Shown here in pieces: positions 1-64,000 of a stretch of 64,000 nt of DNA. The position numbers were made by a program, and so were the translations under genes. This DNA comes from an uncultured Gammaproteobacteria bacterium (GTDB taxonomy: Bacteria > Patescibacteriota > Patescibacteriia > Patescibacteriales > GWE2-39-37). How positions within the stretch are numbered: position 1 is the first letter of the stretch; every line of letters begins with the position of its first letter. The notes under the pieces are model-generated. The model worked only from the letters and a program-made list of their open reading frames with translations. It had not been told where the DNA came from and did not search any database. Location of the stretch: assembly GCA_964443495.1 (NCBI GenBank), contig CAYUCS010000003.1:132031-196030 (forward strand), read 5' to 3'.

Positions 1-1
1 T

Positions 2-811
2 GGTGAAAAATATGTGGCCGACCTGCACATCTCTCCCGTTTATGATGAAGATAACGAAATCAGCGTGTATATCTGGATCGAGCGCGACGTCACCCGTTTG
101 AAGGAAATCGATCGTGCCAAGACCGAATTCGTTTCCTTGGCCTCGCACCAGCTGAGAACGCCGATTGCCAGCATCAGCTTGTCGGCCGAGCTGCTTCTCC
201 GTGATATCGGAGGAAAGCTTGAGCCGAAGCAGCGCCAATATGTCGAAGAGATTTTCCAGCAGGGACAGCAGATGTCAGAGCTGGTCGATACGCTCTTGAA
301 TGTGTCCAGGATAGAGCTCGGCACTTTCTTCGGAGAAAAGAACGATTTTGACTTAATAGGCCGCGTCAAGCAGATCGCCGCCCCCCTGGCGAAGCAAGCG
401 GGCAAGAAGGCCATAAGATTCCAGGAAAGATATTTCTCGGAAGCGTTAGATGTCAATTTTGATAAGAATGCTTTGACCATGATCGTTGAGAACCTTCTTT
501 CCAACGCGGTCCATTATACGCCGGAAAAGGGCTCGATCATTTTGGCCGTAAATATCAAGGATGACGAATTGGTCATTTCCGTCAGCGATACCGGACGAGG
601 CATCGCTGCGGCCGATCATGCCAAGGTGTTCAGCAAATTTTTTCGGTCCGACCTTGCGCAGCAAAACCGGAGCAAAGGCACGGGCTTGGGGTTGTATATA
701 GTCAAGTCGCTTGTCGAGAAGACTAGCGGAAGAATTTGGTTCGATTCCGTTGAAGGTTTGGGATCGACCTTCTATGTCGCTTTTCCCAAAAAAGAACTGG
801 GGCTGAAATAG
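2..811 (+). CDS. Sensor histidine kinase, C-terminal part (5' end lies outside the window)
   Basis: The frame is open from the window edge; the M at 14 is an internal GTG. HisKA H-box SLASHQLRTPIASI is followed by HATPase_c boxes LLSNAVHYTP, DTGRGI and GTGLGLYIV. Confidence 0.9.
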   Translation, partial: GEKYVADLHISPVYDEDNEISVYIWIERDVTRLKEIDRAKTEFVSLASHQLRTPIASISLSAELLLRDIGGKLEPKQRQYVEEIFQQGQQMSELVDTLLNVSRIELGTFFGEKNDFDLIGRVKQIAAPLAKQAGKKAIRFQERYFSEALDVNFDKNALTMIVENLLSNAVHYTPEKGSIILAVNIKDDELVISVSDTGRGIAAADHAKVFSKFFRSDLAQQNRSKGTGLGLYIVKSLVEKTSGRIWFDSVEGLGSTFYVAFPKKELGLK

Positions 812-837
812 CCCCAGTTCTTATATTTGTTTGATGT

Positions 838-1506
838 TCAGGCGTTTAGGCGATAGCCGACACCGTGTACCGTTTCGACCAACTGGCCATGGTCGTTTAT
901 TTTTTTTCTGAGATTTGTGATATGGACATCGACTACGTTGCTGAACGAGTCAAAGGCGAAATCCCATACGTTACCCAAGATTTGGTCACGAGTCAGCACC
1001 TGGTTCGGGTGCCGCATCATGTATTCGAGCAGGCTGAATTCCTTGAGCGTCAACTTTATTTCTTGGCCATTCCTGAAAGCTTTCTTCGCCCCGGTATCAA
1101 GCTTCATGTCTTTGACTCGCATCTCGGTGGGCAAGACCGTGCTCGGGCGCCTCAGTATGGCCCTGATTCTGGCTAGAAGGATCTCGAAAGAAAAAGGCTT
1201 TACCAGGTAGTCATCGGCCCCGTAATTCAACCCGGTAATTATATCTTCTTGGCTGTCCTTGGCGGTTAGCATTAGCACTGGGGTGTGGATATGCTGCTCC
1301 CTGATGTTTTTGCATACTGTCAGTCCGTCGCGCTTGGGCAGCATCAAGTCCAAAAGGATCAGATCGTAATCCTCGTGGTTCAGTTCTATTCTGAGCTGTG
1401 CCGACTCGCCATCTTCAAGCCAGTCGACGGCAAAGCCTTCGTTTTCAAGACCATCCTTGACCAGCTTGCCGATGCTTGCCTGATCCTCAATCAATAGAAT
1501 TCGCAT
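838..1506 (-). CDS. OmpR-family response regulator (receiver plus winged-helix)
   Basis: Receiver motifs MRILLIEDQ, DLILLDLMLP and DDYLVKPF. C-terminal winged-helix trans_reg_C (LTLKEFSLLEYMMRHPNQVLTRDQIL, VHGVGYRL). Convergent with the kinase. Confidence 0.93.
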   Translation of the reverse strand: MRILLIEDQASIGKLVKDGLENEGFAVDWLEDGESAQLRIELNHEDYDLILLDLMLPKRDGLTVCKNIREQHIHTPVLMLTAKDSQEDIITGLNYGADDYLVKPFSFEILLARIRAILRRPSTVLPTEMRVKDMKLDTGAKKAFRNGQEIKLTLKEFSLLEYMMRHPNQVLTRDQILGNVWDFAFDSFSNVVDVHITNLRKKINDHGQLVETVHGVGYRLNA

Positions 1507-1566
1507 AAATTTAATTTTGCCTATGCTTTAAACGTAGGATATCGGCCAGGAGGTGTCAATAGATGC

Positions 1567-1773
1567 CTATTTTCTGGCTAGGTTCATGGCGATGGCGATG
1601 ACATAGACCGAAGATACCCCGACTATGGCGTAGATAACTCTGGACAGGGCAGTCATATCCCCGAAGAGCGTCGCAACCAAGTCGAATTTAAATAATCCGA
1701 TCAGTCCCCAGTTCAGCCCTCCTACGATTACAAGGACGAGCGCTGTCCAGTCTAGCGATGTTAAGCTTTTCAT
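1567..1773 (-). CDS. DUF378-family small membrane protein
   Basis: 68 aa with two TM helices and the family-typical VIVGGLNWGLIGLFKFDLVATLFG motif. Confidence 0.8.
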   Translation of the reverse strand: MKSLTSLDWTALVLVIVGGLNWGLIGLFKFDLVATLFGDMTALSRVIYAIVGVSSVYVIAIAMNLARK

Positions 1774-1853
1774 ACGATCACCTCCCCTCAGTTGATTTCG
1801 AGCCTTTCTGTCATTGTCTTCGGGTAGGATGAAGAAAGTATTAAGCTGTCCGG

Positions 1854-2525
1854 CTATTTGTTTTTTTCCTTTTCCTCCTTTGCGTAAGCAAAATATGAGT
1901 AGATGATCGGCACCAGGGCTACGACCAATACTATAAAAATCAGCACGGGCATCCTCCAGGAAACCGGAATGACAGTTTCGGCAAGCATCAACAGTCCGCC
2001 CAAAACGAACAGCTTGCCGGAAAGCCGATTTGTTTTATTCCACACGTTTTCGCTTGAGAGCGTCCAGGGAGTTCGTGCGCCGATAAACCAGTTGAGGCGG
2101 AGCTTGCTCATGTAATTGCCGATCAAAATAAATAGCACGCCAACCATGGCTGGCACCAAAGCGCCTATCGGCAGGTCATGCCCGATTCCGTTCAGGCCGA
2201 CCAAGAAATAGAGCGCAACCATGAAACCGATAATCGTATTCTTAAAGATGTGATAGACGCGTCCGAATTCCTGATAGCGATCACGCTTGGGATCAAGCTC
2301 CGGGACGAATAGGAGCAGAAAATAGATCGCCGCTATCATTATCGGCATGAAGAATGCGGCAGTAAATGGCGAGCTCCAGCCATCGACTTGTCCGGAAACT
2401 CCCCAGTGGCTAGGCACGCGATCAGGGAAGTGGCCGTAAAAGTAGAAGCCTGACAATAAGGAAGCCATTATCATGGCTATGGGCAGCCACTCTGTCCGCC
2501 AGCTGGCGTTGGTCGGGCTTGTCAT
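1854..2525 (-). CDS. SdpI/YfhL-like membrane protein (DUF1648 plus SdpI immunity-type domain)
   Basis: Polytopic protein. N-terminal FPDRVPSHWGVSGQVDGW motif is typical of DUF1648/SdpI proteins. It lies 4 nt downstream of an ArsR/SdpR-like gene. Confidence 0.7.
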   Translation of the reverse strand: MTSPTNASWRTEWLPIAMIMASLLSGFYFYGHFPDRVPSHWGVSGQVDGWSSPFTAAFFMPIMIAAIYFLLLFVPELDPKRDRYQEFGRVYHIFKNTIIGFMVALYFLVGLNGIGHDLPIGALVPAMVGVLFILIGNYMSKLRLNWFIGARTPWTLSSENVWNKTNRLSGKLFVLGGLLMLAETVIPVSWRMPVLIFIVLVVALVPIIYSYFAYAKEEKEKNK

Positions 2526-2529
2526 ATGT

Positions 2530-2796
2530 TTATTTATTAATTTTGAAAAATGAAATGATTGCTTCGGCTAACTCCTCGAAGGCGCTAAGATTTATTGAGT
2601 AGATAATCTCTTGGCCTTGTCGGCGGGAAGCAATCAATCCAGCCTGCTTCAAGACGCTCAGATGGTGTGATAATGACGGGGCAGTAATAGGAAAGTTTTT
2701 GCCAAGATCGCCAGCTGAAAAGTCCTGTGTTTTAAGCAGTTCAAGAATTTGTCTCCTTGTCGGGTCTGATAGAGCAGAAAAGGTTTGGCTAAGCAT
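2530..2796 (-). CDS. ArsR/SdpR-like autorepressor (winged HTH)
   Basis: FSALSDPTRRQILELL ... APSLSHHLSVLKQAGLI is the ArsR-family HTH signature. 88 aa, first gene of a two-gene unit with the SdpI-like gene. Confidence 0.85.
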   Translation of the reverse strand: MLSQTFSALSDPTRRQILELLKTQDFSAGDLGKNFPITAPSLSHHLSVLKQAGLIASRRQGQEIIYSINLSAFEELAEAIISFFKINK

Positions 2797-2804
2797 AGTT
2801 TGAT

Positions 2805-2824
2805 ATTTAGATAACTATCTAAAT
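2805..2824. promoter_or_regulatory. Perfect 9-2-9 inverted repeat, candidate operator of the ArsR/SdpR-like repressor
   Basis: ATTTAGATA-AC-TATCTAAAT lies 9 nt upstream of the repressor ATG (2796, minus strand). Confidence 0.5.
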
Positions 2825-2857
2825 AATAGCGCATATGCGGAAATGGTCAAGTTATGG

Positions 2858-2886
2858 TTGACAAATGTATTTAAATATGGTATAAA
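2858..2886 (+). promoter_or_regulatory. Sigma70-like promoter for the small Cys-rich gene
   Basis: TTGACA (2858-2863), 17-nt spacer, TATAAA (2881-2886). GGAGG RBS at 2921-2925 precedes GTG 2932. Confidence 0.55.
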
Positions 2887-2931
2887 TAATATTATTTGCT
2901 AAATAACCAAGCCATCCAAGGGAGGTTTATC

Positions 2932-3219
2932 GTGAAATTTTCTGAAATAGTGGAACGGTTTAGCAGTTTTATTGAAAAGCTCCTTCAACCGGCGGCAGTA
3001 ATCCGGCCCAAGTCCAGTTGGCAGACTGAGCCCTTCTGTATCAATCACGGCTACGGCCTGCCTGGTTGCAAGAAGGTCGCAACACATGAAGCTTTCTGCG
3101 AAAGCAGAAGGGATAAAAAAATGAAGGTTGCGATCCGTTGTTGCACCAACCCCGAATGCCAGGAAAGGGCATCGGCAAAAGCCAAGGAAATGGTAATGAA
3201 AAGACCTAGCAGCCGCTAG
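2932..3219 (+). CDS. Small Cys-rich protein of unknown function (paralog of 45221..45586)
   Basis: The ORF-track frame starts at 2896. I prefer GTG 2932 because GGAGG lies 6 nt upstream. It shares the pattern C..C..K.K(V/I).I.CCT...CQ with the 45221 protein. Confidence 0.5.
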   Translation: MKFSEIVERFSSFIEKLLQPAAVIRPKSSWQTEPFCINHGYGLPGCKKVATHEAFCESRRDKKMKVAIRCCTNPECQERASAKAKEMVMKRPSSR

Positions 3220-3234
3220 GTCTTCTTTTATTTT
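3201..3234. terminator. Bidirectional hairpin terminator shared by convergent genes
   Basis: AAGACCTAGC-AGCC-GCTAGGTCTT is followed by CTTTTATTTT and overlaps both stop codons. Confidence 0.7.
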
Positions 3235-3644
3235 ATGCCGTGCTCTTTGAGGTGTCTGACGTATAGTTTGTCAACAGCATTCATGTGGTGCACGAGCCAG
3301 TCTTCGAGAAAGTCGATGAGTTCAAATGAAATTTCCATTTCATTGTGGTTAAGTTTTGCCTTGATGCTTGCAAGCTTGCTTTTGAAGTTGCGGTGTTCGG
3401 CGATATGGCTGTCGGTCTTAGGGTAGTTTGTCTTGCGAAAAAGGCGTTCCTCCGTGGCAAAATGTTTTTCGATGTAGGCCTCTAGCTTCTTAAATATTTC
3501 GACCAGCTTGGTTTCAGTCTTCTGAGCTTTTATGGCGTCGTAAAGCTCATCGATCGCCTTGACGAATTGGTGGTGCTGCTCGTCAATCTCGCGGAACCCG
3601 AGCGCGTATTTGCTTTCCCATTGTATTGGCATATATTTTGGCAA
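3228..3644 (-). CDS. Hemerythrin-like metal-binding protein (bacteriohemerythrin)
   Basis: WESKYALGFREIDEQHHQFV, HFATEERLF, HIAEHRNF and DWLVHHMNAVD are the hemerythrin His/Glu/Asp ligand motifs. Confidence 0.9.
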   Translation of the reverse strand: MPKYMPIQWESKYALGFREIDEQHHQFVKAIDELYDAIKAQKTETKLVEIFKKLEAYIEKHFATEERLFRKTNYPKTDSHIAEHRNFKSKLASIKAKLNHNEMEISFELIDFLEDWLVHHMNAVDKLYVRHLKEHGIK

Positions 3645-3724
3645 CGATTATGATTACATCATAACCCAAGCCCCAGGCTCGGGCAAGTTTTGCAAATTGT
3701 CGCCGTCATGGTTACAATTAAAAG

Positions 3725-6289
3725 ATGAACAATCAATCAATCGCCGCCATTGACTTCAAAAAGATCAAGGGACTCTCTGATGCGACTGCGGCTTCGCGCT
3801 TAATCGAGGAGGGACCGAATGTCTTGTCTGCCGAAAAGCAACGCAACTTGTTGCGCGTCGTCTTGGAGGTAATGACGGAACCGATGTTTTTTTTGCTGAT
3901 TGCCAGCAGCGCGATTTATTTTTGGCTCGGCGACACGCACGAAGCGCTGGTGCTTTTGTCGTCGGTCATTTTCGTGATATTTATCACGATTTATCAGGAG
4001 AACAAGACAGAAAAAGCGCTGCAGTCGTTGAAGGACTTGTCCAGTCCTCGGGCGATGGTCGTCAGGGGCGGTAAAACCAAGCGAATTGCCGGACACGAAG
4101 TGGTTCGCGGTGATGTTGTCGTTTTGAATGAGGGCGACCGCGTCCCGGCGGACGCCTTGGTTATGTGGTCAAATAATCTGGTGCTTAACGAATCGATTTT
4201 GACCGGCGAATCGATGCCGGTTTCCAAGGCAGTTGACAGCGAAGTGAAGGATATCCAATCTCCAGGAACGGAAAAATCAGCTAGCGTTTATGCCAGCACG
4301 CTGGTTGTCGGCGGTTCAGGCATCGCGCGCATCGTCAAGACGGCGAACAAGACCGAAGTCGGCAAGATCGGGGTTTCGTTGGCAAAGGTCGAACCTGAAA
4401 AGACCAGGTTGCAGCTGGAAATAAATAAATTGATAAGGTTTTTTGCGATTTATGGCTTGATCCTTTGTTTGAGCGTGGCGGTGATATACGGATTGAAACG
4501 AGCGGACTGGATGGGCGGCACCTTGGCGGGCATCTCTTTGGCGATGTCTGTTCTTCCGGAAGAATTTCCCGTCATTTTGACCGTATTCATGGCGCTTGGC
4601 GCTTGGCGCCTATCAAAGATAAACGTTTTGACTAGCCGTCAAAAGGTTATACAGGCTTTAGGCGGAATTACGGTGCTGTGCGTCGATAAGACCGGTACGC
4701 TGACCAAGAATCGGATGGACCTAGAGGTGGTTGACGACGGCAATGAGGCGATCGATGTCGCGTCTGCGGGACTTGCCGGCGCTTACTTCGAGCTTGTGGA
4801 GCTGGCAATGCTGGCGAGCCAGGAAAAACCGTTTGATCCATTGGAAAAATCTATCATCAAATTGCATCAGAAACACAGCATCAAGCAAGCAGGCTCACAG
4901 CGCAGCGATTGGGAACTGGTCCATGAATATCCGCTTTCACATGAGCTCTTATCCATTACTCACGTTTGGCGACGTCCCGGCCAAGATAAGTATTTGGTGG
5001 CGGCCAAGGGGGCGCCGGAAGCGATTATCGATCTTTGTCACCTCGAGGCAGATGTAGCCGAGGTGTGGATGGGGCGAGTACGCGCATTGGCGGCAAGAGG
5101 GTTGCGCGTGTTAGCGGTCGCTCAGGCAGATTATGAACGCATCCAGCTGCCGGAAGGACAGCACGAATTTCGATTCGAAATCGTCGGATTGCTGGGCTTT
5201 GCCGACCCGGTCAGGTCGGAAGTGCCGGCGGCGATAGCGAGCTGCCACCGTGCCGGCGTCAAGGTCGTGATGATTACCGGCGATTATCCGGAAACGGCGA
5301 TTAAGATCGCGCAGAAAATCGGTTTGGCTCGCGATCCTCGGGCAGTAACCGGACAGGAGCTTGCGGCCATGTCGGCCTCCGAGCTCAAGGGGCGCATCGC
5401 CGAAACGGACGTGTTTGCCCGTATCGCCCCGGAACAGAAGCTGCAGATTGTGAACGCGCTCAAGGACAAGGGGGAAATAGTCGGTATGACCGGTGACGGC
5501 GTCAATGATGCGCCAGCACTGAAGGCGGCGAATGTCGGCATCGCTATGGGGCTTCGGGGCACCGATGTCGCGCGAGAGGCGGCCGGCTTGGTTCTGCTTG
5601 ATGATGACTTCGCATCGATCGTCAAAGGCATCAACGCCGGTCGGCGGATTTATGATAATATCCGCAAGGCTGTGGTCTATGTTTTGGCTATCCATTTCCC
5701 GATTGCCGGTATAACGTTGTTGGCAGTGCTGGCCGGCTGGCCCTTGATGCTTTTGCCGGTTCACCTAGCCTTCCTGGAGCTGATTATAGACCCTGCATGC
5801 TCGATCGCTTTCGAGAACGAGCCGGCAGAGGATAATGCCATGTTGCGGCCGCCGCGGCATCCGGACAAGAAAACCCTGACAAAGCGGCTGATCAGGATCG
5901 CAGTCTTTCAGGGGATCTCGATGTTGGCATTTTTGGTAATCGTTTTCAAATTGGCCGGCTATACTGGCAAGACGGTCGAACAGGCCAGGGCGATGGTGTT
6001 TACGGCTTTGATCTTTGCCAACATCAGCTTGATCCTGGCCAATCGTTCTTGGTCTCGCTCGATCATCTCAAGCTTCGAGGTCAAGAATCGGGCAGCTTGG
6101 CTCGTGCTAGGCGGAAGCTTGCTGATCTTAGCCGTTACGATTTTCGTGCCGCAAATGAGCAAGCTTTTCCATTTCGACATGCCTGGCGGATTCGCTTTAT
6201 TGCTGGCCGCAGTCTTAGGCGGCAGCAGCGTGCTGTGGTTTGAGTTTTTAGAGAAGAAGCCTGGGCAGAAGCCGCTTGGTGATATATAA
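3725..6289 (+). CDS. P-type cation-transporting ATPase (type II, Ca2+/Mg2+-like)
   Basis: TGES, phosphorylation site CVDKTGTLT, MITGDYPETA, GMTGDGVNDAPALK, and about 10 TM segments. Confidence 0.93.
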   Translation: MNNQSIAAIDFKKIKGLSDATAASRLIEEGPNVLSAEKQRNLLRVVLEVMTEPMFFLLIASSAIYFWLGDTHEALVLLSSVIFVIFITIYQENKTEKALQSLKDLSSPRAMVVRGGKTKRIAGHEVVRGDVVVLNEGDRVPADALVMWSNNLVLNESILTGESMPVSKAVDSEVKDIQSPGTEKSASVYASTLVVGGSGIARIVKTANKTEVGKIGVSLAKVEPEKTRLQLEINKLIRFFAIYGLILCLSVAVIYGLKRADWMGGTLAGISLAMSVLPEEFPVILTVFMALGAWRLSKINVLTSRQKVIQALGGITVLCVDKTGTLTKNRMDLEVVDDGNEAIDVASAGLAGAYFELVELAMLASQEKPFDPLEKSIIKLHQKHSIKQAGSQRSDWELVHEYPLSHELLSITHVWRRPGQDKYLVAAKGAPEAIIDLCHLEADVAEVWMGRVRALAARGLRVLAVAQADYERIQLPEGQHEFRFEIVGLLGFADPVRSEVPAAIASCHRAGVKVVMITGDYPETAIKIAQKIGLARDPRAVTGQELAAMSASELKGRIAETDVFARIAPEQKLQIVNALKDKGEIVGMTGDGVNDAPALKAANVGIAMGLRGTDVAREAAGLVLLDDDFASIVKGINAGRRIYDNIRKAVVYVLAIHFPIAGITLLAVLAGWPLMLLPVHLAFLELIIDPACSIAFENEPAEDNAMLRPPRHPDKKTLTKRLIRIAVFQGISMLAFLVIVFKLAGYTGKTVEQARAMVFTALIFANISLILANRSWSRSIISSFEVKNRAAWLVLGGSLLILAVTIFVPQMSKLFHFDMPGGFALLLAAVLGGSSVLWFEFLEKKPGQKPLGDI

Positions 6290-6295
6290 AAAAAC

Positions 6296-6319
6296 CGCCA
6301 GGCCTTAAAGGGCCTGGCG
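6296..6319 (-). terminator. GC hairpin terminator (U-tract on the minus strand)
   Basis: CGCCAGGCC-TTAAAG-GGCCTGGCG. The minus-strand reading is followed by a T-run. It lies between the ATPase stop and the 6335 gene stop. Confidence 0.65.
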
Positions 6320-6334
6320 TAAGGGTGGGTTGGA

Positions 6335-6535
6335 TCAATGCAGGCCGTGGCGCCCGCAAACTCCATGCTCGTCGAGCGTGTTGCCGCATTCTCGGCACTG
6401 GTTCGGCCCGTGTACGGGCTTGTCCGGATCGCGCTCGATCAACCTGGGGCGTTCGTCCCGGAATGTGCCATGTGGCCCAAGATAGGGCATCCTGAAGGCA
6501 CCTCCGCGCTCCTGACAAATTTGACTCATAGACAA
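6335..6535 (-). CDS. Small hypothetical protein with Cys/His zinc-ribbon-like pattern
   Basis: AGGAGG lies 6 nt upstream of the ATG. 66 aa with C7, CRECGN and HGVCGRHG. High GC. No family recognised. Confidence 0.5.
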   Translation of the reverse strand: MSMSQICQERGGAFRMPYLGPHGTFRDERPRLIERDPDKPVHGPNQCRECGNTLDEHGVCGRHGLH

Positions 6536-6620
6536 CCTCCTTGCTGGGATAGAGTAAAGGGCTTGAAATTGATTAATTTATAGCATAAAAAGCCTATCGT
6601 GTCAAGGATGAATTGAAAAT

Positions 6621-7808
6621 TTAGGCTGAAATAAGGCAAAAAATCACCTTCAAATATTCTCCTTCAGCAAAACTGACCAACTGAGGATGGTCTATGCCGT
6701 GGGTGAAAGTTTCCAGCACTTGGAGGCTTTTTTTGTTTTTGGCGCCGGCTTCAAGCACGATCTTGCGGAGCTCTTCGAGGGATAGGTGCGCGGAGCATGA
6801 ACAGCTGACCAGGACCTGTCCTGGGTTGAGATTCTTGACCGCAAGGTCGTTGATATATTGGTAGCCGCGCAGGCCTTGGCGTTTTTTGTGGCGGTCTTTG
6901 ATGAAAGCTGGCGGATCAAGGATAATGACATCATGCCGGCCAGGCTCTAATGATTTCAAATATTCTTTGACGTCTTCGCAAATGAAATTCGCCCGAGAGT
7001 CGTCTAGTCCGTTCAATTCCAGATTTTTTCGAGCGAGATCAAGCGCTGCTTGCGAGACATCGACGCTCGTCACTTCGCTGGCGCCGCTCGCCAAGGCATA
7101 AAGCGAGAAGCCGCCGGTGTAAGAGAAGGTGTTGAGTACGTTTTTGCCAGCGGAATATTTTTTAAGAGCTTGCCGTTTGTCGCGCTGATCAAGGAAGAAG
7201 CCGGTCTTCTGGCCGTGCTTGATATCGACATGAAAGCGGATTCCGTTCTCCGATATCTCGACGAGATCGGGCACGCTGCCGTAAAGCAGTCCGGTCGCCT
7301 CGTCCATATTTTCGTCGCGTCGGCCTCGCGCATCGGAACGCTCGTAGATGCCAATCGGACCAAGTTCTTCTGTTAGGGCTTGGATAATCAGGTCCTTCCA
7401 GGCTTCGATGCCTCGAGTATGAAATTGAACAGCCAAATAATCGGCGTAGCGATCGACAATGAGACCGGGTAACAGGTCGTTTTCGCTATTGATCAGGCGG
7501 TAGGCATCGGTGTTTGTCGGCTCGACAAGCCGTTTCCTGATTGACAGCGCCCGTTCGATCCTATTTTTGAAAAATGATAAATCAATCCTTTCGCCTTCTT
7601 CATAGCTCCAGATGCGAACAGCAATCTGCGAGTAGCTGCCGAAATAGCCCTGCGCTAAAAAGCTGCCGCTGTGGTCAGTGACAATGATCGGCGTTCCAGG
7701 GGTAATGCCCTCGGGGATATTTTCCAATCCACCGGAAAAGATCCAGGGGTGGCGTCCGATGACAGGACCGAGCGCTTTATTTTTTACAGTCAGTTTGATT
7801 GTTTTCAT
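6621..7808 (-). CDS. SAM-dependent rRNA (cytosine-C5) methyltransferase, RlmI/YccW-like (PUA plus class I MTase)
   Basis: I start at M50 of the ORF-track frame (MKTIKLTVKNK..GRHPWIFSG), the usual N-terminus of this family. DVIILDPPAF and VLNTFSYTGGFS are SAM-MTase motifs. Confidence 0.8.
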   Translation of the reverse strand: MKTIKLTVKNKALGPVIGRHPWIFSGGLENIPEGITPGTPIIVTDHSGSFLAQGYFGSYSQIAVRIWSYEEGERIDLSFFKNRIERALSIRKRLVEPTNTDAYRLINSENDLLPGLIVDRYADYLAVQFHTRGIEAWKDLIIQALTEELGPIGIYERSDARGRRDENMDEATGLLYGSVPDLVEISENGIRFHVDIKHGQKTGFFLDQRDKRQALKKYSAGKNVLNTFSYTGGFSLYALASGASEVTSVDVSQAALDLARKNLELNGLDDSRANFICEDVKEYLKSLEPGRHDVIILDPPAFIKDRHKKRQGLRGYQYINDLAVKNLNPGQVLVSCSCSAHLSLEELRKIVLEAGAKNKKSLQVLETFTHGIDHPQLVSFAEGEYLKVIFCLISA

Positions 7809-7918
7809 GTGATTAATCCTAAGATGATTTTTTATTTTAGGCAATATGCCGACTTGCAAAGATTGCCATCTGCGGGTAGGATGATGATAAATCGATCTTT
7901 TGGAAAGGAGAAAAAAGC

Positions 7919-8374
7919 ATGATATTCCGAGGGGATACGGAGTTGTTTTTGCCAACCATGCAATGTGTCGGCTGTTATCTTGAACACGAAGAGGAAATTC
8001 TGCTTTTGCAGAAACGTGAAGATCATCCGCACTATCCGGGTAAATGGGGCGTGGTTGCTGGAAAAGTGGATTTTCAAGAACCTCCGCGCGCAGCGGTGGT
8101 GCGAGAAATTTGGGAAGAAACGGGCCAGGAAGCTATGGTTGAGCATTTGCGGAAAATCGACATGCTTCGAGTCATCCATCCGCATATTCGTTTTTTCTAT
8201 CACTTGTTCCACTTGAGATTCAGCGGCACACGGCCGCAAATCAGGCTAAGTCCGGAACATTGCCGCTCTCAATGGGCCGCCCCACGACAAGCAGTCGAAC
8301 TGGACCTTATTGAAGACGAGGCGGAAGTCATTAGTCTGTATTATGGCCTTAACGCAATCAAAGCCCGCACCTAG
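7919..8374 (+). CDS. NUDIX hydrolase
   Basis: Nudix box GKWGVVAGKVDFQEPPRAAVVREIWEETG. AGGAG RBS upstream of ATG 7919. Confidence 0.85.
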   Translation: MIFRGDTELFLPTMQCVGCYLEHEEEILLLQKREDHPHYPGKWGVVAGKVDFQEPPRAAVVREIWEETGQEAMVEHLRKIDMLRVIHPHIRFFYHLFHLRFSGTRPQIRLSPEHCRSQWAAPRQAVELDLIEDEAEVISLYYGLNAIKART

Positions 8375-8401
8375 GGCTTCTTTTTTTTGCAACTGATCGG
8401 A

Positions 8402-9148
8402 TTAAGCTTCGATTTTGGTGAAGAGGTAGGCTCCTACTCCGAAGACGAGAGCAGTGAGCGCTGAGAGTACGGCAAGGTCAGTTGCCAAGTGGAAGTGTGA
8501 CACGTTGACCAGGGTCATCCTTAAAGCGTCGATGCCGTAGGTTAGAGGGTTAAAGATGGAGATGGTTTTTAGGAAGGCTGGTGCGGAATCGAGCGGAAAC
8601 AGGGCACCGGACAGGAAGAAGAGCGGCATCACTAAGAAGTTCATAATGAGTTGGAAGCCCTGGAAATCATCAAGCGTGGCCGCGATGGCGGTGCCAAGGC
8701 CGGTAAATAGCAGTGCGATGATAAACATTACCAAGATAGCGGCTGGCAGCATGGCCAAGGAAAAAGGACGGAAGCCGACCAGCAGCGAAAGCGTCAAGAC
8801 GATTAGCCCTTGCATGGTAGCGATCGTCGCTCCCCCAAGGGTGCGGCCAATCATAATTTGGAGTCGAGGCACGGGCGCGACCAAGGTTTCCTTGAGAAAG
8901 CCGAATTGGCGGTCCCAGATGAGTTCGATGCCGGAAAAAATGCCGGTAAAGAGTACGGCTTGGCCGACTACTCCAGGCGCGATAAAGTTCATGTAACTGC
9001 CGCCGCCGGCTTTCGCAAAAATCGGGCCGAAACCGAAACCGAAGGCTACTAAGAACAAGAGCGGTTGGCCGATGGAGCCGATGATGCGCGAGCGGGAGCG
9101 TAGATAGCGCTTGATTTGCCTTAGCCAAAGGATGTAAATAGTGTTCAT
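8402..9148 (-). CDS. ABC-2 type transporter permease
   Basis: Six-TM ABC-2 architecture, immediately downstream of the ATPase gene (5-nt gap). Confidence 0.85.
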   Translation of the reverse strand: MNTIYILWLRQIKRYLRSRSRIIGSIGQPLLFLVAFGFGFGPIFAKAGGGSYMNFIAPGVVGQAVLFTGIFSGIELIWDRQFGFLKETLVAPVPRLQIMIGRTLGGATIATMQGLIVLTLSLLVGFRPFSLAMLPAAILVMFIIALLFTGLGTAIAATLDDFQGFQLIMNFLVMPLFFLSGALFPLDSAPAFLKTISIFNPLTYGIDALRMTLVNVSHFHLATDLAVLSALTALVFGVGAYLFTKIEA

Positions 9149-9153
9149 AAGGG

Positions 9154-9966
9154 TTATCGTTTAGCGCCGCGATGCATGCGAGCGAATTGGCGCAAGTGGT
9201 CGGCGCCGCTGGCCTCTTCCTCTCTTATGGCTTTGCCGGTCAGGTTAAGGAAGGCGTCCTCAAGCGAGTCGGTGCCGGTCCGGCTTTTCAATTCATCGCT
9301 CGTGCCGCTGGCAATGATCTGCCCTTTGTCGATGATGGCGATGCGTTGGGCGACCCGGTCCGCCTCTTCCATGTAGTGGGTGGTAAAAAATACCGTAACT
9401 CCTTCTTCATGATTCAGCTTCTTGACGTATTTCCACATCTGATTGCGGGTTTGCGGATCGAGTCCGAGTGTCGGTTCGTCCAGGAAGAATATTTTCGGGT
9501 GGTGCAGCAGGCCACGGGCGATTTCCAGGCGCCGCTTCATGCCGCCCGAAAAAGTCTTGACCAAAGAATCCTTCCTGTCCCACAGCTCGGTAATTTTCAA
9601 AAGTTCCTGGATCCGCTCCCGCCTTAGCGTGGCCGGCAGCTTGTAAAGAATGCCATGGAAGTCCATGTTTTCGTAGGCCGTTAACTCTTCGTCGAGACTT
9701 GGGTCCTGGAAGACGATGCCGAACGATTGCCGCGCTTGGTATTGCTGTTTGACCGGATTGAAGCCGTTGAGCATGATTTCGCCGCTAGTCGGAACGAGCA
9801 AAGTAGTCAGCATCTTGATGGTAGTCGATTTGCCGGCTCCGTTGGGACCAAGAAAAGCGAAAATTTCTCCGCGGCTGACTTCGAAGGAGATGTTATCCAC
9901 TGCCGTGAAGTCGTCGAATTTTTTTGTTAGGTTTTTGACCGAAATGGCCGATGTTTGTGTTTGCAT
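9154..9966 (-). CDS. ABC transporter ATP-binding protein (DrrA-like)
   Basis: Start moved to M32 (MQTQTSAISVKNLTKKF). Walker A GPNGAGKST, signature FSGGMKRRLEIA, Walker B IFFLDEPT. Confidence 0.92.
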   Translation of the reverse strand: MQTQTSAISVKNLTKKFDDFTAVDNISFEVSRGEIFAFLGPNGAGKSTTIKMLTTLLVPTSGEIMLNGFNPVKQQYQARQSFGIVFQDPSLDEELTAYENMDFHGILYKLPATLRRERIQELLKITELWDRKDSLVKTFSGGMKRRLEIARGLLHHPKIFFLDEPTLGLDPQTRNQMWKYVKKLNHEEGVTVFFTTHYMEEADRVAQRIAIIDKGQIIASGTSDELKSRTGTDSLEDAFLNLTGKAIREEEASGADHLRQFARMHRGAKR

Positions 9967-10067
9967 ATTTTTAATACTATCAATCGTTTCAATATAGTGC
10001 AATATAATATTTTTACACCAAAAAACAGGGTAAGCCCTGTTTTTTGGTGAATAAAGCAAGGAACAAT

Positions 10068-10556
10068 TTAGATTTTTATAGCAGCGTTCTTTAGCTGTAC
10101 GGTCGGCATCTCTTGGTCTTGCGGCTGGGTCAGGGTATAAATTTCGTCGGCGATATTTTTGGCCATTTCTCCGATGGCGGCGCGCTTTTCCTGGTCTTCT
10201 TCAGTCTCGGCCATTCGCAGCAGGGTTTTGATCTTTAACAGATCGCCAGCCACGGTGTTTATGATGGCTATCTCTTGCCTGAATAGCTGCTTTTGTTCCG
10301 GGGTCGTCTCTTCGCCGGCGATTGCAGCTTCAAGCTCGAGCGCGCGATTGCCCAGGGCCAGCTCAAAAGCCTCGCCGTCGTTTTCGTTTTCTTGGTCATT
10401 TTCCGCGGAGGGGTCCGGTTGCTCAACCTGACCTTTGGGTTTGAAGGCCAGGGCCAAGCCGGTTAACCCCAGTAATTTTATGAAGTTTCTTCGAGTCACT
10501 TTCTTTTTTTCCGCGTTCTCGTTGAACGGCTGATAAGCGTGTTCTTTGAATGGCAT
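10068..10556 (-). CDS. Acidic hypothetical protein with twin-arginine-type signal
   Basis: Start moved to M27 because the longer frame would overlap the LexA-like gene. TRRNFIKLLGLTGLALAF resembles a Tat signal; the rest is Glu/Gln-rich. Confidence 0.5.
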   Translation of the reverse strand: MPFKEHAYQPFNENAEKKKVTRRNFIKLLGLTGLALAFKPKGQVEQPDPSAENDQENENDGEAFELALGNRALELEAAIAGEETTPEQKQLFRQEIAIINTVAGDLLKIKTLLRMAETEEDQEKRAAIGEMAKNIADEIYTLTQPQDQEMPTVQLKNAAIKI

Positions 10557-10569
10557 AATTATTTTTTTA

Positions 10570-11244
10570 TTAAACGAAGTTCGGCCGCTTGATGACTTGG
10601 ATGATCTGGCCATTGACCAGGTATTTATCGGCATCGGAATCGTGGATGTAGATGGGCTGTATCGGCAGGGTTGATTCCGAAACCAGGGCTATCTGCCGGC
10701 GGGCTTTGTCGTAGTAGAACCGCTTGATGTTGGCCGCGTCATCGATTACGGACAGGACATAGTCTCCATTTTGCGGGGTTTTCTGGTGGCTGTCGATAAC
10801 GACGTAGTCTCCGTTCTCGATAGGGCCGCCCGGTGCAGCTTGCGCCTTGTTCATCGAATCGCCCACGGCCTTGATGATGAATAATCCTTCCGCTTTTTTG
10901 CGGCCGGTTACAGTCGGTGAAATCTTGAGATAGCCTTCGATATTTTCCTCGGCGTAGATATCGGCCGGTCCGCAATTGGCAGAGCCCATGATGGGGAGGT
11001 TAAATAAGGGGGCTGTCTTGGACTTGATCGAAGTGGTGGCGGTTATACTGCTGCTTTTCTCGTCCTTGCGGAGAAAACCTTTTTTCTCGAGCTGCTCCAA
11101 GTGGTGTTTGACCTTTTGCGGGTGCGACTCGCCGACTAGCTGGCCAAGCTTGCGCAAGCCGACGGTGCTGATATCGATCTGTTTGGCTAGCTGCAATATT
11201 TTTTGTTGGATGATGTGCATAGTTTTTGTGGTTCTTGAATCCAT
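10570..11244 (-). CDS. LexA-like repressor (wHTH plus S24 peptidase domain)
   Basis: N-terminal HTH. C-terminal S24 domain with catalytic AVGDSM and downstream Lys (NIKRFY). Divergent from a dinB operon. An alternative start is M9 at 11220. Confidence 0.8.
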   Translation of the reverse strand: MDSRTTKTMHIIQQKILQLAKQIDISTVGLRKLGQLVGESHPQKVKHHLEQLEKKGFLRKDEKSSSITATTSIKSKTAPLFNLPIMGSANCGPADIYAEENIEGYLKISPTVTGRKKAEGLFIIKAVGDSMNKAQAAPGGPIENGDYVVIDSHQKTPQNGDYVLSVIDDAANIKRFYYDKARRQIALVSESTLPIQPIYIHDSDADKYLVNGQIIQVIKRPNFV

Positions 11245-11265
11245 TGTAGCAGGTTAGCCAAAATA

Positions 11266-11314
11266 GTCAAGCGTGTTCAAGAAACTTGACACCAGGGCGA
11301 GACCGCGGTAAACT
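11266..11314 (+). promoter_or_regulatory. Promoter with overlapping palindromic half-sites (candidate SOS-type operator)
   Basis: TTGACA (11286-11291), 17 nt, TAAACT (11309-11314). GTCAAG (11266) and TTCAAG (11276) face CTTGAC (11285), and TCAAG-AAA-CTTGA is a perfect 5-3-5 palindrome across the -35. Confidence 0.5.
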
Positions 11315-11342
11315 GAGGGTACTTAATCATTAAAGCACACCT

Positions 11343-11591
11343 ATGCTTGAGCAAGTGCATGAACCGATCGAGGTCTTGGTCAAGTTTTACAAGGCCCAGG
11401 TGTTCCCCTCGTTCTTTAAATGGCGCGAAAAGACCTATAAGGTCGAAAAGGTGAATTTGGTGCATCGTCTGAAAGAGGGCGAGAACAACATTTACTATTT
11501 CAGCGTCAGCGATAATGCCAATTTTTTCCGACTAGCCTTCTTTACGAAGGACTTGTCCTGGAAAATCGAGGAACTTTACCATGAAGCATAG
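11343..11591 (+). CDS. Small hypothetical protein overlapping the dinB start by 11 nt
   Basis: 82-aa ORF between the promoter and dinB. Its stop overlaps the dinB ATG region. No SD and no family recognised. Confidence 0.4.
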   Translation: MLEQVHEPIEVLVKFYKAQVFPSFFKWREKTYKVEKVNLVHRLKEGENNIYYFSVSDNANFFRLAFFTKDLSWKIEELYHEA

Positions 11592-12792
11592 GATCATCGT
11601 CCACTTGGACATGAATTCTTATTTCGCTTCGGTCGAGCAGCAAGCTAACCCGTTCTTGCGCGGAAAATCAGTCGCGGTCTGCGCTTATTTGTCTGACAAT
11701 GGCACGATTATCGCTTCATCAGTAGAGGCCAAGGCCAAGGGCATTAAGACTGGCACGAGGGTCAGTGACGCATTGCGTCTCGACCCCGCGCTGGTATTAG
11801 TCGAAAACGAGCCGGCCAAATATCGTACGGTCACCGAGCGTATCTTTAATATCTTGCGCTCGTACACTGATGCGATGGAGCCATATAGCATTGACGAAGC
11901 CTTTTTGGATCTGACCGGTTGGGTCAAGGATTACGCTGAGGCGGAACAAGTGGCGAAAAAAATCAAAGAACGCATCAAATTGGAGGTGGGTGAATGGCTA
12001 AAATGCTCGGTCGGCATCTCTTGGACTAAGTTTTTGGCCAAGTTTGCGGGTGACACGGCACCAAAAGGTGAAGTCTTGATTATTACCCCAAAGAATCTAG
12101 AGGCCTGCCTGGCTTGCGAAGTTGATCAAGCTTGGGGTATCGGCAAGGCCATGTCTTCCCGTTTGCGGGACTTGGGTATCAGAACCCTTTTGGAGCTGAA
12201 GCGCAGCGACCCCATCAAATTGAAGCAGCGCCTAGGAATTTATGGCTATTATTTATGGTGCCATGCGAATGGCCAAGAAATATCCGTCGTAACCCAAGAT
12301 GCGGCTTTGCCTAAGTCAATCGGCCATTCGTATTGCCTGCCTAAAAAGACGACGGACAAGCAGTATTTGGAAAAAGTGCTGCTCAAGTTGTGCGAAAAGA
12401 CCGGGCGCCGGTTACGCTCGCTCAATCTTGAAGCCCAAGTCAGCCATTTGCGCCTGGCCTGTCTTTATGATAGCCACCTGAACAAGACGACGCGTCAGTC
12501 CAGCGGGATTTTTACCACCAGGGATCTATTTGATCCATTGCGGGAGTTTTTGTCAGGGGCACATCTGACAGTGGCAGTTGTTCAGATGGCCGTGGCGGCA
12601 ACCTCGTTGCGACCGGTTTCCAAACAGCTCGATCTGTTTTCCGAAAAGTTGAAACATAAGGAAGTCAGTTTGGCTATGGATAGGATAAATAATCGCTATG
12701 GCGAGTACACGATAACCAGCGGGCTAATGCTGGGCACCGAGGATTTGGCCAAGGATCGCATCGGCTTCCGCAAGACGATTTCCTTTGCTTGA
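11581..12792 (+). CDS. dinB: DNA polymerase IV (Y-family, DinB)
   Basis: IVHLDMNSYFASVEQ, YSIDEAFLDLTG, and the palm/finger/little-finger order typical of DinB. Confidence 0.93.
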   Translation: MKHRIIVHLDMNSYFASVEQQANPFLRGKSVAVCAYLSDNGTIIASSVEAKAKGIKTGTRVSDALRLDPALVLVENEPAKYRTVTERIFNILRSYTDAMEPYSIDEAFLDLTGWVKDYAEAEQVAKKIKERIKLEVGEWLKCSVGISWTKFLAKFAGDTAPKGEVLIITPKNLEACLACEVDQAWGIGKAMSSRLRDLGIRTLLELKRSDPIKLKQRLGIYGYYLWCHANGQEISVVTQDAALPKSIGHSYCLPKKTTDKQYLEKVLLKLCEKTGRRLRSLNLEAQVSHLRLACLYDSHLNKTTRQSSGIFTTRDLFDPLREFLSGAHLTVAVVQMAVAATSLRPVSKQLDLFSEKLKHKEVSLAMDRINNRYGEYTITSGLMLGTEDLAKDRIGFRKTISFA

Positions 12793-12832
12793 TGAGTGTT
12801 GGTTGCGACCTTGTCTTGCGATGCAGGCTGGC

Positions 12833-12887
12833 AATAAATTAAAAGATTCGCTTTGGAGCGAATCTTTTAATTTATTGGGTTTTTATT
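12833..12887. terminator. Long perfect hairpin, bidirectional terminator
   Basis: 19-bp perfect stem AATAAATTAAAAGATTCGC / GCGAATCTTTTAATTTATT with loop TTTGGA, then GGGTTTTTATTT. It lies between convergent genes. Confidence 0.75.
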
Positions 12888-13645
12888 TCTTGAAGGGTTG
12901 AGCGTTCTTCTAATGCGGAAGATATGATTTTTTCGTCTTGCGAGCGCTCAACAATCAGCTTTTCATTTCCCTCTAGGACTCCGGTGTCGTAGTTATAGTA
13001 GTGTCGCTCGACCACGTCGCGGCTGCCTCCTCTGCGCTCGGTCGGCTTGTAAATAAGGCGGTTGTATTTGAATTGCAGTTTAAACCAAAGCTTGGAAATT
13101 GCGCCACGATGTGTCAGGCGGGTGTCAGTCCAAGGATTTGTTTCTACCATGTAAGTTTTTTTCCCATTGAACTGGGTTATTTTAGCAACAGGGTATTTGT
13201 CATAAAAGATTATGCCAGGCTTTAATTTAGGCTGAGCGAAATATCGATTATGAAAATCCAGCTTCGAGGCCATGCTTTCAAAAAAGGGGTCGCTGTCACC
13301 CTTGAGCGACTTTTTCCAAATGGCGATGTCTTCCTTTGTTAAATCGGCAAAGCCATCTTTATCAAATGTGGTCTGTAAAACGCTCTCTTTTTCAAGGAAG
13401 CCGTTTTTAGCTGCAGGACTGAAGCAAATCTCCCGCGGAAAATTTTCAATATCCGACCCTGAACCGAAGCGTTCGACCGAGTAGACGAGGCAGGAGTTTT
13501 TTGGAAAGGGAAATGGAGTAGCCTCGGCTGCCGTCGGGATCGTCGGCCAATTTATCAAGGCAACAATTCCAAAAGCGGCAAAAATAAAAAGAAGCTTGGA
13601 CCCCGCATTTTCACTGCTAACGAATCGGTAAAGCTTGAAAATCAT
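12872..13645 (-). CDS. Hypothetical exported/anchored protein
   Basis: 257 aa with an N-terminal hydrophobic segment (LLFIFAAFGIVALI). Low GC. No recognisable motif. Confidence 0.55.
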   Translation of the reverse strand: MIFKLYRFVSSENAGSKLLFIFAAFGIVALINWPTIPTAAEATPFPFPKNSCLVYSVERFGSGSDIENFPREICFSPAAKNGFLEKESVLQTTFDKDGFADLTKEDIAIWKKSLKGDSDPFFESMASKLDFHNRYFAQPKLKPGIIFYDKYPVAKITQFNGKKTYMVETNPWTDTRLTHRGAISKLWFKLQFKYNRLIYKPTERRGGSRDVVERHYYNYDTGVLEGNEKLIVERSQDEKIISSALEERSTLQEIKTQ

Positions 13646-13711
13646 GGTTTTATTACAAGCCTTTTGTTCAAGGGCTTGGAGATTGATTAATATTTAACTG
13701 AATACAGCGAA

Positions 13712-14236
13712 TCAAGCTTGCGTTTCCGGCCTTCTGTAAATTGAAAAGTATAAAGATAGGAGCAGGGCTAAAATCAGGCTGGCAAATCCGATGACATATA
13801 CAAATTTAGCGATGACAACGGCATGTTCCAGAAGCCCGAGCGAGGACAGGAGATAATTCCAGTCGTGAATGCTCGCTTCTCCTCCTAACAATGGCAGCTG
13901 CATGGCGATGGCATCGCCGATATAGACTGAAACATTGACCACGCTTTGACCGAACCAGAAAAGAGTCAAGGCACCGGAATAAAATTGGCGGGTTTGGATG
14001 AAGTAGAAAACAAAGCTAAGAGGTGCTAAAATTTGCAGTAAGGTGCCTCCGAGCACGTGGATGAACCCGCCGAAGGCCAAAAAAATGGCGTGCCCGGCTT
14101 CGTGAATTATGAGGTCGACGCCGTCAAAAAAACTCCATTGCTGAGGCGTGAGCTCGCGCAAAAAAAAATATGCGGCGATGGCGATAGCCAGCGCTAAACG
14201 GGCGACGCCTGCCTGTGGCTTGTAGTCATGTTTCAT
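13712..14236 (-). CDS. Small polytopic membrane protein with HExxH motif (putative metallopeptidase-like)
   Basis: About five TM segments. IIHEAGHAIF lies within or next to a TM helix. Confidence 0.55.
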   Translation of the reverse strand: MKHDYKPQAGVARLALAIAIAAYFFLRELTPQQWSFFDGVDLIIHEAGHAIFLAFGGFIHVLGGTLLQILAPLSFVFYFIQTRQFYSGALTLFWFGQSVVNVSVYIGDAIAMQLPLLGGEASIHDWNYLLSSLGLLEHAVVIAKFVYVIGFASLILALLLSLYFSIYRRPETQA

Positions 14237-14359
14237 GGGGCGAGTTAAGCTGATTTAAGTATAAGACAGGGCAACCATTAAGGCAATCGCCGCCAGTGTA
14301 TGTATTTATTTTGAAATATCATATAATAAAGAGGCTAAATCACATAAAACAGACACATC

Positions 14360-15451
14360 ATGCAAACCAAGATAATCACCACCATCGGCCCGAAGTCCGA
14401 ATCGCCCGAGGTTATCCGGAAGATGATGGAGGCGGGCGTCGATATGTTCCGCTTCAACTTTTCCCACACTACCAGCGAGCAATTTTTGAGGGTCTCTAAA
14501 AGCATAAGGAAGATCTCTAAAGAGCTGAAGAAGGATGTCCAAATCATCCAAGATCTCCAGGGTCCGCGTATCCGCGTCGGCAAATTGCCGGCCGAAGGCG
14601 TGTTGCTGGCTGATGGCCAGGAAATCGGCTTCACTATCGGGGCGAACGATTTGCCGAATAAGCTAATCAATATCGATGACAAGAAGCTCTATGAGGATAT
14701 CAAGAAGGGCGATCCGCTATTCCTCACTAACGGCTCGATCGAGCTGGTTGTGACGGCGGTAAAAGGAGACGTGATCTGGTGCCGTGTCATCCAGGGCGGA
14801 TTGCTGACCTCGAGCAAAGGGGTTAATGTTCCTGGTACCAGCCTGAAGCGTGGCGGCTTGACTGAAAAGGATGTGGCCGATGTCAAATTCGCGCTCAAGA
14901 CCAAGCAGATCGACTATGTAGCCTTGTCGTTCGTTCAGGAGGCCGAAGACGTCGTCAAGTTAAGGAATATAATCAAGAAAGAGGCTGGCGAAAAGAATCG
15001 GATCAAGATCATTTCCAAGATCGAGCGCGGCATCGCCTTGAAAGATATCGATCGCATCATCGTCGAATCGGACGTCATCATGTTCGCTCGCGGCGACCTG
15101 GGCATCGAGGTGCCAGTGGAGAATCTGCCGATTATCCAGAAGAACATCGTCCGTCATGCCCACTGGCATAATACGCCCGTAATCATCGCTACCCAGGTAC
15201 TGACATCCATGATAACCAATCAGAATCCGACACGGGCTGAGGTAAGCGACATTTCCAATGCGATTTTCGATCGCGGCGACGCAGTGATGCTTTCGGACGA
15301 GACGGCGGTCGGCGCCCACCCGATCGAAGCGGTGAAGATATTGAAGAAGGTAATCAGACGGACCGAGGAGTATCTGGAAAAGAAGAATTTTTTCGACCCG
15401 GAAATCCAGCGGGGCATGGTCAATAAATATTCAAATCTCAACGTCGGCTAA
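14360..15451 (+). CDS. pyk: Pyruvate kinase, short form lacking the C-terminal regulatory domain
   Basis: TKIITTIGPKS..MMEAGVDMFRFNFSH, ARGDLGIEVP and MLSDETAVG. Only 363 aa, against about 470 aa for canonical PK. Confidence 0.9.
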   Translation: MQTKIITTIGPKSESPEVIRKMMEAGVDMFRFNFSHTTSEQFLRVSKSIRKISKELKKDVQIIQDLQGPRIRVGKLPAEGVLLADGQEIGFTIGANDLPNKLINIDDKKLYEDIKKGDPLFLTNGSIELVVTAVKGDVIWCRVIQGGLLTSSKGVNVPGTSLKRGGLTEKDVADVKFALKTKQIDYVALSFVQEAEDVVKLRNIIKKEAGEKNRIKIISKIERGIALKDIDRIIVESDVIMFARGDLGIEVPVENLPIIQKNIVRHAHWHNTPVIIATQVLTSMITNQNPTRAEVSDISNAIFDRGDAVMLSDETAVGAHPIEAVKILKKVIRRTEEYLEKKNFFDPEIQRGMVNKYSNLNVG

Positions 15452-15470
15452 CCGACGGGCGTTATCATAA

Positions 15471-15513
15471 AAATACCGCGACTCGCTCATCGAGCCGCGG
15501 TATTTTTGTTTTT
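15471..15513. terminator. Hairpin terminator between convergent genes
   Basis: AAATACCGCG ... CGCGGTATTT with an inner ACTCG/CGAG stem, followed by TTGTTTTT. Confidence 0.7.
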
Positions 15514-15520
15514 GGCAGGG

Positions 15521-16180
15521 CTATATGCAACCTTGCCAAGGAACGATGTCTTTGCTTTCCAGCCGTATGTTTCTGAACGGCTTGGCTGACCGATAGGCCA
15601 TAACCGAGGCATTTTTAAAAACGCCTTGATCAAGCTGCCGCATCGCTTCTTCGATCGATAGCGATTGCATGATCTTTTGAAAAAGGATCAGCCAATGACC
15701 GTGCGTCACGACCAGTATCTTTTTGCCTCCGCAATCACGTTGCAGCATATCGAGAAAGCTTTGGATGCGCAGCTCGATGTCCGGCCAGTTTTCGCCGCCA
15801 AGCGGGCGGTAGTGGTACAAGTCCTCTTTTTCCTTCCTTTCGATTTCTTCCGGGAAGCGGAGCTTGACTTGCTCCATTGTCATGGTGTGCCAAATGCCGC
15901 GCTGGCCCTCGTCCAGTCGCGCATCCTCGATTTTGTGCAAATCGGGGCACATGATGTCCAGCGTTTGACGAGCGCGCTCGTAATAGGAGCAGTAGCGCCG
16001 GTCGAAGCTTCCGAAGGTCTGCCGCAGATAGTCGCCGGTCAGGGCGGCTTGTCGTTCACCGCGTGGCGTCAGCGGAAAGCGATAGTTGGCTATCAGCGCC
16101 TGGGCACGTTCATTGACTTCCATGATGTTGCCCTCTGATTCGGCGTGACGGATGAGAACTAGTGTTTCTGGCCACGGCAT
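15521..16180 (-). CDS. Histidine phosphatase family protein (phosphoglycerate mutase-like)
   Basis: LVLIRHAESEGN (RHG motif) and a C-terminal THGHW motif. Confidence 0.85.
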   Translation of the reverse strand: MPWPETLVLIRHAESEGNIMEVNERAQALIANYRFPLTPRGERQAALTGDYLRQTFGSFDRRYCSYYERARQTLDIMCPDLHKIEDARLDEGQRGIWHTMTMEQVKLRFPEEIERKEKEDLYHYRPLGGENWPDIELRIQSFLDMLQRDCGGKKILVVTHGHWLILFQKIMQSLSIEEAMRQLDQGVFKNASVMAYRSAKPFRNIRLESKDIVPWQGCI

Positions 16181-16245
16181 GGCGTTTCCTCCTCGAGTTT
16201 TAATGAGCTGCCTGATAGTTTCATTCTTGCACAGATAAAAATCAT

Positions 16246-16350
16246 TGTATCAACATTAATTCAATAATGAATCAATTATCAATGCAAAACATCAGTATTT
16301 GCTAAAATTTGGGAAAATATTATAATAAAAAATGTATCAATATTAATACA
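16246..16350. promoter_or_regulatory. Repeated TGTATCAAyATTAAT motif in the AT-rich intergenic region upstream of a TrmB-like regulator
   Basis: TGTATCAACATTAAT at 16246-16260. TGTATCAATATTAATACA (near-palindrome) at 16333-16350, just after a TATAAT (16321-16326) and 6 nt before ATG 16356. Confidence 0.4.
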
Positions 16351-16355
16351 ATTAT

Positions 16356-17090
16356 ATGAAAATTGGCAGCCTTTTGGTTAGGCTAGGTTTATCAGAGGAA
16401 GAATCAAAAATATATCTGGCCCTGCTGCATGGCGGCAAGGCTAGCATTTCGGACCTGTCTAAAAGTACCGGCTTGTATCGCCCGATGATCTATAAATTAT
16501 TACCCTCGCTTTACAGCAAACAACTGATCGCGCAGCAGAGAGTGGGAAAGAGAACTTATTATGTAGCCGAAAATCCTGCCCAACTCAAGCTTCTGGTGGG
16601 AAAGCTGTCGGATGATTTGGAGTCTGTCGCCGAGGAGCTGTTTCAGTCTTACCGCAATGGTAAACAACGCCCAGTTATTAAAAATTTTGAAGGCAGAGAA
16701 GGCATTAGGCGAGTTTACGAAGAAATGATGAGTTTGTGCAAGAGGGGAGATGTTGTTTATCGTTACGAATCGCCAAAAAATTATATTAAAAACAAGGAAT
16801 ATTATCCCCGTCTATATTTGGAAAAAGCTGCTGGAGCGCGCGAAAGCATGATAGAAAAATTCGTCATCACCAACGAAAAGACGCACAAGCTTAGACGTGG
16901 TCGGCTGGAAAGATATTCAAAATTCATTCCGGCATCATTTGATCCGTTTGAGTACGACATTACTCAACTTATCTACCATAATCGCGTAGTTTTCATCGAT
17001 TATAAGCGCGAGGCAGCAAATGTGATTGAAAGTACGAGATATGCAGAGCTTCAGCGAAAGCTTTTTAAGCTTTTATTTGATAAATTGTGA
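16356..17090 (+). CDS. TrmB-family transcriptional regulator-like protein
   Basis: N-terminal LGLSEEESKIYLALLHGGKASISDLSKSTGLYRPMIYKLLPSL is the TrmB wHTH signature. Paralog of 19673..20449. Confidence 0.75.
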   Translation: MKIGSLLVRLGLSEEESKIYLALLHGGKASISDLSKSTGLYRPMIYKLLPSLYSKQLIAQQRVGKRTYYVAENPAQLKLLVGKLSDDLESVAEELFQSYRNGKQRPVIKNFEGREGIRRVYEEMMSLCKRGDVVYRYESPKNYIKNKEYYPRLYLEKAAGARESMIEKFVITNEKTHKLRRGRLERYSKFIPASFDPFEYDITQLIYHNRVVFIDYKREAANVIESTRYAELQRKLFKLLFDKL

Positions 17091-17159
17091 CACAAACAAC
17101 GGGGCGTTCATAAGAAAAACCCAACTCTGCGCGAGTCGGGCTCATGACAGCTCAAGGTT

Positions 17160-18119
17160 CTAAGCGTGGCTTAACTTGCCTCCGTAGCTAAGATTTTCGT
17201 TGCGGCGGCTCTCAATAGCTCTGAGCAACAGTTTCCTTTTTGAGGAAGAAAAATTTCTGATACATTCCGGCTGTACGTGAATAATTTTGGATAATTCTTC
17301 ACGAAGTCCGTCCAATTTGAAAACAAGTTGATCGACGCTTGAAAATTTATCCGAGGCTGCGATGAAATCCGCCAAGCCCGTCAATGGACAAGCGATTGCT
17401 TGCGAGTCGTCAATCGCAAAATCAAGCAAGCTGCCGTTATAAATGAACGATCCCACATAAAGCTTTTGAGGATCGAAGTTTTCGGTTTCCGATGCTGCTA
17501 TTTTTCGTCTGCCGTCGGCAAACCATAGCAGCGACTGAAATACAAGATAGAAGACTCCGACAAAAGTCGACAGGGCGGCCACCACTATCGTTTCGTGGGT
17601 GTAACGGCCGATTAGCCCGTATAGTATTCGCTGGGAGAGCCATTCAATGATTATGTTTTTTGATAAATCGTGCGCTGGCTTGGAGGCTCTTGAATAAAGA
17701 GGTCGAAGGCTTGCCTTGTCGTTGCCGGTGGCAATTGTTTTGGCAAGGCTTGAGAGTTCCAGTTGTTTACGTAGTTCGCTTATCTCTCTGTTGTTTGCGG
17801 CAATATCAAAATTACCGGCAGTGTTTTCGGAAGCACTGGTTGTAACAGCGGCGCTTTGGCGGCTGGCCATCTTGTTGGCTGTGTCCTTGGCTCGAATGTT
17901 TAGAATCTGTCCTGGATGTATCAAGTGTGGGTTGCTGCCTATGATTTTTTTGTTGTCAAAATAGAGCGATGAAGTTTTGATTTTGTGAGCGTGAGCAATC
18001 TCACTTAGGCAGTCACCCTTTTTGACTACATACGAGATATTTTCCGCGTCAGCAAAAGCGCCAGCCGGAAAAAGAAAATACACAAACAACATGAAAAAAA
18101 TTACGTATAATGATTTCAT
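17160..18119 (-). CDS. LysM domain protein with signal peptide and internal TM segment
   Basis: Start at M18, with AGGAG upstream. Signal MKSLYVIFFMLFVYFLFPAGAFA. LysM motif YVVKKGDCLSEIA...HPGQILNI. Confidence 0.8.
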   Translation of the reverse strand: MKSLYVIFFMLFVYFLFPAGAFADAENISYVVKKGDCLSEIAHAHKIKTSSLYFDNKKIIGSNPHLIHPGQILNIRAKDTANKMASRQSAAVTTSASENTAGNFDIAANNREISELRKQLELSSLAKTIATGNDKASLRPLYSRASKPAHDLSKNIIIEWLSQRILYGLIGRYTHETIVVAALSTFVGVFYLVFQSLLWFADGRRKIAASETENFDPQKLYVGSFIYNGSLLDFAIDDSQAIACPLTGLADFIAASDKFSSVDQLVFKLDGLREELSKIIHVQPECIRNFSSSKRKLLLRAIESRRNENLSYGGKLSHA

Positions 18120-18304
18120 GGCGATCTCCTTTTCTGTTTTTGGCTTCGTTGGCTTGTGAAATGAGCGCAAAACATAAATTTTGTTATTGTAAAAGTATTA
18201 TTCTTAAATTAAGAAAAAGTTAAATGTCGTAGGGACTTGATTTTTAACCCTCATCAAGGAGAGCTTTTTGCCTGAAAGTCATTGGACTTTGAATTTATTT
18301 GCCA

Positions 18305-18343
18305 GAAAATAAAAAGGCTTGGCCCGTAGTTCGGGCCAAGCCT
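18305..18343 (-). terminator. Strong rho-independent terminator of the 18357 gene
   Basis: AGGCTTGGCCCG-TAGTT-CGGGCCAAGCCT. The minus-strand reading is followed by TTTTTATTTT. Confidence 0.8.
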
Positions 18344-18356
18344 GTTAGTGTCTCGT

Positions 18357-19508
18357 TTAATCTAGGGACACTTGTTCAGTCTTGGTTTTGGTGCGATAGA
18401 GCAGCGCCATATCGTCACCCAGGATCAGACGGTTGTAAAGAGCGGAACGGCTGTTCTTGCGCCATTGACTCCACTGGGCATTCTTGATCCAGTGGGCAAT
18501 GCGGGCATTGCCGTGCGAGTCGAGGCCGTAACGCATGAAGGCGGCCTCATCAGCCCGTGCCGTGAATTGTACGGCTGGCTTCCAGGTGTAGGTAAGCAGC
18601 TTTTGGCGGCGATAGGCTTTGAGCATGCCTTCGACCGTCAGCGGAACGGATTCGTAGCTGCCGGAAAATTCCGGCATGGCGAGCAGCATTTCCATGGTTT
18701 CCACTTCGATGGCCTTGGTTTGCCCTTCGAAGATGGCTGGTTTGTACTCGAGCTTTTCGCCAGCGGGCAACTCGATACCGGCAGCCGCTAGCCGCTTCAT
18801 CTCCTGGCGGTAGAAACCGGCCTCGTCGTCGATACGGGCAAGCAGCATCTTCTTGAGAAGGTAGGGAGCTCCGAAGATGCTCTGCCAGCGGTTAGGATGG
18901 ACGTAGTGCTGGAAGCGCACGCTGTTGCCTGTCCAGAGCTTCTTTTCCTTGAGGAAGGCATTTTCCTCGGCATTCGGATCCCAGACGATCCGGTCCCAGC
19001 CGTCGTACCAATGGCCGTCGCAATCCACGATCATGTAGTTGCGGAAGGCGCCGATGTTTTCCTGTCCGGATTCGGCATCCTTGGCCACGATGGTCTTGTC
19101 ATGGATCTTCACCGAAAAGGAGAAGACGTCCTTGTTGGAGACCAGGCTGGTAATCGGCCCGAATTGGTTGGTGCCGATCTTGCGTTCGCCTTGCCGCTTG
19201 ACGATCTGGCGACGGTTGCGGTAGCGGGGAATCTCGATGACCGCATGGCGCGCGGCGATCGGCGTCAGGAACGACAGGAGATCCAGGTCGGTGCACTGGA
19301 AGTCGCCGTTCTCGTCGAGTGCCGGGCTGGGGTTGCGTCCGGCATAGCTCATCGTTCCCTGGTTGATGACCGCTGCGATCTGTTTTTCGTCGAGCGGACT
19401 GTTCCTGTCCATGAAGTCTTGCGCGTATTCGTTCTTGAGCGTCGCGACTCCGGTTACTGTTTTGGCGATGCTGATTTCCGGCAGGCCCTTCATCTCGAGT
19501 GCGTTCAT
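18357..19508 (-). CDS. Conserved-looking hypothetical protein, 383 aa, no recognised domain
   Basis: GAGGAGG RBS 5 nt before the ATG, its own strong terminator, and core-like high GC. No P-loop, Cys cluster, signal peptide or TM segment seen. Confidence 0.7.
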   Translation of the reverse strand: MNALEMKGLPEISIAKTVTGVATLKNEYAQDFMDRNSPLDEKQIAAVINQGTMSYAGRNPSPALDENGDFQCTDLDLLSFLTPIAARHAVIEIPRYRNRRQIVKRQGERKIGTNQFGPITSLVSNKDVFSFSVKIHDKTIVAKDAESGQENIGAFRNYMIVDCDGHWYDGWDRIVWDPNAEENAFLKEKKLWTGNSVRFQHYVHPNRWQSIFGAPYLLKKMLLARIDDEAGFYRQEMKRLAAAGIELPAGEKLEYKPAIFEGQTKAIEVETMEMLLAMPEFSGSYESVPLTVEGMLKAYRRQKLLTYTWKPAVQFTARADEAAFMRYGLDSHGNARIAHWIKNAQWSQWRKNSRSALYNRLILGDDMALLYRTKTKTEQVSLD

Positions 19509-19672
19509 GTCTTCCTCCTCTTTCTGCTCTTCTGTTGTGATGAACTCCTATGATTCGAGTATATGCCTGCTGCAAATAATGTGAGTAAAAATTATGACAA
19601 AAATAAAACTAGCTCATTTTTTGAGCTAGTTTTAAATATTTTTTTGTCGTACTATTTCAACAAAATTGTTAG

Positions 19673-20449
19673 TTATCTGAGCAGGTGGTCATATTTTCCA
19701 GCGTTTTCCCACAGGATATCGAAGACCGTCCGCATCAGCTGGTTTATAACTGAGCTTTCGATGACGACGGCATGGTTTTGTTTTTCGAAGGAATAGAGCA
19801 CTACCTTATTATTGTAGATATCGAAGCCGCTGTAGTTTATTTCATAAGCCTCGGGCAGGGCGCGGACTTTGAGCAGCTGGTTGATCTTTGCGTCTGAACG
19901 CAGGAGTTTCTTGATCGAGGCGATTCCGGCAGGTGAAGCTTTGAGGATCAGGCGGACTTTGATATTCTGGCCCGCCCTTTTCTTGACATAGGCGTCGGTC
20001 CAGCCTGGTATGGTTCGGATGAAATTCTCGCCATCGCCCAGGATCGACACTTCTTTGGCTTCGCGCAGGATATTGCCCAGCACGGTCTTGAACCCTTCCT
20101 TTCCCTCGAAGAAGCTGACATCAGGACGTCCGCGGCTGATTTCGAAAAGCGATTTGAGATCGGGCAATATTGCGGAAACGCTTTCTCTCTTCTCATCAAG
20201 GAGGTCATAAAGCTTTTCCGGTCGGACAGCCTTGAAGACGGTCTTCATTTTTTTCTTGTTTCGGCTCACCAAGCCAATTTCCTTGAGCCGTTCCAGTATC
20301 GGGTAACTCGAAGTCCGATTGAGGTCGGCATGCCGGGCGATGCGGTCAACCGTCGCTTCTTCAAGCGCTAGGACAGAACAGTAAATCCGGGCCTCATTTT
20401 CCGTCAGTCCGTAGCGAACTAAATTATTGATTATGCTCCCTTGCGTCAT
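19673..20449 (-). CDS. TrmB-family transcriptional regulator
   Basis: LTENEARIYCSVLALEEATVDRIARHADLNRTSSYPILERLKEIGLV (wHTH) plus a C-terminal TrmB-type domain. Divergent from the decarboxylase gene. Confidence 0.8.
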   Translation of the reverse strand: MTQGSIINNLVRYGLTENEARIYCSVLALEEATVDRIARHADLNRTSSYPILERLKEIGLVSRNKKKMKTVFKAVRPEKLYDLLDEKRESVSAILPDLKSLFEISRGRPDVSFFEGKEGFKTVLGNILREAKEVSILGDGENFIRTIPGWTDAYVKKRAGQNIKVRLILKASPAGIASIKKLLRSDAKINQLLKVRALPEAYEINYSGFDIYNNKVVLYSFEKQNHAVVIESSVINQLMRTVFDILWENAGKYDHLLR

Positions 20450-20506
20450 ATATTTATTTATACCATTTAAGCCAATTTTGCGTAACTGTCCAGCGGGAAT
20501 ATCCGA

Positions 20507-20535
20507 TTGACAATCAGGCGGATAAAGTGTTAAAT
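20507..20535 (+). promoter_or_regulatory. Sigma70-like promoter of the decarboxylase gene
   Basis: TTGACA (20507-20512), 17 nt, TTAAAT (20530-20535). Confidence 0.55.
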
Positions 20536-20541
20536 TAGCCT

Positions 20542-20659
20542 ATTATTCGCAATCAAGGCGAACGCCCTTTTATAGCCAACAATAGGAAAGAGAGGTGATA
20601 ACGCAAGGTGTGCCTGAATAGGAGAAGCGCCAAAATCAACCAGGAGAAAGGGAGGGGAC
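20542..20659 (+). promoter_or_regulatory. About 118-nt structured 5' leader (candidate cis-regulatory RNA, class unknown)
   Basis: CCTATT...AATAGG closing stem with an inner TTCGC-AATCAAG-GCGAA hairpin, then a purine-rich tract ending in GGGAGGGG just before the ATG. Confidence 0.3.
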
Positions 20660-22009
20660 ATGTTAAGCGAGGAAACCAAGGAAAGACTTTTTCCAGTAAT
20701 CGCGGAATCAATGAAGATGGCGGCCGGCAAGGGGCTGACCGCTTCGTCGCTGTCGATGATGCCGGACTCGCAGCTAAGCCAGGGCGTGCATCTGATTGAC
20801 CAGCAAACGCTGATTGATCGCTCGGTGGCGATGAAGCTGCACATCTGGGCCGATGGCCGCGGGACAAACCTGTTTGCCGTCAAAGGGCAACCGAACCACT
20901 GGGTTTTGAAAACCCTGCTCGACGTCGGTTTCGGCCTGGACTGCAGCTCGCCCACAGAAATTTGGGACGCTGCAGCCGTTCATGCTGATGTGTCGGGGGC
21001 TCCGATCATGTATACGGCGAATGCTACGCCCTGGAACCACCTGGAATATGCTCGCCGGCACGGAGCAGTTCTTAATCTCGATGATGACATCTACCTCGAC
21101 CATTTGCAGGATGTTCCGGAAATCATTTCCTTCAGGGTTAATCTTGCAAAGGCGCGCAAGGATGGCGGCCAGAGCAAAATCATCGGCAAAGCGTCGAAGC
21201 AGAAGTACGGCGTACCGGTCGATCGCCTGATCGAGGCCTATCGTAAAGCCAAGAATCTCGGCGTTAAGGAGTTTGGCTTGCATACCATGTATGCCAGTAA
21301 TTGCCGTGACTGGACGGTCCATGCCAAAACGCTGGAAATCCTGCTCGGACTGAGCGTGCAGCTGGAAGCTGTGCTGGGCATACGCCTTAAGTTCATCAAC
21401 GCGGGCGGCGGCATCGGGGTAGATTACAAGTGTCCGGATGACCCGTCGATCAGTTATGGTGATGGCGACAGGCCGTTTGATCTCGAACGCTATGGCGCTG
21501 ATGTCAATCTGCAGCTGATGGAGTATGAGAGGGTTTATGGCTGGCGTCCGCTGCTATATCTGGAATGCGCTCGTTACGTAGCAGCGCCTGCTGGAATCTG
21601 GGTTGCCCCGATCGTGGCTGTGACGAAAAAGTACCGCCGCTTCGCCTGCATGGCAGCTTGTGATGGCGCTGACCTGCTACGAGCAGGGATTTATCCCGCC
21701 CATCACCATGTAATCCTGCTTGATCACAACTTCAAGGAAGTCACCAGCCGCAAGTTGGTCAGACAGTCCATCGTTGGTCCGCTTTGCGAGAATATCCACG
21801 CAGCTTCACAGAGGCTCCTGCCGGAGATCCTGCCTGGAGACCACATCGTTTTCTGTGACACCGGCTGTCATGGGATAGAAATGGGCATGAACTACAACGG
21901 CTGGACCAAGTCCGGCCAGGTCATGCGTTTGACAGACGGCAGTCTGCAGCTGATCAGCAGACCGCAGACTGTGGCTGATATCCGTTCCTTGCAGGTGCCG
22001 CTACCGTAG
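20660..22009 (+). CDS. PLP-dependent decarboxylase, Orn/DAP/Arg decarboxylase family (LysA-like, divergent)
   Basis: FAVKGQPN (PLP Lys), GLDCSSPTEI, GLHTMYASN, GGGIGVDY and GPLCEN align to the LysA/ODC fold-type III motifs. The usual CESGD is replaced by CENIH. Confidence 0.8.
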   Translation: MLSEETKERLFPVIAESMKMAAGKGLTASSLSMMPDSQLSQGVHLIDQQTLIDRSVAMKLHIWADGRGTNLFAVKGQPNHWVLKTLLDVGFGLDCSSPTEIWDAAAVHADVSGAPIMYTANATPWNHLEYARRHGAVLNLDDDIYLDHLQDVPEIISFRVNLAKARKDGGQSKIIGKASKQKYGVPVDRLIEAYRKAKNLGVKEFGLHTMYASNCRDWTVHAKTLEILLGLSVQLEAVLGIRLKFINAGGGIGVDYKCPDDPSISYGDGDRPFDLERYGADVNLQLMEYERVYGWRPLLYLECARYVAAPAGIWVAPIVAVTKKYRRFACMAACDGADLLRAGIYPAHHHVILLDHNFKEVTSRKLVRQSIVGPLCENIHAASQRLLPEILPGDHIVFCDTGCHGIEMGMNYNGWTKSGQVMRLTDGSLQLISRPQTVADIRSLQVPLP

Positions 22010-22028
22010 CGATGCCAGCAGCAAGCAA

Positions 22029-22063
22029 ATGCCCGGAGAGCAATCTCCGGGCATCTTTTATTT
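22029..22063 (+). terminator. Rho-independent terminator
   Basis: ATGCCCGGAGA-GCAA-TCTCCGGGCAT followed by CTTTTATTT. Confidence 0.8.
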
Positions 22064-22075
22064 CCACATTCGGTT

Positions 22076-23218
22076 TTATTGTTTGTTTGCAAATAAAACT
22101 GCGTCGGCAAGCAGCTCTTTTCCGATCTTAGTATATTCTTTTTGTATAAGTTCCAGGTCTTGGCTGTTTATCGATTTGAAAATCATTTTTTTCTCCTCTG
22201 TTGGAATTATGCCGGCGCCGATTGTTTTTGATAATTTTATGCCTTTTCTTTCAAGGATATGGGTGAGCAGCTTATCCATTAGCGACGTGGCAGCGGAATA
22301 GCCGTGATACTTGGCCGCGTTGAGTGAGTTGAAAATAAGTGCATGGGCCTCGGTCTTATCGACATTGAGGCTCATGACGTCAGAAATGAATTCGGTAGCT
22401 TGCCATCTGCCGTCAAAATGGACTGTGCCAAATTTGCCTCCCGTTGTAGTGTAGTGTTCTTTCAGTCTCAATTCGTAGTTAGCCATAACGTATTCGACCA
22501 TTTCATTAGCAAGCGTGCCTTCGTAGAGGTTCTTGGCTGTCAGACCTGCCCAAGTTTCGTTTTCTGGAATAAAGTTTTTAAGCTGTTTGTAGTCATTCTC
22601 GATGGCCTTGGTATTGATTATGACTTTATGGCCATTGCCTTGGCCCAGGCTTAGCATCTTTTCGTGGCTTACAAAGATTACTTCCTTGGCCTGGTCAAGC
22701 AGATGTTTGGAAAAGAACCGGTCAAGCGGCTTAACTTGGTCGAGCCGTAGTTTTTCGATGCGTTCGATACGTATGAATACGTCGCCGCCAGCGAGATTAC
22801 GCGCTTCATTAAAGAGGTAGCCATGGTCTTTGAAGAAGTTGAAAAAGTCAGCTTCCTCGCCCGATCTCTCTTCTAATTCGTGGTAAATAAGCGGGCTTAT
22901 CTCCTTCGCGCGCTCGTAAACCATTCTCGAGCTTACGCTGTCGTCGCATTCGCCAATGTTTTGTACTGCCCAGTCTTCGCGGGTCGGGTTTTCTTGGTTT
23001 ATTTGGGAGGCGAAGCGGTCAACTTCTTCGTCTAATTTTTTCTTGTCTAAATTTTCGGCTTTAGGGCGACCACCGGCTTCGGCTAGACCCGGGAAAGCAG
23101 CAACAGCCAAAGCCGCTCCGGCGATCTTCAAAAAATCTCTTCGGGAAAGAGGTTTGTTTGGTGAATTGTCTTTGTCTGGTTGTTCAGGAGCGGCTTCCGG
23201 GCTTTTGGGCTTGAACAT
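22076..23218 (-). CDS. Hypothetical secreted protein with canonical Tat signal
   Basis: SRRDFLKIAGAALAVAAFPGLAEA matches S/T-R-R-x-F-L-K plus an AxA cleavage site. The remaining 330 aa are unrecognised. Confidence 0.6.
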   Translation of the reverse strand: MFKPKSPEAAPEQPDKDNSPNKPLSRRDFLKIAGAALAVAAFPGLAEAGGRPKAENLDKKKLDEEVDRFASQINQENPTREDWAVQNIGECDDSVSSRMVYERAKEISPLIYHELEERSGEEADFFNFFKDHGYLFNEARNLAGGDVFIRIERIEKLRLDQVKPLDRFFSKHLLDQAKEVIFVSHEKMLSLGQGNGHKVIINTKAIENDYKQLKNFIPENETWAGLTAKNLYEGTLANEMVEYVMANYELRLKEHYTTTGGKFGTVHFDGRWQATEFISDVMSLNVDKTEAHALIFNSLNAAKYHGYSAATSLMDKLLTHILERKGIKLSKTIGAGIIPTEEKKMIFKSINSQDLELIQKEYTKIGKELLADAVLFANKQ

Positions 23219-23302
23219 AATAGGTAATTTGAATAATAAAGCGAGCTAACTTAAGTATAGGCAAGTGAGGCCCTTTTCGCAAACAGTCCGTCGGCCGACT
23301 TC

Positions 23303-23333
23303 TTGACTTTAACGTTAGGTGATGGTTTATACT
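23303..23333 (+). promoter_or_regulatory. MerR-type promoter with 19-nt spacer
   Basis: TTGACT (23303-23308), 19-nt spacer containing the palindrome TAACGTTA, TATACT (23328-23333). It directly precedes the MerR-family gene. Confidence 0.55.
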
Positions 23334-23349
23334 GAAGAAAACCAAGAAT

Positions 23350-24114
23350 ATGACTTATCACATCAAGCAGCTGGCGGAATTGGCCGGCGTCAGCGTCCGG
23401 ACTTTGCACCATTATGACGCGATCGGACTGCTGAAGCCGATGCGAGACTTAAAAAACTCGTATCGCAAGTACGGCGAAAGAGAACTGCTGCGCCTTCAGC
23501 AGATCCTCTTTCTGCGCGAATTGGAATTTCCCTTGCCGGAGATAAAAAAAATCATGGATTCGCCAGGGTTTGATCCTGCTAAAGCCCTGGCCGACCAGAA
23601 GGCGTTGATCCAGCTAAAGAGAAAACGCCTGGACAAGCTGATAAGGACTATCGACGAGACGATTAAGAAATTAAATAATGAAAAAAATATGGACGATAAA
23701 GAACTGTATTCCGCTTTTTCCAAAGAGGAGGGCGAAAAATATGCAGCGGAAGCGAAGGAGCGCTGGGGCCACACCGAGGCATATCGGCAATCCATGGAGC
23801 GCGTGAAAAAAATGACCAAAGAGGATTGGGCGAGAATTTCCAAAGAGAGCGACGACCTGATGCGCGAACTTGTGGAAAGCATGCCTGACGGCATCGGCTC
23901 GGACAAAGTCCAATCGCTGATAGGCCGCCACTATGCGAGCTTGAGAAATTTTTATGAGCCGAACTTGGAGATGTATCGCGGCTTGGGTGAGATGTACGTA
24001 GCCGACCAGCGGTTTGCGGCGTATTACGAAAAATATGCGCCTGGCCTGGCTATTTTTATGCGCGAGGCCATCGCAAGATATTGCGATGGCCTGGAGAGGT
24101 CTGGCAAAAAATAG
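23350..24114 (+). CDS. MerR-family regulator, TipAL-like (HTH plus TipAS-type C-terminal domain)
   Basis: YHIKQLAELAGVSVRTLHHYDAIGLLKP MerR HTH, a coiled-coil linker, and a C-terminal segment resembling TipAS antibiotic-recognition domains. Confidence 0.8.
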   Translation: MTYHIKQLAELAGVSVRTLHHYDAIGLLKPMRDLKNSYRKYGERELLRLQQILFLRELEFPLPEIKKIMDSPGFDPAKALADQKALIQLKRKRLDKLIRTIDETIKKLNNEKNMDDKELYSAFSKEEGEKYAAEAKERWGHTEAYRQSMERVKKMTKEDWARISKESDDLMRELVESMPDGIGSDKVQSLIGRHYASLRNFYEPNLEMYRGLGEMYVADQRFAAYYEKYAPGLAIFMREAIARYCDGLERSGKK

Positions 24115-24171
24115 CGGTCGCCGCCACGCCTTAATGCTCGCTTAATCAGGAAGAACGACAATTTCATAATA

Positions 24172-24579
24172 ATGATTCACAAATATATGAAAGTCGGCAT
24201 TACAGGCGCGGTCTCCATAGTGGTACTGGTTTTGCTCGTTTTGGGAGGAACCTACCTTTACTATGGCGACAACGGGCAGACGACTCCGCCTCCGACAGCC
24301 ACCAGCACTGGTGGGTTATCGGAAGGCAAATCTTTTACTTTGGCTGAAGTGGCCCAGCATCCGACTGAGGATAATTGCTGGTTTGCCATCGAGGGCAAAG
24401 TTTATGACGTGACCAAATTCATCGAAGGTGGCAAGCATCCCGGCGGTGCGGCGATTATCCAAGGCTGCGGCCAAGACGCCACGGAGCTTTTTAACACCAG
24501 GCCGATGGGATCAAGAACCCCGCACTCGGACAGGGCGAGGAGCTTTTTACCGCAATTTTATATCGGAGAGCTTAAGTAA
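24172..24579 (+). CDS. Membrane-anchored cytochrome b5-like heme-binding protein
   Basis: N-terminal TM segment. Cyt-b5 core FTLAEVAQHP..CWFAIEGKVYDVTKFIEGGKHPGG with the HPGG heme-ligand motif. Confidence 0.8.
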   Translation: MIHKYMKVGITGAVSIVVLVLLVLGGTYLYYGDNGQTTPPPTATSTGGLSEGKSFTLAEVAQHPTEDNCWFAIEGKVYDVTKFIEGGKHPGGAAIIQGCGQDATELFNTRPMGSRTPHSDRARSFLPQFYIGELK

Positions 24580-24617
24580 TTCGAAGAATGTCGCAGCGCT
24601 ATTTTAATGCGGCGTTT

Positions 24618-25961
24618 TTAGGATATTTTTTTCAGCACAGCCTTGAGGTAAGCCAAGGTGAAGATGGCAGCGGACGCGTTGACGGCCATGATTCCCCACC
24701 AAACTCCGTAGAGTCGCCAGTCAAGAACGATGGCCAGAAACCAGAAGACGAGCAAGGGTGCGGCGATTTGACGGTAGAGGCCGATCCATATAGCATAAAG
24801 CGGCTTTTTAAGCCCCTGTAGGGCGGAGGTGGAAACGTAGAGTATCGTGTAGGCGAAATAAACGAAGGCTGAAATACGCAGATAGCTCGTGCCGATGCGG
24901 ACCACTTCCTGGTCGCGCGTAAACAAACCCATTATCTGAGGGGAAAGCGCGAGCACGATCAATACGCCGACGGCAGTAACGTAAAAGCCGTAAAGCAGGC
25001 ACAGCCTGATAGTTTCTTTGACCCGCACAAATAGCCTGGCGCCGTTATTCTGTCCGACCAGGGTCAACGCCGCGATATTCAGCCCGACAATCGGGAGCGT
25101 GGCAAGCTGGTCGATGCGGGCGGCGATGCCGTAGGCAGCTACGCCGGCTTGGCCGTAGCGGCTGATAAAGTAAGTGATGACAAAGACGCCGATAGCTACT
25201 GTCAGCATGTTCATGCTGGCGGGAATGGCCTGGCGGGCGATGTCACGATAATAAAGCCAGCGCGGGGCCAGCATCTCTCGGCATTCTCGGCACCAGATAT
25301 CGGTGCGCCCCACCTTGACCAGCAGGAAGGCTGTCGTAAGGAATTGTATGGCTATAGTCGCCCAAGCGACGCCGGCCAAACCCATGGCTGGCAGGCCGTA
25401 GCCGCCACGGATGAACCAAGGGTCGAGGATGATGTTGAGAAAAAATCCGGCAATCAGCAAATTGCGGTAAGTCTTGGTATCTCCTTGCGATGCCAGGATG
25501 CCGCTCAGGACAAAACTTAGCAGGAATAAGGTGGAGCCGTAAAAGATGACGTTGCTGTAGCTTAAGGACATGGCCAAGTAGTCATCGCTGGCGCCGAGCA
25601 TGCGGAAGAGTAGCGGAGAGGCGGCTAGCCCCAGCCAGGATAAAAGCAGCGAAGCGAAAAGACTGAAGCTTGTCGCCTGCACCGAATAGTATCGTGCCGA
25701 TTTGGTATCATCGGCGCCGAGAGAGTTGGCGACAAGCGCGGTGGCAGCAGTCGAGATGCCGGCTCCAAGGGCGATAATGATGAAGAAAACCGGAAAGGAA
25801 AGCGACAGCGCCGCGATCGCGTCGGTAGATACCATGCCGGCGAAATAGGTATCGACTATATTGAAAAGCGTGTTGAACAAGAAGCCGATACTGCCGGGAA
25901 TCGCGATCCTTCTTATCAGCTGCGAAATCGGAGCCGTGGTCAAGCTGTTGCCATTTTTCAT
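24618..25961 (-). CDS. MATE-family efflux transporter
   Basis: 12-TM protein. N-terminal PISQLIRRIAIPGSIGFLFNTLFNIVDTYFAG is typical of MatE/NorM. Confidence 0.9.
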   Translation of the reverse strand: MKNGNSLTTAPISQLIRRIAIPGSIGFLFNTLFNIVDTYFAGMVSTDAIAALSLSFPVFFIIIALGAGISTAATALVANSLGADDTKSARYYSVQATSFSLFASLLLSWLGLAASPLLFRMLGASDDYLAMSLSYSNVIFYGSTLFLLSFVLSGILASQGDTKTYRNLLIAGFFLNIILDPWFIRGGYGLPAMGLAGVAWATIAIQFLTTAFLLVKVGRTDIWCRECREMLAPRWLYYRDIARQAIPASMNMLTVAIGVFVITYFISRYGQAGVAAYGIAARIDQLATLPIVGLNIAALTLVGQNNGARLFVRVKETIRLCLLYGFYVTAVGVLIVLALSPQIMGLFTRDQEVVRIGTSYLRISAFVYFAYTILYVSTSALQGLKKPLYAIWIGLYRQIAAPLLVFWFLAIVLDWRLYGVWWGIMAVNASAAIFTLAYLKAVLKKIS

Positions 25962-26067
25962 ATGTTTGCCATATTTTTTACACTAACATCTTTCGGATAA
26001 AAATAAAATCGCCAGCCATTGTTAAATATTTTCAAAGTATTAGTATTAAACCAAGGAGATAAAGCTT

Positions 26068-26742
26068 ATGAGAAGAATCAAGGTAATGAAGGACGGGCCT
26101 TATGAGGTTTTCGGGCATATTCCATTAGCCAAGGAGGTGGCCGAGGGCGAGTATAATGGCGGGCCTGAGCGATGGCGAGCGGATAGGGAATTTCCCGTCG
26201 GTGAATGGTACAGGCTCTGCCGCTGCGGCAAGTCAAGCAACATGCCGTTTTGCGACGGCTCGCATTTGCGCGGTTTCGATGGCACTGAAACGGCCGGCTA
26301 TGAAAAATTCACGGAAAAAGCAAAGAAAATCGAGGGCCCGGAGCTTGATATGCTTGATTGGTACGACTTGTGCTCTCTGGCTCGGTTCTGCCATCTCGGC
26401 AATAACACTTGGAACGATGTGGCGAATTCTGATCAGCCCAAATCCAAACAAGACGCGATTTACTCCGCATGCAACTGCCCTTCAGGCCGGTTAGTGGCCT
26501 TGGACAAGGAAACGGGCCAGCCGATCGAGCTGGAATTCGAGCCTTCGATCAGCTTGACCGAAGATCCGATAAAAAACATCAGCGGGCCGTTGTGGGTCAA
26601 GGGCGGCATCGAGATCGAATCAGCCGAAGGCAAAGCCTACGAAATCCGTAATCGGGTGACGCTTTGCCGTTGCGGCAAGTCGGAGAACAAGCCGTTATGC
26701 GACGGCACGCACGTTAATTGCAAGTTCAAAGACAATCTTTGA
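26068..26742 (+). CDS. CDGSH iron-sulfur domain protein (two CDGSH motifs)
   Basis: CRCGKSSNMPFCDGSH and CRCGKSENKPLCDGTH. AAGGAG RBS 8 nt upstream. Confidence 0.9.
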   Translation: MRRIKVMKDGPYEVFGHIPLAKEVAEGEYNGGPERWRADREFPVGEWYRLCRCGKSSNMPFCDGSHLRGFDGTETAGYEKFTEKAKKIEGPELDMLDWYDLCSLARFCHLGNNTWNDVANSDQPKSKQDAIYSACNCPSGRLVALDKETGQPIELEFEPSISLTEDPIKNISGPLWVKGGIEIESAEGKAYEIRNRVTLCRCGKSENKPLCDGTHVNCKFKDNL

Positions 26743-26957
26743 TATAAGAAAATCCTCGGAAGCGAGGATTTGATATCGGATTCTGCCGTGGGCCTGATGA
26801 ATCCGCTCGGATAAGAAGTCGCCATACTTGGTGTATGGCGTGAGGGGAATATATTTATCTCCACTCAATTAAACTTCTGTATAATTTCCTGTCGATAAAC
26901 AATCTCCTCTGATACTACTTATACATGCCGACATTAAGATTTGATTAACTGTTCGGG

Positions 26958-27674
26958 TCAGATCAGCAAGGGGGTTTTTGATCGGTATTGCGCGTATTCA
27001 TCACCGAAGGAGGTTAGGGCATCTTTTTCCTCGCTTCGCGCAGCCCTTAGGTATTTATAGATCAGTATCGGGCTGAAGGCCACGGTTATGATGGTCGGCC
27101 AGCCGAAAAACCACCCCAAGATCAACAAGATGAAGCCGAGATATTGCGGATGCCGTGAGATAGCATAGGGGCCCGTCTTGGCGAAAGAACCGTTTTTGGA
27201 TTGGCGGTAAAGCGACCACCAGCCCCAGGAGATCAAAAAGATGCCCAGGGCCATTAGGACTGACCCGTAGGCCATCGCATGGTCCATGCCCATGCCGACT
27301 CCGAAAAATTCGAATTCGATAACATTGTCCGGCAAACGGATACCTGAAGTGAAGAAGTATTTCGAGGCGAATAATATGGTCAGAGGAATCCCGTACATCT
27401 CGATGAAGAGCGAAATGAAGAAGGCCGTCGCCAGGCCGTAGTCGATCCATTTGGCGCGGCGGCGGTAGTTCAGCGGGATTAGGAAAAGCAGGAAGAAGCC
27501 GATTGACAGGAGGGCGACTCCCCATTGTGACGTAATGACGTTAGATATTATCGTTCCCGTCAGGTATGCGTAAAAATGCTCGTAGAACGGCTGCCAGTAA
27601 ACAATCGGCACGAGTGCCAGGACTGCGAGAAGGGCGCGTAACAGCCACCTGGTGATAGCGATATTTTCATTCAT
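26958..27674 (-). CDS. Isoprenylcysteine carboxyl methyltransferase (ICMT)/PEMT-family membrane methyltransferase
   Basis: Polytopic protein. C-terminal GPYAISRHPQYLGFILLILGW and EEKDALTSFGDEYAQY match the ICMT-family core. Confidence 0.75.
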   Translation of the reverse strand: MNENIAITRWLLRALLAVLALVPIVYWQPFYEHFYAYLTGTIISNVITSQWGVALLSIGFFLLFLIPLNYRRRAKWIDYGLATAFFISLFIEMYGIPLTILFASKYFFTSGIRLPDNVIEFEFFGVGMGMDHAMAYGSVLMALGIFLISWGWWSLYRQSKNGSFAKTGPYAISRHPQYLGFILLILGWFFGWPTIITVAFSPILIYKYLRAARSEEKDALTSFGDEYAQYRSKTPLLI

Positions 27675-27743
27675 GAAATAAGTATATCAGGTTTCACGCA
27701 AAAGAAAATCGGAAAGAGCCGGTCGCCGGCGGCCGAAGCGAAC

Positions 27744-28259
27744 ATGCGCAAAACCTGCTACAATATCAATATGCCAATAAAACCCTACCAACAAGCAGTC
27801 ATTGATCTGATGGTCCGCCACGAACAATCGATGAAGGACCTATATCTGCTTTATTCGGCTCAGCACGAGGGACGGTATTGGGATTTTTGGCACAAATTGG
27901 TCAAAGAAGAGGCGTCCCACATCAACACGGTCAAGCTGATAGAGGCGAGCCTTGATCAGGGCAAGGCGGATTTCAAGGAGCATCGTTTCAGGGCGGACCT
28001 TATTGAAAAATCGTTAGCGTATATAAACGAAAAGATCGCGGAGGCTCGCTCCAGCGAAGTGGCTTTGTTGCATGCTTTGGCTATAGCCAAAGAGATCGAA
28101 AGTTCGTTCATCGAACATGAATACTTTTCCGTTGTCGATGAGGATTCCGAAGATTTGAAATTCATACTCAACCTTTTACAGAAGGGTGCTGCCGATCATC
28201 AGGCAAGGGTCACTGCTGCCTGGGAATTTGAAAGCAACAGAAAGGAGCACCAGTCATAA
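27744..28259 (+). CDS. Hypothetical helical protein (weak ferritin-like ExxH motif)
   Basis: All-helical composition with KEEASH. An alternative start is ATG 27771. No firm family assignment. Confidence 0.5.
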   Translation: MRKTCYNINMPIKPYQQAVIDLMVRHEQSMKDLYLLYSAQHEGRYWDFWHKLVKEEASHINTVKLIEASLDQGKADFKEHRFRADLIEKSLAYINEKIAEARSSEVALLHALAIAKEIESSFIEHEYFSVVDEDSEDLKFILNLLQKGAADHQARVTAAWEFESNRKEHQS

Positions 28260-28284
28260 AATCATTTTCTATTCGTTAAAATAT

Positions 28285-28316
28285 AGAACGCTTCCGATGC
28301 CGGAAGCGTTCTTTTG
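28285..28316 (+). terminator. Rho-independent terminator
   Basis: AGAACGCTTCCG-ATG-CCGGAAGCGTTCT followed by TTTT. Confidence 0.75.
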
Positions 28317-28332
28317 CATGGCGGGCCGGAAT

Positions 28333-28361
28333 GAAAAAGCGCCCCGATTGCTCAGGGCGCC
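28333..28361 (-). terminator. Terminator of the RecQ-family gene
   Basis: GCGCCC / GGGCGC stem. The minus-strand reading is followed by TTTTT. Confidence 0.6.
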
Positions 28362-28369
28362 GGAATAAT

Positions 28370-30427
28370 TCAATACAATCTTCGCGCGTGGTCTTTGAAC
28401 CGGGCCTTCTTGCGAGGGGTCTTGTCTTCCTTGATTCCAAGAAAGAAAAGCATCATGCCTTTGAAGGCGGAAACCGAGGGCGATTTCGACATGGCGAAGC
28501 ATTTCAACATTTCCTCCCCGGTCAGTGTCCGGTCGCCTATTGCCATCTTGGCTTGGAGAAAACTTTTGTGATGCATAACGGGAAACAGGGCGACTTCCTT
28601 GTCGGACAACCCCTGCTGCCTTTGCCAGGCGCGCAGTTCATTGATGATGGTCTGGCGGTAAGAGTGGTGATGGACATCGAATATGGCCACGTCCAGCGGT
28701 ATCTCCATCTTCTTCTGGATCAGATAGGTCTCGCCGATTTCGCTAAGAAAGTGGATTCGCGATTGCCCGATTTCAGCAACGTAGATGCAGTCTTTCTCGA
28801 GCAAATCCTCAAGCAGCTGTTTCAGGTGGCCCGACCAGACATCCGCGTAGATGCCGAAGTAGCGTCCGTATTTCTCCTTGTCTTCGGCGTCGCCCTTGCC
28901 AAGGAGGACGGACAGCAGCTCTGTAGTGGACACCCGGTACCTGGCGATAAATTCGAGGATGGAGTCGAATCCGGAAACGGTGAAACGGCGGTCAAGCTTG
29001 ATCTCGTTGAAGACATTGGTCTTGAAATATCGGCGGACCATCTCACGGTAGTCGTCCTCAGTGACGCAGGTGGTCATCAGTTGCAGGCGTTTCAAGCGGT
29101 TCAGAAGCCTTTGTTCAAGGACCCCTTCATTGATGACCAGCTCTTCGCCCAGCGGAAACAAGATGTTATCGTCTTGACGGACGATGTAACCCAGATCGAC
29201 CAGGATGCCGACGGCTGAATTGGCGATGGTTTTCGTCCAGGGTTGCTCTTCGACCAGCTTGTTTAGGAAGAATCTTAACTGGGCGAACGATGCCGGATGC
29301 CCCTGGTAATCCGTGAATTTCCTGTTCGTTTCGAAAAGGAAGCGATAGATGCTCCTGATCTTGCCGAAGCTCGGATTTTCCTGGAAGACGAAGAACTGCT
29401 GGGTCGCGCAATCGTAAGGGTGGTAAAAGATGATTGCCTTGGCCGGCTTGCCGTCGCGCCCGGCGCGCCCGGACTCCTGGATGTAGTCTTCGAGTGAGCC
29501 GGGAATCGAGTAATGGATGATCGTATAGACATCCGGCTTGTCGATGCCCATGCCATAGGCGCTGGTGCAAACCATGATGCGCCGTTTGCCCGTAAGGAAT
29601 AGCAGCGAGTTTTCCCGCCGCTCTTCGGCTGTCAGATGCGAGTGGTAGATGGCGGTTTCGTACTTTTCCGACAGCATCTTGTGGACTCCGTTAGCTTGCT
29701 TGATGGTGGACGAGTAGATGATGACCGAGCCTTCGGTCCTTGAGCTGATCAAGTCGTGCAGCAGCTCGATTTTCTGTTCGTTGCCGTCGACGCGGACCAC
29801 CTCGAAGGTGATGTTGTCTCTGAACGGCTCACCCATGATGACATTGATCGTCGAGATGCCGAGCACTTTCTTGACGTCCTCGATGATGTGCGGCGGCGCG
29901 GTGGCAGTGAACAGAGCTAATTGCGGGCAGCCGACCTGCTTGTAGATCTCATTGATGAACAGATAGCTGGGCCGAAAGCTGTGACCCCAAACCGATACGC
30001 AGTGAACCTCGTCGATGACGAACAGGCCTATTTCCCGGTTCTTGATGCAGTCGAGGATGGTTTTGGCAGAGAGGCCTTCGGGCGAGATGTAGAGTATGTC
30101 CACCTCCTTGTTCCTGGTCTTTTTCAAAACCTCCTTTCGTTGGCTTTCGTCCAAGTTCGAGTGCAGCCGCTCAGCTCTCAGCCCGATCCGCCTCCTGACC
30201 TGGTCATCCATGAGCGCGATGAGCGGCGAGATAACGATGGTCAGCTTGGGTCGGTACAAGATTGTCGGAATCTGGAAAATCAGCGATTTGCCTGACCCCG
30301 GGGGCAGTATGACCAGCGTATCTTGTCCATTCATCAAGGAAGTTACAGCCTCGTCTTGCAGCGGCATCATGTTTTTGTGGCCGATGTTAGCAAGACATTC
30401 TTTGATCCGAGCTTTCAGTGCGTCCAT
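28370..30427 (-). CDS. RecQ-family ATP-dependent DNA helicase
   Basis: PPGSGKS, DEVHCVSVWGHSFRPSY, SAYGMGIDKPDV and QESGRAGRDG. The C-terminal half has winged-helix and HRDC-like segments but lacks the four-Cys zinc module. Confidence 0.88.
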   Translation of the reverse strand: MDALKARIKECLANIGHKNMMPLQDEAVTSLMNGQDTLVILPPGSGKSLIFQIPTILYRPKLTIVISPLIALMDDQVRRRIGLRAERLHSNLDESQRKEVLKKTRNKEVDILYISPEGLSAKTILDCIKNREIGLFVIDEVHCVSVWGHSFRPSYLFINEIYKQVGCPQLALFTATAPPHIIEDVKKVLGISTINVIMGEPFRDNITFEVVRVDGNEQKIELLHDLISSRTEGSVIIYSSTIKQANGVHKMLSEKYETAIYHSHLTAEERRENSLLFLTGKRRIMVCTSAYGMGIDKPDVYTIIHYSIPGSLEDYIQESGRAGRDGKPAKAIIFYHPYDCATQQFFVFQENPSFGKIRSIYRFLFETNRKFTDYQGHPASFAQLRFFLNKLVEEQPWTKTIANSAVGILVDLGYIVRQDDNILFPLGEELVINEGVLEQRLLNRLKRLQLMTTCVTEDDYREMVRRYFKTNVFNEIKLDRRFTVSGFDSILEFIARYRVSTTELLSVLLGKGDAEDKEKYGRYFGIYADVWSGHLKQLLEDLLEKDCIYVAEIGQSRIHFLSEIGETYLIQKKMEIPLDVAIFDVHHHSYRQTIINELRAWQRQQGLSDKEVALFPVMHHKSFLQAKMAIGDRTLTGEEMLKCFAMSKSPSVSAFKGMMLFFLGIKEDKTPRKKARFKDHARRLY

Positions 30428-30603
30428 GGTTCTCCTCCTTCGTGATTGTATTGTGATGGTAAAAAGGGCAATTGTAATCGCTTATATTGACATATTTTCA
30501 TGAAAAAGTCAAGTATCTGGCGGTAAGGAGCGGTTGGCATAAAAAAACACCCATGCGGGCGTTTTAGGAATTTTTTTGGATTAATTTTTTTTGCGACGCA
30601 AGG

Positions 30604-31464
30604 TTAAAGGTTCTGAGACAAATCCCCGATTTTTTGACACCCCATGTTATCCAGCCTCGATCCGAGGAGGTCGGCCACCTTTGCGCATTGGGCAAAGATT
30701 TTTTGGAAGTCCTCATGTTTGAAAAGCATCCCCTCGGTAAAAAACATGACTTCTTGATCGACGAATTCAATGTCGTGGCTGATTTCGTTTTCCAGCAAAT
30801 ATGCCATAATTTCCGGGGTGAAAATTTGCAATGCTTCGATTTCATATTCTTTTGCGACTGAGAGCAGATATTTTTTTTCAAATTCGATTGGCGTGCTGAT
30901 GTATTCGCCGATTCGGATGTCGTGATGATTATTTCTGTAGTTAAGCAAGATGTTCGGGAAAACCCCAAGAAATTTAAAAGCAAAGATGGTAAAGTGCTGA
31001 AAGGAGTCGCCTTTTTTTAGCATGAATTCAAAGATCCTGAATTCACGGCCGCCAGTTCGGCCTGTTATGACATTGTTCAGCAGCTTGTCGTCGTACCCTT
31101 CCTTTTCTTTGCTCCTCTTGCGGATTATAACGCTTTTTTCTTGGCGGTGGCTGGCTTCGGCCGTGTGAACCCAACCGTTCGTTTTTGCGATCTGTTGCCA
31201 GAACAGCTCGCGCTTGGCAGACAGCACGCCGGAGTATATCAGAAAAAGCACCAGCAGCGGCGCCGACAAGGCCATCCCTACGGTATTGAATTCAAGCCCG
31301 CCAAAAATAATGCTTAAAATCCCCGGAATCATAAAGACCAGCGAGATCTTGATGAATAAGGCTACCCTTTTCGGGTCTTTAAAGTATGCCTTCACCTGAT
31401 CAGTGGCGGCGGCGTTTATGTCTGAAATTTGCGCTTCGTCAGCAGCTTGAGTATTTTGGCTCAT
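30604..31464 (-). CDS. Hypothetical membrane protein (two N-terminal TM helices plus soluble domain)
   Basis: 286 aa, low GC. TM pair VALFIKISLVFMIPGILSIIFGG and ALSAPLLVLFLIYSGVL. No motif recognised. Confidence 0.6.
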   Translation of the reverse strand: MSQNTQAADEAQISDINAAATDQVKAYFKDPKRVALFIKISLVFMIPGILSIIFGGLEFNTVGMALSAPLLVLFLIYSGVLSAKRELFWQQIAKTNGWVHTAEASHRQEKSVIIRKRSKEKEGYDDKLLNNVITGRTGGREFRIFEFMLKKGDSFQHFTIFAFKFLGVFPNILLNYRNNHHDIRIGEYISTPIEFEKKYLLSVAKEYEIEALQIFTPEIMAYLLENEISHDIEFVDQEVMFFTEGMLFKHEDFQKIFAQCAKVADLLGSRLDNMGCQKIGDLSQNL

Positions 31465-31607
31465 AAATTTTGATTGTTATGAACATATTGTACCTCAAAA
31501 ATGAAACGAAGGCACCTGTGTCGGAGGAGTTTCGCAAGATGATTGGTTAATGGAATTTTAATATGCAAGACGTATTTTAAATAAGCTAAAGATTAATCGT
31601 TAAATTT

Positions 31608-32288
31608 ATGAAAATCGGAATAATGGGCACAGGAATCGTCGGCCGCACGCATGCGGAAAAATTGTCAGAATTGGGCCACCAGGTCATGATCGGCACGCGA
31701 GATGTGGGCAGGACATTGGCAGAAACGCAAACTGACCAGATGGGCAATCAGCCGTTCAGCGATTGGTTCAAGGGCCATTCGCAAGTCCGGTTGGGCACAT
31801 TCGCAGAGACGGCAGATTTCGGCGAACTGATTATCGATGTTTTGCGAGGCGAGGTCGTCTTGGAAGTTTTCTCGTCGCTCAATGCCGATAAGTTGGCCGG
31901 CAAGGTGATTATCGATATTGCCAATGCTTTGGATTTTTCCAAGGGCATGCCGCCGACATTGTTGACTCACGACGGAAATTCATTGGGTGAACGCTTGCAG
32001 CAGCTACTGCCGAGGTCGAAAGTGGTGAAGACCTTGAATACGGTCTCGGCTCAGTTGCAAGTGAATCCATTGCAATTGGCGGATGGCGATCACGTTGTTT
32101 TTATGAGCGGCAATGACAGCGACGCCAAGAAAGCCGTGGAGCAAATACTCAAGAGCTATGGCTGGAAACATGTCATAGACTTGGGCGACATAACCACGGC
32201 AAGGGGCACCGAGTTGATGATGCCGATCTGGCTGCGTCTCTGGGGAGTCGTGGGTACGCCGATATTCAATTACAAGATAATGAGGTAG
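31608..32288 (+). CDS. NAD(P)-binding oxidoreductase (NADPH-dependent F420 reductase/ProC-like fold)
   Basis: N-terminal Rossmann motif MKIGIMGTGIVGRTHA. Size and layout match the Npd-like family. Confidence 0.7.
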   Translation: MKIGIMGTGIVGRTHAEKLSELGHQVMIGTRDVGRTLAETQTDQMGNQPFSDWFKGHSQVRLGTFAETADFGELIIDVLRGEVVLEVFSSLNADKLAGKVIIDIANALDFSKGMPPTLLTHDGNSLGERLQQLLPRSKVVKTLNTVSAQLQVNPLQLADGDHVVFMSGNDSDAKKAVEQILKSYGWKHVIDLGDITTARGTELMMPIWLRLWGVVGTPIFNYKIMR

Positions 32289-32381
32289 CTGAAATAAAAA
32301 ATCCCGCCTTTAAGCGGGATTTTAGTATTGCGCATCCAAGGGTGCGCGTATTTTTGCCGGCGTTTATAAATTCGAGCAGAC

Positions 32382-33908
32382 CTAGTAGGTCAGATTCATC
32401 AAGTTGGCCTCATACCATTTTTTCTCATTCACGATTTTTCGCCGCTCGTTCAGCCATTCTTCCCAGCCGCAGAAATTGCGGCCGTCAAGCTCGCTCGGCG
32501 TTTTACTGTCTTTGCATACGTTCGCGTCGCGAGCGACATATTTTTCAACTCTGCCAAGGACGTCCGGCGACAGCATGGTCAGCTCGTAGAGCCTGATCCG
32601 GGAATCCGGCCGCTCCGCCAAGGCCACATTGGCCTGCAAGATGAACCGCTCGACCGGCAGGATGGTTGCCAGGGAAAACATCCAAAGAAACAAGAAGGCG
32701 CTGAACTTGATGACATTCGGCAAGGCGTCCTGGAAAAAGCGGGAAACGATCCAGGCGAACAGGATGCCGATGAAGATGACGGTGTAAGCGGCGAAAAACT
32801 TCTCGTAACTGAAACCGTAAAGCGTGACATACAGGTACATTCGGTAACCGGCCGAGAGCAAGAGCAAGCATGAGGCGCCGACAAAGACGGCCAGTATCTT
32901 ATGGACGAGGGCGTTGGTTTTGCGGAAGCTTAACGAAAAGAAAAATATGTTGATGATCGACAAGGCGAATAATTGCCAGAAGCCGCTTTTGACCAGGGTT
33001 TCAGTTTCAGAAAAGCTGATCGGCAAATCATTGACCCAAAGCCGGTTCAGCTGCAGGTAGAGGAAGAGGAAGTATAGGAGCAAGATGCCGCCTAAGACGA
33101 TGCCGGCGACGATCGAATCGACAGGCTTATCCGCCCGGCTGTGCTTATTCAGCTCGAACGGCCACAGCCAAGCCAATGCGACGGACAACAAAAAGATAGC
33201 TATGGCGCAAAAGACCGCAGTTTTGCCGATAAAATCAAGCGAGACCCAGCCATCGAAAAGCTTGTACAGCTCATCCATCTTGGCGGCAAAAAGAGGATCA
33301 GCGCTAGAAAGCAGCGGGATGACGACAATAAAGGCGATGGCCAGGAGCAGCAGCGAGCCGATCAGGATTTTTTTAACCACCTCCAGTCCTTTGCGCTCCT
33401 TGGGAAAGATAACGTCGCCGTAAAGATTGGCCGCCTTCGAGACTTTAGGCAAGAAGCCGAGGACTCGTGCGATCAGCCCACTGAAAAAAGCCAAGTCCCA
33501 CCGTCGGCGTTCGCGGTGTTCGAGTTGGGCGTAATTGTAGAACGCGATAAATGATGGCGGCAATACCAAAATAGTGAAAACTTTCAAAAACGGATTGTCG
33601 TAAAGCGAGAAGCTCAGGGCCATCAAGCCGAAAGGCAAAAGCCAGGACAAATTGGGCTTGGCGAGCAGCTGCTTGCCGGCATAGGACTTGTAAAATAGAA
33701 AATATACAAGCGACAGCAGCACGGTCATGTTGATTCCCAGCGCGTAGATGCCCTTGTCGAAAAAGTTCCAGACAAAATTCACGAAAAAAAGCGCCGACAA
33801 GACACTTGTGGCCATGATGCCATAGAGTTCTTTCATCGGCTTGGTTCGATTTTCACGCTCCGTCCCGTCCGGAGCCTTGGGGGCGATGATCGTATAGGTT
33901 TTTTCCAT
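32382..33908 (-). CDS. Large polytopic membrane protein of unknown function
   Basis: 508 aa with about 12 predicted TM segments and a soluble C-terminal tail of about 70 aa containing Cys residues. Confidence 0.7.
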   Translation of the reverse strand: MEKTYTIIAPKAPDGTERENRTKPMKELYGIMATSVLSALFFVNFVWNFFDKGIYALGINMTVLLSLVYFLFYKSYAGKQLLAKPNLSWLLPFGLMALSFSLYDNPFLKVFTILVLPPSFIAFYNYAQLEHRERRRWDLAFFSGLIARVLGFLPKVSKAANLYGDVIFPKERKGLEVVKKILIGSLLLLAIAFIVVIPLLSSADPLFAAKMDELYKLFDGWVSLDFIGKTAVFCAIAIFLLSVALAWLWPFELNKHSRADKPVDSIVAGIVLGGILLLYFLFLYLQLNRLWVNDLPISFSETETLVKSGFWQLFALSIINIFFFSLSFRKTNALVHKILAVFVGASCLLLLSAGYRMYLYVTLYGFSYEKFFAAYTVIFIGILFAWIVSRFFQDALPNVIKFSAFLFLWMFSLATILPVERFILQANVALAERPDSRIRLYELTMLSPDVLGRVEKYVARDANVCKDSKTPSELDGRNFCGWEEWLNERRKIVNEKKWYEANLMNLTY

Positions 33909-34099
33909 AGATTTCAGCTAACCAAAGCATTAGGGTTGCTCATACTGTAAGTAAATAACCTTTTATCAACCTTGTCCATAGCTATGACTGGTATGGATGT
34001 AAACAAAAAAAACGGACATCAAAGCCCGTTTTTTGTTTTGGGGTGAACGAACGAGAAAGTTGGAAAACTTTTTTGAAGGAGTATTTGCTGAATAGCTAA

Positions 34100-34146
34100 T
34101 TGACGTGGAATGTCCTTTAAGATATCATATTAATATAAAATGATAT
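34100..34146 (+). promoter_or_regulatory. Promoter and inverted repeat upstream of the ArsR-led island operon
   Basis: TTGACG (34100-34105), 17 nt, TATCAT (34123-34128). ATATCAT (34122) and ATGATAT (34140) form an inverted repeat overlapping the -10. Confidence 0.5.
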
Positions 34147-34157
34147 GATATTATATT

Positions 34158-34475
34158 ATGATTAAATCTATATGCTGCTCTAATAAAGAGCTCTTAAAGA
34201 AATATGGCGATATGGCTAAGTTTTTACGCGTAATTGGCGAAGACAATAGGTTAAAAATTATTTGCATCTTGAAGGATGGAGAGCGGTGTGTTTGTGAGAT
34301 TGTTGATAGTTTGGATTTGTCACAAACTTTAATTTCTAATCACTTGAAAGCCTTGCGCGATCTAGGGCTAATCGAAAGCCGACAAGAGTGGAAAAAGGTC
34401 TATTATTCAATCAATAAAAAAACATTTAAAAAATATAATTCATTATTAACTAATTTTTTAAAAAACTATGAGTAA
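34158..34475 (+). CDS. ArsR/SmtB-family metal(loid)-responsive repressor
   Basis: HTH LSQTLISNHLKALRDLGLI. The CVC motif (ERCVCEIV) lies at the usual metal(loid)-binding position. Confidence 0.88.
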   Translation: MIKSICCSNKELLKKYGDMAKFLRVIGEDNRLKIICILKDGERCVCEIVDSLDLSQTLISNHLKALRDLGLIESRQEWKKVYYSINKKTFKKYNSLLTNFLKNYE

Positions 34476-34773
34476 TAAAATTGAGAATATTCAAGTTTTA
34501 GGCACCGGTTGCCCAACTTGCAAGAAATTATTTGAAACCACCAAGCAGGTTGTTTCGGAGTTAGGCATCAAGATTGAAGTTGAATATATCAATGACCTTG
34601 GAAAGATAATGGCTATGGGCGTGATGTCTAGTCCGGTACTAGTGATTAATAATCAAGCGGTCGTCGCCGGACAATCTCCGAGTGCTGATAAAATTAAAGA
34701 ATTATTGACTAGCGAGCAATGGTCTGCACCAAAAGAACCAGCTGGTTGCTGTTCTTGCGGCGGCAAGTGTTAA
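34468..34773 (+). CDS. Thioredoxin-fold redox-active disulfide protein (TM0996/MTH895-like) with Cys-rich tail
   Basis: GTGCPTCKKL CxxC motif and MSSPVLVINN. C-terminal CCSCGGKC. Overlaps the ArsR stop by 8 nt. Confidence 0.85.
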   Translation: MSNKIENIQVLGTGCPTCKKLFETTKQVVSELGIKIEVEYINDLGKIMAMGVMSSPVLVINNQAVVAGQSPSADKIKELLTSEQWSAPKEPAGCCSCGGKC

Positions 34774-34777
34774 TTTT

Positions 34778-35806
34778 ATGAGCATATTTTACCCTATACA
34801 ACTATTCGCCAATTGGCTGTCGTTTGATATTTTCGGATTAACTCCGAAAACATTGGCAGGCGAGGCAGTTAATTTTTTTGTTTTTGATACGATCAAAGTC
34901 TTTTTGCTTTTAGCAGTTATTATCTACATTGTCTCATTTATCCGCACCTATTTGCCACCCGAAAAAATCAGAGGCATTTTGTCGCATAAGAATAAATATT
35001 TCGGTCATGTTTTGGCGAGTCTGTTTGGCATTATAACGCCATTTTGCTCTTGCAGTGCTGTGCCATTATTTTTGGGTTTTGTTGAGGCGGGCGTACCGTT
35101 GGGTGTGACATTCTCCTTTTTGGTATCCTCGCCGATGATTAATGAGGTAGCCTTGGTGTTATTGCTTGGCATGTTCGGTTGGAAGATTGCCTTGATTTAC
35201 GTGGCTAGCGGTTTGATGATTGCTATTTTATCAGGACTCGCAATTGGCTTTTTTAATGTTGAACATTTGTTAGCTGATTTTATCAACAAGAATCGAGCCA
35301 AGCAAAATGCGATGCCATTAATGAAAATGACCACAAAGGACAGACAAGAATATGCTTGGAATTATGTTAAAGATATTATTAAAAAGGTTTGGCCATATAT
35401 CATAATTGGTATCGGCTTAGGTGCATGGATACACGGTTATGTGCCGACAGATTTTTTGGCCAAATATGCCGGGGCAGATAAATGGTACGCAGTGCCCCTA
35501 GCAACGTTGATCGGTATTCCGCTATACTCAAATGCCGCCGGCGTAATCCCATTGGTTAGCGCTTTGACCGAGAAAGGTGTAAGCATGGGGACAACCATGG
35601 CTTTTATGATGGCTGTGACGGCATTGTCGTTGCCCGAGTTCATGATTTTAAAGAAAGTCATGAAGACACGTTTAATCGTCATCTTTGCCGGTACGGTTGG
35701 TATAGGCATTATTATTACAGGCTATATGTTTAATTACATTATAGGCAATAATCACGGCAAGGTTCAGGCTATTGCTAATCAGGCAAGCGTAGAGCTAGAG
35801 AATTAA
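34778..35806 (+). CDS. Permease of the DUF318/YraQ (ArsP-like) family
   Basis: Polytopic protein. FGIITPFCSCSAVPLF is the family-typical CSC motif. Confidence 0.8.
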   Translation: MSIFYPIQLFANWLSFDIFGLTPKTLAGEAVNFFVFDTIKVFLLLAVIIYIVSFIRTYLPPEKIRGILSHKNKYFGHVLASLFGIITPFCSCSAVPLFLGFVEAGVPLGVTFSFLVSSPMINEVALVLLLGMFGWKIALIYVASGLMIAILSGLAIGFFNVEHLLADFINKNRAKQNAMPLMKMTTKDRQEYAWNYVKDIIKKVWPYIIIGIGLGAWIHGYVPTDFLAKYAGADKWYAVPLATLIGIPLYSNAAGVIPLVSALTEKGVSMGTTMAFMMAVTALSLPEFMILKKVMKTRLIVIFAGTVGIGIIITGYMFNYIIGNNHGKVQAIANQASVELEN

Positions 35807-35821
35807 TTATTAATAATTTCC

Positions 35822-36316
35822 ATGCTTATGAATAAATCATTAATATTATTATTGCTTATTTCAGTTAGTTTAACTTTAACTGGCTGTGGCAAGCAAGGCG
35901 TTGCAACGGATCAACAAGTTAAACCAGCAATCGCAAAAAAAAGAAGTGCGGACTATAGTCAAATGTCATCGCGGGAGAATGTGGCTGATAAGGTTCAGGT
36001 TTTTTTATTCCACCCCACTCAACGCTGTTCAACTTGTATAGCCATTGGAAAATTGGCGGGAGAAACGGTTAATGAAAGATTTCAAGCGGAACTCAAGTCG
36101 GGTAAAATTGAATTTAGAGAAGTTAATATTGATTTACCTGAGAATAAGGCATTGGCCACAAAATTCCAAGCGAGCGGATCAGCTTTATATCTGAATGCAA
36201 TCAGTGGTGACACTGATCGGATTGAGCAAGATGCCAAGGTTTGGCGCTTAACCCAAGATCCAGTCGTTTTTAAGGAATACCTTGAGGGCAGAATCAATAT
36301 CTTGCTTGGCAAATAA
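35822..36316 (+). CDS. Lipoprotein with thioredoxin-like CxxC region
   Basis: Lipobox LTLTGC. HPTQRCSTCIAIG. It resembles the small proteins usually paired with CcdA-like transporters in arsenical/redox clusters (from memory; name not certain). Confidence 0.6.
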   Translation: MLMNKSLILLLLISVSLTLTGCGKQGVATDQQVKPAIAKKRSADYSQMSSRENVADKVQVFLFHPTQRCSTCIAIGKLAGETVNERFQAELKSGKIEFREVNIDLPENKALATKFQASGSALYLNAISGDTDRIEQDAKVWRLTQDPVVFKEYLEGRINILLGK

Positions 36317-36318
36317 AT

Positions 36319-37047
36319 ATGGAATTAATTAACGCCCTTATTGATAATTACAACATTCCGATTTTATCAGCTTTTTTGCTGGGCGTTTTAACTTCGGTCA
36401 GTCCTTGTCCATTAGCCACCAATATCACAGCCGTTGCCTATATCTCTAAAGAGATTAAATCAGCAAAGAATACCTTATTAAACGGACTAGCCTATACGGT
36501 CGGGCGTGGCATTTCTTATGCAGTATTGGCTATGCTGATATATTTCGGCTTATCGTCATTTAAAATCTCAAGCATTTTTCAGGGTTGGGGTGATAAGGTG
36601 CTAGGAATCGTTTTGATTTTAATTGGCTTGGTTATGTTCGATGTGATCAGAATAAACATCGGAGCAAATAATGAAAGACTAGAAAAAATCAAAAGCTGGC
36701 TAGCTCAAAAGGGTTATATCGGGTCATTGTTATTAGGCGTGATTTTTTCGTTGGCTTTTTGTCCATACAGCGGAGTTTTATTTTTTGGCGTACTTGTGCC
36801 GTTGGTGGTGAAGTCTGCCGAGGGATTGCTGTTGCCAATCGTTTTCGCAATTGGTACTGGTTTGCCGGTGATTATATTTTCTTTTCTTTTGGCATTCAGT
36901 GTTGGTAAAGTTGGTAAAATGTTCGGTGCTATTCAGAAATTTGAGAAAGTCATGAGGTACGGCATTGCCTCTATTTTTATTATATCGGGTGTGTATTATT
37001 TGCAATTTTTATTTAAATATTTAGCACGTATTTGGATTGTAGATTAA
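36319..37047 (+). CDS. CcdA/DsbD-like thiol-disulfide transmembrane protein
   Basis: Six TM segments. Conserved Cys in TSVSPCPLA and AFCPYSG, matching the two half-channel Cys of the CcdA family. Confidence 0.8.
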   Translation: MELINALIDNYNIPILSAFLLGVLTSVSPCPLATNITAVAYISKEIKSAKNTLLNGLAYTVGRGISYAVLAMLIYFGLSSFKISSIFQGWGDKVLGIVLILIGLVMFDVIRINIGANNERLEKIKSWLAQKGYIGSLLLGVIFSLAFCPYSGVLFFGVLVPLVVKSAEGLLLPIVFAIGTGLPVIIFSFLLAFSVGKVGKMFGAIQKFEKVMRYGIASIFIISGVYYLQFLFKYLARIWIVD

Positions 37048-37086
37048 CTTCGAATGGAAAACTCCGTTTCTTGCCTTACATAACAG

Positions 37087-37113
37087 AAAATCCTCGCAAA
37101 AAGCGAGGATTTT
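37087..37113. terminator. Hairpin terminator closing the island operon
   Basis: AAAATCCTCGC-AAAAA-GCGAGGATTTT. Confidence 0.75.
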
Positions 37114-37121
37114 CATTTAGG

Positions 37122-37194
37122 GGTGGCTACAGGGAATCGAACCCTGATAATCGGCACCACAAGCCGGTGTAATAACCGCTATACGATAGCCACC
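37122..37194 (-). tRNA. tRNA-His (GTG) with encoded G-1
   Basis: Minus-strand G-GTGGCTA...CCGGC-TTGTGGT-GCCGA...CAGGG-TTCGATT-CCCTG-TAGCCAC-C. The extra 5' G pairs with C73. No complete CCA is encoded. Confidence 0.85.
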
Positions 37195-37223
37195 ATGAAG
37201 CCTATCGATTGATAGACTAAAAT

Positions 37224-37252
37224 AATATACTGTAAACTTTGATTCTTGGCAA
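37224..37252 (-). promoter_or_regulatory. Promoter of tRNA-His
   Basis: Minus-strand TTGCCA (37252-37247), 17 nt, TATATT (37229-37224), about 25 nt upstream of the tRNA 5' end. Confidence 0.6.
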
Positions 37253-37256
37253 GACC

Positions 37257-37321
37257 AGTACCCCCGGCAGCCTGCCTGCCGGCAGGCAGGGAGTCGAAGG
37301 GGCGGAAGCCCCACGCCGAAC
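37257..37321 (-). repeat. Displaced copy of the tRNA-Arg 3' end plus conserved GC hairpin (att-like remnant)
   Basis: Minus strand: CGGCGT-GGGGCTTCCGCCCC-TTCGACTC-[20-nt perfect palindrome]-CTGCCGGGGGTACT. The flanks are identical to 37387-37408 inside tRNA-Arg. Confidence 0.7.
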
Positions 37322-37388
37322 AGTAAATTCTTGACCAAGCCAGGAATAATAATATTTAACCCCAGAAGAATCTGGGCTTAAATATTAG

Positions 37389-37460
37389 TACCCCCGGCAG
37401 GAGTCGAACCTACGTAACCAGCTTAGAAGGCTGGTGTTCTATCCGTTGAACTACGGGGGC
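37389..37460 (-). tRNA. tRNA-Arg (TCT)
   Basis: GCCCCCG-TA-GTTC-AACGGATA-GAAC-A-CCAGC-CTTCTAA-GCTGG-TTAC-GTAGG-TTCGACT-CCTGC-CGGGGGT-A. 72 nt, no CCA encoded. Confidence 0.88.
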
Positions 37461-37698
37461 AAAAATGACAAATTTGCCATTTTTTTGGCAAATATTAGTC
37501 ATTAGTAATATAAATTGTAGCAAAAAAGCGCAGAAAAGTCAAAGGCTTGAAAAAAAATAGCCTTTGTGTTATGGTTTGGAAGTATTTTAATAAATAAATG
37601 ACCCTTTCTTGGACCTCGGATGCTTTGCGTATATATATGTAAGGCGCTTCTTCGGAAAAAGAGGTTACCCGATTCTCGGATAGGGACACGACAAACGA

Positions 37699-38076
37699 AT
37701 GTTGGACAAAAAAGTCAAACAGCGGATCATCCAGAAGTTCCGCACCCACGCTAACGACACCGGCTCTTCCCAGGTGCAGATCGCTATCCTGACCGAAGAG
37801 ATCGAGCGCTTGACCGAGCACCTCAAGGGCCACAAGCAGGACCATTCTTCCCGCCGCGGCCTTTTGAAGAAGGTCAACGAGCGCCGCAAATTGCTGAAGT
37901 ACTTGCAGAAGGAAGACGAGGCTGCTTTCGGCGAATTGGCCAAGAAGCTCAAGCTGAAGATCGCCAAGAAGATGATCGAGGAAGAAGAGGAGCGCAAGCG
38001 CATCGAGGAAGCCATGATGGCTGGCGATGAGCTTAAGTCGGAAGCTGAAGAAGAGGTTGTTGAGGAGGTCGCGTAA
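37699..38076 (+). CDS. rpsO: 30S ribosomal protein S15 with an acidic C-terminal extension of about 37 aa
   Basis: FRTHANDTGSSQVQIAILTEEIERLTEHLKGHKQDHSSRRGLLKKV is the S15 core. 125 aa against about 89 aa usual; the tail is EEEEERKRIEE...EAEEEVVEEVA. Confidence 0.9.
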   Translation: MLDKKVKQRIIQKFRTHANDTGSSQVQIAILTEEIERLTEHLKGHKQDHSSRRGLLKKVNERRKLLKYLQKEDEAAFGELAKKLKLKIAKKMIEEEEERKRIEEAMMAGDELKSEAEEEVVEEVA

Positions 38077-38118
38077 CCGCCCCTCTGAGGAGGATCTGCC
38101 GGAGAGCATAATATCTAT

Positions 38119-38616
38119 ATGATAAAACACAAGGAGCAACGGGTGGGGGTCTTGGTCGACGTATCGAACATGTACCATTCATCTAAAAATCTTTTCAAGC
38201 GCCGGGTCAATTACCGCGAAGTATTGAATGCCGCGGTGGCTGGGCGCAAGCTCATCCGGGCGACCGCTTACGCGGTCAAGACCGAGAGCGAAGAGGAGAT
38301 GCCTTTTTTCGAGGCCTTGTCCCAGCAGGGATTCGAGGTTAAGATGAAAGACTTGCAGATTTTCGCAGGCGGCATGAAGAAGGCTGATTGGGATGTCGGC
38401 ATCGCGATCGACGCGATCAAGCTGGCTTCCAAACTGGACGTCATCGTGCTCGTCACGGGCGACGGCGACTACATCCCATTGGTCAACTACCTGCAGAACA
38501 CTACGGGTTGCCTGGTCGAAGTGGTCGGTTTCCGCCAAACGACTTCATCGAAGTTGATCGAGGAAGCTGACGATTTCACCAACCTGAGCGAGAATAGGAA
38601 ATTCTTATTGCGATAG
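38119..38616 (+). CDS. NYN-domain (LabA/DUF88-like) putative ribonuclease
   Basis: VGVLVDVSNMY ... LVTGDGDYIPLV. These are the acidic residues typical of the NYN/PIN-like fold. Confidence 0.8.
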   Translation: MIKHKEQRVGVLVDVSNMYHSSKNLFKRRVNYREVLNAAVAGRKLIRATAYAVKTESEEEMPFFEALSQQGFEVKMKDLQIFAGGMKKADWDVGIAIDAIKLASKLDVIVLVTGDGDYIPLVNYLQNTTGCLVEVVGFRQTTSSKLIEEADDFTNLSENRKFLLR

Positions 38617-38630
38617 CATAGACACAAAAG

Positions 38631-38654
38631 GAGGGGCGGCTTTTGCCGCCCCTC
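38631..38654 (+). terminator. GC hairpin after the NYN gene (no clear U-tract)
   Basis: GAGGGGCGGC-TTTT-GCCGCCCCTC. Confidence 0.45.
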
Positions 38655-38768
38655 TGTCGCGTAATCAGTTAATTAAAATATTAAATTAACGCTTGGCTGG
38701 CAAACAGATAGTGCTGTGGGTTATGACTCATAGTCCTGTAGTTTGTCGGCCAAGCCGAAAAAGAAAGT

Positions 38769-41063
38769 ATGTCACAAGAAAAAGTGCTTAGCACCGAATG
38801 GCTCGGCCGCACCCTGACGATCAAGACCGGCAAATTGGCCAAGCAGGCCACTGCCGCAGTCACTGTCCAGTACGGCGAGACCATGGTTTTGGCGACTGTC
38901 GTCGAGGCCAAAGAGGAGCGCATGGTGGATTTCTTTCCGCTGACCGTCGAGCTTGAAGAGCGATTGTATGCCGCTGGCATCATCAAGGGCTCTCGCTGGC
39001 TGAAGCGCGAAGGTCGTCCGACCGAAGACGCGGTCCTGACCGGACGCATGATCGACCGCTCGATCCGCCCGCTGTTTTCCGATGATTCGCGCAAGGATGT
39101 GCAGATCATCATCACCGTCCTTTCGGCGGACCAGGAGAACGATCACGATATCATCTCGTTGATCGCCGCTTCGACCGTGCTGTCGATTTCCGGCTTGAAA
39201 TGGAACGGCCCGATCGGCGGCATCCGCGTCGGACGCGTCGAAGGCAAGCTGGTGCTTAATCCGACCTATGCCGAGCGCGAGAATAGCGACCTGGACCTGA
39301 TCGTCGCCGGCACCGCCAAGCGCACGGTTATGATCGAGGCTGGCGCCAAGGAAATTACCGAGGATGACGCGCTTGCCGCGATCATGCTGGGCCAGCGCGA
39401 AATGCAGCCGGCTGTCGAATTGATCGAGAAGTTCAAGGGCCTGATCGAGGCTCGTCCGTTCGCGGAAAAGAAGAAATTGGTCCATCCGGAAGAGCTGGAA
39501 GCGGAAAAGGAATTTGAAAAAGTTTTGGCTACCGCCCAGGAATGGCTGGACCAGAACGTGAAGAATATCTTGTTCGACAAAGAGCTCAATTCCAAGGGGC
39601 AGCGCAAGGCGGCGGTCGGCGAATTGAAGGACCGCCTGGATATCTATCTGTTCGAGCAGGGCATCGGCAAGGACCGCCGCAACAAGGCGATCAACAAGCT
39701 GCTCTTCCCGGCCATCGAGGCCGAGGTGACTCGCGCCATCCTGGAAGAGGGCAAGCGCGTCGATGGCCGCGGCATCGAAGAGATCCGCTCGCTGACCTCC
39801 GAGGTGGCCTTGCTGCCGCGCACCCATGGCTCCGGCCTGTTCTCCCGCGGCGAAACCCAGGTCTTGTCCGTCGCCACTTTGGGCGCGCCGGGACTTGAGC
39901 AGAATCTCGAAGGTATCGAAGGCGCCGGCACCAAGAGCTATATGCATCACTATAACTTCCCGCCGTTCTCGGTCGGCGAAGTCAAGAATATCGGCGTGCC
40001 GAGCCGCCGCGACATCGGCCACGGCGCTTTGGCAGAAAAGGCTTTGCTGCCAGTCTTGCCGGCCCGCGAAGAATTCCCGTACACTATCCGTGTCGTTTCG
40101 GAAACCCTCGGCTCTAACGGCTCATCCTCGATGGGCGCGACCTGCGGTTCGACTTTGGCCCTGATGGATGCCGGCGTGCCGATCAAGAAGCCGGTTGCCG
40201 GCGTCGCCATCGGCTTGGCCTCCAATCATGACATGAGCAAATGGCAAGTGCTGACCGACATCCAGGATTTGGAAGACGGCGAAGGCGGCATGGATTTCAA
40301 AGTCACCGGCACCGACGAGGGCATCACCGCCATCCAGTTGGACACCAAGACTATCGGTTTGGACGAGGCTATCATCAAGGAAGCTTTACGCCAAGGCAGG
40401 AACGGCCGCTTGAAGATCCTTGAAGTCATCAAGGAGGCGATTCCGGCCGTGCGTCCGGAATTGTCGCAGTACGCTCCGCGCATCGTCAGCTTCCATATCA
40501 ATCCTGACAAGATCCGCGACGTCATCGGTTCCGGCGGCAAGGTGATCAACGAGATCATCGCGGCCACCGGCGTTTCGATCGATATCGAGGATGACGGCTT
40601 GGTCATGGTTTGCGGCAATGATGCCGAACGCTCCAAGCAGGCAATCGAGTGGATCAAGAACATCGCTCGCGAGTACGAAGTCGGCGAAGTGTTGACCGGT
40701 ACGGTCGTCCGCATGCTCGACTTCGGCGCTTTCGTCGAGATCGGTCCGAAGACCGACGGCATGGTTCATGTTTCACAACTGGCCCCATACCGCATCGGCA
40801 AGCCGGAAGACTTCTTGAGCGTCGGTGATACCGTTACTGTGAAGATCAAGGAAGTCGATGAGAAAGGTCGCATCAATCTGACCATGCTTGGCTTGCCCGA
40901 GAACGAAGCTTTGTGGAAAGAAGAGAAGGGCAAGGCTTCAGGCGAGGGCGGAGGCTTCAGCCGCGGTTTCGAACGCCGAGGCAATGACCGAGGCGGCGAC
41001 CGCCGCGGAGGCGACCGGCCATACAATGACCGCCCAAGACCGCCACGTCCCCCAATGATGTAA
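38769..41063 (+). CDS. pnp: Polyribonucleotide nucleotidyltransferase (PNPase) with an Arg/Gly-rich C-terminal tail
   Basis: Two RNase PH domains, KH and S1 (GEVLTGTVVRMLDFGAFVEI). Tail GEGGGFSRGFERRGNDRGGDRRGGDRPYNDRPRPPRPPMM. Confidence 0.95.
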   Translation: MSQEKVLSTEWLGRTLTIKTGKLAKQATAAVTVQYGETMVLATVVEAKEERMVDFFPLTVELEERLYAAGIIKGSRWLKREGRPTEDAVLTGRMIDRSIRPLFSDDSRKDVQIIITVLSADQENDHDIISLIAASTVLSISGLKWNGPIGGIRVGRVEGKLVLNPTYAERENSDLDLIVAGTAKRTVMIEAGAKEITEDDALAAIMLGQREMQPAVELIEKFKGLIEARPFAEKKKLVHPEELEAEKEFEKVLATAQEWLDQNVKNILFDKELNSKGQRKAAVGELKDRLDIYLFEQGIGKDRRNKAINKLLFPAIEAEVTRAILEEGKRVDGRGIEEIRSLTSEVALLPRTHGSGLFSRGETQVLSVATLGAPGLEQNLEGIEGAGTKSYMHHYNFPPFSVGEVKNIGVPSRRDIGHGALAEKALLPVLPAREEFPYTIRVVSETLGSNGSSSMGATCGSTLALMDAGVPIKKPVAGVAIGLASNHDMSKWQVLTDIQDLEDGEGGMDFKVTGTDEGITAIQLDTKTIGLDEAIIKEALRQGRNGRLKILEVIKEAIPAVRPELSQYAPRIVSFHINPDKIRDVIGSGGKVINEIIAATGVSIDIEDDGLVMVCGNDAERSKQAIEWIKNIAREYEVGEVLTGTVVRMLDFGAFVEIGPKTDGMVHVSQLAPYRIGKPEDFLSVGDTVTVKIKEVDEKGRINLTMLGLPENEALWKEEKGKASGEGGGFSRGFERRGNDRGGDRRGGDRPYNDRPRPPRPPMM

Positions 41064-41077
41064 TTTTGCAGATATGA

Positions 41078-41110
41078 AACGCCGCCGGCAATTTGCTGGC
41101 GGCGTTTTTG
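41078..41110 (+). terminator. Rho-independent terminator of pnp
   Basis: AACGCCGCCGGCA-ATT-TGCTGGCGGCGTT followed by TTTG. Confidence 0.8.
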
Positions 41111-41256
41111 ATACTAAGAAACCCGAGTTATTAGTTGGGTAAAAGACTTTGGTTCATCACACTTGACGGGAGCATTTTCTGGTGTTAGATTAGTAAAATC
41201 TTGAACATTTTTATCCGGCGCCAGAGTGCGCCATAACCTGCACTATGGAGGTGTTT

Positions 41257-41688
41257 ATGGCAAGGGAAAAGACACGCGAGTTGGAGTTTAACCGGAATCC
41301 TTTCACTTTTGTGGGAGGCGAAGAATTCACCGTAGCGGACTTGATGCCCGAAGTCGATGATGACGAGGCGGCAGCCAAGCCGCGACACAGCTCGAGTCTG
41401 GATTACCCTCTTTACGATCAGACGATCGAAGAGGCGTATGTCGAGCCCAAAAAGGGCAACAAGGGCAAAGGGCCGGCAGACATGATGGATTACGTTTCAT
41501 GTCGTGAGAACGAAATCGACATCGAAGAGGTTCCCGACCCTGTTTCAGTCCGGTTAGGGCAAACGGTGAGATTCGTGATCATGAAAAACGTCAAAAGATA
41601 TCGCCGGCTACTGAAGCGGACGATAGAAAGCGCCAAAAGGCGCGAACTTCCTGACGGCAGGGTCATTCTGGTGCTTAAGCACGCTTGA
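41257..41688 (+). CDS. Hypothetical protein
   Basis: GGAGG lies 5 nt before ATG 41257 (the ORF-track frame starts at 41245). 143 aa with an acidic middle and a basic C-terminus. No family recognised. Confidence 0.5.
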   Translation: MAREKTRELEFNRNPFTFVGGEEFTVADLMPEVDDDEAAAKPRHSSSLDYPLYDQTIEEAYVEPKKGNKGKGPADMMDYVSCRENEIDIEEVPDPVSVRLGQTVRFVIMKNVKRYRRLLKRTIESAKRRELPDGRVILVLKHA

Positions 41689-41772
41689 GCCGCTTATTTC
41701 AATGCAAGTTAAAAGGCCATCTCCGGATGGCCTTTTCAATTTATGAAGAAGTGGGAGGTTTTTGCTTAAAGT

Positions 41773-41801
41773 TTGACAAATTTGCGCTATACTGGTAGTA
41801 T
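41773..41801 (+). promoter_or_regulatory. Sigma70-like promoter upstream of nusA
   Basis: TTGACA (41773-41778), 17 nt, TAGTAT (41796-41801). Confidence 0.5.
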
Positions 41802-41880
41802 ATGGGTAGGCTAGTTGTATAAATACAATTAGCTTTTTTTCTACCCAAGCATTTTAATAAATTATTTAAATATAAAATTC

Positions 41881-43053
41881 ATGTCAGATATCAGCAATGC
41901 TATCAAACAGATTTGCGAAGAGAAGGGCTTGAGCTATGAGGCCGTTTTAGAGACGGTCGAATCGGCTTTGGCTGCCGCTTATCGCAAAGACTTCGGTGAA
42001 AAGAATCAGAACATCAAAGTCGAATTCGACCCGGAAACCGGCAAGTCGAAGGTTTATGACGTAAAGTTGGTCGTCGAAGACCTGCCTGAAGAGGAGTTGG
42101 TCGAGGGCGAAGAAGAGGTCGTCGAGGAATACGTCGAGGGCGAAGAGGGTGAAAAGAAGTTCAATCCGAAGACTGAGCTCCAGATCAAGGATGCGAAATT
42201 GATCAAGAAGACCGTCAAGATCGGCGACGAGCTCCGCATCAAGCTCGAACCGCCGGCTTCTTATGGCCGCATGGCCGCTCAGACTGCTAAGCAGGTCATC
42301 ATCCAGCGCTTGCGCGAGGCCGAGCGCGACATGGTCTTCTCCGAGTTCAAGGACAAGGAGCATGAGGTCGTCGGCGGCGTGGTTCAGCGCCGCGAAGGAG
42401 GCGTAGTCTTTGTCGACCTGGGCAAGGCTATCGGCATCTTGTTGCCGGACGAGCAGATCCATGGCGAGCGCTACAATATCGGCGATCGCGTCAAAGTTTA
42501 CGTCAAAGAGGTGCGCCTCTCTTCCAAGGGGCCGGAAATCGTCCTGTCCCGCACCTCTGACGAGATTCTTAAGAAAGTATTCTATCTTGAAATCCCTGAA
42601 ATATCGAACGGCCTGATCGAAATCAAGTCGGTCGCGCGCGAGGCTGGCCATCGCTCCAAAGTGGCCGTCTACACCAGTTCCGACAAAGTCGATCCGATCG
42701 GCTCATGCGTCGGCCAGCGCGGCGCTCGCATCCAGACCATCATCCAGGAATTGGGCGGCGAGAAAGTAGATATCATCAGCTATGACGAAGATGCGTCACG
42801 CTTCATCGCCAACGCCCTGGCCCCGGCCAAGATCGTCAGCGTCGAAGTCAATGACGAGGATCGCCGAGCTGTGGTGACCGTGGCAGAAGACCAATTGTCG
42901 CTGGCTATCGGCAAGGGCGGCCAGAATGCCCGCTTGGCCGCGCACCTGACCGGCTGGAAGATTGACATCGTGACGAATGGCCAGTCCGCACCTGTGGCAG
43001 CCGAGGAGGCCGCAGAAGAGATCGATGAAGAAGAAGTTAGCGAGGAGGAATAA
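41881..43053 (+). CDS. nusA: Transcription termination/antitermination factor NusA (no AR1/AR2; acidic insert and tail)
   Basis: N-terminal domain, S1 (VVGGVVQRREGGVVFVDLG) and two KH domains (GSCVGQRGARIQ, AIGKGGQNARLA). Acidic insert EEELVEGEEEVVEEYVEGEEGE. Confidence 0.93.
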   Translation: MSDISNAIKQICEEKGLSYEAVLETVESALAAAYRKDFGEKNQNIKVEFDPETGKSKVYDVKLVVEDLPEEELVEGEEEVVEEYVEGEEGEKKFNPKTELQIKDAKLIKKTVKIGDELRIKLEPPASYGRMAAQTAKQVIIQRLREAERDMVFSEFKDKEHEVVGGVVQRREGGVVFVDLGKAIGILLPDEQIHGERYNIGDRVKVYVKEVRLSSKGPEIVLSRTSDEILKKVFYLEIPEISNGLIEIKSVAREAGHRSKVAVYTSSDKVDPIGSCVGQRGARIQTIIQELGGEKVDIISYDEDASRFIANALAPAKIVSVEVNDEDRRAVVTVAEDQLSLAIGKGGQNARLAAHLTGWKIDIVTNGQSAPVAAEEAAEEIDEEEVSEEE

Positions 43054-43081
43054 TTAATAATAATAAACTCCAAAGAAATCT

Positions 43082-45106
43082 ATGACCATCGGATTAATCT
43101 TGGGAAGCGCGCTGTTAGCCATCGTTTATGGCGCAGTGCTCATCAAAATGGTTACCAAGCTGTCTGCGGGTAACGAAAAGATGCAGGATATCGCCAAGGC
43201 GATACAGGAGGGTGCGCGGGCTTACCTTAACCGCCAGTACAAGACCGTAGCTGCAGTGGCAGCCGTCTTGTTCGTCGTCATCGGCTTCGTGCCGAGCTTG
43301 GGCTGGAAGACGGCTATCGCCTTTATCATCGGCGCAGCATTGTCTGCTTTGACCGGTTACATCGGCATGAACGTCTCGGTCCGTGCCAACGTCCGCACGG
43401 CTGAAGCCGCTCGCGGCGGCATGCAGAAGGCGCTTGATGTCGCTTTCCGCGGCGGCAGCGTCACCGGCTTGCTAGTAGTAGGCTTGGGCCTTTTGGGCAC
43501 AGCCGGCTTCTATTTCGTTACCAAGGACACCCACGCCTTGATCGGCTTGGGCTTCGGCGGTTCGTTGATTTCCATATTCGCGCGTCTCGGCGGCGGTATC
43601 TTCACCAAAGCTGCTGACGTCGGCGCCGACCTGGTCGGCAAAGTCGAGGCAGGCATCCCGGAAGATGATCCGCGCAATCCGGCCGTCATCGCCGATAACG
43701 TCGGCGATAACGTCGGTGACTGCGCCGGCATGGCCGCCGACCTGTTCGAAACCTATGCCGTGACCTCGGTCGCTACCATGGTTCTCGGCTCGCTGATGTT
43801 CAGCAAGATGGATAATGTCGATAATATCGTCCTTTACCCGCTGGTCTTGGGCGCGATCTCGATCGTCACTTCCATCATCGGCACCTTTTTCGTCAAATTG
43901 GGCAAGAGCAACAACATCATGGGCGCTTTGTACAAAGGCCTGATCGTGGCTGGCGTTTTGGCTGCCGCGGCCTTTTACCCGGTTACCAAATATATCCTGG
44001 GCAGCTCGATCATCACTGATGCCGGCCTGGAAATCACCACGATCAACATCTACCTCGCTTCGTTGATCGGCTTGGCCGTTACCGCAGCCATGGTTGTTAT
44101 TACCGAGTATTATACTTCGACCAAATATTCCCCGGTCAAAGATATTGCCAAGTCTTCCGAAACCGGCCATGGCACCAATATCATCACCGGCTTGGCCGTG
44201 TCGATGAAATCGACAGCCGCTCCGGTTATCGTAATCGTCGCCGCTATCTTGGGCGCTTTCTTCTTGGCTGGCATTTACGGCGTGGCCGTAGCGGCCATGG
44301 CCATGCTTTCGATGGCTGGCATCATCGTCGCTATCGATTCCTATGGTCCGATCACTGACAATGCCGGCGGCATCGCCGAGATGGCGGAGATGGGCGACGA
44401 TGTGCGCAACATCACCGACCCGTTGGACGCGGTCGGTAACACTACCAAGGCCGTGACCAAGGGGTATGCCATCGGTTCAGCCGCCTTGGCCGCGCTGGTC
44501 TTGTTTGCTGATTTCACTCACAGCCTGACCGCTGTTTCAGGAAAGGAATTCACGTTCATGATCGATAATCCCTTCGTCTTGGCCGGCTTGCTGATCGGCG
44601 GCCTCTTGCCGTATTACTTCGGCGCTTTGTCGATGCAGGCCGTCGGCCGCGCAGCCGGCGCCGTAGTCGAGGAAGTTCGCCGCCAATTCAAGGAGAAGCC
44701 GGGCATCATGCAGGGCACTGACAAGCCGGACTACGGCAAGACCGTGGATATTGTCACCAAGGCAGCCATCAGCGAGATGGTTATCCCAGCCTTGATTCCG
44801 GTGGTCGCTCCGATCTTGGTCGGCTTGTTCCTGGGCATCGAAGCCTTGGGCGGACTTTTGGTCGGCTCGATCATCACCGGCATCTTCGTCGCCATCTCGA
44901 TGACTTCAGGCGGCGGTGCTTGGGATAATGCCAAGAAATATATCGAAGAGGGCAATCATGGCGGCAAGGGCAGCTTCGCCCATCAGGCAGCCGTGACTGG
45001 CGATACGGTCGGCGATCCATACAAGGATACCGCCGGCCCGGCAATCAATCCGATGATCAAGATCATCAATATCGTCGCCTTGCTCATCATCGGTCTTTTA
45101 GTCTAG
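43082..45106 (+). CDS. hppA: Membrane-bound H+-translocating pyrophosphatase, K+-independent type
   Basis: [29 protein letters not shown] and [20 protein letters not shown] carries the Lys that marks the K+-independent subfamily. Confidence 0.93.
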
Positions 45107-45220
45107 ATTTCGAGTTTTGATAGAGGCCGCAATCTCTTGTGGCCTCGCTTGAAAGCTCGAAGCTTTTGTTCATTTTTCAACCAGCCATCATGGCTGGAAT
45201 TACACACGGAGGTAATGCGT

Positions 45221-45586
45221 ATGGCAAACAACAGTGGTCATCGTGATCGCAGGGAGCCGCGGAAGCAAAAGGCCGCCCTTAACCGGGTAATCGGCACGTC
45301 GCACAGCGAGGACGTCGTTCTGAAGGAAGAACAAACACCTGGTATCTGTTGCGGCGGCAGTTGCGGCAAACGTTCTGTCCACACGACCGCGAATCTTCAG
45401 AAGTACCGGATAAAGATCTATTGTTGCACGTCCAAGACTTGCCAGCTCAAGGTTCGCGACCTGATCAACGAACAGGTCAGTCTTCAGAAGAGGCTCGCCA
45501 AAGAGCCGTCATTGCAGCCGATCGGCAGGCCGTTGTCCACGATCAACAGGATAGCAACACCGCAGGCCGGCGCATATGCCGTGTAA
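45221..45586 (+). CDS. Small Cys-rich protein, paralog of 2932..3219
   Basis: GGAGG (45208-45212) lies 8 nt before ATG 45221. ICCGGSCGKRSVH...KYRIKIYCCTSKTCQ parallels GLPGCKKVATH...KMKVAIRCCTNPECQ. Confidence 0.5.
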   Translation: MANNSGHRDRREPRKQKAALNRVIGTSHSEDVVLKEEQTPGICCGGSCGKRSVHTTANLQKYRIKIYCCTSKTCQLKVRDLINEQVSLQKRLAKEPSLQPIGRPLSTINRIATPQAGAYAV

Positions 45587-45602
45587 TCGCGCTTAGCGCA
45601 AA

Positions 45603-45632
45603 TCGGGGAGGAAGCAGGTTTTCCTCCCCGCT
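45603..45632 (+). terminator. Hairpin terminator
   Basis: CGGGGAGGAA-GCAGGTTT-TCCTCCCCG. Confidence 0.55.
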
Positions 45633-45659
45633 CTCGTTAATAATTATTTTAAAATATTT

Positions 45660-46946
45660 ATGAAAACCGAACGCAAAGACTTAGAAAAAGGGCAGATCGA
45701 ATTGTCGATCGAAGTCCCGGCCGAAGAGGTCAAGAAATATCTACCGCGAGCAGTCGAAAAGTTGTCCAGCGAAATAAAGATCGAGGGTTTCCGTCCGGGC
45801 AAAGCTTCTTTTGAGGCGCTTAAGCTCAAGGTGGGCGAACTGCCGATTTATGAAGAGGCGGCGCGCCTGGTCATCAACAAGACCTTGGACAAGATTTTAG
45901 AAACCGAGATCAAGGAAACTATCATCGGCCAGCCGGAAGTCAGCATCACCAAGCTGGCTCCAGATAATCCTCTCGAGTACAAGGTAATTGTCACCAAGCT
46001 GCCCGAAGTAACCTTGGGCCAGTACAAAGACTTGGGAATCAAGCAGGAGAAAATCAAGGTGGATGAAGAAGATGTCACTAAGCTGCTTTCCGAATTGCGC
46101 GAGATGCGGGTCAAAGAAGTAATCAGCGAAGACGCTATTAGCGAGATCGGCAAGGCAGTGATCGATATCAATATGTCGATCGACAACGTGCCGGTCGAAG
46201 GCGGACAGGCGAAGGACACGGCCGTCATCATGGGCAAGGGCTACGTCGTTCCTGGCTTTGACAAGCAGCTGATCGGCGCCAAGAAAGGCGACGAGCGCAC
46301 TTTTGCCCTGCATTTTCCGGAAAATCATCATCAGAAGAATCTTGCCGGCAAGATGGTCGACTTCGTAGTAAAAATTAAAGATGTGTATAAGCGCGAACTG
46401 CCTGAATTGGATGACCAATTCGCGGTCGATTTCGGGGCGCGCACGATCGAGCTCCTAAAGGAGGATATCAAGAAATCGATCGAAAAAGAGAAAGAGCAGC
46501 AGGCTGGGCAAAAGACGGAAATCGAGCTGTTGAACAAGCTGATTGATACGAGCAAGTTCGGCGATATCCCGCAGCAACTGGTCGAGCGCGAAACGCATAC
46601 TATGCTGCACGAGCTTGAGCATGACGTCGAGCATCAAGGCGCCAACTTCGACGACTACTTGTCGAGCCTGAAGAAGACCAGGGCCCAACTGATGTTGGAT
46701 ATGACTCCGGATGCGATGAAGCGGGTCAAGTCGGCTTTGATCATCCGTCAGATCGCCATCGATGAAAAGATCAAGGTTGAGAAGGAGGAAATCGAAGAAG
46801 AGATCCGCCACATCTTGAGCCATTATCCGAATAATCCGGAGGTGGCCGAGCGGGTCAATTCGCACGATTATTATCACTACCTGGAAAATTCAATGACCAA
46901 TCGTAAAGTCGTAAAGAAGCTGCATGATTGGAATGTGAAAAAGTAG
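45660..46946 (+). CDS. tig: Trigger factor
   Basis: N-terminal ribosome-binding GFRPGKA motif, central FKBP-type PPIase region, and a C-terminal helical arm domain. 428 aa. Confidence 0.92.
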   Translation: MKTERKDLEKGQIELSIEVPAEEVKKYLPRAVEKLSSEIKIEGFRPGKASFEALKLKVGELPIYEEAARLVINKTLDKILETEIKETIIGQPEVSITKLAPDNPLEYKVIVTKLPEVTLGQYKDLGIKQEKIKVDEEDVTKLLSELREMRVKEVISEDAISEIGKAVIDINMSIDNVPVEGGQAKDTAVIMGKGYVVPGFDKQLIGAKKGDERTFALHFPENHHQKNLAGKMVDFVVKIKDVYKRELPELDDQFAVDFGARTIELLKEDIKKSIEKEKEQQAGQKTEIELLNKLIDTSKFGDIPQQLVERETHTMLHELEHDVEHQGANFDDYLSSLKKTRAQLMLDMTPDAMKRVKSALIIRQIAIDEKIKVEKEEIEEEIRHILSHYPNNPEVAERVNSHDYYHYLENSMTNRKVVKKLHDWNVKK

Positions 46947-46965
46947 GAGGGTTCGAAATATAAAA

Positions 46966-46995
46966 ATATCCCCAGAGAATGGGGATATTTTTTTG
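46966..46995 (+). terminator. Rho-independent terminator of tig
   Basis: ATATCCCC-AGAGAAT-GGGGATAT followed by TTTTTTT. Confidence 0.85.
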
Positions 46996-47013
46996 TTTGT
47001 GCAGTTTCGCCTC

Positions 47014-47140
47014 GCCATTCCGCCGCCGCGGAATGGCTCGTTGTCCTGGGCAGCGATGAATGCTGGCCGCATTCATCGGCGTTCACTGCGAACCTGCTCT
47101 GCTGAGCAGGTTCTTGCTCACTGCTGCCCGTTCGAGTCCC
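47014..47140 (+). other. Noncoding cluster of perfect GC-rich hairpins ending in a T-loop-like GTTCGAGTCCC
   Basis: GCCATTCCGC/GCGGAATGGC (47014-47037). Closing stem GGGCAGC (47048) / GCTGCCC (47123) encloses GATGAATGC/GCATTCATC and GAACCTGCTC/GAGCAGGTTC. Then GTTCGAGTCCC (47130-47140). Confidence 0.5.
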
Positions 47141-47150
47141 CTTTCATGAT

Positions 47151-47198
47151 ACAAGCAATATAAAACACCCCTAATTAGGAGTGTTTTATATTGCTTGT
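47151..47198. repeat. 48-nt near-perfect palindrome
   Basis: ACAAGCAATATAAAACAC ... GTGTTTTATATTGCTTGT with centre CCCTAATTAGGA (one mismatch). The outer arms extend to GTTCGAGTCCC (47130) / GGGACTCGAAC (47208). Confidence 0.8.
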
Positions 47199-47240
47199 GC
47201 CGCGGGAGGGACTCGAACGGGGCGGAAGCCCCACGCCGTC
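47195..47240 (-). repeat. Displaced copy of the tRNA-Leu(TAA) 3' end plus conserved GC hairpin (att-like remnant)
   Basis: 47195-47218 is identical (24 nt) to 47374-47397 in the tRNA. It is followed on the T-loop side by GGGGCGGAAGCCCC-ACGCCG (47219-47238). Confidence 0.75.
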
Positions 47241-47376
47241 ATCTAGAGGGTTTCGTTTGTTTTTTAGTAAGAGCAAATAATTTGTCATTACTTAATTAAC
47301 CTCCTTCATCTAAGGTTTCTCGTACTTCCGACAACGCAAATAAAAAAGCCCCAGGTTACTGGAACTTTTTTATTTG

Positions 47377-47459
47377 TGCCGCGGGAGGGACTCGAACCCT
47401 CACGAGATTGCTCTCAGCAGATTTTAAGTCTGCCGCGTATACCATTCCGCCACCACGGC
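47377..47459 (-). tRNA. tRNA-Leu (TAA), long variable arm
   Basis: GCCGTGG...GCAGA-CTTAAAA-TCTGC-variable arm-GAGGG-TTCGAGT-CCCTC-CCGCGGC-A. No CCA encoded. It lies 6 nt after the tmRNA 3' end. Confidence 0.85.
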
Positions 47460-47465
47460 CGGATG

Positions 47466-47843
47466 TGGAGATGAGGAGAGTTGAACTCCTGTCTAATAAA
47501 GTTTTTAAAAACAGTTTACAAGCCGTAGCCGCTTTGTTTGTCTGACTGCAATCATCAAAAGTGGCAAAAGCGATTGCAGCGATCCCTAAAGTTTCGGACG
47601 AGCGGCCAGGGCCTCCGCTTGCCTATCTCTGAAAGATAACACCCGGATCGCGAGACCAGAGACTACCCGCGGCGGATGGTTGCGGCGATTTAAGCGGCAA
47701 CAGGTGCAAAGGCAGGTACCTTCCAGGTAAAGCCTTTGGCTAAAGTGTTTTTGGCACTTATGAATTTGAATCGGATTAAGGTGGCGATCCTGCACCGGCT
47801 TGAGTGTTTTCAAAGTTCTTTACTATCGATGCCCGTCATCCCC
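47466..47843 (-). ncRNA. ssrA: tmRNA (SsrA)
   Basis: 5' GGGGATGACGGGCATCGATAG. 3' AGGAG-TTCAACT-CTCCT-CATCTCC-A with a G3:U70 pair. Tag frame GCC AAA AAC ... GTT GCC GCT TAA gives AKNTLAKGFTWKVPAFAPVAA. Directly downstream of smpB. Confidence 0.88.
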
Positions 47844-47858
47844 AAAAAGCAGAAAAAA

Positions 47859-48326
47859 CTATCGATGCGACAGTTTTTGCAGGCTTCGGAGCTTGCGGTC
47901 ACTTTCGCGCTGCTTGATAACATCGCGTTTGTCGTATTTCTTGCGACCCTTGCCTATGCCGAACTCCAGCTTAAGCAAGCTGCGTTTAGTATAGATTTTA
48001 ATCGGAACCAGTGTCAAGCCTTGCTCCTGCTTCTTGCCGATCAGAAAATTGATTTCTTTTTTCTTCAAAAGCAGCTTACGGGAGCGGTAAGGGTCGTAAC
48101 CGTCCAGCTTGCTGGCGTGCTTATATGCCGGAATATGGGCATTGATCAGGTAGAGTTCCGGTAGCTTAAGGTTGCCAGTCTTGACGGTAACGAAGGCGCC
48201 TTTTAGGCTAACATGACCAGTTTTTACCGATTTTACCTCCTGGCCGAACAAAACCAGGCCAGCCTCAAAAGTCTGGCTGATATCATAGTCGAATTTGGCG
48301 CGTTTGTTGTAGGCTAAGGTTGGCAT
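47859..48326 (-). CDS. smpB: SsrA-binding protein SmpB
   Basis: NKRAKFDYDI..FEAGLVLFGQEVKS, YDPYRSRKLLLKKKEI and a basic C-terminal tail. Confidence 0.93.
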   Translation of the reverse strand: MPTLAYNKRAKFDYDISQTFEAGLVLFGQEVKSVKTGHVSLKGAFVTVKTGNLKLPELYLINAHIPAYKHASKLDGYDPYRSRKLLLKKKEINFLIGKKQEQGLTLVPIKIYTKRSLLKLEFGIGKGRKKYDKRDVIKQRESDRKLRSLQKLSHR

Positions 48327-48370
48327 ATAATTGCTTAATTCTAGTATAATTTCAGACTATTTACAACCTC

Positions 48371-48399
48371 TTGCCAAAGTTTATAAAATTATCTATACT
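48371..48399 (+). promoter_or_regulatory. Promoter of tRNA-Gly
   Basis: TTGCCA (48371-48376), 17 nt, TATACT (48394-48399). Confidence 0.6.
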
Positions 48400-48449
48400 A
48401 ACATTTAGTAAAAAGCTCCAACAAGGCTTTTTCTATTTTTCCACAATTC

Positions 48450-48521
48450 GCGGGTATCGTATAATGGCTATTACATTACCTTGCCATGGTAGAGATGGGG
48501 GTTCGATTCCCCCTACCCGCT
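48450..48521 (+). tRNA. tRNA-Gly (GCC)
   Basis: GCGGGTA-TC-GTAT-AATGGCTA-TTAC-A-TTACC-TTGCCAT-GGTAG-AGAT-GGGGG-TTCGATT-CCCCC-TACCCGC-T. No CCA encoded. Confidence 0.9.
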
Positions 48522-48528
48522 CAAAAAA

Positions 48529-48563
48529 TAATCCTGTCCCTTTGGGGGCAGGATTATTTGTTT
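48529..48563 (+). terminator. Terminator after tRNA-Gly
   Basis: AATCCTGTCCC-TTT-GGGGGCAGGATT followed by ATTTGTTT. Confidence 0.75.
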
Positions 48564-48602
48564 AAACAGCTCGAATGGGGCTGTTTTCTATTGGGTTCAG
48601 AG

Positions 48603-48631
48603 TTGACTAGTAATGATAAATATGCTTTAAT
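48603..48631 (+). promoter_or_regulatory. Candidate promoter of the RavA-like/VWA pair
   Basis: TTGACT (48603-48608), 17 nt, TTTAAT (48626-48631), about 100 nt upstream of ATG 48736. Confidence 0.4.
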
Positions 48632-48735
48632 ATGAAATTGCCGTTTTGGGCAAATGTTCTTAAAAAATACGAATAACTATGGTGCAGATGAGCTGCAACA
48701 TACCACAGGCCCACGGGCAATGAAAGGAGAAAAGG

Positions 48736-50004
48736 ATGCAAAAATGCAACTGTAGGTTGGGAGGGAAGGATCTGCTGAACGCGGTATTGGCGTATAACCA
48801 GTTTTTTGACGATTTGAAGAAGTGCTTCGTCGGACGTGATCGGGTGATAGACAATCTCCGGTTCGCCATGGTGCAGAAACAGCATCTCCTGACCTTCGGA
48901 CCCCCGGGCACCTCCAAAACCGCTATCTTCGATGTGCTGTACAGCGGACTGACTGACGTGAACGGCTTTCATGCCGAACTGTCGATGTTCATGACCGAAG
49001 ACGCACTTTTCGGTCCGTACAATCCGAAAAAGATGCGGGAAGAAGGCGTACTTGAACACAACGTGTCTGGCATGCTGCCTGAAGCCAACGTGGCCCGGCT
49101 CGGCGAGTTTCTTGACGCCAACATGCCGCTGCTCAGGTCAACCCTGTCAGCGCTTAATGAACGTCGCATGGTACGCGGCCGGCAAAATCTGAGCATCCCA
49201 CTCATCACCGCTTACTGCGACACCAACACCAACCCGGGCACTTTTCTGGAACGCCACCCCGAAGCTTGGGCAGTCCTCGACCGCTTCCTGTTCATGGCTT
49301 ACGTCGATTATCTTTCCGATCCCGACGAGATTGCCGAGATGTTGCTTCGCTTCCAGGGCGGCAACGTCACAAATCTCTCCGGCAGGCTGTCGATAAACCT
49401 GATAAACGAGTTATCGCGCCTGACCCTTGAGCCGCCAACCATAATCAAGAGCGAGTTGATTTTCAGGAAGCTGGCCCAGGGCATGCAGGAATATCGCACA
49501 CAGCGGCGCGCCGCCATCAGCGGGAACAAAATATCGGGAGTTATCCTCCCTGAAATTTCCGATCGGCGCCTTTGCTGGGCGTCGCAGGTTGCTGAGGTCA
49601 ATGCGATCTTGAGCGGCCGCGAAGAAGTGGTGCCTGAAGACATTATCGCTTTGAAGCAGGTTCTTGGCACGACCGAGGCAGAGGAGAAGCTGTGGAGCGA
49701 TATTGCGGCGAAGCTTATCGAGGAAATAAAGGAAGAACAGAAGATGCAGCTTGACCATGCTCAGTATATCGCGCTCGAAGGGCTGATCAAAGAGCTCGAC
49801 CAGGTCGATCCGGCAAGCGCCAAAGATATAACGGCGCTGAAGCAGATCGGAGATAATCTCATGTCTTTGAAAAAGCAGGCCGAGATAATCGTCCCTGAAA
49901 ACGACCAAGTCGCTTCGCTTGCTAAAAAGGCGGAGGCCATAATCGCTGAAAAGACTTTGATAATCAAGGGGCAAGCAGCCGCATTCGCCGGAGTATCGAA
50001 CTGA
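48736..50004 (+). CDS. MoxR-class AAA+ ATPase, RavA-like, with Walker B Asp-Ala instead of Asp-Glu
   Basis: Walker A [30 protein letters not shown] parallels RavA [31 protein letters not shown]. Long helical C-terminal half. AGGAG RBS. Confidence 0.8.
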   Translation: [422 protein letters not shown]

Positions 50005-50014
50005 ACCGAAGGAG

Positions 50015-50980
50015 GTGATCGCATTGTTTCTGTCATTGTTAGCTGGCGCTGCGGCGCTTGCGGCGGCCGCGGCCTTAGCGTGGCGCTTCTGGAAAAAAAT
50101 CAGGAAGGATCAGGAGGAAGAACAGAGGAGGCAGTCGAAAAATTTTTCTAGAAACCATGGAGGAGGCAACGGCTTCGAGGAAGAAAATGAGTATTCCGGA
50201 CCTGGCCAGCAAGAACGTGAACGTCGAGCAAGGGATTATTGGGCGCGCAAAAACGAATTGCTGCAGTCGATAGTCAGGTCAATCGAATTCTCAACAAGAG
50301 AGGTAGTTTCCGACATCCAGATTCCCGGCACACTTCCACGCCAATCGATCGTGCCTACTTCAAACTTCAATGTGAGGCCGATGAAGGGCGTGGGCGAATT
50401 TTCCTCCTTGCTGCCATCGGGCCATCTTTTCGAGGATGATCAGTTCTATGGCCGCATCGCAGCCAACAGCCTGCTGGTGGCTGAGTACCAGGAGTATTAT
50501 GGCAATGCTCGCCGCGTCCTTTTCGCGGCATTCGACGGCTCCGGCAGCATGGAAAAATACGGCCGCGTCGAATGGGCCATAGGCCTTTGCGAGGCGATCA
50601 TTGATCGCTGCGTCGAACAGCAGGCCGAGTTTTACCTCGTGGTATATTCGGGAGTGATCAAGGGCGTTTATCGTGTCCATGATCGCGCATCGGCAGCCGC
50701 GCTCAAAAGCAAGCTGCGAGAAGTGCTCCATCCGGATGGAGGTACCGATATCAACCTGGCGCTAAACACGATTTTCGACATGATCGGAAGCGGCAAGTTT
50801 TCAGAAGCACGCGGCTTGCTGGTGACTGACGGAACCGAGTCGGTGGACGAAGAGCAGATTCTGCATCGGCGCAATTCCGAAAGAGTTTTCCTTCATACGG
50901 TAAGCATTGCCGGCGAAAGGGATGATCTGCGACGCATATCCAATAAATTCGACCAACTGGCCATGAATTCCGCTCCATAG
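50015..50980 (+). CDS. Membrane-tethered von Willebrand factor A (VWA) protein, ViaA-like partner
   Basis: N-terminal TM helix followed by RFWKKIRK, which predicts a cytoplasmic body. Complete MIDAS (DGSGSM, GGTD, VTDGTES). Starts 10 nt after the ATPase gene. Confidence 0.85.
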   Translation: MIALFLSLLAGAAALAAAAALAWRFWKKIRKDQEEEQRRQSKNFSRNHGGGNGFEEENEYSGPGQQERERRARDYWARKNELLQSIVRSIEFSTREVVSDIQIPGTLPRQSIVPTSNFNVRPMKGVGEFSSLLPSGHLFEDDQFYGRIAANSLLVAEYQEYYGNARRVLFAAFDGSGSMEKYGRVEWAIGLCEAIIDRCVEQQAEFYLVVYSGVIKGVYRVHDRASAAALKSKLREVLHPDGGTDINLALNTIFDMIGSGKFSEARGLLVTDGTESVDEEQILHRRNSERVFLHTVSIAGERDDLRRISNKFDQLAMNSAP

Positions 50981-51002
50981 TTATTAAACAGACAAAATTT
51001 GC

Positions 51003-51030
51003 CCCCGCTCTCACAAGGAGCGGGGTTTTT
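51003..51030 (+). terminator. Rho-independent terminator after the VWA gene
   Basis: CCCCGCTC-TCACAAG-GAGCGGGG followed by TTTTT. Confidence 0.75.
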
Positions 51031-51032
51031 CA

Positions 51033-51061
51033 TTGATACTTAATCCAAATAATTATATAGT
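51033..51061 (+). promoter_or_regulatory. Promoter of the A2M-like/Memo-like unit
   Basis: TTGATA (51033-51038), 17 nt, TATAGT (51056-51061). Confidence 0.55.
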
Positions 51062-51098
51062 GGAAGTACTTAGGCTAGCAGATTTTTAATAAAAAAAT

Positions 51099-54000
51099 AT
51101 GTTTTTAAAAGATCACAATGAAGGGCAGACGGGGGGAGCGGCTGGCCAGCAGGCAGCAGCTGCTCCAAACCGGAGTTTTAAAAAAATCGCCATCGCTGCA
51201 ATCGCCTGTTTGGTTGTGGCTGGCGCCGCATTATCGGTGTTCGGTTATCTTAATTCACGTAATACTACATCCGGAAAGCTTGAATTGTCTTTGGTGGCCC
51301 AAGGCGGCGACCTTAACGGCATTGAGAAAAGGGGCTCATTTACCTTGTCTTCAAGCAGGAAGCTGTCTGCAACGGAAATTGAAAAGAATCTGAAATTCGA
51401 TCCGCAGGTGAAATTCGACATTCGTGAGAAGAAGTCCGTATTTTCGTTTCTGGCCGGCAGCGTTTTGGCGGCAAGCCGATCAGCTGCCTTGGATAATCAA
51501 TATGAGATAACGCCCAAGGAGCCGTTGCTCGACGGCGTCGTGTACAAGGTGCAGACAGCCGCATCTTCCAGCTTGCAGTTGGACCATGATTATTCCTGGG
51601 CATTCAACGTAAAGGAAGATTTCGGCATCGATGAGTCGTTGCCGAACGATGAAGCGTACGGCGTACCGGTCAACACCGGCATCGAGGTCACGATGAACCG
51701 CTTGAGCATCGGGCGCGACATCGAGAAATACTTTTCAATCGAACCGAGCGTCAAAGGACGCTTCGAGGTCGGCATGAACAAGATAGTCTTCATTCCGGAA
51801 GGCGACTTGAAAGGCAAGACGTTGTATAGGGTCGTCATCAAGAAGGGCTACAAGGCAGGCGAGAAGAACGAAGAGCTGCTTGAGGATAAGTCGTTCGTTT
51901 TTGAGACTGCCAGCACGGAGAAAGAGGCTTATGTACCGACCATGTCTTGGAGCGACGACTATTTCGAGCTATCTACGAACAACGAAGGCTTTCTTGAGGC
52001 CAGTGGCGACGCCACCACCTCGGAAGTGACATTGAGCCGGTACGCGGATATGGCAGGTTTCTTGAAGGATTTTTACGATTTCCGCGACCGCGCGTACGAC
52101 TGGTCAAATTTCAACAAAGAGCAATTCAAGCCGAGTCCCGCTGCTCAGGAAGTGGCCAAGTTCAAGCCTGAACTCTTGAAGCGGGCAGAGGGAGATAATT
52201 ACGGCTTGATCAAGCTGCCGCGAAAGCTCGAGGCTGGTTTTTATGCGGCCAAAGTCGCAGTCGGCAACGTCGCCGAATACTCGTTTATCCGGGTATCTCC
52301 GCTAGCGTATTATTATTCGCAGATCAACGGAGACGGACTGGTCTGGGCTTACGATTTCGTCAACAAGAAGCCGTTTGCCGGCGTCAGGGTGGCGCTGCTC
52401 GAGAATGGGGGCGGCGAAAAGCAGCTTGGCCAAACCGATGCCGACGGTTTGCTGAAGTTCGATTCAAGTTCGAACAAGGATGATAATTCCGGCATGACCT
52501 TAGTTTTCAGAGGTGACGAAGTCGGTGAGACGGTGGCGCCGGATGCAGGCCGCATCATGGAGAAGCGCAGCAATTTCTATCAAGGATACCTGAATACGGA
52601 TCGTTATGCTTATCGGCTGACTGACAAGGTTCATTTTTGGGGCGTGGTCAAGGGCAGGAGCTTCGATTTGCGCCAGAAGAAGGTGAAAGTCCGCTTGGAT
52701 GATTATATTGAAAAAGAAATCATGGTTTCTCCTTTTGATACCGTCGAGGGAGAGCTTGATTTTGCCGGACTGCCTTCGGGTTATCACAATCTGGTGGTAA
52801 GTTATGACGATGAGGTGATCGCCCAATCAGGAATAGAGGTCTTTTCTTTCGAGAAGCCGCTGTACAAGATCGAGGTTACGCCGGATAAATCATTTTCAGT
52901 GACTGATGCTCCGGTCAAGGCTAAGATCAAGGTCAGTTTTTTTGACGGAACGCCCGTCAAGGATATGGATTTGAACTATTCGATCTATTGGCGCGGCGAC
53001 AATAACGGCACGGTCAGGACCAACGACCAGGGAGAAGCCGAATTGTCCTATACGCCCGGATATTATTTCGAGGAGACTAGTGACCAGTATTCCGATTCAT
53101 GGACGACCTATCCCGGCAGCCTGCGTTTTTCCGTGAGGCCGCAATTGCCCGAAGAGGGTGAGATTTGGGGCGAGGCCTATGTCAGCGTCTATGGACCCAA
53201 GCTCTATATGCAATCCGAGGGGTCGGAAAAAGATGGCGCGTTAGTGTTCAAGAGCAAGGTCAATGACCTGGATCTGGCAACGAGCACGGAAGAAAACCTG
53301 ATCGGCCGTCCGGCCGCCGGCGTCAAGATGAAGGCGAAGGTAGTGCGGTATTATTATGAGGAAAAACCTGATGGCGAATATTATGACCCGATAGAGAAGG
53401 TTAAGATCAAGAAGTTTACCTACGAATTAAAAAAGGAAACAGTCAGGGAAGCTGAGGGCACAAGCGACCAGCGGGGAGAGTGGTCGATCCAGGTCGACAA
53501 GAAAGAAATCAAGAAGTTCGGCTATATCAAGACGATTTTTTCCGCTCAAGACGTTGACGGCAAGAAGGTTATGAGTGCCGCCCAGTCGTATAACTACTAT
53601 CCTAACGACAACACTGCGCTGAACCTGGAGAATGCCGACATCGAAAAGACGCCGGGTGTTTCGTATAAAATCGGTGACAAAGTCAATTTGCGGGTTGTCT
53701 TGACCGGCCCCAAAAAGCCAGTCGACGACCGCACGCTTATTGTCGGCTTCCAGGAGGGATTGCGGAGCGCAAGGCTGATCAATCAGACGACTTTCTCAGA
53801 CACCTTCAGCCGCGACCATGTGCCATCGATGACATATATGGCGGTCAAGATGATGCCGAGCGGCTTCATCGAGAGTTATTATGTGACTGCTTCGTACAAG
53901 GAAGATGAAAGCAAGTTGTCGGTAGAAATATCTTCGGACAAAGAAAGGTACAAGCCGAGGGAAGACATCAATCTCGACATTGCCATCAAGAACAAGTCCG

Positions 54001-56504
54001 GCCAGGGCGTCAAAGCGGTCGCGAATGTCGCAGCTGTCGACGAGTCTCTTTTCAGCGTGACTCCTTGGGGATATGGCGGTGAAATTTTGAGCTCCCTTTA
54101 TGCCGACATCATCGCCTACCCGAGCTCGTTATCTACGAGATATGTCACGGACTATCGCAATGGCGCGGAGAAAGGCGGCTGCTTCGTCGCTGGCACTGAA
54201 ATCAGCTTGGCTGACGGCACAAGAAAGAAGATCGAGGAGGTGCGTGTCGGCGATGAGGTCGTGACTTTCGAGAACGAGAACTCGACCGCCAAGGCCAAGA
54301 GCGTGGTCCAAGGCGTGTCTTCGCATGACGTCGGCGGCTATTTGTTAGTCAATAACAAGCTCAAGGCCACGCCGGAGCACCGGGTTTCGGTCAGCGGAGA
54401 ATGGAAGCCGATCGGCCATGCCAAAGTCGGTGATTTTTTGACGACCGAGGATGGGCGGTCGGAAAAGATCGAGGATATCAGATATGTCAGCGCCAAAAGC
54501 GTGAAAGTTTACAATATTATCGTCGGCCGTTATCACACTTACTTGGCCGATGGCTATTATGTCCATAACGCGGAAAAGGGCGGCGGCGGCGACGTCAGGA
54601 ATTTTTTCGAAGACACGCCTTTGTACAAGCAGATGGAATCAGATGAAAGCGGCCAGCTTAAGGCGTCCTTCAAGGCTCCGGATAACCTGACTAGCTGGCG
54701 TGTTTCGGTCAATGCGTATAGTCCGGAAACTTTCAGCGCTGGCAGCCAAGACAAGCTGGTGCCCGTCGGGCTGCCCTTGTTCGCCGACGCAGTAGTGGCC
54801 AAAAAATATCTGACGGGCGATTCGCCGATCATCAAGATACGCGCGTTCGGCACGGAGTACAAGAAGGACGAGCCGATCGAATTCAGCGTGGCCTGCGAGA
54901 GCTTGAAGCTGTCATTTGCGACCACCACGAAATCGAATGAGACAGCGGTCGCCCTCGGAGCGTTGCCTAGAGGAAGACACGACTTGATAATCAGGGTTAA
55001 GCAAGGCAACCTGTCAGACGCGCTGGAAAAGAAATTCGAGGTTATCGATAATTACTTTAAGGAATTGAAAACCGACAGCAAGCTGCTGCGTGACGGGGCG
55101 GCGGATCTCAAGGGCAATGCGGCCGGTTTTACGGATGTCGTTTTCGTCGATGAGGGCAAGGGCAGATTCTTCGAATATCTTTTGAGCTTGACCTGGCAAT
55201 CAAGCATCCGCTCGGATGTCCAGGCAGCTTCATATCTAGCCGCTAAAGCTCTGAATCAATATTTTTATCCAGACAAAAAACATTTCAACGAAGACATAGC
55301 TTTGTCTGGGTATCAGTCACGGGAAGAATGGGCTGGTCCGCTGGCGGTTTTTCCTTACGGCAAGCCGAGCATCAGGCTGACCGCCGAAATGGCTGATGCC
55401 ATGCCAGAAGCTTTTGATAATACCTGGGCAGCGGATGCTTTGGAGGCTAGATTGAACGAACAGAAACTTGATCCGACGGAAGCTGGCCAAGCATTGTGGG
55501 CTTTGGCGGCGCTCGGTCGTCCCCAGCTGCCATTGATAAACTATCTTAAGAATAGCGCCACCACCACGGTCGAAGCGCGGCTGTATCTGGCCTTAGCGCT
55601 GGATAGTGCCGGCGATTCCGAAGGGGCAAGGGAAATCTATTTCGACCAGCTGCTACCTCAACTCAAGATTGAAAATGGCCAGGCACATTTCGAGGTGGGC
55701 CCCTCTAAGGATGCGAACATCAAAGCAACGGCGATCTTCGGCCTGCTGGTGTCGCGGCTCGATCTTTCCGACGAGGGTCGGAACTTAAAGATGATAATCA
55801 ATTACCTGGCGGACAATCAGCCGAAAGAGGATACGATCGCGCTTGAGGAGGCCATGATCGTAAAGAGCGAAATCGCCAAGGCCGATCAGGGCGACACGTC
55901 GTTCGACTATTCGACCGCTGACCGCAAAGGGTCTGTTGATTTGAGCAAGGGGCGGTCATTCCAGTTGACGCTGTCCAGTCAGGAGTTTCCATCATTATCT
56001 TTCAGCAATGTGAAGGGACTGCCCAGAGCCATAAGCTATTATGAGAATTACGCAGATCCGGCAAAAATACCGACGAGCGATATGCTAAGCGTCGAGCGGC
56101 AATATCTTGTGAACGGCAAAGAGGTTACCGAATTCAAGGAGGGCGACTTGATCACTGTCCGCCTGACTCCTCGCCTTGCAGCCGGAGCGCCTGACGGCTC
56201 GTATCAGCTGGCAGAGTATCTGCCTTCGGCGTTGAAGCCGATCGTCCGCAATTACGGGCTGGACATTGAGACTGGAAGCGATTGCAACCCGATCTGGTAT
56301 CCGGTCAAAACCACTGATGAGGCGGTGTATTTCGATATCGGGAAATGGTTCCAGGCTTCCGAGCGCTGCCAGCAGCGCACGGTCAATTTCAGGGCAAGGG
56401 TGATCGGCAAAGGCAATTTCAAGGCGCAGCCAGCCTCGTTCCAATCGCTTGTCGATGTCAACGTGATCGGCTTGTCAAAAGAGAAGAATATCCAAGTCAA
56501 ATAA
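51099..56504 (+). CDS. Membrane-anchored alpha-2-macroglobulin-like giant protein (thioester-less) with an internal Hint/mini-intein domain
   Basis: RSFKK plus a TM helix gives N-in/C-out topology. Repeated beta-sandwich-like segments. RNFFEDT..APDNLTSWRVSV and LPLFADAVVAKKYLTGDSPIIKIR match the post-bait A2M/C3 motifs. A helical TED-like region (EAGQALWALAALG) has no CxEQ. C-terminal AEYLPSALKPI is a receptor-domain-like motif. Confidence 0.65.
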   Translation: MFLKDHNEGQTGGAAGQQAAAAPNRSFKKIAIAAIACLVVAGAALSVFGYLNSRNTTSGKLELSLVAQGGDLNGIEKRGSFTLSSSRKLSATEIEKNLKFDPQVKFDIREKKSVFSFLAGSVLAASRSAALDNQYEITPKEPLLDGVVYKVQTAASSSLQLDHDYSWAFNVKEDFGIDESLPNDEAYGVPVNTGIEVTMNRLSIGRDIEKYFSIEPSVKGRFEVGMNKIVFIPEGDLKGKTLYRVVIKKGYKAGEKNEELLEDKSFVFETASTEKEAYVPTMSWSDDYFELSTNNEGFLEASGDATTSEVTLSRYADMAGFLKDFYDFRDRAYDWSNFNKEQFKPSPAAQEVAKFKPELLKRAEGDNYGLIKLPRKLEAGFYAAKVAVGNVAEYSFIRVSPLAYYYSQINGDGLVWAYDFVNKKPFAGVRVALLENGGGEKQLGQTDADGLLKFDSSSNKDDNSGMTLVFRGDEVGETVAPDAGRIMEKRSNFYQGYLNTDRYAYRLTDKVHFWGVVKGRSFDLRQKKVKVRLDDYIEKEIMVSPFDTVEGELDFAGLPSGYHNLVVSYDDEVIAQSGIEVFSFEKPLYKIEVTPDKSFSVTDAPVKAKIKVSFFDGTPVKDMDLNYSIYWRGDNNGTVRTNDQGEAELSYTPGYYFEETSDQYSDSWTTYPGSLRFSVRPQLPEEGEIWGEAYVSVYGPKLYMQSEGSEKDGALVFKSKVNDLDLATSTEENLIGRPAAGVKMKAKVVRYYYEEKPDGEYYDPIEKVKIKKFTYELKKETVREAEGTSDQRGEWSIQVDKKEIKKFGYIKTIFSAQDVDGKKVMSAAQSYNYYPNDNTALNLENADIEKTPGVSYKIGDKVNLRVVLTGPKKPVDDRTLIVGFQEGLRSARLINQTTFSDTFSRDHVPSMTYMAVKMMPSGFIESYYVTASYKEDESKLSVEISSDKERYKPREDINLDIAIKNKSGQGVKAVANVAAVDESLFSVTPWGYGGEILSSLYADIIAYPSSLSTRYVTDYRNGAEKGGCFVAGTEISLADGTRKKIEEVRVGDEVVTFENENSTAKAKSVVQGVSSHDVGGYLLVNNKLKATPEHRVSVSGEWKPIGHAKVGDFLTTEDGRSEKIEDIRYVSAKSVKVYNIIVGRYHTYLADGYYVHNAEKGGGGDVRNFFEDTPLYKQMESDESGQLKASFKAPDNLTSWRVSVNAYSPETFSAGSQDKLVPVGLPLFADAVVAKKYLTGDSPIIKIRAFGTEYKKDEPIEFSVACESLKLSFATTTKSNETAVALGALPRGRHDLIIRVKQGNLSDALEKKFEVIDNYFKELKTDSKLLRDGAADLKGNAAGFTDVVFVDEGKGRFFEYLLSLTWQSSIRSDVQAASYLAAKALNQYFYPDKKHFNEDIALSGYQSREEWAGPLAVFPYGKPSIRLTAEMADAMPEAFDNTWAADALEARLNEQKLDPTEAGQALWALAALGRPQLPLINYLKNSATTTVEARLYLALALDSAGDSEGAREIYFDQLLPQLKIENGQAHFEVGPSKDANIKATAIFGLLVSRLDLSDEGRNLKMIINYLADNQPKEDTIALEEAMIVKSEIAKADQGDTSFDYSTADRKGSVDLSKGRSFQLTLSSQEFPSLSFSNVKGLPRAISYYENYADPAKIPTSDMLSVERQYLVNGKEVTEFKEGDLITVRLTPRLAAGAPDGSYQLAEYLPSALKPIVRNYGLDIETGSDCNPIWYPVKTTDEAVYFDIGKWFQASERCQQRTVNFRARVIGKGNFKAQPASFQSLVDVNVIGLSKEKNIQVK
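54180..54569 (+). other. Hint (mini-intein/BIL-like) domain, aa 1028-1157 of the giant protein
   Basis: Block A CFVAGTEISLADG, block B ATPEHRV, block F VYNIIVGRYHTYLADG, block G YYVHN. The next residue is Ala. Flanked by AEKGG on both sides. Confidence 0.8.
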
Positions 56505-57326
56505 ATGTCGGCAAAAAAATACGCCTTGTTGCTATTGTCCTTGTTTCTGGCTGTCCAACCCGTCATGGCTGGCACACCTTTGGTTTATGACTATAAGGAC
56601 TACAAGAGCTTGATCGGACGCAAGAAGAATCCGGATTATCGCCTGCGCATAAAATCGCCATCGGTCGGCATCGTGTCCCATCATCTTCCGACCGCTTCGC
56701 CATTGATCGATAACTTTTATTTCCAGCTGAAAAAAAATCGGCCGAATATCAAGACCTTCGTCGTGATCGGCCCTGATCATTCTGAGCGTTGCCGGCACAA
56801 GTTCGGCGTCAGCGATGCTGACATCACTACGATGTACGGCAGCATCGCGGCAGACAAGAAGCTGGTCAAGCGAATTGAAGTTGCTGGCGCCAAAATAGAA
56901 AACCACTGCTTCGAGGGCGAACACGCGATAGGGGTCCAGGCGAACTATATCAGGAAATTTTTCCCCCAAGCCAAGATCGCTCCGATACTCCTGTCTTTCG
57001 CGGCCAAGCAGTCGGATTTCAGCGGGCTTGTCAACGAACTTGAAAAAAATCGTGCAGACATCTTTGTTTTGGCCAGCGTGGACTTCACCCATTACATGGA
57101 CGTGCAACAGGCTGAGGCCATCGACGCCATAAGCCTGAAAATGATCAACGGATTGGAAGGCGGGTCTTTTTCATTGAAGCAGATAGATTCGCCAGCTACC
57201 ATCAAGGCGGTGCTTTGCCTCGCCCGAAGGCTCAGGTTGCAAGCGGAGGTTGTCGAACATAAGAACTCATTCGACTATAACGGCGCATACAAAAATACGA
57301 CCAGCTATTTCTCGGTCTTTTTTTAA
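56505..57326 (+). CDS. Memo-like protein (AmmeMemoRadiSam system protein B family) with signal peptide
   Basis: The ATG immediately follows the TAA of the giant gene. Signal KKYALLLLSLFLAVQPVMAG. Family motifs VSHHLP, VIGPDH, EGEHAIGVQ and ASVDFTHY. Confidence 0.75.
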   Translation: MSAKKYALLLLSLFLAVQPVMAGTPLVYDYKDYKSLIGRKKNPDYRLRIKSPSVGIVSHHLPTASPLIDNFYFQLKKNRPNIKTFVVIGPDHSERCRHKFGVSDADITTMYGSIAADKKLVKRIEVAGAKIENHCFEGEHAIGVQANYIRKFFPQAKIAPILLSFAAKQSDFSGLVNELEKNRADIFVLASVDFTHYMDVQQAEAIDAISLKMINGLEGGSFSLKQIDSPATIKAVLCLARRLRLQAEVVEHKNSFDYNGAYKNTTSYFSVFF

Positions 57327-57403
57327 TCTGGCGTCGGTTTTGGCGGTTTTATAGACAAAATTTAATTTGTTCGCTATTATTACGACATAATATTAAACCG
57401 ATT

Positions 57404-57964
57404 ATGAAAAGAACCTGGCGCAGGCCGCAAAAAAAGGATGAAGGGAAGCAATTCCGGGCGAATCAGCAGATTCGTGCTTTTGAGTTGATGGTGATTGATG
57501 AAAATGGCGAAAATTTAGGCAAAATGGATACTCGCGAGGCCTTGCGTTTGGCCGAGGAGGCGGGACTTGATTTGGTGGAGGTCAACCCTTTGGCTAATCC
57601 GCCGATTGCCAAGATTCTTGATTACGGCCAGTTCAAATACGAGAAAGAGAAACAGGCTCACAAAAAGAAGGTGCAGCAGAAAAAAGTTGAAATCAAAGGC
57701 ATCCGCTTGACGGTGCGCATCAGCCAGAATGATTTTAATTTTAAATTGGAGCAGGCCAAAGGCTTTTTGGAGAAAGGCAATAAGCTGAAGATCGAACTGA
57801 TGCTGCGCGGTCGTGAAAGGCAGCATCCGGAAAAGGCCGTAGAAAATATCCACAACTTTATTGCTGAGCTGGAAAAAGACGAGAGGTTCAAGCTGGTTCG
57901 CGAGCAGGACTTGACAAGAAAGGGTTCTGGGTTTATTATAATACTGTTTAATAAGACCGTTTAG
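57404..57964 (+). CDS. infC: Translation initiation factor IF-3
   Basis: ANQQIRAFELMVIDENGENLG, EAGLDLVEV, KILDYGQFKYEKEK and a C-terminal domain. Precedes rpmI-rplT. Confidence 0.92.
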   Translation: MKRTWRRPQKKDEGKQFRANQQIRAFELMVIDENGENLGKMDTREALRLAEEAGLDLVEVNPLANPPIAKILDYGQFKYEKEKQAHKKKVQQKKVEIKGIRLTVRISQNDFNFKLEQAKGFLEKGNKLKIELMLRGRERQHPEKAVENIHNFIAELEKDERFKLVREQDLTRKGSGFIIILFNKTV

Positions 57965-58024
57965 GTATTGTCTAAACCAGGGTTAAGTCCTGTTTTTTTA
58001 TTTAAAAAAGCCAATATAGTCCGT

Positions 58025-58219
58025 ATGCCGAAGATCAAGACACATAAAGCAACCGCAAAGCGCTTTACAATCACTAAAACTAGCAAAGTTATCCATCGTA
58101 AGCCAGGTCAGGACCACTTCAATGCAAGGGAGAATGGCTCTACCGGCACCAAGAAGAAGCGCGACATCAACGCCCACCCGGCTTACGTTAAGACTATCCA
58201 TGCCCTTACCCAGAAATAG
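58025..58219 (+). CDS. rpmI: 50S ribosomal protein L35
   Basis: Start at the internal ATG: MPKIKTHKATAKRFTITKTSKV. Confidence 0.9.
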   Translation: MPKIKTHKATAKRFTITKTSKVIHRKPGQDHFNARENGSTGTKKKRDINAHPAYVKTIHALTQK

Positions 58220-58268
58220 GCTAATGTTAGCATTATTTGAATTTATTATTTAGAAATTTTCCACTGAT

Positions 58269-58616
58269 ATGCCAAGAGTCAAACGAGGAACTACACACAT
58301 CAAGAAACGCCGCAAACTGTTAGCCAAGACTAAGGGCTACATGTGGGGTCGCAAGAATCTTATCAAGGCTGCCAAGACTGCCGTGCTTAAGGCTGGCGTC
58401 CACGCTTTTGTCGATCGCCGCAAAAAGAAACGCGTTAACCGCGGCCTCTGGCAGATCAAGATCAGCGCATTTGTCAAAGAGCAGGGCGTGAGTTACTCTC
58501 GCTTCATTGATGCTCTTAAGAAGAGCCAGGTTGAATTGGACAGGAAGGTTTTGGCTGATTTGGCTGTTAATAACAAGGAGGTTCTAGCCAAGATTTTAGC
58601 TGAAGTCAAAAAGTAA
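58269..58616 (+). CDS. rplT: 50S ribosomal protein L20
   Basis: MPRVKRGTTHIKKRRKLLAKTKGY ... RKKKRVNRGLWQIKISA. Confidence 0.95.
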   Translation: MPRVKRGTTHIKKRRKLLAKTKGYMWGRKNLIKAAKTAVLKAGVHAFVDRRKKKRVNRGLWQIKISAFVKEQGVSYSRFIDALKKSQVELDRKVLADLAVNNKEVLAKILAEVKK

Positions 58617-58652
58617 TTTTGACAAACAGTTTAAAAAATGCTATAGTTTAAT

Positions 58653-58880
58653 ATGAATTTGATCAGACTTATCCAAATAGTCCAAATAGTGCTCGCCGTC
58701 TTATTGATGGGGGCAATCCTGCTTCAAAGTCGCGGAACCGGCCTTTCAGGTATTTTTGGCGGGGCTAGCAGCATTTACCGCACTAAGCGTGGCATAGAAA
58801 AAACTCTATTTTATTCTACTATCGTTTTGGCAGTTCTTTTCTTTGGAACTGCGCTAGCCACTCTTTTCTTGAAAAAATAA
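58653..58880 (+). CDS. secG: Preprotein translocase subunit SecG
   Basis: 75 aa with two TM helices and LLQSRGTGLSGIFGG, the characteristic SecG loop. Confidence 0.8.
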   Translation: MNLIRLIQIVQIVLAVLLMGAILLQSRGTGLSGIFGGASSIYRTKRGIEKTLFYSTIVLAVLFFGTALATLFLKK

Positions 58881-58897
58881 CTTATCTTATTTAAGTT

Positions 58898-60871
58898 GTG
58901 GCCAAGAACTCGTTTAATTTCAGATACCGCACGAGTAAGCTGCTTTATTCCTTAAAGCGGTCTTGGTCTGCAACAATCGAGTTTGTTAAGGGAATTTTTT
59001 CCAAAAAAGGCGAATCAAAACAGGAAAGCGATCAAAAAAGGTTGGCTGAGCTGGACAAGAAGCTGGTTTATTCAATGTCCCCCGCTCGAATTCCAAGCCT
59101 GGTCCAACTGAAGTATATTGAAAATTTCTTGAATTCCCGCGAGCGCTTGATTTGGCGTATTGCCACCTCGGTTTTTGTGGCTTCTTTCCTGTTTGTTGGC
59201 GGCCGATTTGCCGTCAAGCACCTGGAAACGATTCCGGCTGATGGCGGCACCTATACTGAGGGCGCAGTCGGGTTGCCGAAATATATCAATCCGCTGTATT
59301 CGAGCGTTAATGATGTTGACGCCGATCTGGTCCAGCTGGTTTATTCCTCGTTGTTCAAGCGAAGCAATCAAGGCCAGCTAGTCGCTGACCTGGTGCAGTC
59401 GTACCAGTCATCGCCAGACGGGAAGGTTTACACCCTAAAGCTTAGAGATAACGCTGTTTGGCATAATGGCGACAAATTCAAGGCCGATGACGTGATTTTC
59501 ACATTCAACGCCATCAAGGATCCCTTGTATAAGTCACCATTGCGTCAAAGTTTCAGCGGCGTCACCTTGGAAAAGATCGATGACACGACCGTCCGCTTCG
59601 TTTTGTCGCAGCCGTATGCCGGCTTTCTCGATTTGCTGACTTTCGGAATCTTGCCACAAGCCCTGTGGTATCAGGTTCCGCCGAATTCGGTCAGTCTGGC
59701 CGAGCTCAATCTTAAGCCGATCGGCACAGGTCCATACATGTTCAAGTCCTTAGTTAAGGACAAGAATGGCAATCTTATTTCGTATCACCTGGAAGCAAAC
59801 CCCGATTATTATGGCGGCAAGGTCCATATACAGGATTGGCAGTTCAAGTTTTACCCTTCCTTTGAAGAGCTGGTAGCGAAGCTTGCTGACGGTTCAGTCG
59901 ATGGAGCGAGCTATCTGCCGAATAATCTATTCGCCGATATTTCCGGCAAGACCTTTCTTAGCTATAACAAGATTTCTTTGCCGCAAGCCATGGGGATATT
60001 TTTCAACCTGAAGGCGAATCCGGCACTGACTGACAAGAAGGTCAGGCAAGCGCTGGCCTTTGCCATCAATAAGCAAGAGCTGATTGACAAGAGCTTGTTC
60101 GGCAATGCGAGGCTGATTGACGGCCCGATTTCTTCAGACAGCTTCGCCTTTAATCCTGATCAGAAAAAGTATCCATTAGATCAGGCTGCGGCATCGAAGT
60201 TGCTTGCGGAAGCTGGTTACCAGATTGCAGAGATAAGCAAGGGGCAGATTGAGCAGGCGGAAAAAGATAAAAGCAGCGCTGATAAGAAAGTAAAAGACGC
60301 CGCCGAAACGGTTTTAGCCATGGGTGAGGGCCGTTGGCTTTCCAAAAACGGCACTTATTTGGTGGTCAAACTGACCAGTGTCGAAGCGGGCGATAACGCC
60401 GCGGTCCTGGATGCGATCAAGGGCTACTGGCAAAGCGTCGGTGTCAAGACGGTGATCGAGCTTGTGGCACCGAATCAGATCCAATTCGAGGTGGTGCGCA
60501 ATCGTAATTTCGAATCCCTGTTCTACGGCGAAGTGCTTGGCGCCGATCCTGACATTTACCCCTTTTGGCACTCTTCCCAAGCGACCAGCCAGGGCTTGAA
60601 TTTGACAGGTTACAGTAATAAAGAGGTTGATAAGCTGCTCGAGGAAGCACGCATCAATGCGAATCAGTCGCAAAGAGCCGAGGCCTACAAGAAGGTTCAG
60701 GCGCTTTTGGCAGAAGATGAGCCAGCCGTTTTCCTGTATTCGCCAGTGTATAATTATATCCAGAAAAAGACAGTTAAGAATATGAATGTTTCCACTATCA
60801 TCGTTCCGAGCGATCGCTTGGCCAACGCGAATGAGTGGTACGTTAAAACAAGCAAAAAATTTGTCTGGTAA
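58898..60871 (+). CDS. Family-5 ABC substrate-binding protein (peptide/nickel, OppA/DppA-like), TM-anchored, no adjacent permease genes
   Basis: N-terminal TM segment (RIATSVFVASFLFVGG). GGTYTEG..P..INPL, WHNGDKFKADDV and PDIYPFWHSS are typical SBP_bac_5 stretches. Confidence 0.85.
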   Translation: MAKNSFNFRYRTSKLLYSLKRSWSATIEFVKGIFSKKGESKQESDQKRLAELDKKLVYSMSPARIPSLVQLKYIENFLNSRERLIWRIATSVFVASFLFVGGRFAVKHLETIPADGGTYTEGAVGLPKYINPLYSSVNDVDADLVQLVYSSLFKRSNQGQLVADLVQSYQSSPDGKVYTLKLRDNAVWHNGDKFKADDVIFTFNAIKDPLYKSPLRQSFSGVTLEKIDDTTVRFVLSQPYAGFLDLLTFGILPQALWYQVPPNSVSLAELNLKPIGTGPYMFKSLVKDKNGNLISYHLEANPDYYGGKVHIQDWQFKFYPSFEELVAKLADGSVDGASYLPNNLFADISGKTFLSYNKISLPQAMGIFFNLKANPALTDKKVRQALAFAINKQELIDKSLFGNARLIDGPISSDSFAFNPDQKKYPLDQAAASKLLAEAGYQIAEISKGQIEQAEKDKSSADKKVKDAAETVLAMGEGRWLSKNGTYLVVKLTSVEAGDNAAVLDAIKGYWQSVGVKTVIELVAPNQIQFEVVRNRNFESLFYGEVLGADPDIYPFWHSSQATSQGLNLTGYSNKEVDKLLEEARINANQSQRAEAYKKVQALLAEDEPAVFLYSPVYNYIQKKTVKNMNVSTIIVPSDRLANANEWYVKTSKKFVW

Positions 60872-60881
60872 GACAAGATAA

Positions 60882-60965
60882 GCCGAGGTGGTGAAATTGG
60901 TATACACGCATGCTTCAGGTGCATGTGGGGGCAACCCCGTGGAGGTTCAAGTCCTCTTCTCGGCA
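60882..60965 (+). tRNA. tRNA-Leu (CAG), long variable arm
   Basis: GCCGAGG...CATGC-TTCAGGT-GCATG-variable arm GGGGGCAACCCC-GGAGG-TTCAAGT-CCTCT-TCTCGGC-A. No CCA encoded. Confidence 0.85.
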
Positions 60966-61038
60966 CAAGATAAATTAATCCCTTTAGGGATTAATTGAGC
61001 TTGAGTTGAGGAAGTGGTAAAGAACTTCCATATTCAAC

Positions 61039-61075
61039 GGGGCTTCCGCCCCTTCAAGTCCTCTTCTCGGCACAA
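61039..61075 (+). repeat. Displaced copy of the tRNA-Leu(CAG) 3' end preceded by the conserved GC hairpin (att-like remnant)
   Basis: GGGGCTTCCGCCCC (61039-61052) is followed by TTCAAGTCCTCTTCTCGGCACAA (61053-61075), identical to 60946-60968. Confidence 0.75.
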
Positions 61076-61226
61076 TCAGATTTCAATAAGAAATCTCCCG
61101 TTAAATTAATAAAGGAGTACGCAAGGACTCTTGGTCGGCGCATTTAGCGTCGCTTTGAACTCTCGCGTTGGCTTTTGCCAATGCATCTTGTCCGGCCGTT
61201 GCGCCGGACAGCTACTCATCAAATTT

Positions 61227-63095
61227 ATGATTACTAAGTACAAAAGCGGTTCCGCCGCTCTGCCATCGGCAGGCGGGCGGGCAAAACCGAAGTTTTCCCG
61301 CCCGGACGCGCAGTCCAGGCGGACAGACGCCCCTCGGCCTAAACAGGCACAGGGGCAAGCGCCAGCCGTTCAGGCTGAGCGCCCACGCCGCATCATCCGC
61401 GAGCGCAGCTTCGCCGGCGGCAAACTGCGCGTCATGGTCATGGGCGGACTTGAAGAAGTCGGACGCAACATGACTGTCTTCGAATATGACAAGGAGATCA
61501 TCATAGTCGACATGGGTCTGCAATTTCCTGAAGAGGATATGCCCGGCATCGACTACATCATCCCCAATATCAGTTATCTCGAAGACAAGAAGGATTGGGT
61601 CAAAGGCGTCATAATTACCCATGGACATATGGACCACATCGGCGCTATTCCTCACTTGGTGCCTGCTTTGGGAAACCCGCCGATGTTCATGGGCAAGCTC
61701 ACTGCCGGCCTGGTAAAGAAGCTGACCGAGAAATATCATCGCCAAGTCAATCTTGATATCGCTGAAATCAACGAGAATTCCAAGCTGCAGCTCGGCCGCA
61801 ACTTCACAGTGGAATTCTTCCGTGTCAATCACTCGATTCCTGACGGCTTCGCTATCATTGTCCGCACCCCGGCCGGCACCGTAATCCATACGGGTGACTT
61901 CAAGATCGACTATACGCCGGTCAACGATCAGCCGGCCGACATCAACCGCATCGCTCTTCTGGGCGCTAGCGGCGTCTTGATGCTGATGGCCGATTCGACC
62001 GATGCCACCCACCCGGGATATCAGGTTTCTGAATCATACATCGGTGACGAGATGAGCAAATTATTCGACAAGATCGACGGCCGCATCATCATCGGCACCT
62101 TCGCTTCGCAGATCAGCCGCGTCCAGAAGATTCTGGAGCTGGCCGAGAAGCATGGCCGCAAAGTCTCTTTGCAGGGCCGCACCATGAACGATAACGTCGA
62201 GGTCGCGCACCAGATCGGCTATTTGAAATTTAATCCGAACCTGATCGTCGATGACAAGGATTTGCATAAATATCCTGACAACAAGCTTATTATTCTGGGC
62301 ACTGGCGCCCAGGGCGAGTCGAGCGCGTTCCTTTCCCGCGTGGTCAACAAGGAGCACCGCGTGGTCGAGCTCAAGAAGGGCGATACGGTGATCTTTTCTT
62401 CATCGGTCATCCCGGGTAATGAGCGTTCGATCCAGACACTGAAAGACATGGTCGTGCGCCAAGGCGCCAAGGTGATCCATTATCAGATGATGGACGTCCA
62501 TGCCGGCGGCCACGCCAAGCAGGAAGACTTGAAGCTGATGATGCGCTTGATCAAGCCGGAATATTTCATGCCGATCGAGGGCAATCATTATCTGCTGCAA
62601 GCGCATGCGGACTTGGCCCGCGGCGTTGGCATTCCGGAGAACAAGATCTTCGTGGCCGACAATGGCCAGGTGGCTGAGTTTTCCAAGGATTCTACCGGTA
62701 AGACAGTCGGGCACCTGACCAAGGAAAAAGTGCCGACCGATTACGTCATGGTTGACGGCTTAGGCGTCGGTGACGTCTCACATATCGTGTTGCGTGACCG
62801 CCGTGTCATGGCTGAAGACGGCATGATCGTCATCATTACTACGGTTGATAACGCGACCGGCGAGCCGATCGGCAACCCGGACATCATTTCCCGAGGCTTC
62901 GTCTACATGAAAGAGAATAAAGAATTGATCGAAAAGACCAGGATGAAGGTCAAGAAAATCGTCAAGGATCACGATCCTCGCACTCCGGCCGACGACGATT
63001 ACCTCAAGAACAAGATTCGCAATGATGTCGGGCAGTTTTTGTACGCCAATACCAAGAGGCGTCCGATGGTGCTGCCGGTTGTGATAAAAGTATAA
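61227..63095 (+). CDS. rnj: Ribonuclease J with a basic/Pro-rich N-terminal extension
   Basis: Start chosen at ATG 61227. Metallo-beta-lactamase HGHMDH, beta-CASP and C-terminal domains. The first ~70 aa are rich in Arg, Pro, Ala and Gln. Confidence 0.9.
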   Translation: MITKYKSGSAALPSAGGRAKPKFSRPDAQSRRTDAPRPKQAQGQAPAVQAERPRRIIRERSFAGGKLRVMVMGGLEEVGRNMTVFEYDKEIIIVDMGLQFPEEDMPGIDYIIPNISYLEDKKDWVKGVIITHGHMDHIGAIPHLVPALGNPPMFMGKLTAGLVKKLTEKYHRQVNLDIAEINENSKLQLGRNFTVEFFRVNHSIPDGFAIIVRTPAGTVIHTGDFKIDYTPVNDQPADINRIALLGASGVLMLMADSTDATHPGYQVSESYIGDEMSKLFDKIDGRIIIGTFASQISRVQKILELAEKHGRKVSLQGRTMNDNVEVAHQIGYLKFNPNLIVDDKDLHKYPDNKLIILGTGAQGESSAFLSRVVNKEHRVVELKKGDTVIFSSSVIPGNERSIQTLKDMVVRQGAKVIHYQMMDVHAGGHAKQEDLKLMMRLIKPEYFMPIEGNHYLLQAHADLARGVGIPENKIFVADNGQVAEFSKDSTGKTVGHLTKEKVPTDYVMVDGLGVGDVSHIVLRDRRVMAEDGMIVIITTVDNATGEPIGNPDIISRGFVYMKENKELIEKTRMKVKKIVKDHDPRTPADDDYLKNKIRNDVGQFLYANTKRRPMVLPVVIKV

Positions 63096-63101
63096 TAACC
63101 G

Positions 63102-63154
63102 CTTTAATATAATAAAACACGCTGGCATTGCCAGCGTGTTTTATTATATTAAAG
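63102..63154. terminator. Very long perfect hairpin, bidirectional terminator
   Basis: About 25-bp stem CTTTAATATAATAAAACACGCTGGC / GCCAGCGTGTTTTATTATATTAAAG between convergent genes. Confidence 0.8.
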
Positions 63155-63161
63155 GCCGGGT

Positions 63162-63383
63162 TTATTGTTCCGTTTCAGCGACTTCATCCTGAAGAAGCTC
63201 GCGCATAGCCATCAATTCGTCCTTGATGAACTCGATATTGTCCTCATCTGAAAGCTTGCCGCGTTCGAGAAAATATTCGATCGTTTCGTCAATGACCTGT
63301 TCGAAAGAATCCATGTCGTAAGCGCCTTGCTCTTCGACTTTGGTTTTGACCAGTTCGTAAATTTCAGAAGTTGTCTCGTCCAT
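63162..63383 (-). CDS. Small acidic hypothetical protein
   Basis: 73 aa, very acidic and helical. No SD and no family recognised. Confidence 0.45.
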   Translation of the reverse strand: MDETTSEIYELVKTKVEEQGAYDMDSFEQVIDETIEYFLERGKLSDEDNIEFIKDELMAMRELLQDEVAETEQ

Positions 63384-63649
63384 ATTTAAGTTTAAGTATT
63401 TGAGTTGAGTATAGATTTATTGCTGAAAAATGGCAAGACCCATGATTGAATCATCGGACACTAAAATTAAAAAATGGTTAAGCAGGACGGCACGGTGCCT
63501 TATTTAGTTTTTTGTGCAGCATAAGTAAAAAAAACACGGCATGATTCTGCCTGGCCAGCTAGCCAAGGACAGTATCGTCAAACTTTAATGAATTTTGAAA
63601 AAGTGTTATAATAATCTTACTGAAACGCATCTTCGTAACCAAGGAGAAA

Positions 63650-64000
63650 ATGCAGCCAATAATCAAAGTCGAACACCTGAACGTCATCTATAATCTAGGC
63701 AAGAGCAGCGAATATCGGGCCTTGTCTGACATAAACCTGGAGATATATCCGGAGGAATTCGTGATATTTTTCGGGCCGTCCGGTTGCGGCAAATCGACTT
63801 TGCTGTACTCTATTTCCGGGCTGGAAACCAATATCCAGGGCAATGTGATTGTCGATGGAAAAAATATCGCCCTGTTCGACAAGAAAGAGATTCTCAAGTT
63901 TCATCGCAAGACTATCGGCATGATTTTTCAGGCGTTTTATCTTATCGCCTCCTTGACCGTCCAGAAGAACGTGGCCTTGCCGCAGATTTTCATCAATGGC
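63650..64000 (+). CDS. ABC transporter ATP-binding protein (MacB/LolD-like), 3' end outside the window
   Basis: Not in the ORF track because it has no stop in the window. AAGGAG (63641-63646) then ATG 63650. MQPIIKVEHLNVIY..., Walker A GPSGCGKSTL. The frame is open to 64000. Confidence 0.85.
   Translation, partial: MQPIIKVEHLNVIYNLGKSSEYRALSDINLEIYPEEFVIFFGPSGCGKSTLLYSISGLETNIQGNVIVDGKNIALFDKKEILKFHRKTIGMIFQAFYLIASLTVQKNVALPQIFING

Follow-up and report, generated by a model that had tools for sequence, protein, structure and literature searches.

A family of ORF-less, hairpin-bearing modules between tRNA genes and their displaced 3' ends on Patescibacteria-like contigs

How did the 3' end of a tRNA-Arg(UCU) gene come to be repeated a short way downstream, behind a GC-rich hairpin and split in two by a palindrome? 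The question arises in a 64,000-nt stretch of the contig CAYUCS010000003.1 (hereafter the window), for which a preliminary description had proposed the scar of an integrative element. Tyrosine-integrase elements commonly cross over in the tRNA T-loop and regenerate the tRNA 3' end, leaving a direct repeat, and recombinase-less derivatives flanked by att sites (CIME-like) are also known. The duplication itself was borne out: the segment from T54 to the trailer (37387-37408) recurs as 37291-37298 plus 37257-37270, and it is far from a chance event, as the 19-mer GGCGTGGGGCTTCCGCCCC occurs twice in the window against 0.05 expected, and the 14-mer hairpin three times against 0.44. On its T-loop side, the copy is adjoined by GGGGCGGAAGCCCC (37299-37312) and then by ACGCC (37313-37317). 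The spacing between the repeats, originally given as about 108 nt, amounts to 88 nt (37299-37386). As had been claimed, the copy adjoins the tRNA-His promoter, a sigma-70-like site (TTGCCA-17-TATATT) that starts 4 nt beyond it, and is interrupted by a perfect 20-nt palindrome (37271-37290). The identical 20-mer is present in tRNA fragments of loci L032, L049 and L090, a diverged insert occupies the same place in the sister locus L142, and a 42-nt GC palindrome takes the equivalent place in L081. We read the insert of the window as a second, independent 20-bp GC palindrome that arrived later in the displaced tRNA-Arg end. The coordinates of all features are collected in Table 1.

Table 1. Features of the tRNA-Arg(UCU) locus and of the other two modules in the window.
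Feature	Position	Strand	Basis or remark
tRNA-Arg(UCU)	37388..37460	(-)	ARAGORN; Rfam 68.6 bits; sequence
Proximal repeat, tRNA-Arg(UCU) nt 54-76	37387-37408	(-)	part of the inserted cassette
termA, terminator-like hairpin aatatttaagcccaga-ttct-tctggggttaaatatt, directly 3' of tRNA-Arg	37351..37386	(-)	sequence
X, degenerate reverse complement of tRNA-Arg nt ~48-76 (ttattattcctggcttggtcaagaatttac), 30 nt	37323..37352	(-)	local alignment to tRNA reverse complement
Linker tgttcggcgt, with conserved GGCGT	37313..37322	(-)	sequence
GC tetraloop hairpin GGGGC-TTCC-GCCCC, family signature	37299..37312	(-)	sequence; compensatory stem variants elsewhere
Distal (displaced native) copy, part 1, T54-C61 (ttcgactc)	37291..37298	(-)	sequence
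Secondary insert CCTGCCTGCCGGCAGGCAGG, a 20-nt perfect palindrome splitting the distal copy at nt 61/62	37271..37290	.	sequence
Distal copy, part 2, C62 to 3 nt beyond the discriminator (ctgccgggggtact)	37257..37270	(-)	sequence
Promoter-like site TTGCCA-17-TATATT for tRNA-His, native flank after the displaced end	37224..37252	(-)	sigma-70-like; kept in L142
tRNA-His	37120-37193	(-)	downstream of the TTGCCA-17-TATATT site
Module 2, L class	47195..47459	(-)	sequence, alignment
Module 2 tRNA-Leu(UAA)	47376-47459	(-)	ARAGORN
Module 2 termA	47338-47375	(-)	
Module 2 X	47311-47340	(-)	local alignment
Module 2 A-rich middle	47238-47310	(-)	
Module 2 GGCGT	47233-47237	(-)	
Module 2 GC hairpin	47219-47232	(-)	
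Module 2 distal copy, 24 nt	47195-47218	(-)	
Module 2 termB, second hairpin after the distal copy	47155-47194	(-)	
Module 3, S class	60882..61075	(+)	sequence, alignment
Module 3 tRNA-Leu(CAG)	60882-60966	(+)	ARAGORN
Module 3 termA	about 60969-60996	(+)	
Module 3 X	61000-61030	(+)	local alignment
Module 3 linker	61031-61038	(+)	
Module 3 GC hairpin	61039-61052	(+)	
Module 3 distal copy, 23 nt	61053-61075	(+)	

We found that the arrangement is not confined to tRNA-Arg. The GC motif had been reported at two more tRNAs of the window, which proved to be tRNA-Leu(taa) and tRNA-Leu(cag), and all three GGGGCTTCCGCCCC hairpins lie directly 5' of an exact copy of nt 54-76 (24 nt at the former tRNA-Leu, 23 nt at the latter), with the source tRNA 72-143 nt upstream. 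Three of the five tRNAs in the window possess such a module; the three are alike only in the hairpin and a few flanking bases, and are not near-identical descendants of a master copy. Beyond the window, the family was identified by an unbiased 19-mer genome scan and a metagenome scan, which together yielded 87 distinct modules at 36 tRNA species, plus tmRNA (L099), all on low-GC Patescibacteria-like contigs. The T-loop-to-3'-end segment of an upstream tRNA is preceded by the motif in 8/8 matches from low-GC genomes and in 0/13 from GC-rich genomes. Among the metagenome instances, 92 of 153 have a sense tRNA within 330 nt, and many of those without one nearby represent contig ends, tmRNA or tandem units. 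The association with tRNA genes holds wherever the motif is not a chance match in GC-rich DNA. A phage origin was rejected, as scans of viral sequences for the hairpin motif returned nothing, or merely chance matches in GC-rich coding DNA, and revealed no viral carrier. Our literature search returned no description of this arrangement of tRNA, hairpin and displaced end. The module family is apparently widespread in Patescibacteria (CPR bacteria) and apparently undescribed before.

All modules are built in one order. An intact tRNA comes first, then a terminator-like hairpin (termA), a degenerate inverted tRNA tail with many C-to-T changes (X) and a linker; the GC tetraloop hairpin is next, ahead of the native 3' end that was displaced, and the native flank closes the series. 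TermA is constant in position and shape in all members and variable in sequence, and the conserved part of the modules comprises only ~20 nt. Two size classes can be distinguished, with a short (S) linker or one ~70 nt longer (L), and the spacers accordingly cluster at 70-79 nt and 140-154 nt; longer tRNA-to-hairpin distances are explained by a serine-recombinase island (L094) or a GIY-YIG insert (L028). Local alignments hinted that the L class might contain a whole inverted tRNA, yet the ~70-nt middle resembles the 5' part of its own tRNA no more than it does other tRNAs (11.98 versus 11.93, p=0.9), lenient global alignments were no different from the control, and the idea was abandoned. The left junction is constant at nt 53/54 across the 36 tRNA species and tmRNA; distal copies begin at TTC in 67 of 73 cases. 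In turn, the length of the direct repeat peaks at 21-24 nt and ranges from 19 to ~60 nt, the longest repeats (L039, L067) running through the terminator. Terminal inverted repeats are absent, the left end being an A-rich hairpin and the right end the GC hairpin. Some modules form tandem arrays (L057, L058, L122, L133), and gain/loss polymorphism is found between close relatives.

As the preliminary description had supposed, an insertion that restores the tRNA has pushed the original chromosomal 3' end downstream, where it persists as the distal copy. This is evident from L024 and L101, where the next tRNA begins 1-5 nt beyond the distal copy, from the adjoining tRNA-His promoter, and from empty sites in orthologous loci: in a syntenic Ile-Met-Phe-Pro-Gly cluster, empty and filled sites differ by exactly the module, and in L143 tRNA-Arg(tct) stands without one. 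Mismatches between the proximal tRNA and the distal remnant may extend over the entire acceptor strand, and no resident 5' fragment occurs upstream of the modules. The distal copies tolerate hairpin inserts of 20-42 nt, and some are decayed or mismatched to their tRNA. Of 84 modules, 65 have retained a distal copy without a single difference from the tRNA while the flanks diverge, which is not obviously expected of pure junk.

If the end was displaced, was it an integrase that displaced it? Regeneration of the 3' end with a T-loop direct repeat is the textbook outcome of integrase activity, and on related contigs these tRNAs are indeed occupied by recombinase islands, with large serine recombinases in L094 and L143. 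The modules also resemble tRNA-targeting integrative elements in that they insert in the 3' part of the tRNA (for such elements, often the T-loop), supply a new 3' end and leave the old one as a direct repeat. However, the reading of the repeats as attL/attR cores of tyrosine-integrase islands that later lost their cargo is largely refuted, and we regard it as very improbable. Att cores would be specific to one tRNA, whereas here one 14-19-nt hairpin and one 53/54 junction recur at 36 different tRNA tails and at tmRNA. The architecture is constant, with two sizes (an insert of only ~90 or 160 bp), there are no arm sites, the insert is conserved in its architecture and contains an inverted copy of the tRNA tail, and the repeat, apparently set by homology, can extend from 21 to ~60 nt through the terminator. 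The window is devoid of an integrase gene, as had been stated; no recombinase or transposase lies near its three modules, no integrase is linked to modules elsewhere, and our search retrieved no full-length, integrase-bearing relative ending in the hairpin. The L094 island could not serve as the parent element: it is an insertion in its own right, lying outside the module in the stretch that parts it from the tRNA, and has its own 7-bp junction at the tRNA end.

In nearly every member, X can be aligned with the reverse complement of tRNA nt ~47-76. The tRNA 3' part, the terminator-like hairpin and X therefore form one long imperfect palindrome, of which termA (37351-37386) is the apex in the tRNA-Arg module. 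Spacers pair better with their own copy than with other copies (-19.2 versus -13.8 kcal/mol; own better in 65 of 70, p=5e-12). When the two ends are not the same, it is the proximal tRNA that X fits (e.g., -26.5 versus -15.3), and in six loci X and the proximal tRNA agree with each other but disagree with the distal remnant. The tRNA to which X belongs is the proximal one; masking of the distal copy was accordingly discarded as its primary relation. Substitutions in X are markedly asymmetric: opposite tRNA nt 61-76, C-to-T changes reach 43% and G-to-A changes 5.8% (p=2e-29). No near-perfect, "young" X was encountered among the modules, and even tandem units already have C-to-T changes in common.

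These properties bear on a second explanation, a MITE-like non-autonomous transposon, for which a transposase supplied in trans would make staggered T-loop cuts of ~23 bp, the repeat being a target-site duplication. The constant 53/54 junction with its usual 21-24-bp repeat, the two size classes, as in some MITE families, and the many targets per genome (three of the five tRNAs in the window) would all be accounted for. Yet X is complementary to each local tRNA, and pre-made mobile DNA could not carry it; copies within a genome are alike in almost nothing except the hairpin. Taken with the missing terminal inverted repeats, the duplications of ~60 nt in L039 and L067, which leave no fixed length and in part bear out a length that follows homology instead of a set stagger, and proximal tRNAs that may differ from the distal remnant over the whole acceptor strand, this makes such a transposon quite improbable.

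Could the module instead be a structured RNA used by the host, transcribed in the same sense as the tRNA and serving its gene as a 3' device in cis, with termA as terminator? X might trap read-through RNA via the tRNA 3' half, X and the copy might form a G.U-rich stalk of ~20 bp for the processing of polycistronic tRNA, or hairpin and tail might serve as a decoy or spare. The C-to-T asymmetry preserves G.U pairing on the sense strand, and with RNA parameters it is the sense strand, not the antisense, that gives the slightly better fold, the strands being equal with DNA parameters. The asymmetry and the better sense-strand RNA fold suit selection for a functional sense-strand structure at least as well as they suit a passive relic. 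Compensatory changes occur in the GC hairpin and in termA, in the latter between orthologues; the stem variants seen among the hairpins are GAGGC/GCCTC, GCGGC/GCCGC, AGGG/CCCT and GGGC/GCCC. Linker base -6 covaries with T-loop R57 (Fisher p=0.011); the linker with the GC hairpin (GGGGCUUCCGCCCC) and U55-A58 of the copy could form one extended stem, in which TCGG of the tRNA-Arg linker could pair with U55-A58. The prevalent identity of distal copy and tRNA also favours a host RNA, as do L024 and L101, where the next tRNA has no room for a promoter and the module must be transcribed through. Sister loci and the clade were retrieved by a homologue search with the PNPase of the window, and the sister genome of L142 retains the orthologous tRNA-Arg module. 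The preliminary description had held that an arrangement ancestral to sister genomes, with compensatory changes, or a motif unconnected with tRNA 3' ends would speak against a scar: the former was found in part, in the same arrangement in L142 and in the compensatory changes of the hairpins, while the motif stays tRNA-associated.

We nonetheless judge a host RNA rather unlikely. The presence of modules varies among close relatives and tandem copies occur; X is no more conserved between orthologues (0.63) than termA (0.61), for which reason strong in situ purifying selection on X was downgraded; distal copies carry inserts, decay or mismatch their tRNA; and no promoter-like site was found within the modules. 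The C-to-T bias could also stem from deamination of the non-template strand at a highly transcribed locus. As X does not line up in columns, RNAalifold with a MAFFT alignment yielded the GC hairpin alone, and single-sequence folds were used in place of alignment-based folding. In Rfam 15, only tRNA and tmRNA reached the gathering threshold, and up to E=10 the interval 37150-37480 gave no credible match.

A more specific RNA-based reading treats the hairpin as a short 5' handle (5-bp stem, 4-nt loop), comparable with that of Cas12a crRNA or with the 3' end of the TnpB omega-RNA scaffold, and the 23-nt tRNA-identical tail as a guide by which a nuclease or transposase would find tRNA genes; G52-G53 would then be a PAM/TAM-like mark of self and non-self. 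The geometry of a handle followed by an exact match of 21-24 nt, ending near a fixed length, is suggestive, and the guide's own DNA does not have the GG that precedes the target. Such a guide RNA is still extremely improbable: no cas, tnpB or iscB gene was detected in the window or among the neighbouring ORFs examined, the conserved portion is only ~20 nt, the guide would be tied up in cis by X, a promoter is not evident, such a guide would be aimed at an essential gene 70-150 nt from it, and guides split by hairpins of 20-42 nt persist.

Self-splicing was considered as well. Group I introns in the tmRNA T-loop have spread across lineages and are mostly HEG-less (PMC11915505). Like them, the modules use the T-loop of tRNA-like genes, including tmRNA, as an entry point; unlike them, they are far too small, have no Rfam match and need no splicing, since the duplicated 3' end leaves the gene intact. 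A ribozyme or self-splicing intron was rejected on the lack of an Rfam intron match, the complete tRNA upstream and an insert of 90-160 nt; nor was a hammerhead core recognized by eye.

We lean towards a different origin, in which the interval 37257-37460 is the downstream half of an ORF-less cassette in the T-loop of tRNA-Arg(UCU) (nt 53/54), born by fold-back and spread by homologous replacement without an integrase. At its birth, a small linker-hairpin unit would have been joined to T54 of a broken tRNA gene. During re-synthesis of the 3' end, the new strand would have folded back on the terminator hairpin and copied the tRNA tail backwards, giving X. The loci L039 and L067 count in favour of such a birth: there, a hairpin identical or homologous to termA comes after the distal copy, and X begins immediately behind that hairpin; no free linker-hairpin unit or enzyme tied to it was found. 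Subsequently, homologous recombination or a homing-type co-conversion would put the whole cassette, tRNA and module, in the place of allelic tRNA genes of related genomes, and a right-hand crossover within the 21-24 nt still common with the recipient would set the usual repeat length. The mutual agreement of proximal tRNA and X in six loci fits co-conversion, and plain homologous recombination predicts the same. Direct repeats would allow tandem amplification and precise loss. The compensatory stems and the linker covariation, which mark the hairpins as structural, count for this reading too; the lack of a "young" X counts against it, as do the individual window modules, which fold no better than shuffled sequences (z -0.7 to -2.1).

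Spread might be provoked by the GIY-YIG/HNH endonuclease genes crowding these tRNA loci. In 13 of the loci retrieved, all of them selected for the motif, GIY-YIG ORFs (Pfam 5e-16, 2e-17) are co-located with tRNAs and modules; such ORFs also flank partial tRNA copies, and one HNH ORF was noted in L142. The window has no GIY-YIG or HNH gene. Free-standing homing endonuclease cassettes and intron-less homing are exemplified by the seg and mob genes of phage T4, with SegB in the T4 tRNA cluster. The modules would resemble these if their spread is allelic, by break repair with co-conversion of flanks; the proximal tRNA travels with the module, and GIY-YIG/HNH ORFs are abundant at these tRNA loci. 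They differ in being ORF-less, and the regenerated, intact tRNA would stay a target.

Other short palindromic elements offer partial parallels. Like REP/BIME, Correia elements (which also have two discrete size classes), RPE and MITEs, the modules are ORF-less, 90-160 bp in size, hairpin-forming and present in many copies per genome. In contrast to these, their copies are similar only in a 14-25-nt core, lack terminal inverted repeats, target tRNA nt 53/54 strictly and are in part templated by their own target. With integron attC, CTX-phi attP(+) and the ends of IS200/IS605 they have in common imperfect palindromes conserved in structure and not in sequence, a centre of variable length and one better-folding strand, yet no Xer, IntI or Y1 transposase is linked to them and DNA-parameter folds are equal on both strands. 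The attC boxes R''/L''...L'/R' (RYYYAAC...GTTRRRY) are absent, and the base of the palindrome (GGTTCRA...GAGAACC) has the opposite polarity. The GC clusters of yeast mitochondria and the PstI palindromes of Neurospora are short GC hairpins in AT-rich spacers by tRNA genes that recur at different sites. The 14-nt hairpin and the 20-nt palindrome are reminiscent of these organelle clusters; the modules differ from them in their bacterial host, in their precise positions in the tRNA sequence and in being coupled with a tRNA tail duplicated in direct and inverted form.

It is conceivable, if doubtful, that the module is not debris but a new genetic device, a "self-templated" tRNA-gene cassette in which the work is done by the sense strand, either as RNA or as single-stranded DNA in folded form. 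It may act as a folded substrate for recombination or ligation, in which the linker and GC hairpin would serve as a splint that brings their own 3' end to T54 of a tRNA or tRNA gene that is broken, X mimicking a double-stranded tRNA tail; if so, DNA would enter the universal T-loop independently of a recombinase, or with the help of a novel enzyme. Alternatively, it may be a host-adopted RNA that locks read-through transcripts, or stores or decoys the tRNA 3' fragment nt 54-76, for example as protection against T-loop-cutting toxins, which may be relevant to the episymbiotic lifestyle of Patescibacteria.

In practical terms, the modules are a trap for tRNA annotation and for genomic-island callers, which may take the T-loop direct repeats for att sites. 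By its clean signature, TTCRA preceded by a GC tetraloop hairpin, the family can readily be counted, and tested in metatranscriptomes. If our reading is true, a large share of the tRNA genes in a major, poorly understood bacterial radiation would bear a small, structurally constrained cassette that restores the gene it interrupts and duplicates its target in both orientations. It would offer a lead either to a novel enzyme specific for the T-loop in DNA or RNA, or to an RNA device acting in cis, and, because the whole tRNA travels with the module, would constitute a new route for tRNA gene exchange between genomes.

The tRNA-Arg(tct) gene of the window is accompanied by a duplicate of its own 3′ end, as the preliminary description held; the repeated segment is the reverse complement of T54 through 3 nt beyond the discriminator. 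The copy is indeed split by a perfect palindrome and adjoined on its T-loop side by a GC-rich hairpin, and this motif also recurs at two further tRNAs of the window, all three hairpins directly preceding an exact T-loop-to-3′-end copy of the same-strand upstream tRNA. The 14-mer hairpin occurs three times in the window vs. 0.44 expected, and the 19-mer GGCGTGGGGCTTCCGCCCC twice vs. 0.05. A search for downstream tail copies detected none at the tRNA-His, tRNA-Gly and tmRNA genes of the window. A promoter-like TTGCCA-17-TATATT for tRNA-His begins 4 nt beyond the Arg copy. tRNA-Leu(taa) lies 5 nt after the tmRNA gene, which is preceded by smpB. The window tmRNA tag is unusually long (AKNTLAKGFTWKVPAFAPVAA); similar tags and the smpB-tmRNA-tRNA-Leu(taa) synteny were also seen in L002, L058 and L099 (L numbers denote loci of related genomes or metagenome contigs).

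Positions of features in the window and in related loci
Feature	Locus	Position (strand)	Details
Duplicated tRNA-Arg(tct) end	Window	37257-37270 and 37291-37298 (+)	agtacccccggcag and gagtcgaa; repeat 37387-37408
Palindrome CCTGCCTGCCGGCAGGCAGG	Window	37271-37290	
GGGGCGGAAGCCCC-ACGCC	Window	37299-37317	
tRNA-Arg(tct)	Window	37388-37460 (-)	Module spacer 75 nt
NYN-domain gene	Window	38119-38616 (+)	
tRNA-Leu(taa)	Window	47376-47459 (-)	Module spacer 143 nt, copy 24 nt
tmRNA	Window	47465-47843 (-)	
smpB	Window	47859-48326 (-)	
tRNA-Leu(cag) module	Window		Spacer 72 nt, copy 23 nt
Palindrome CCTGCCTGCCGGCAGGCAGG	L032	1438-1457	Interrupts distal copy (T-stem 3′ strand), same place as in window
Palindrome CCTGCCTGCCGGCAGGCAGG	L049	186-205	Interrupts anticodon stem of tRNA-Leu fragment flanking GIY-YIG ORF
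Palindrome CCTGCCTGCCGGCAGGCAGG	L090	1696-1715	After duplicated tRNA-Arg 5′ end (after nt 10)
GIY-YIG ORF	L028	4474-4782	
GIY-YIG ORF	L049	160-462	
GIY-YIG ORFs	L036, L053, L055, L062, L066, L072, L085, L087, L093, L094, L117		
HNH-motif ORF	L142	1542-2012 (-)	
tRNA-Arg 5′ pseudo-copy	L142	~2349-2445 (-)	
Large serine recombinase	L094	540-2141 (-)	
Large serine recombinase	L143	577-2046	
Distal copy with altered T-loop	L016	1231-1254	
Distal copy with altered T-loop	L071		tRNA-Arg downstream copy

We are confident that these loci form one coherent family of modules inserted in the T-loop, which had not been catalogued before. An unbiased scan for the 19-mer, with one genome per species, gave 21 matches, of which 13 lie within unrelated sequence in genomes of 60–72% GC and are due to chance. 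All eight matches in genomes of 34–43% GC (Parcubacteria, Falkowbacteria, unclassified bacteria and one MAG labelled Gammaproteobacteria) precede a tRNA tail, with the matching tRNA 70–150 nt upstream wherever the contig is long enough. When metagenomes were scanned for the hairpin followed by TTCRA, at least 120 loci matched; among the matches listed, at least 87 distinct modules at no fewer than 36 tRNA species remained after removal of duplicates. Among these listed matches, spacers are bimodal (S class, 70–79 nt; L class, 140–154 nt), and the copy begins at T54 in 67 of 73 cases (four take in G53), is mostly 21–24 nt long and terminates 0–4 nt after the annotated end of the tRNA. Modules also occur at the tRNA-like end of tmRNA (L098, L099), and in L099 the tmRNA's own T-loop-to-3′-end segment is duplicated behind the hairpin. 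When any downstream copy of the tail was sought independently of the hairpin, 92 of 207 tRNA/tmRNA genes with enough downstream sequence had one, 81 of them with the hairpin unchanged; among the remaining copies are variants with compensated stems or altered loops (GAGGCTTCCGCCTC, GCGGCTTCCGCCGC, AGGGCTTGACCCT, GGGCTTTAGCCC; loops TTCT and TTGTG). No Rfam model matches the module region, scans of viral collections found no true module, and no description of such modules was found in the literature searched.

The module hosts are Patescibacteria. In a homologue search, the best named relatives of the window PNPase belong to Falkowbacteria, Parcubacteria and the Patescibacteria group, and the "Gammaproteobacteria" MAG has the window-type unusual tmRNA tag and tmRNA-tRNA-Leu(taa) synteny. 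L002 and L008 (CAYSKV01, "uncultured Gammaproteobacteria bacterium") share with the window a Patescibacteria-type tag, the synteny and hairpin modules; the label of CAYSKV01 is probably wrong, or the bin mixed.

Spacer alignment revealed an order of parts that is constant in every member. Straight after the tRNA stands termA, a perfect or near-perfect terminator-like hairpin with an A-tract on its 5′ side and a T-tract on its 3′ side, conserved in shape and not in sequence, with compensatory changes both between tandem units (L133) and between sister genomes. It is followed by X, ~30 nt forming a degenerate reverse complement of nt ~47–76 of the module's own tRNA, which local alignment places at spacer positions ~35–65 in almost all members (75% identity). 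A spacer pairs far better with the tail of its own tRNA (-19.2 kcal/mol) than with other tails (-13.8 kcal/mol; own tail better in 65 of 70; p = 5e-12). Where the T-loop complement would be TCGAAC, X mostly reads GAGAAC, so that purines face R57 and A58. The linker is ~10 nt in the S class (consensus TGTGTCGGCGT), while the L class has ~70 extra A-rich nt, then TGATGGCGT; comparison with tRNA led us to reject a tRNA origin of the extra segment. After the linker come the GC hairpin and, last, the copy. The linker TCGG/TTGG can pair with U55–A58 of the copy, and its variable base follows G57 vs. A57 (C-G 16, T-A 6, T-G 4, C-A 2; p = 0.011); thus, linker, hairpin and T-loop make one extended stem. 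In the distal copies of L016 and L071, TTCGA of the T-loop is replaced by GTGAGA with the remaining tail intact, a change that is recurrent and non-random.

The proposal that the distal copy is the displaced native end is borne out by the native flank that follows it (L024, L101, a syntenic tRNA cluster and L143). In L024 and L101, the next tRNA starts 1–5 nt past the distal copy. Empty sites were also found in related loci: in the syntenic Ile-Met-Phe-Pro-Gly cluster, the Pro-to-Gly spacer is empty in L040 and filled in L033 and L021, the Ile-to-Met and post-Gly spacers are empty in L021 and filled in L040, and L143, a 77%-identity relative, has tRNA-Arg(tct) without a module. With the native flank on the distal side, the inserted DNA comprises nt 54–76, termA, X, linker and hairpin. 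In L027, L049, L061/L132, L081, L082 and L073, the proximal tail departs from the distal one along the acceptor strand; there X complements the proximal tRNA and not the distal remnant (e.g., -26.5 vs. -15.3 and -20.4 vs. -10.7), and no 5′ remnant displaced from an earlier tRNA was found upstream. The whole functional tRNA therefore came together with the module, and all that remained of the resident gene was its last ~23 nt, which would be the expected outcome of homologous-recombination replacement or homing-type co-conversion.

A serious, though improbable, alternative is that the module serves the host as a sense-strand RNA device. Opposite tRNA nt 61–76, an expected C of X is T in 43% of cases vs. 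5.8% for G-to-A (Fisher p = 2e-29), and A or T is changed in 11–13%, so that G.U (or G.T) pairing is retained on the tRNA-sense strand only; three of the differences that set the acceptor-complement part of X in the window apart from that in the 90%-identity sister locus L142 are C/T exchanges opposite G. With RNA parameters, folding of 70 modules slightly favors the sense over the antisense strand (-35.9 vs. -33.3 kcal/mol, p = 1.4e-4), and with DNA parameters it does not. This asymmetry is compatible with selection for sense-strand RNA structure, yet it does not prove it, since the same bias could arise from non-template-strand deamination at a heavily transcribed locus. Moreover, X is conserved no more than termA between orthologous modules (0.63 vs. 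0.61), and none of the three window modules has a fold better than that of shuffled sequences (z -0.7 to -2.1). The distal copy nevertheless equals the tRNA sequence in 65 of 84 modules despite diverged flanks, which argues against pure neutrality.

The 20-nt palindrome is a separate small insert, distinct from the module. The identical 20-mer recurs in unrelated contigs, always within tRNA fragments; the orthologous site of L142 has a diverged 19–20-nt insert, and in L081 the equivalent position is occupied by a GC palindrome of 42 nt. The 20-mer seems to represent a second family of mini-inserts, independent of the module, and only redundant tRNA fragments appear to tolerate palindromic inserts. 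Upstream of the real tRNA-Arg, L142 carries a pseudo-copy of nt 1–24, split by a 39-nt GC-rich insert and followed by ctaggttgggc, a stretch with partial complementarity to the displaced 5′ end; this suggests a mirror-image 5′ version of the module. Approximately 100 nt upstream of tRNA-Arg(tcg) in L082 lies a tRNA-like 5′ part (ggcactcgtagct...aactggatagagcg), its D-arm split by a ~42-nt GC-rich insert with GCCTGCCTGC, which is either a pseudogene or an interrupted functional gene. Several contigs share AT-rich palindromic motifs (caattacgaat...attcgtaattg) in their native tRNA spacers (L040 Pro-to-Gly and Ile-to-Met; L127 flank), which may form another repeat family.

The window modules neighbor housekeeping genes (DsbD-like protein, S15, NYN, PNPase, trigger factor, SmpB, MoxR, solute-binding protein, RNase J, L20), and no integrase or transposase was found among the genes around them. 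Flanked by rpsO and pnp, the gene for the NYN-domain (PIN-like) nuclease is conserved in the window and in L142, L143 and L144, and may be relevant to RNA processing in the clade. In 13 fetched loci, all selected for the motif, small GIY-YIG ORFs of 77–102 aa (Pfam 5e-16, 2e-17) lie beside tRNA genes, either immediately 5′ of the tRNA or 3′ of the distal copy, and partial tRNA copies bearing GC-rich hairpin inserts flank these ORFs. The displaced part of tRNA-Tyr in L028 and L062 has a GC-rich hairpin cluster within the anticodon (G34|U35), and a compensated anticodon-stem pair distinguishes the two versions of tRNA-Tyr. An HNH-motif ORF separates tRNA-His from its promoter in L142. From this co-location in motif-selected loci, GIY-YIG/HNH nucleases are plausible drivers of break-induced replacement. 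Large serine recombinases (Resolvase+Recombinase+Zn_ribbon) also adjoin tRNA genes (L094, L143), and comparison of L094 with L055 shows a 7.4-kb island exactly at the tRNA-Gln 3′ end (CAGCCAA junction), separating the tRNA from the hairpin module.

In outcome, the module resembles integrase-borne islands: the tRNA is regenerated, the tail displaced and a direct repeat left from the T-loop. In contrast to such islands, it has no integrase, one hairpin for all tRNAs, a tiny constant architecture, an inverted copy and a variable repeat length. The initial reading as an integrase att scar thus holds for the displacement of the native end and fails for the agent. A classical MITE (no TIR, no fixed TSD, dissimilar copies), an attC site (wrong polarity, boxes absent) and an intron or ribozyme were ruled out; a guide RNA is implausible, having no effector and a guide that X would sequester. 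The module acts most like an ORF-less homing cassette with fold-back duplication, and we file it as a previously uncatalogued variant among tRNA-targeting insertion elements.

In L039 and L067, the hairpin behind the distal copy is the same as termA or homologous to it, the duplicated stretch comprises nt 54–76 plus the native terminator (~60 nt), and X starts exactly after the terminator. This layout is expected from fold-back copying, in which a new strand would pass through the tRNA tail and terminator, fold back on the terminator hairpin and copy the tail backwards; the usual 21–24-nt repeat would be the homology remaining between cassette and recipient. The tandem arrays of L057, L058, L122 and L133, and also the partial second units of L033, L037 and L047, are consistent with unequal exchange between direct repeats. 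On balance, we lean slightly toward birth by fold-back and spread by replacement. In L037, L060, L080, L121 and L125, the proximal tRNA has an encoded CCA where the distal tail reads CTA, CAT, CAG, AAG and CAA; an incoming cassette may alter whether CCA is gene-encoded.

Follow-up and report, generated by a model that had tools for sequence, protein, structure and literature searches.

Organisation of the tRNA-Leu(taa) locus

The stretch of DNA analysed here (the window, 64,000 nt) belongs to Candidatus Falkowbacteria (Patescibacteria). Within it, smpB (47859-48326) is followed by the tmRNA gene (47465-47843) and, 5 nt downstream of the latter, by the gene for tRNA-Leu(taa). Two repeated sequences lie side by side at this locus. 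The 24-mer TTGTGCCGCGGGAGGGACTCGAAC has exactly two copies, one at 47195-47218 and the other, which is nt 53-76 of tRNA-Leu(taa) on the minus strand, at 47374-47397; the 20-mer GGGGCGGAAGCCCCACGCCG likewise has exactly two, at 47219-47238 and, next to a tRNA-Arg gene, at 37299-37318 (0 in 100 shuffles for either repeat). The exact 24-nt repeat, the 20-mer held in common with the Arg locus and the position in an smpB-ssrA-tRNA cluster had been pointed out in an earlier sequence-only reading of the window, and all three were confirmed. The features of the locus are the following.

46956-46998 (no strand): bidirectional terminator shared with tig
46999-47150 (minus): element 2, a GC-rich three-hairpin block (z = -5.7), not in the related loci L047 and L050
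47151-47198 (no strand): second terminator-like palindrome after the distal copy (inverted repeat I2, 24-nt arms, 96% complementary)
47195-47218 (minus): distal copy of tRNA nt 53-76, an exact repeat
47219-47238 (minus): end motif CGGCGT-GGGGC-TTCC-GCCCC (tRNA strand), with its hairpin at 47219-47232
47239-47316 (minus): AT-rich spacer, mark of the long (class B) form
47317-47339 (minus): IR-L, imperfect inverted copy of tRNA nt 76-54, TTGCGTTGTCGGAAGTACGAGAA, from alignment to the repeat complement
47337-47373 (minus): terminator hairpin of the insert, AAATAAAAAAGTTCCAG-TAAC-CTGGGGCTTTTTTATTT, not in the empty sites L047 and L050
47376-47459 (minus): functional tRNA-Leu(taa) (ARAGORN and Rfam), its nt 53-76 being the proximal repeat copy

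Read on the tRNA strand, the tRNA is followed by a terminator hairpin, an imperfect inverted copy of its nt 76-49, a spacer, the GGGGCTTCCGCCCC hairpin and lastly a direct copy of its nt 54-74. The tRNA is left intact, and its end is present a second time, apparently redundantly, beyond a gene-less cassette of about 155 nt; GGGGCTTCCGCCCC lies directly against the distal copy, its hairpin (47219-47232) adjoining position 53/54. The sequence-only reading had assigned the intervening hairpin (around 47337-47373) to the tRNA as its own terminator; since this hairpin is missing from the empty site of the closest relative, it belongs to the insert and is not the native terminator. The native terminator of the empty site is probably the segment at 46956-46998, which shares 69% identity with the terminator of L047, as against 52-60% for the two other hairpins.

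In the window, the unit at tRNA-Leu(taa) is followed by a different GC-rich insert, element 2, which is apparently also older. It contains an inverted copy of the junction CCCGTTCGAGTCCC at 47127-47140 and a hairpin (47014-47037) resembling tRNA-Leu nt 8-18, and its end, GCACAA, adjoins the tig terminator. A comparable long variant was found after tRNA-Pro in L035. A small ORF running through the motif (47175-47288, minus strand, 37 aa, with an GAAGGAGG ribosome-binding site) was rejected as a gene: it is not kept in L049, the orthologous filled site, where the spacer bearing its start has diverged, and units of the short class have no equivalent.

The same arrangement at other tRNA and tmRNA genes

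Three of the six T-loop genes in the window (Arg-tct, Leu-taa and Leu-cag) bear the module. The parts of the other two units are the following.

37257-37460 (minus): Arg unit (class A), with tRNA-Arg(tct) at 37388-37460 and its nt 54-74 at 37388-37408
37328-37350, approximately (minus): IR-L of the Arg unit, with the motif at 37299-37318
37257-37298 (minus): distal copy of the Arg unit, interrupted by a perfect palindrome of 20 nt (37271-37290)
60882-61075 (plus): Leu(cag) unit (class A, period 107), with the tRNA at 60882-60966 and the terminator at 60973-60996
60995-61029 (plus): IR-L of the Leu(cag) unit, with the hairpin at 61039-61052 and the distal copy at 61053-61075

The Leu(cag) unit, in which the 5' part of the motif reads TTCAAC instead of CGGCGT, is apparently the third instance to which the sequence-only reading alluded. 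That reading had argued for one element family with various tRNA targets rather than for slippage, and this argument is upheld by the presence of the hairpin together with the local nt 54-74 at three tRNAs of the window and by the recurrence of the hairpin and tRNA copy, in other Patescibacteria, at no fewer than 30 tRNA or tmRNA genes that cover 11 amino-acid specificities. Of the tRNA and tmRNA genes sampled from relatives within the Patescibacteria, about one in two is followed by such a cassette: 33 related low-GC loci (249 kb) hold 65 of these genes, and 30 of them have a downstream copy. The same architecture was seen at different tRNAs in 4 low-GC MAG loci and about 24 metagenome loci, and tmRNA is also a target (L020 and L041). 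Two successive units occur in tandem in L020 and in L034; in the latter, the sole array with a canonical pair, the distal unit is decayed.

The GC hairpin and CGGCGT are the same at different tRNAs, in genomes of 30-53% GC. The same hairpin ends most cassettes of the family, including 5 of the 8 units detected only via the tRNA duplicate, the apparent conservation of the 20-mer being owed in part to its use as search query. Matches to the 20-mer in high-GC genomes (7 of 11 in the genome collection) were set aside as chance, the tRNA-linked architecture being absent from them, and likewise several in high-GC metagenome contigs. The linkers upstream of the motif are genome-specific.

Empty and filled sites

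When filled sites were compared with the empty sites of close relatives, an extra block was found between direct repeats of tRNA nt 54-74. The direct repeat is 21 nt long; its first base is exactly T54, or G53 where the tRNA is of class II. Of the 41 tRNA-motif pairs listed, 38 are identical from T54 onwards (in about 10 of these the tRNA is not the one adjoining the motif) and 3 from G53 onwards; the identity extends over 21-25 nt, and 23 pairs are identical at 21/21. The extra block holds no gene, provides the tRNA with a terminator and measures 86-99 bp in the short class and about 157-163 bp in the long class, the units thus falling into two size classes with periods of 107-120 nt or 178-184 nt. 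The ends of the insert, an A-rich terminator on the left and GGGGCTTCCGCCCC on the right, are unrelated to each other, and terminal inverted repeats are absent; only the latter end is conserved in sequence. The distal copy is decayed or split by a palindrome in at least 7 units.

Empty sites are available at four tRNAs. The Leu-taa site is empty in L047 (with tig 89% identical) and in L050, and filled with a homologous unit in L049; the Leu-cag site is empty in L051, L053 and L054 and filled in L052, and the distal flank of the Leu-cag unit in the window matches the native flank of L051. The Met and Pro sites are empty in L012 and filled in L038, with 67-82% identity between distal and native flanks. 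At the Met, Pro and Leu-cag pairs the flank after the distal copy is orthologous to the native flank, unlike at Leu-taa, where a further insert follows. These empty sites are compatible with excision. Further copies and insertion/deletion polymorphism, without which the sequence-only reading would have been given up, are both present in relatives.

Between the window and L049, identity is 94% in the terminator, which forms the centre of a long hairpin, 89% in the motif, 74% in IR-L and 48% (gapped) in the spacer, which appears free of constraint; the distal copy of L049 co-varies with a change in the T stem of the tRNA. The terminators of the Met and Pro inserts of L038 are 79-82% identical, compared with a median of 54% for unrelated pairs, which suggests that a cassette may have moved between tRNA species. 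In L022, the tRNA and IR-L derive from one natural allele and the distal copy from another, pointing to spread by homologous recombination.

These comparisons bear on the idea that local mutation, either slippage or template switching at a terminator hairpin, produced the repeats in place and that no mobile sequence is involved. Two fold-back template switches would yield the order direct-inverted-direct around two hairpins, and other palindromised tRNA fragments do exist in these genomes. This idea is nevertheless contradicted by the common foreign motif, GC hairpin plus CGGCGT, at different tRNAs, and the inserted terminator does not come from the native flank: a derivation of the proximal terminator by palindromisation of that flank was rejected for L038, whose terminator is only 49% identical to the L012 flank. 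We consider local mutation so improbable as to be nearly negligible.

Predicted folding and the inverted copy

As single-stranded DNA, the Leu-taa segment 47312-47400 folds with z = -4.0, none of 200 shuffles being equally stable. Together, tRNA nt 49-76, the terminator and IR-L fold into a long hairpin with z-scores of -4.0 at Leu-taa, -6.3 at Arg and -5.8 at Leu(cag). Wherever the proximal and distal copies differ, IR-L follows the proximal one. It is an inverted copy of the tRNA 3' strand, only 60-85% complementary even in units absent from close relatives, and its T-loop part systematically reads RAGAA; neither the imperfect complementarity nor RAGAA is predicted by any model considered here. 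Two other origins of IR-L were rejected. As a primer-binding site for mature tRNA it should complement CCA, and it complements the genomic trailer (CAA or CAC); were it left over from the 5' strand in another copy of the tRNA, it should carry the G3 of the real strand, and in Ala units it has A opposite U70.

The predicted pairing also invites the explanation that the unit is a host small RNA, in which a transcript from IR-L to the distal copy mimics an acceptor/T-arm helix, with the GC hairpin inserted at the T-loop, serving enzymes with specificity for the tRNA top half as a decoy or as a processing signal. Class A units are of tRNA size (about 70-79 nt) and fold with IR-L paired to the distal copy beneath the GC hairpin (z = -1.0 to -5.2), IR-L, motif and copy evolve more slowly than the spacer, and the copy tracks the tRNA. 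Against this, the mismatches between IR-L and the copy (24 G.U, 21 A.C and 82 other) show no strand-specific wobble, the Leu-taa and Arg folds of the window do not surpass those of shuffled sequence (z = -0.6 and -1.5), and IR-L pairs better with the proximal tRNA end. IR-L comes after a terminator T-run, the search for a promoter was negative and so was Rfam; at least 7 distal copies are degraded as described above, and units are present or absent between near-identical relatives. A small-RNA function is accordingly improbable in our estimation.

Searches for an enzyme and for known families

The inserts contain no recombinase gene, being too short for one at 86-163 bp, and we searched for an enzyme elsewhere. 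No integrase, transposase or reverse transcriptase was detected by Pfam in the 45 longer ORFs of the 64-kb window, nor were Cas1, DDE, TnpA, TnpB, IscB or Cas genes seen in the same scans, and the 372-aa extra gene adjoining the L049 unit has no recombinase domain. The integrase-type mechanism implied by the sequence-only reading was hence not borne out. No autonomous (long) copy was found among the loci examined, and the cassette is best read as non-autonomous. In viral contigs, a search for hairpin plus T-loop returned only one high-GC phage family, which lacks the tRNA-linked architecture, and BLAST against phages and plasmids gave no match. With Rfam 15 at gathering thresholds, only tRNAs and the tmRNA pass in the whole window, and a permissive scan of 46940-47400 yielded only hairpin noise of microRNA type. 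Integron attC geometry, the GTTC target of IS91, dif/Xer sites and a Chi-like function of the motif do not appear to fit the order of the parts. A literature search by 14-mer and by keyword found no description of such cassettes, and the family is apparently undescribed so far.

The units could alternatively be scars of large integrative elements or prophages that were deleted down to both ends. Elements that bring their own integrase do classically show a direct repeat of the 3' part of the tRNA, stack in tandem and use tmRNA (as in the tycheposon preprint 10.1101/2020.12.28.424599). At least 30 independent loci, however, share two tight size classes and one internal order, on which deletions of kilobase-sized elements would not converge; moreover, no integrase fragments were noticed between the repeats of the units read (inserts of 86-163 bp), and the matches in viral contigs were chance ones in high-GC phages only. 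We regard scars as very improbable. As a qualification of the sequence-only reading, an element of this size without any gene is neither an island nor a prophage.

The association of a hairpin with a target-matching segment also recalls an RNA-guided homing module (omega-RNA or crRNA-like), with the hairpin as scaffold, the 21-nt tRNA copy as guide, and a nuclease or transposase encoded elsewhere that is directed to empty tRNA genes. Consistent with it, a constant hairpin at the element boundary directly adjoins a variable segment whose identity with the target is maintained, and GC-rich multi-hairpin scaffolds of 100-130 nt exist in some relatives (46999-47150 of the window; L035). The adjoining functional tRNA, however, is a perfect target, so that the module would turn on its own locus; in the short form the scaffold measures only about 20-30 nt, the ORF scans showed no TnpB, IscB or Cas gene, and guide-RNA families in Rfam gave no match. 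Homing of this kind is highly improbable.

A possible mechanism

The repeat is the product of neither slippage nor a classical island. Its reading as the mark of a mobile insertion cassette is, in our judgement, quite probable; the fuller proposal of a miniature, gene-less cassette specific to the segment from T-loop to 3' end of tRNA and tmRNA genes in Patescibacteria is evenly poised. Such a cassette would enter between G53 and T54 and supply or regenerate the 3' end of the gene, and the distal copy at 47195-47218 would be the original 3' end, displaced outwards and attR-like. The GC hairpin and the long hairpin (3' part of the tRNA, terminator and inverted copy) would serve as recognition sites for an enzyme encoded in trans that acts on folded DNA. 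From strain to strain, the cassette could spread by homologous recombination, with the body of the tRNA as left arm and the distal copy as right arm, and it could be lost precisely by deletion between the direct repeats of 21-24 nt, favoured by the palindrome.

Site-specific recombination at the T-loop by a hairpin-acting recombinase is a tentative part of this picture and somewhat doubtful. The core site of tyrosine recombinases normally consists of inverted half-sites around an overlap of 6-8 bp. Here, the end junction reads GCCCC/TTCGAGT/CCCTC, its left half is not an inverted repeat of its right half, and the GCCCC of the motif to the left of the T-loop is not an inverted repeat of the 3' strand of the T stem. 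At about 110-180 bp, a circular intermediate in double-stranded form would be uncomfortably small. In addition, a crossover in the T-loop requires a tRNA-specific 3' end on the insert, and this makes movement between tRNA species, as suggested by the Met and Pro units of L038, hard to explain.

Two related schemes are, taken together, unlikely. In the first, the element retargets itself with its own target as template: the constant core, from terminator to GC hairpin, could be placed by copying behind whichever gene has a T-loop, the process itself would write the direct copy of nt 54-74 and the inverted copy of nt 76-49 that flank the core, and the latter would serve as a guide (DNA or RNA) or as a folded recombination site. 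In the second, spread takes place by natural transformation without a dedicated enzyme, since the duplicated 21 nt could let the recipient's tRNA gene provide both homology arms.

Of similar standing, and thus also unlikely, is a transposon that duplicates its target site. Staggered cuts in the two strands at T54 and after C74, with 21 nt between them, would be followed by gap repair that duplicates nt 54-74 around an inserted block reaching from terminator to hairpin; the inverted copy would be a second target copy made at insertion or a DNA guide for target selection. A duplication fixed at 21 nt with fixed landmarks in any tRNA, two copies that are usually identical (the 23 pairs at 21/21), and one backbone found at different tRNAs, always with the sequence of the local tRNA, all agree with this scheme, whose nearest precedents are casposons and the CRISPR spacer integrase. 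Speaking against it, terminal inverted repeats are absent and a single end is conserved, the imperfect inverted copy is left unexplained, and no Cas1 or DDE gene lies in the ORFs scanned. The distal copy of L022, being that of another natural allele, would call for recombination in any case.

Large mobile elements classically land at tRNA 3' ends. In the present case, the same signature arises from gene-less inserts of 86-163 bp in a lineage with very small genomes, and if mobile, these cassettes would be among the smallest site-specific elements known. The puzzle would then be how a constant core acquires direct and inverted copies of each tRNA that it enters, and its solution could bring to light a new recombinase or guide principle, or a way of spreading by homologous recombination that needs no enzyme. 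In practical terms, duplicated tRNA ends and GC hairpins will mislead tRNA annotation, predictors of islands and att sites, and assembly in Patescibacteria, and the empty/filled polymorphisms are possible strain markers.

Comparison with known systems

Islands, prophages and tycheposons that cross over in the T-loop resemble the cassettes in the direct repeat from T-loop to 3' end, the restored gene, the use of tmRNA, the stacking of new units at the tRNA with outward displacement of older ones, and their polymorphic presence. The cassettes differ from them in being gene-less and only 86-163 bp long, in the extra inverted copy of the tRNA end and the asymmetric core site, and in the use of one GC hairpin at 11 tRNA specificities, with the same backbone at two tRNAs of one genome.

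MITEs and palindromes derived from IS200/IS605 are likewise non-coding, 100-200 bp long and intergenic behind genes, with a hairpin at each end. Those of IS200/IS605 type also lack terminal inverted repeats, and insertion by this family takes place 3' of a fixed target of 4-5 nt without target duplication, the fixed junction in the cassettes being G53/T54. Neither kind, however, takes along or duplicates 21 nt of its target or is restricted to one class of genes, whereas in the cassettes the terminator end is unconserved, part of the insert is tRNA-specific and a 21-nt repeat flanks it. MITEs derived from DDE transposons have terminal inverted repeats and target-site duplications of 2-10 bp, in contrast to the unrelated ends and 21-nt duplication of the cassettes.

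Casposons and CRISPR spacer integration share with the cassettes an unusually long duplication, of fixed length, of a defined target segment. Their duplications are of 14-15 nt or of a CRISPR repeat, compared with 21 nt here, and the cassettes have an inverted target copy and neither a Cas1 gene nor terminal inverted repeats. Some casposons use a tRNA 3' end (see also PMC6614799).

The likeness to tRNA-like mimics (viral ones, YrlA, the tmRNA domain) lies in the predicted helix of 12-15 bp, corresponding to acceptor and T stem, and in the T-loop nucleotides; the cassettes depart from these mimics in having the discriminator base paired and no wobble signature, and in being polymorphic and often decayed. 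REP and REPIN sequences, finally, are mobilised in trans by RAYT transposases and are, like the cassettes, GC-rich multi-copy hairpins downstream of genes, non-autonomous and built of two imperfect inverted arms (see also PMC3184786). The arms of REPINs are uniform throughout a genome, whereas those of the cassettes copy the neighbouring tRNA, and only an apex of 14-20 nt is constant.

The duplicated tRNA end in the window

The 24-mer TTGTGCCGCGGGAGGGACTCGAAC has exactly two occurrences in the window, at 47195-47218 and 47374-47397, and none of 100 shuffles contains it, which bears out the exact duplication of the tRNA-Leu(TAA) 3' end described in the sequence-only reading. The second occurrence corresponds to nt 53-76, the 3' end, of tRNA-Leu(taa). 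The motif GGGGCGGAAGCCCCACGCCG adjoins the first at 47219-47238 and recurs a single time in the window, at 37299-37318, downstream of tRNA-Arg(tct), as had likewise been reported; at this Arg locus the tRNA-end copy is interrupted by a 20-nt perfect palindrome. With the tRNA-Leu(cag) unit as a third instance, the feature is found at three of the six T-loop genes of the window (Arg-tct, Leu-taa and Leu-cag), the tRNA-His, tRNA-Gly and tmRNA genes being without it.

Features of the Leu-taa and Leu-cag loci in the window
47376-47459, minus strand: tRNA-Leu(taa), 5 nt downstream of the tmRNA
47465-47843: tmRNA, downstream of smpB
47859-48326: smpB, upstream of the tmRNA
61039-61052: hairpin GGGGCTTCCGCCCC of the tRNA-Leu(cag) unit
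61053-61075: tRNA-end copy of the tRNA-Leu(cag) unit

Architecture of the units

All units present the same order on the tRNA strand: the functional tRNA, a terminator-like hairpin, an inverted segment (IR-L), a short linker or an AT-rich spacer of ~70 nt, the end motif (C/T)GGCGT-GGGGC-TTCC-GCCCC and, directly after it, a direct (distal) copy of tRNA nt 54-74, followed in about half of the cases by an additional terminator. Among 41 script-listed tRNA-motif pairs, ~10 of which join a motif to a non-adjacent tRNA, identity between the direct copies begins at T54 in 38 and at G53 in three, all class II tRNAs; it spans 21-25 nt, and the distal copy is intact (21/21) in 23 of the listed pairs. 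Short-period units (class A) have periods of 107-120 nt, except for two units of 90-91 nt and one of 134 nt, and long-period units (class B), including the reported Leu-taa unit (period 179), have periods of 178-184 nt. Class B units have the appearance of class A units enlarged by ~70 nt of AT-rich, unconstrained DNA, with a short direct repeat at both edges of this DNA (TAGATGA.GG at 47296-47305 and 47239-47248 in the window, AAATGA.G in the orthologous unit of L049); in every class B unit, CGGCGT follows a TGA.

IR-L is an inverted but imperfect copy of tRNA nt 76-49 plus the complement of 1-3 trailer bases; at the T-loop position it has RAGAA or ..GAA, not the exact complement. The idea of a primer-binding site for mature tRNA was rejected, as IR-L complements the genomic trailer and not CCA, and so was that of a relic of the 5' strand, as Ala units have A opposite U70; IR-L is thus a copy of the 3' strand in inverted form, at the level of DNA. 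Where the direct copies differ, it matches the proximal copy in four of seven cases, with two ties, and its mismatches to the copy (24 G.U, 21 A.C and 82 others) reveal no strand-specific wobble. When folded as ssDNA, tRNA nt 49-76, terminator and IR-L make up a single long hairpin in each of the three window units (z = -4.0, -6.3 and -5.8; 0 of 200 shuffles as good), and pairing of IR-L with the distal copy has no significant stability for the Leu-taa or Arg unit.

The unit matches no Rfam family, and neither a conserved ORF nor a promoter signal was found. Pfam scans of 45 of the longer window ORFs yielded no recombinase, transposase or reverse transcriptase, only housekeeping or other non-mobile functions (including PNPase, NusA, H+-PPase, trigger factor, SmpB, RNase J and IF3), and the extra gene in L049 has none of these three domains either.

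Recurrence in other genomes and metagenomes

The window organism belongs to Candidatus Falkowbacteria; the trigger factor it encodes shares 89% identity with the counterpart in GCA_013336275.1, and remoter matches are labelled Patescibacteria. A 20-mer search of genomes returned 11 loci, four of which, in low-GC MAGs, reproduce the architecture of the window units exactly, at tRNAs for Gly, Ala and Pro; the other seven are chance matches in high-GC genomes without tRNA-linked architecture. Scanning metagenomes added 32 loci, ~24 with the architecture of the window units. Across 33 low-GC loci (249 kb), a downstream copy of the gene's own 3' end follows 30 of 65 tRNA/tmRNA genes (Gly, Ala, Pro, Asp, Glu, Val, Met, Ile, Arg, Ser and Leu tRNAs and tmRNA), in agreement with the earlier proposal of one element family with different tRNA targets. 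Eight units were detected through the tRNA-end duplicate alone, without recourse to the search motif. The same 14-nt hairpin is present in five of them (in one case with loop TTCT), the variant TGGGC-TTTA-GCCC in one, and other GC-rich blocks in two. Because five of these units carry the hairpin too, its constancy is not only a search artefact.

The loci have two gene orders in common, tmRNA-Leu(taa)-Gly(gcc) and Ile-Met-Phe-Pro-Gly. At two loci, L023 and L040, the "tRNA" 5' of the Pro unit is only a T-arm and acceptor 3' fragment, preceded by unrelated AT-rich sequence with a promoter-like TTGAC...TAATAT; no intact tRNA-Pro is present on the sequenced piece, and another insertion further 5' in the gene may be the reason. 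No similar element was found in phage collections, plasmid collections or viral contigs, and a literature search with the hairpin sequence gave no match.

Empty and filled sites

At the Leu-taa locus, L047 (GCA_013336275.1) and L050 are empty, with tig, one terminator, tRNA-Leu(taa), tmRNA and smpB but no insert. L049 is filled by an orthologous class B unit of period 180 with the motif variant CGGTGT..., and has CCCTT in the tRNA T-stem and distal copy alike, versus CCCTC in the window. The Leu-cag locus is filled in L052 and empty in L051, L053 and L054; the flank of L051, which is from the same genome as L047, is close to that of the window by eye, and the window distal flank AATCAGATTTCAATAAG... 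matches its native flank. The Met and Pro loci are empty in L012 and filled in L038, where the native flank, 67-82% identical, comes after the distal copy. The proximal terminator is therefore part of the insert and not, as the sequence-only reading had it, the tRNA's own. The best window match to the L047 native terminator is the tig-side terminator at 46956-46998 (69%, versus 52-60% for the other two).

Movement, constraint and decay

The Met and Pro inserts of L038 have a terminator in common (79-82% identity), the only non-orthologous pair above 70% (median 54%), yet in each the IR-L and copy are those of its own tRNA. The linker that precedes the motif tracks the genome, not the tRNA (TGTGT in some genomes, CCATT in L012 and L038, CCAGT in L034 and L035, TGA in class B). 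Between window and L049, identity is 94% in the terminator, 89% in the motif, 74% in IR-L and 48% in the spacer. Distal copies are decayed in L011, L017, L032, L034 and L035, and interrupted by palindromes in the window Arg unit and L017. Units may also be stacked: in L020 two class B units stand in tandem where its relative L041 has one, and L034 has two different units, the distal one decayed. In L022, the tRNA and IR-L carry the CCCAC allele and the distal copy the CCGGC allele, as in L011 and L036, a mix that homologous recombination would give if its right-hand crossover fell within the T-loop of a recipient with an empty site.

Further inserts and palindromes

A second, different GC-rich insert occupies 46999-47150, with the reported repeat on one side and the tig-side terminator, probably the native one, on the other. 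Absent from L047 and L050, it comprises three hairpins (RNA fold z = -5.7), with an inverted copy of the hairpin/T-loop junction at 47127-47140 and a hairpin at 47014-47037 resembling tRNA-Leu nt 8-18, and probably represents an earlier insertion by a longer, related family. A comparable insert follows tRNA-Pro in L035.

The perfect 20-nt palindrome CCTGCCTGCCGGCAGGCAGG is inserted cleanly, without target duplication, at three places, each a redundant tRNA copy, and looks like a separate, tiny palindromic mobile sequence.

Occurrences of the palindrome
Window 37271-37290: CCTGCCTGCCGGCAGGCAGG within the displaced tRNA-Arg end
L047 6583-6602: CCTGCCTGCCGGCAGGCAGG within the D-arm of the second tandem tRNA-Gly(gcc) copy
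L051 1351-1370: CCTGCCTGCCGGCAGGCAGG within the 5' partial copy of tRNA-Leu(cag)
L020 about 4690: 14-nt core of CCTGCCTGCCGGCAGGCAGG

GCA_013336275.1, the closest relative, has a full tandem duplicate of tRNA-Gly(gcc) (L047 6477-6665) and a 5' partial duplicate of tRNA-Leu(cag) including ~20 nt of upstream flank (L051 1335-1530). In this genome, cassette-free at Leu-taa and Leu-cag, both redundant copies are disabled by the palindrome and decay. The displaced tRNA-Glu copy downstream of the motif in L017 contains a 43-nt GC-rich imperfect palindrome, CGCCCGCAATGACTCGCAAGCTCGTCTTGCGTGTCGGGCGGGC, at the T-stem/acceptor boundary; the Arg palindrome of the window lies within the 3' strand of the T-stem, a few bases to the 5' side of that boundary.

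Other features of the window

A low-GC block (34000-37100; GC 0.35-0.41 versus ~0.50) directly downstream of tRNA-His (37120-37193, minus strand) encodes an ArsP-type permease and a DsbD_2 protein; judging from raw sequence alone, an ArsR-like regulator and a thioredoxin-like protein may be encoded there as well. The far side of the block yielded no repeated tRNA-His end. At 10570-12792, genes for a LexA-like S24 peptidase and a Y-family (ImpB/MucB/SamB) polymerase are arranged divergently; they form an SOS-type mutagenesis pair, here in a reduced genome. The region 48736-56504 encodes a MoxR-type AAA ATPase and a VWA protein, then a 1801-aa protein whose L047 orthologue has Big_5, alpha-2-macroglobulin and Hint-type domains.

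Proposed mechanism and relation to known systems

The insert is recurrent, polymorphic and gene-less, has a fixed architecture and lies between 21-nt direct repeats (T54-C74) of its host tRNA or tmRNA gene. On one side it ends in a conserved GC hairpin, and the inverted copy inside it base-pairs, over the insert's terminator, with the 3' end of the gene. Our preferred reading, which we hold at about even odds, is a miniature, non-autonomous insertion cassette with the following life cycle. The cassette would enter at G53|T54, the tRNA staying functional and the old 3' end being left as the distal copy; its folded DNA would be handled by an enzyme encoded elsewhere; it could spread between strains by homologous recombination and be lost through deletion between the direct repeats. 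Stimulation of such deletions by a palindrome between the repeats is established for Tn5 and Tn10 precise excision. The main puzzle is how one backbone gains both copies of a new tRNA: an integrase-type model leaves this unexplained and a target-duplication model accounts for the direct copy only. Because neither explains both copies, the rival explanations keep appreciable weight, and the mechanism is one that we infer.

Among known systems, the closest working likeness is to tRNA-targeting integrative elements, with their att duplications, including stacking and tmRNA use, although the unit has neither a recombinase gene nor a symmetric core. MITEs and IS200/IS605-derived hairpin elements are alike in size and absence of genes. 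The unit has neither the terminal inverted repeats nor the short target duplication (2-10 bp) of MITEs; set against the IS200/IS605-derived type, it combines two end hairpins and a fixed junction at G53|T54 with a flanking 21-nt repeat, and no TnpA or TnpB gene was seen among the scanned window ORFs. Cas1-type integration shares the fixed long duplication and no other feature. The unit is therefore filed as site-specific insertion at tRNA 3' ends, a variant of that known kind; a target-copying or enzyme-free mechanism, which would be something new, seems unlikely.

Follow-up and report, generated by a model that had tools for sequence, protein, structure and literature searches.

Four consecutive genes lie on the plus strand of the window (the whole 64,000-nucleotide stretch analysed here, from a Falkowbacteria-like CPR bacterium): a MoxR ATPase, a tethered VWA protein, a giant protein resembling alpha-2-macroglobulins (A2Ms), and a Memo-family protein. 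Do they form a single envelope-defence or surface-maturation module, as the earlier note proposed, and what is a Hint domain doing inside the giant? All four ORFs and their domain calls were recovered (ORFs, Pfam; Table 1), although no gene begins at 48603, the position given as the start of the cluster; the MoxR ORF starts at 48736.

Table 1. Features of the locus, in window coordinates.
Feature	Position	Strand	Description and evidence
tRNA-Gly	48450-48522		5' of the MoxR ORF
MoxR-class (bpMoxR family) AAA+ ATPase	48736-50004	+	422 aa; Pfam bpMoxR 5.8e-35, AAA_5, AAA_lid_8
VWA protein, N-terminal TM helix, complete MIDAS	50015-50980	+	321 aa, GTG start; Pfam VWA 2.7e-7
Intrinsic-terminator-like hairpin	51003-51025 + T run	+	9-bp stem, 7 GC pairs, then TTTTT (scan)
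Sigma-70-like promoter	51033-51061	+	TTGATA-17-TATAGT, 10/12 matches (scan)
Signal-anchored, thioester-less A2M-family giant (whole gene)	51099-56504	+	1801 aa; Pfam, AF2, Foldseek
Single TM anchor of giant	51183-51251	+	residues ~29-51, after 28-aa cytoplasmic tail; sequence and hydropathy scan
N-extein of giant	51252-54179	+	all-beta MG and Ig-like array ending in A2M_BRD, AEKGG; AF2 model, Foldseek
Type-A bacterial-intein-like Hint domain	54180-54569	+	residues 1028-1157; Pfam PT-HINT 2.4e-9, Vint
C-extein of giant	54570-56501	+	post-bait motif, MG7 (A2M), CUB halves around TED-like domain, MG10; AF2 model and DSSP, Foldseek, Pfam A2M and bMG10
TED-like alpha-helical domain without thioester	55158-55880	+	residues ~1354-1594; eleven helices in model
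Secreted Memo-family protein	56505-57326	+	273 aa; Pfam Memo 3.2e-20; TIGR04336 3.3e-24

The case for one module is that the four genes are adjacent and on the same strand, both in the window and in one fully syntenic Falkowbacteria relative, whose giant is 77% identical. Only in these two is MoxR/VWA found upstream of the giant. The pair is absent from a 72%-identical relative that retains the downstream synteny, from relatives at 58%, 56%, 48% and 29% identity, from the side of a Hint-less homolog, and from all GTDB species loci searched within ±8 kb of giant homologs (0/80). Reciprocally, MoxR homologs of four other CPR genomes adjoin a VWA gene in 4/4 cases, with no giant or Memo gene nearby in any, and three of these homologs are accompanied by a conserved gene for a secreted partner, which the window lacks. 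A terminator-like hairpin and a separate promoter, both recovered by scan, separate the MoxR-VWA operon from the giant-Memo operon, so that the caveat already attached to the proposal, that the halves are linked by adjacency only, was apt. The predicted compartments differ too, the VWA domain being placed in the cytoplasm and the giant ectodomain and Memo outside the cell, and PADLOC gave no match. The four-gene module is largely refuted, and we consider it very improbable. The MoxR/VWA pair is a chance neighbour of the giant, and the four genes are probably best read as two unrelated units side by side, MoxR-VWA and giant plus Memo.

The ATPase has the Walker A motif GPPGTSKT, and in its CPR clade LGEF replaces LDE in Walker B. 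It had been called RavA-like: the MoxR class stands, but the NCBIfam RavA model gives 79.6 bits, far under its cutoff of 681, and the protein is therefore a MoxR-class ATPase and no RavA ortholog. A gap of 10 nt separates the MoxR stop codon from the VWA gene, and the two form an operon. The VWA product was correctly described as carrying a full MIDAS (D174 in DGSGS at 174, T244 in GGTD at 242, D272 in VTDG at 270) and one N-terminal TM helix (hydrophobic residues 1-23); positive residues flanking this helix suggest that the VWA domain is cytoplasmic, with MoxR. MoxR-VWA is a self-contained gene pair of a CPR-specific clade and most likely works on the cytoplasmic side of the membrane.

The giant is a member of the A2M/C3 superfamily that has kept the full architecture, MG array, CUB, TED-like domain and MG10, and lost the thioester. 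Pfam recognises Big_5, bMG3, MG2, A2M_BRD, PT-HINT/Vint (1027-1156), A2M and bMG10, and the TM helix, preceded by RSFKK, makes it a signal-anchored, N-in/C-out protein. AF2 models were obtained for residues 52-1027 (pLDDT 87.1) and 840-1801 (pLDDT 85.3), the N-extein and C-extein models being mb4d9a7d330f0 and m7511e6683fe9. The best Foldseek matches were ECAM 5a42 at 2.5e-33 and 7.4e-28, ECAM and Salmonella A2M together spanning 1e-33 to 1e-25, followed by A2ML1, CD109, TEP1 and C3/C4/C5; the N-extein matched the C3/C4/C5 beta chains as well as bacterial A2Ms. A profile of the family finds canonical bacterial A2Ms with a TED at 1e-77 to 1e-21. When the giant is aligned with CxEQ-bearing bacterial A2Ms, YPYGCxEQ falls on WQSSIRSD, with Ser1369 in place of the Cys and Asp1373 in place of the Gln; the giant has 5 Cys in total and no CxEQ motif, and across its family C.EQ occurs in 1 of 129 full-length representatives. 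Domain order, TED-like region, missing CxEQ, Hint and anchoring, first proposed from the letters, were thus borne out by Pfam, AF2/Foldseek, alignment and hydropathy scan, the profile search returning both A2M-family and Hint matches and Foldseek A2M-family ones. Structurally, both halves come closest to type I A2Ms (ECAM/YfhM, Salmonella A2M), which share the MG array, CUB-TED insertion and MG10; unlike the giant, these have the CxEQ thioester, a periplasmic lipoprotein anchor, pbpC linkage and a protease-sensitive bait.

The Hint domain sits at the bait position, after a conserved AExGG motif. Its junctions read AEKGG|CFVAGT...TPEH...VYNIIVGRYHTYLADGYYVHN|AEKGGGG, between a STRYV motif and the post-bait motif VRxFFxDT...PDNLTSW, and Hint-less relatives have at its place a short AExGG-containing linker, nothing more. 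The bait of MagD, ANRSERG, has been mapped experimentally (PMC5764988), and in the MagD ortholog P0025 this bait lies in the segment that corresponds to the one holding the Hint in the giant.

About half of the family members carry the domain, 129-130 aa long; clustering of the family at 50% identity gives at least 605 clusters, with hosts in CPR, Bacillota and Chloroflexota. Junction residues are conserved over 39 species and 74 cluster representatives: Gly at -1 in 70/74, Cys1 in 73/74, and a terminal HN in 74/74. At +1, 65/74 have D, A, E or Q and 5/74 have S or T, the residue being a non-nucleophile in 69/74. All 39 species, down to 30% identity, keep the TxxH and block F motifs unchanged. 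These residues agree with type-A bacterial intein-like (BIL) domains as defined in the literature, which yield mainly cleavage products and can also splice through aminolysis (PMC4031507, PMC7664689). With characterised type-A BILs (Amitai 2003, Dassa 2004; 2lwy; review PMC4031507) the giant's domain shares the Hint fold, Cys1, block B TxxH, the C-terminal His-Asn, the lack of a +1 nucleophile and a secreted or surface host protein; it differs in being vertically conserved at one homologous site across a large family. The literature searched contained no account of a type-A BIL at a bait region or within a protein of the A2M family. The best Pfam match, PT-HINT, is usually an autoproteolytic release module of large surface proteins, as in polymorphic toxins; here no toxin domain follows it, and it is internal, between MG domains of a structural scaffold.

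Could the Hint be a selfish or neutral mini-intein-like passenger, spliced out in BIL fashion to restore an ordinary single-chain A2M-like protein with no added function? An intein typically occupies whichever motif its host protein conserves best, which in the giant is the AExGG linker. True mini-inteins are among the nearest sequence relatives in the PDB (mini-inteins and the BIL 2lwy at ~1e-6, 2lwy itself at 2e-6), lineages with and without the Hint intermingle in a distance tree, and splicing is within reach of type-A BILs (PMC4031507). Against this, the +1 residue is mostly a non-nucleophile, a situation in which cleavage products predominate in characterised BILs (PMC7664689), and the domain, just 129-130 aa long, has no homing endonuclease. 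It is also better conserved than its host protein (mean pairwise identity 46% versus 30%), co-diverges with it (Mantel r 0.64, 0/2000 permutations), and has been kept in about half of a family of at least 600 clusters. We judge the passenger explanation unlikely, at perhaps one chance in five in our estimate.

Autoprocessing of the bait site by the Hint, as a domesticated type-A BIL, into a two-chain or a re-ligated protein, is the reading that we prefer, with a probability of about 0.58. Export and folding would come first; Cys1028 would then act on the Gly1027-Cys1028 bond by an N-S acyl shift and Asn1157 would cyclise, so that the chain would be cut autonomously where proteases cut canonical A2Ms and convertases process C3/C4/C5. 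The Hint would be released, leaving two non-covalently associated chains, an anchored beta-chain equivalent and an MG7-CUB-TED-MG10 chain, while a minority product might be re-ligated by aminolysis. Bait cleavage would then be hard-wired, with no wait for a foreign protease. Both the processing and its dominant products we infer from the conserved residues. A mobile selfish element would also give interleaved lineages, and since type-A BILs can splice, the mature giant might be a plain single chain, the Hint having had no effect on function.

C3, C4 and C5 are activated by removal of a domain inserted at the beta/alpha junction, and the insert of the giant lies at the equivalent of this junction, behind an N-extein that matches their beta chains. 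Processing of the giant would however be autocatalytic, by the Hint and not by furin or a convertase, and the inserted domains are non-homologous. Type II bacterial A2Ms (P. aeruginosa MagD, E. coli YfaS, PMC5764988) share with the giant the superfamily fold and domain order, the lack of CxEQ, membrane association and a dedicated partner gene encoded alongside; in MagD-type A2Ms the two bait-cut fragments remain associated (PMC5764988), as predicted for the giant. The differences are that the giant has an N-terminal TM helix of its own as anchor and occurs in hosts without a mag/yfa operon; that it is paired with a secreted Memo, in some loci along with an ECF sigma factor, and not with MagA, B, C, E or F; that a short AExGG linker, conserved in the family, takes the place of the bait and in the giant carries a predicted self-cleaving Hint; and that its family lives in CPR, Bacillota and Chloroflexota, not in Gram-negatives.

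A different fate for the backbone thioester that the Hint would form at Gly1027 was also considered: a nucleophile from outside, such as a lipid, a cell-wall precursor or an amine on a target protein, might attack it, with the Hint standing in for CxEQ as a covalent warhead or anchoring device. CxEQ is lost family-wide, yet half of the family gained a thioester-forming domain at the bait, with a conserved Gly-Gly ahead of Cys1, and Hedgehog-type Hint domains transfer their N-terminal partner onto a non-protein nucleophile (PMC7664689). Hint-less relatives, however, have neither thioester, so covalent chemistry is dispensable for the function of the family; the conserved terminal His-Asn suggests that C-terminal cleavage also occurs, which is BIL-like and not Hedgehog-like; and the giant has no evident adduct-recognition domain. 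We hold this possibility to be doubtful, behind the passenger one.

As to the second gene, a signal-peptide Memo protein abutting the giant's stop had been announced, rightly: its ATG at 56505 is the first base past that stop, TIGR04336 gives 85.6 bits (cutoff 26), and the signal peptide reads MSAKKYALLLLSLFLAVQPVMA|G. A Memo gene lies directly 3' of the giant in every homolog context looked up individually, and downstream of giant homologs in 51 of 71 GTDB species loci, the other 20 being without. Recurrence of the neighbourhood thus holds for giant-Memo and fails for giant-MoxR/VWA, and it is strongly supported that the conserved unit is a two-gene operon of giant plus Memo. The metal-site His, Asp and Glu are invariant in 59 giant-partner Memo proteins; the gene encodes a metalloprotein of the Memo family, secreted and co-translated with the giant, that may serve in metal- or redox-dependent maturation or as a binding partner.

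The giant could act as a surface protease trap or shield. Broad-spectrum traps have a long, variable bait, whereas the linker of Hint-less relatives is short and conserved, which makes protease trapping uncertain family-wide. The same linker would suit a protein with no protease-related task, an adhesin or structural protein on the surface of a CPR episymbiont, reusing the MG/TED scaffold, from which the Hint would shed the distal half. Big_5 and other Ig-like domains in the N-terminal region point the same way, and the lifestyle of the CPR lineage would fit such a protein. On the other side, the whole A2M architecture, including CUB, TED-like domain and MG10, is kept in three phyla, free-living Bacillota and Chloroflexota have the same family, and the association with ECF sigma genes suggests sensing over adhesion; an adhesin therefore seems to us improbable, more so than the external-nucleophile chemistry.

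This association concerns 28 of 69 loci, in which an ECF sigma gene lies upstream of the giant homolog. In these relatives the A2M-like protein has a long cytoplasmic tail, and gene order suggests an anti-sigma role for it, with an ectodomain that would cleave itself, comparable to autoproteolytic anti-sigma factors (RsgI, PMC10328401); it could serve as a sensor. Unlike RsgI-type systems, the window has no ECF sigma gene upstream of its giant, and the cytoplasmic tail of just 28 aa goes with this lack.

All four plus-strand ORFs described in the earlier note were found in the layout it gave: a MoxR ATPase gene, a VWA gene, the gene of the giant (the membrane-anchored A2M-family protein) and a Memo-family gene. 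Only its left edge had to be moved, position 48603 being intergenic. The table gives the coordinates, together with those of genes in homologous loci (L numbers). The terminator and the separate promoter between the VWA gene and the giant were both recovered. The tethered VWA protein has its full MIDAS (DGSGS at 174, GGTD at 242, VTDG at 270) and an N-terminal hydrophobic helix.

Coordinates of the features discussed, in the window or, with an L number, in the loci of homologs
Feature	Location	Strand	Remarks
tRNA-Gly	48450-48522		tmRNA gene and tRNA-Leu just upstream
MoxR gene	48736-50004	+	422 aa; Pfam bpMoxR 5.8e-35, AAA_5, AAA_lid_8
VWA gene	50015-50980	+	GTG start; 321 aa; starts 10 nt past MoxR
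Terminator-like hairpin	51003-25 plus T run		strong; 3' of VWA gene
Promoter-like site	51033-61		10/12 matches; 3' of VWA gene
Giant gene	51099-56504	+	1801 aa; Pfam order Big_5, bMG3, MG2, A2M_BRD, PT-HINT/Vint (1027-1156), A2M, bMG10
Memo gene	56505-57326	+	starts at the base after the giant stop codon; signal peptide present
Memo-PGA_cap fusions	L011:7411-9186, L013:13096-14883, L017:3971-5704, L050:12859-14646, L086:8346-10250		
Separate PGA_cap genes	L043:14102-15226, L047:10031-11128		
Sigma genes of sigma-linked loci	~7000-7800 (locus coordinates)		L015, L016, L018, L021-L023, L025, L051, L055, L059, L061 and others
Secreted-protein genes upstream of MoxR, other CPR loci	L090:7106-7990, L091:7162-7887, L092:7219-7980		
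Homologous ~235-aa protein genes after MoxR-VWA, two genomes	L090:10360-11058, L091:10281-11003		

Two overlapping halves of the giant were modelled from an alignment of 31 homologs. The model of residues 840-1801 (pLDDT 85.3) consists of an MG domain, a disordered linker, a beta-rich Hint domain, a short disordered linker and MG7, followed by half a CUB domain, an 11-helix TED-like domain, the second CUB half and MG10. Compared to the PDB with Foldseek, it matched E. coli ECAM (2.5e-33) and Salmonella A2M best, with further matches to human A2ML1, CD109, A2M, TEP1 and C3/C4/C5 (range 1e-33 to 1e-18). Residues 52-1027 gave an all-beta MG array (pLDDT 87.1), which matched the same two bacterial proteins (1e-28 to 1e-25) as well as the isolated beta chains of C3, C4 and C5, with a TM-score of about 0.5 on the target. 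In this N-terminal half, Pfam detected A2M_BRD above its cutoff, bMG3 and MG2 below theirs. A profile word-index search with the family alignment returned canonical TED-bearing bacterial A2Ms at 1e-77 to 1e-21, not further close relatives. The A2M/C3 domain order previously read from the sequence is thus borne out by Pfam, predicted models and Foldseek alike, and with the models and profile matches taken together, we regard membership of the giant in the A2M superfamily as solid.

The giant has five cysteines and, as already noticed, no C.EQ motif. Aligned with bacterial A2Ms, the canonical YPYGCxEQ falls on WQSSIRSD, so both the thioester Cys and Gln are replaced. The motif is also missing from 128 of 129 family representatives. 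The giant is thereby excluded from the thioester-bearing class of A2Ms.

[quoted passage not shown] The segment is beta-rich and folded in the predicted model. It lies after the STRYV motif that ends the A2M_BRD domain and before the post-bait motif VRxFFxDT...PDNLTSW, inserted exactly after AExGG. In MagD, the bait was mapped experimentally to ANRSERG (PMC5764988), and in the MagD ortholog P0025 this sequence lies in the same inter-motif segment as the Hint of the giant. The Hint therefore occupies the bait position, i.e. the linker that proteases cut in canonical A2Ms. The junctions, marked here by a slash, read AEKGG/CFVAGT ... TPEH ... VYNIIVGRYHTYLADGYYVHN/AEKGGGG, with Cys1028 and His1156-Asn1157 as catalytic residues and Ala1158 at position +1.

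The Hints of 39 species, down to 30% identity, share without exception Gly-1, Cys1, Phe2, the T..H of block B, the block F residues and the terminal VHN. Among 74 instances from cluster representatives, position -1 is Gly in 70, position 1 is Cys in 73 and Ser in 1, and the last two residues are His-Asn in all 74. Position +1 varies: D in 22, A in 17, E in 16, Q in 10, K in 2, and N and I in 1 each, the remainder being S (3) and T (2). This position rules out a canonical class 1 splicing intein: the window has Ala there, and 69 of the 74 have a residue that is no nucleophile. Type-A BIL domains form the N-terminal thioester and cleave their C-terminal side by Asn cyclisation; their products are mainly cleaved, ligation of the flanks being possible by aminolysis (PMC4031507, PMC7664689). 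By its residues, the Hint of the giant fits the published definition of this type.

The domain has no endonuclease. Its mean pairwise identity is 46%, versus 30% for the host protein, and Hint distances follow host distances (Mantel r 0.64, 0/2000 permutations). Of 129 full-length representatives, 66 carry it. Hint-bearing and Hint-less lineages are interleaved in a rough distance tree, meaning that multiple losses or gains must have happened.

In the giant, the bait linker that the Hint occupies is predicted to be disordered on both sides of it (pLDDT <50 at residues ~988-1026 and 1158-1164). Hint-less relatives have a short Gly-rich bait linker with the conserved motif GG-A-E-x-G-G-(E/G)-G, where x is one of [KQRMCSG] (for example in L044, L051, L054, L059 and L075). 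This motif spans Bacillota, Chloroflexota and CPR, and such a short conserved linker is unlike the variable baits of broad-spectrum A2Ms.

The size of the family was estimated by an exhaustive representative search, with the C-extein (the part of the giant after the Hint) alone as query. At 50% identity it yielded 605 clusters for E <= 1e-30, and 1090 for E <= 1e-10. The family spans Patescibacteria, Peregrinibacteria, Bacillota and Chloroflexota. A Candidatus Falkowbacteria MAG encodes the closest homolog to the giant, which places the window in a CPR/Patescibacteria genome. In NCBI, individual members go by the names 'alpha-2-macroglobulin family protein' or 'polymorphic toxin-type HINT domain-containing protein'. 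Hint-less relatives occur in the cultivable genera Tepidanaerobacter, Desulfitobacterium and Dehalobacter, so the family is experimentally accessible. Several MAGs labelled 'uncultured Gammaproteobacteria bacterium' (L010, L014, L023, L026, L029 and L043) carry CPR-type Hint-bearing giants with Memo, and these labels are probably wrong.

The Memo assignment is well above both cutoffs (Pfam 72.9 bits versus 27, TIGR04336 85.6 versus 26). No PDB sequence matched Memo at 1e-3. A Memo gene lies directly downstream of the giant homolog, on the same strand, in all homolog contexts looked up, and in 51 of the 71 GTDB loci with enough downstream sequence. H59, H60, H92, E139, H140, D193, H196 and D228 are invariant over 59 Memo partners, which on residue conservation are probably active metalloproteins. 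The AmmeMemoRadiSam system is cytoplasmic, whereas the window Memo has a signal peptide. The latter is flanked by the giant and infC, and neither AMMECR1 nor a radical SAM family recurred among the neighbours of 85 loci. All-against-all clustering of the flanking ORFs of these loci gave no recurrent neighbours other than Memo (59), ECF sigma factors (33) and, in a few cases, PGA_cap. Genes of the pbpC (Type I) or magABCEF/yfaPQTA-like (Type II) sort were absent from the annotated homolog contexts and did not recur in the 85 loci. PGA_cap (CapA-like, PF09587) is fused to Memo or encoded beside it in 7 loci, which hints at a link with an envelope polymer.

In 28 of 69 GTDB loci, the ECF-type sigma-70 gene (Sigma70_r2 and r4_2) immediately precedes the gene of the giant homolog or overlaps with it, and here the first TM helix of the homolog is preceded by ~55-130 residues, versus ~5-40 in loci without the sigma gene. 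This suggests that the sigma-linked, long-tailed relatives are anti-sigma::A2M-like fusion proteins; their N-terminal tails had no Pfam anti-sigma match, so it is the gene order that speaks for an anti-sigma role. The window giant has a cytoplasmic tail of only 28 aa, and neither a sigma nor a PGA_cap gene was found in the window. Every Hint-bearing locus has Memo, the sigma gene or both, and in Hint-positive, Memo-negative, sigma-positive loci no alternative downstream ORF recurred.

The unit comprises a thioester-less A2M scaffold, a catalytically complete Hint of non-splicing type at the bait, and a conserved secreted Memo partner. Cys1028 and Asn1157 would cut the exported giant on either side of the Hint. 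This would probably give an anchored beta-chain equivalent and an MG7-CUB-TED-MG10 chain, remaining associated as the MagD fragments do after bait cleavage (PMC5764988); a minority ligated product may also arise. Bait cleavage would thus be constitutive or self-timed, not protease-triggered. Such removal of the Hint would resemble, by analogy, that of the inserted domain of C3/C4/C5 at the same junction. The processed giant might then act as a trap or a shield, and its sigma-linked relatives as sensors. It is also conceivable, but in our opinion rather improbable, that on this scaffold devoid of a side-chain thioester, the backbone thioester of the Hint at the Gly-Gly C-terminus is resolved by a foreign amine or a cell-envelope nucleophile, instead of water or the C-extein. 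If true, it would take the place of the lost CxEQ chemistry and give the complement/A2M superfamily a second covalent-capture or anchoring chemistry of independent origin, possibly with help from the secreted Memo enzyme. Between release by self-cleavage and such capture, we prefer self-cleavage.

The closest known proteins are the Type II thioester-less bacterial A2Ms (MagD/YfaS) on one side, and type-A BIL and PT-HINT domains on the other; by analogy, complement chain processing and autoproteolytic anti-sigma factors are also near. The giant is set apart by its TM anchor, by the phyla that host it, by Memo and the sigma factor as partners and, most of all, by the bait Hint. No description of an A2M with a Hint, or of the Memo/sigma partner architecture, was found in the literature searched, where a patescibacterial paper has bacterial A2M in its reference list only.

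A2M, C3 and TEP proteins are a textbook case of activation in which bait cleavage is coupled with thioester chemistry. The family of the giant (at least 600 clusters at 50% identity) has lost this thioester, and half of its members carry a domesticated intein-like domain that apparently makes bait cleavage a built-in step; one can therefore see in this family how the scaffold behaves without an external protease. The biology of bacterial intein-like domains is still poorly understood, and the giant offers them a defined structural context and a testable role. Bacterial macroglobulins also gain two unexpected partners, a secreted Memo-family metalloprotein and, in many relatives, an ECF sigma factor. 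The sigma association points to a possible role of A2M-like ectodomains in envelope sensing by monoderm and CPR bacteria. Even with processing itself being a prediction, the unit is of real interest.

The MoxR/VWA pair does not belong to this unit. The earlier note had proposed a four-gene envelope-defence or surface-maturation module, which was examined from the giant side (12 contexts, and 80 GTDB loci from a scan in which each species was represented by one genome) as well as from the MoxR side (4 contexts). A Falkowbacteria relative with 77% identity to the giant has MoxR/VWA upstream, the entire region being syntenic. At 72% identity (P0003), an ABC-transporter ATPase gene and unknown genes are found upstream instead, while the downstream synteny Memo-infC-rpmI-rplT-secG-SBP is kept. 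MoxR/VWA is likewise absent upstream of P0005 (58%), P0007 (56%), P0010 (48%), P0011 (29%) and the Hint-less patescibacterial P0012 (28%). An HMM search of six-frame ORFs within +-8 kb detected MoxR or VWA relatives in 0/80 GTDB loci. From the other side, four MoxR homologs of other CPR genomes (43-55% identical) each have a ~300-aa VWA gene following them, and no giant or Memo gene nearby. In 3 of these 4 loci, a gene for a homologous secreted protein of ~240-290 aa (33-41% identity) lies upstream of MoxR-VWA; neither this flanking partner nor the one that follows the pair has a counterpart in the window. We conclude that the four-gene module is not supported from either side. Of the expected neighbourhood, the giant and Memo part recurs, MoxR/VWA only in the 77% relative. 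Since MoxR/VWA is not kept beside the giant, the adjacency is a local, recent juxtaposition, and what the comparisons support is a smaller unit, the A2M-like protein with its bait-site BIL, plus Memo. That adjacency in a single genome proved misleading calls for caution in neighbourhood readings.

The RavA-like label of the MoxR protein was not upheld either: NCBIfam NF010054 gave 79.6 bits, far under the cutoff of 681, so that it is only a distant RavA relative, bpMoxR being its best Pfam family. Anti-phage defence was rejected as well, PADLOC having no match for any of the four proteins. The bpMoxR MoxR-vWA-beta-propeller ternary systems have a third component. No beta-propeller or equivalent component lies beside the window pair, which has tRNA-Gly upstream and the terminator, then the A2M-like gene, downstream. 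Other CPR homologs have different small partner genes. At the N-terminus of the VWA protein (window 50015-50110), the TM helix is preceded by uncharged residues and followed by RFWKKIRK. By the positive-inside rule, we infer an N-out/C-in topology, which would tether the VWA domain to the inner face of the membrane, in the cytoplasm and on the MoxR side. The giant ectodomain and Memo are predicted outside the cell. The Walker B segment of MoxR (window 49090-49110, residues ~119-126) reads ARLGEFLD, the Asp of hhhhDE being Gly in 29/29 CPR homologs aligned; three more distant relatives keep LDEL.

Just upstream of MoxR is a small-RNA gene cluster (47376-48522) with tRNA-Leu(taa), tmRNA (tag AKNTLAKGFTWKVPAFAPVAA) and tRNA-Gly(gcc). 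A 155-aa ORF on the minus strand (47859-48326), judged by position only, occupies the place of the SmpB gene in the syntenic relative L001. Elsewhere in the window, a low-GC stretch (34158-37047, 0.38-0.42 versus ~0.50) encodes an ArsR-family HTH protein, a thioredoxin, an ArsP_1 permease, an unknown protein and DsbD_2. It adjoins tRNA-His and tRNA-Arg (37120-37460), and could be a metal(loid) or redox islet that was acquired.
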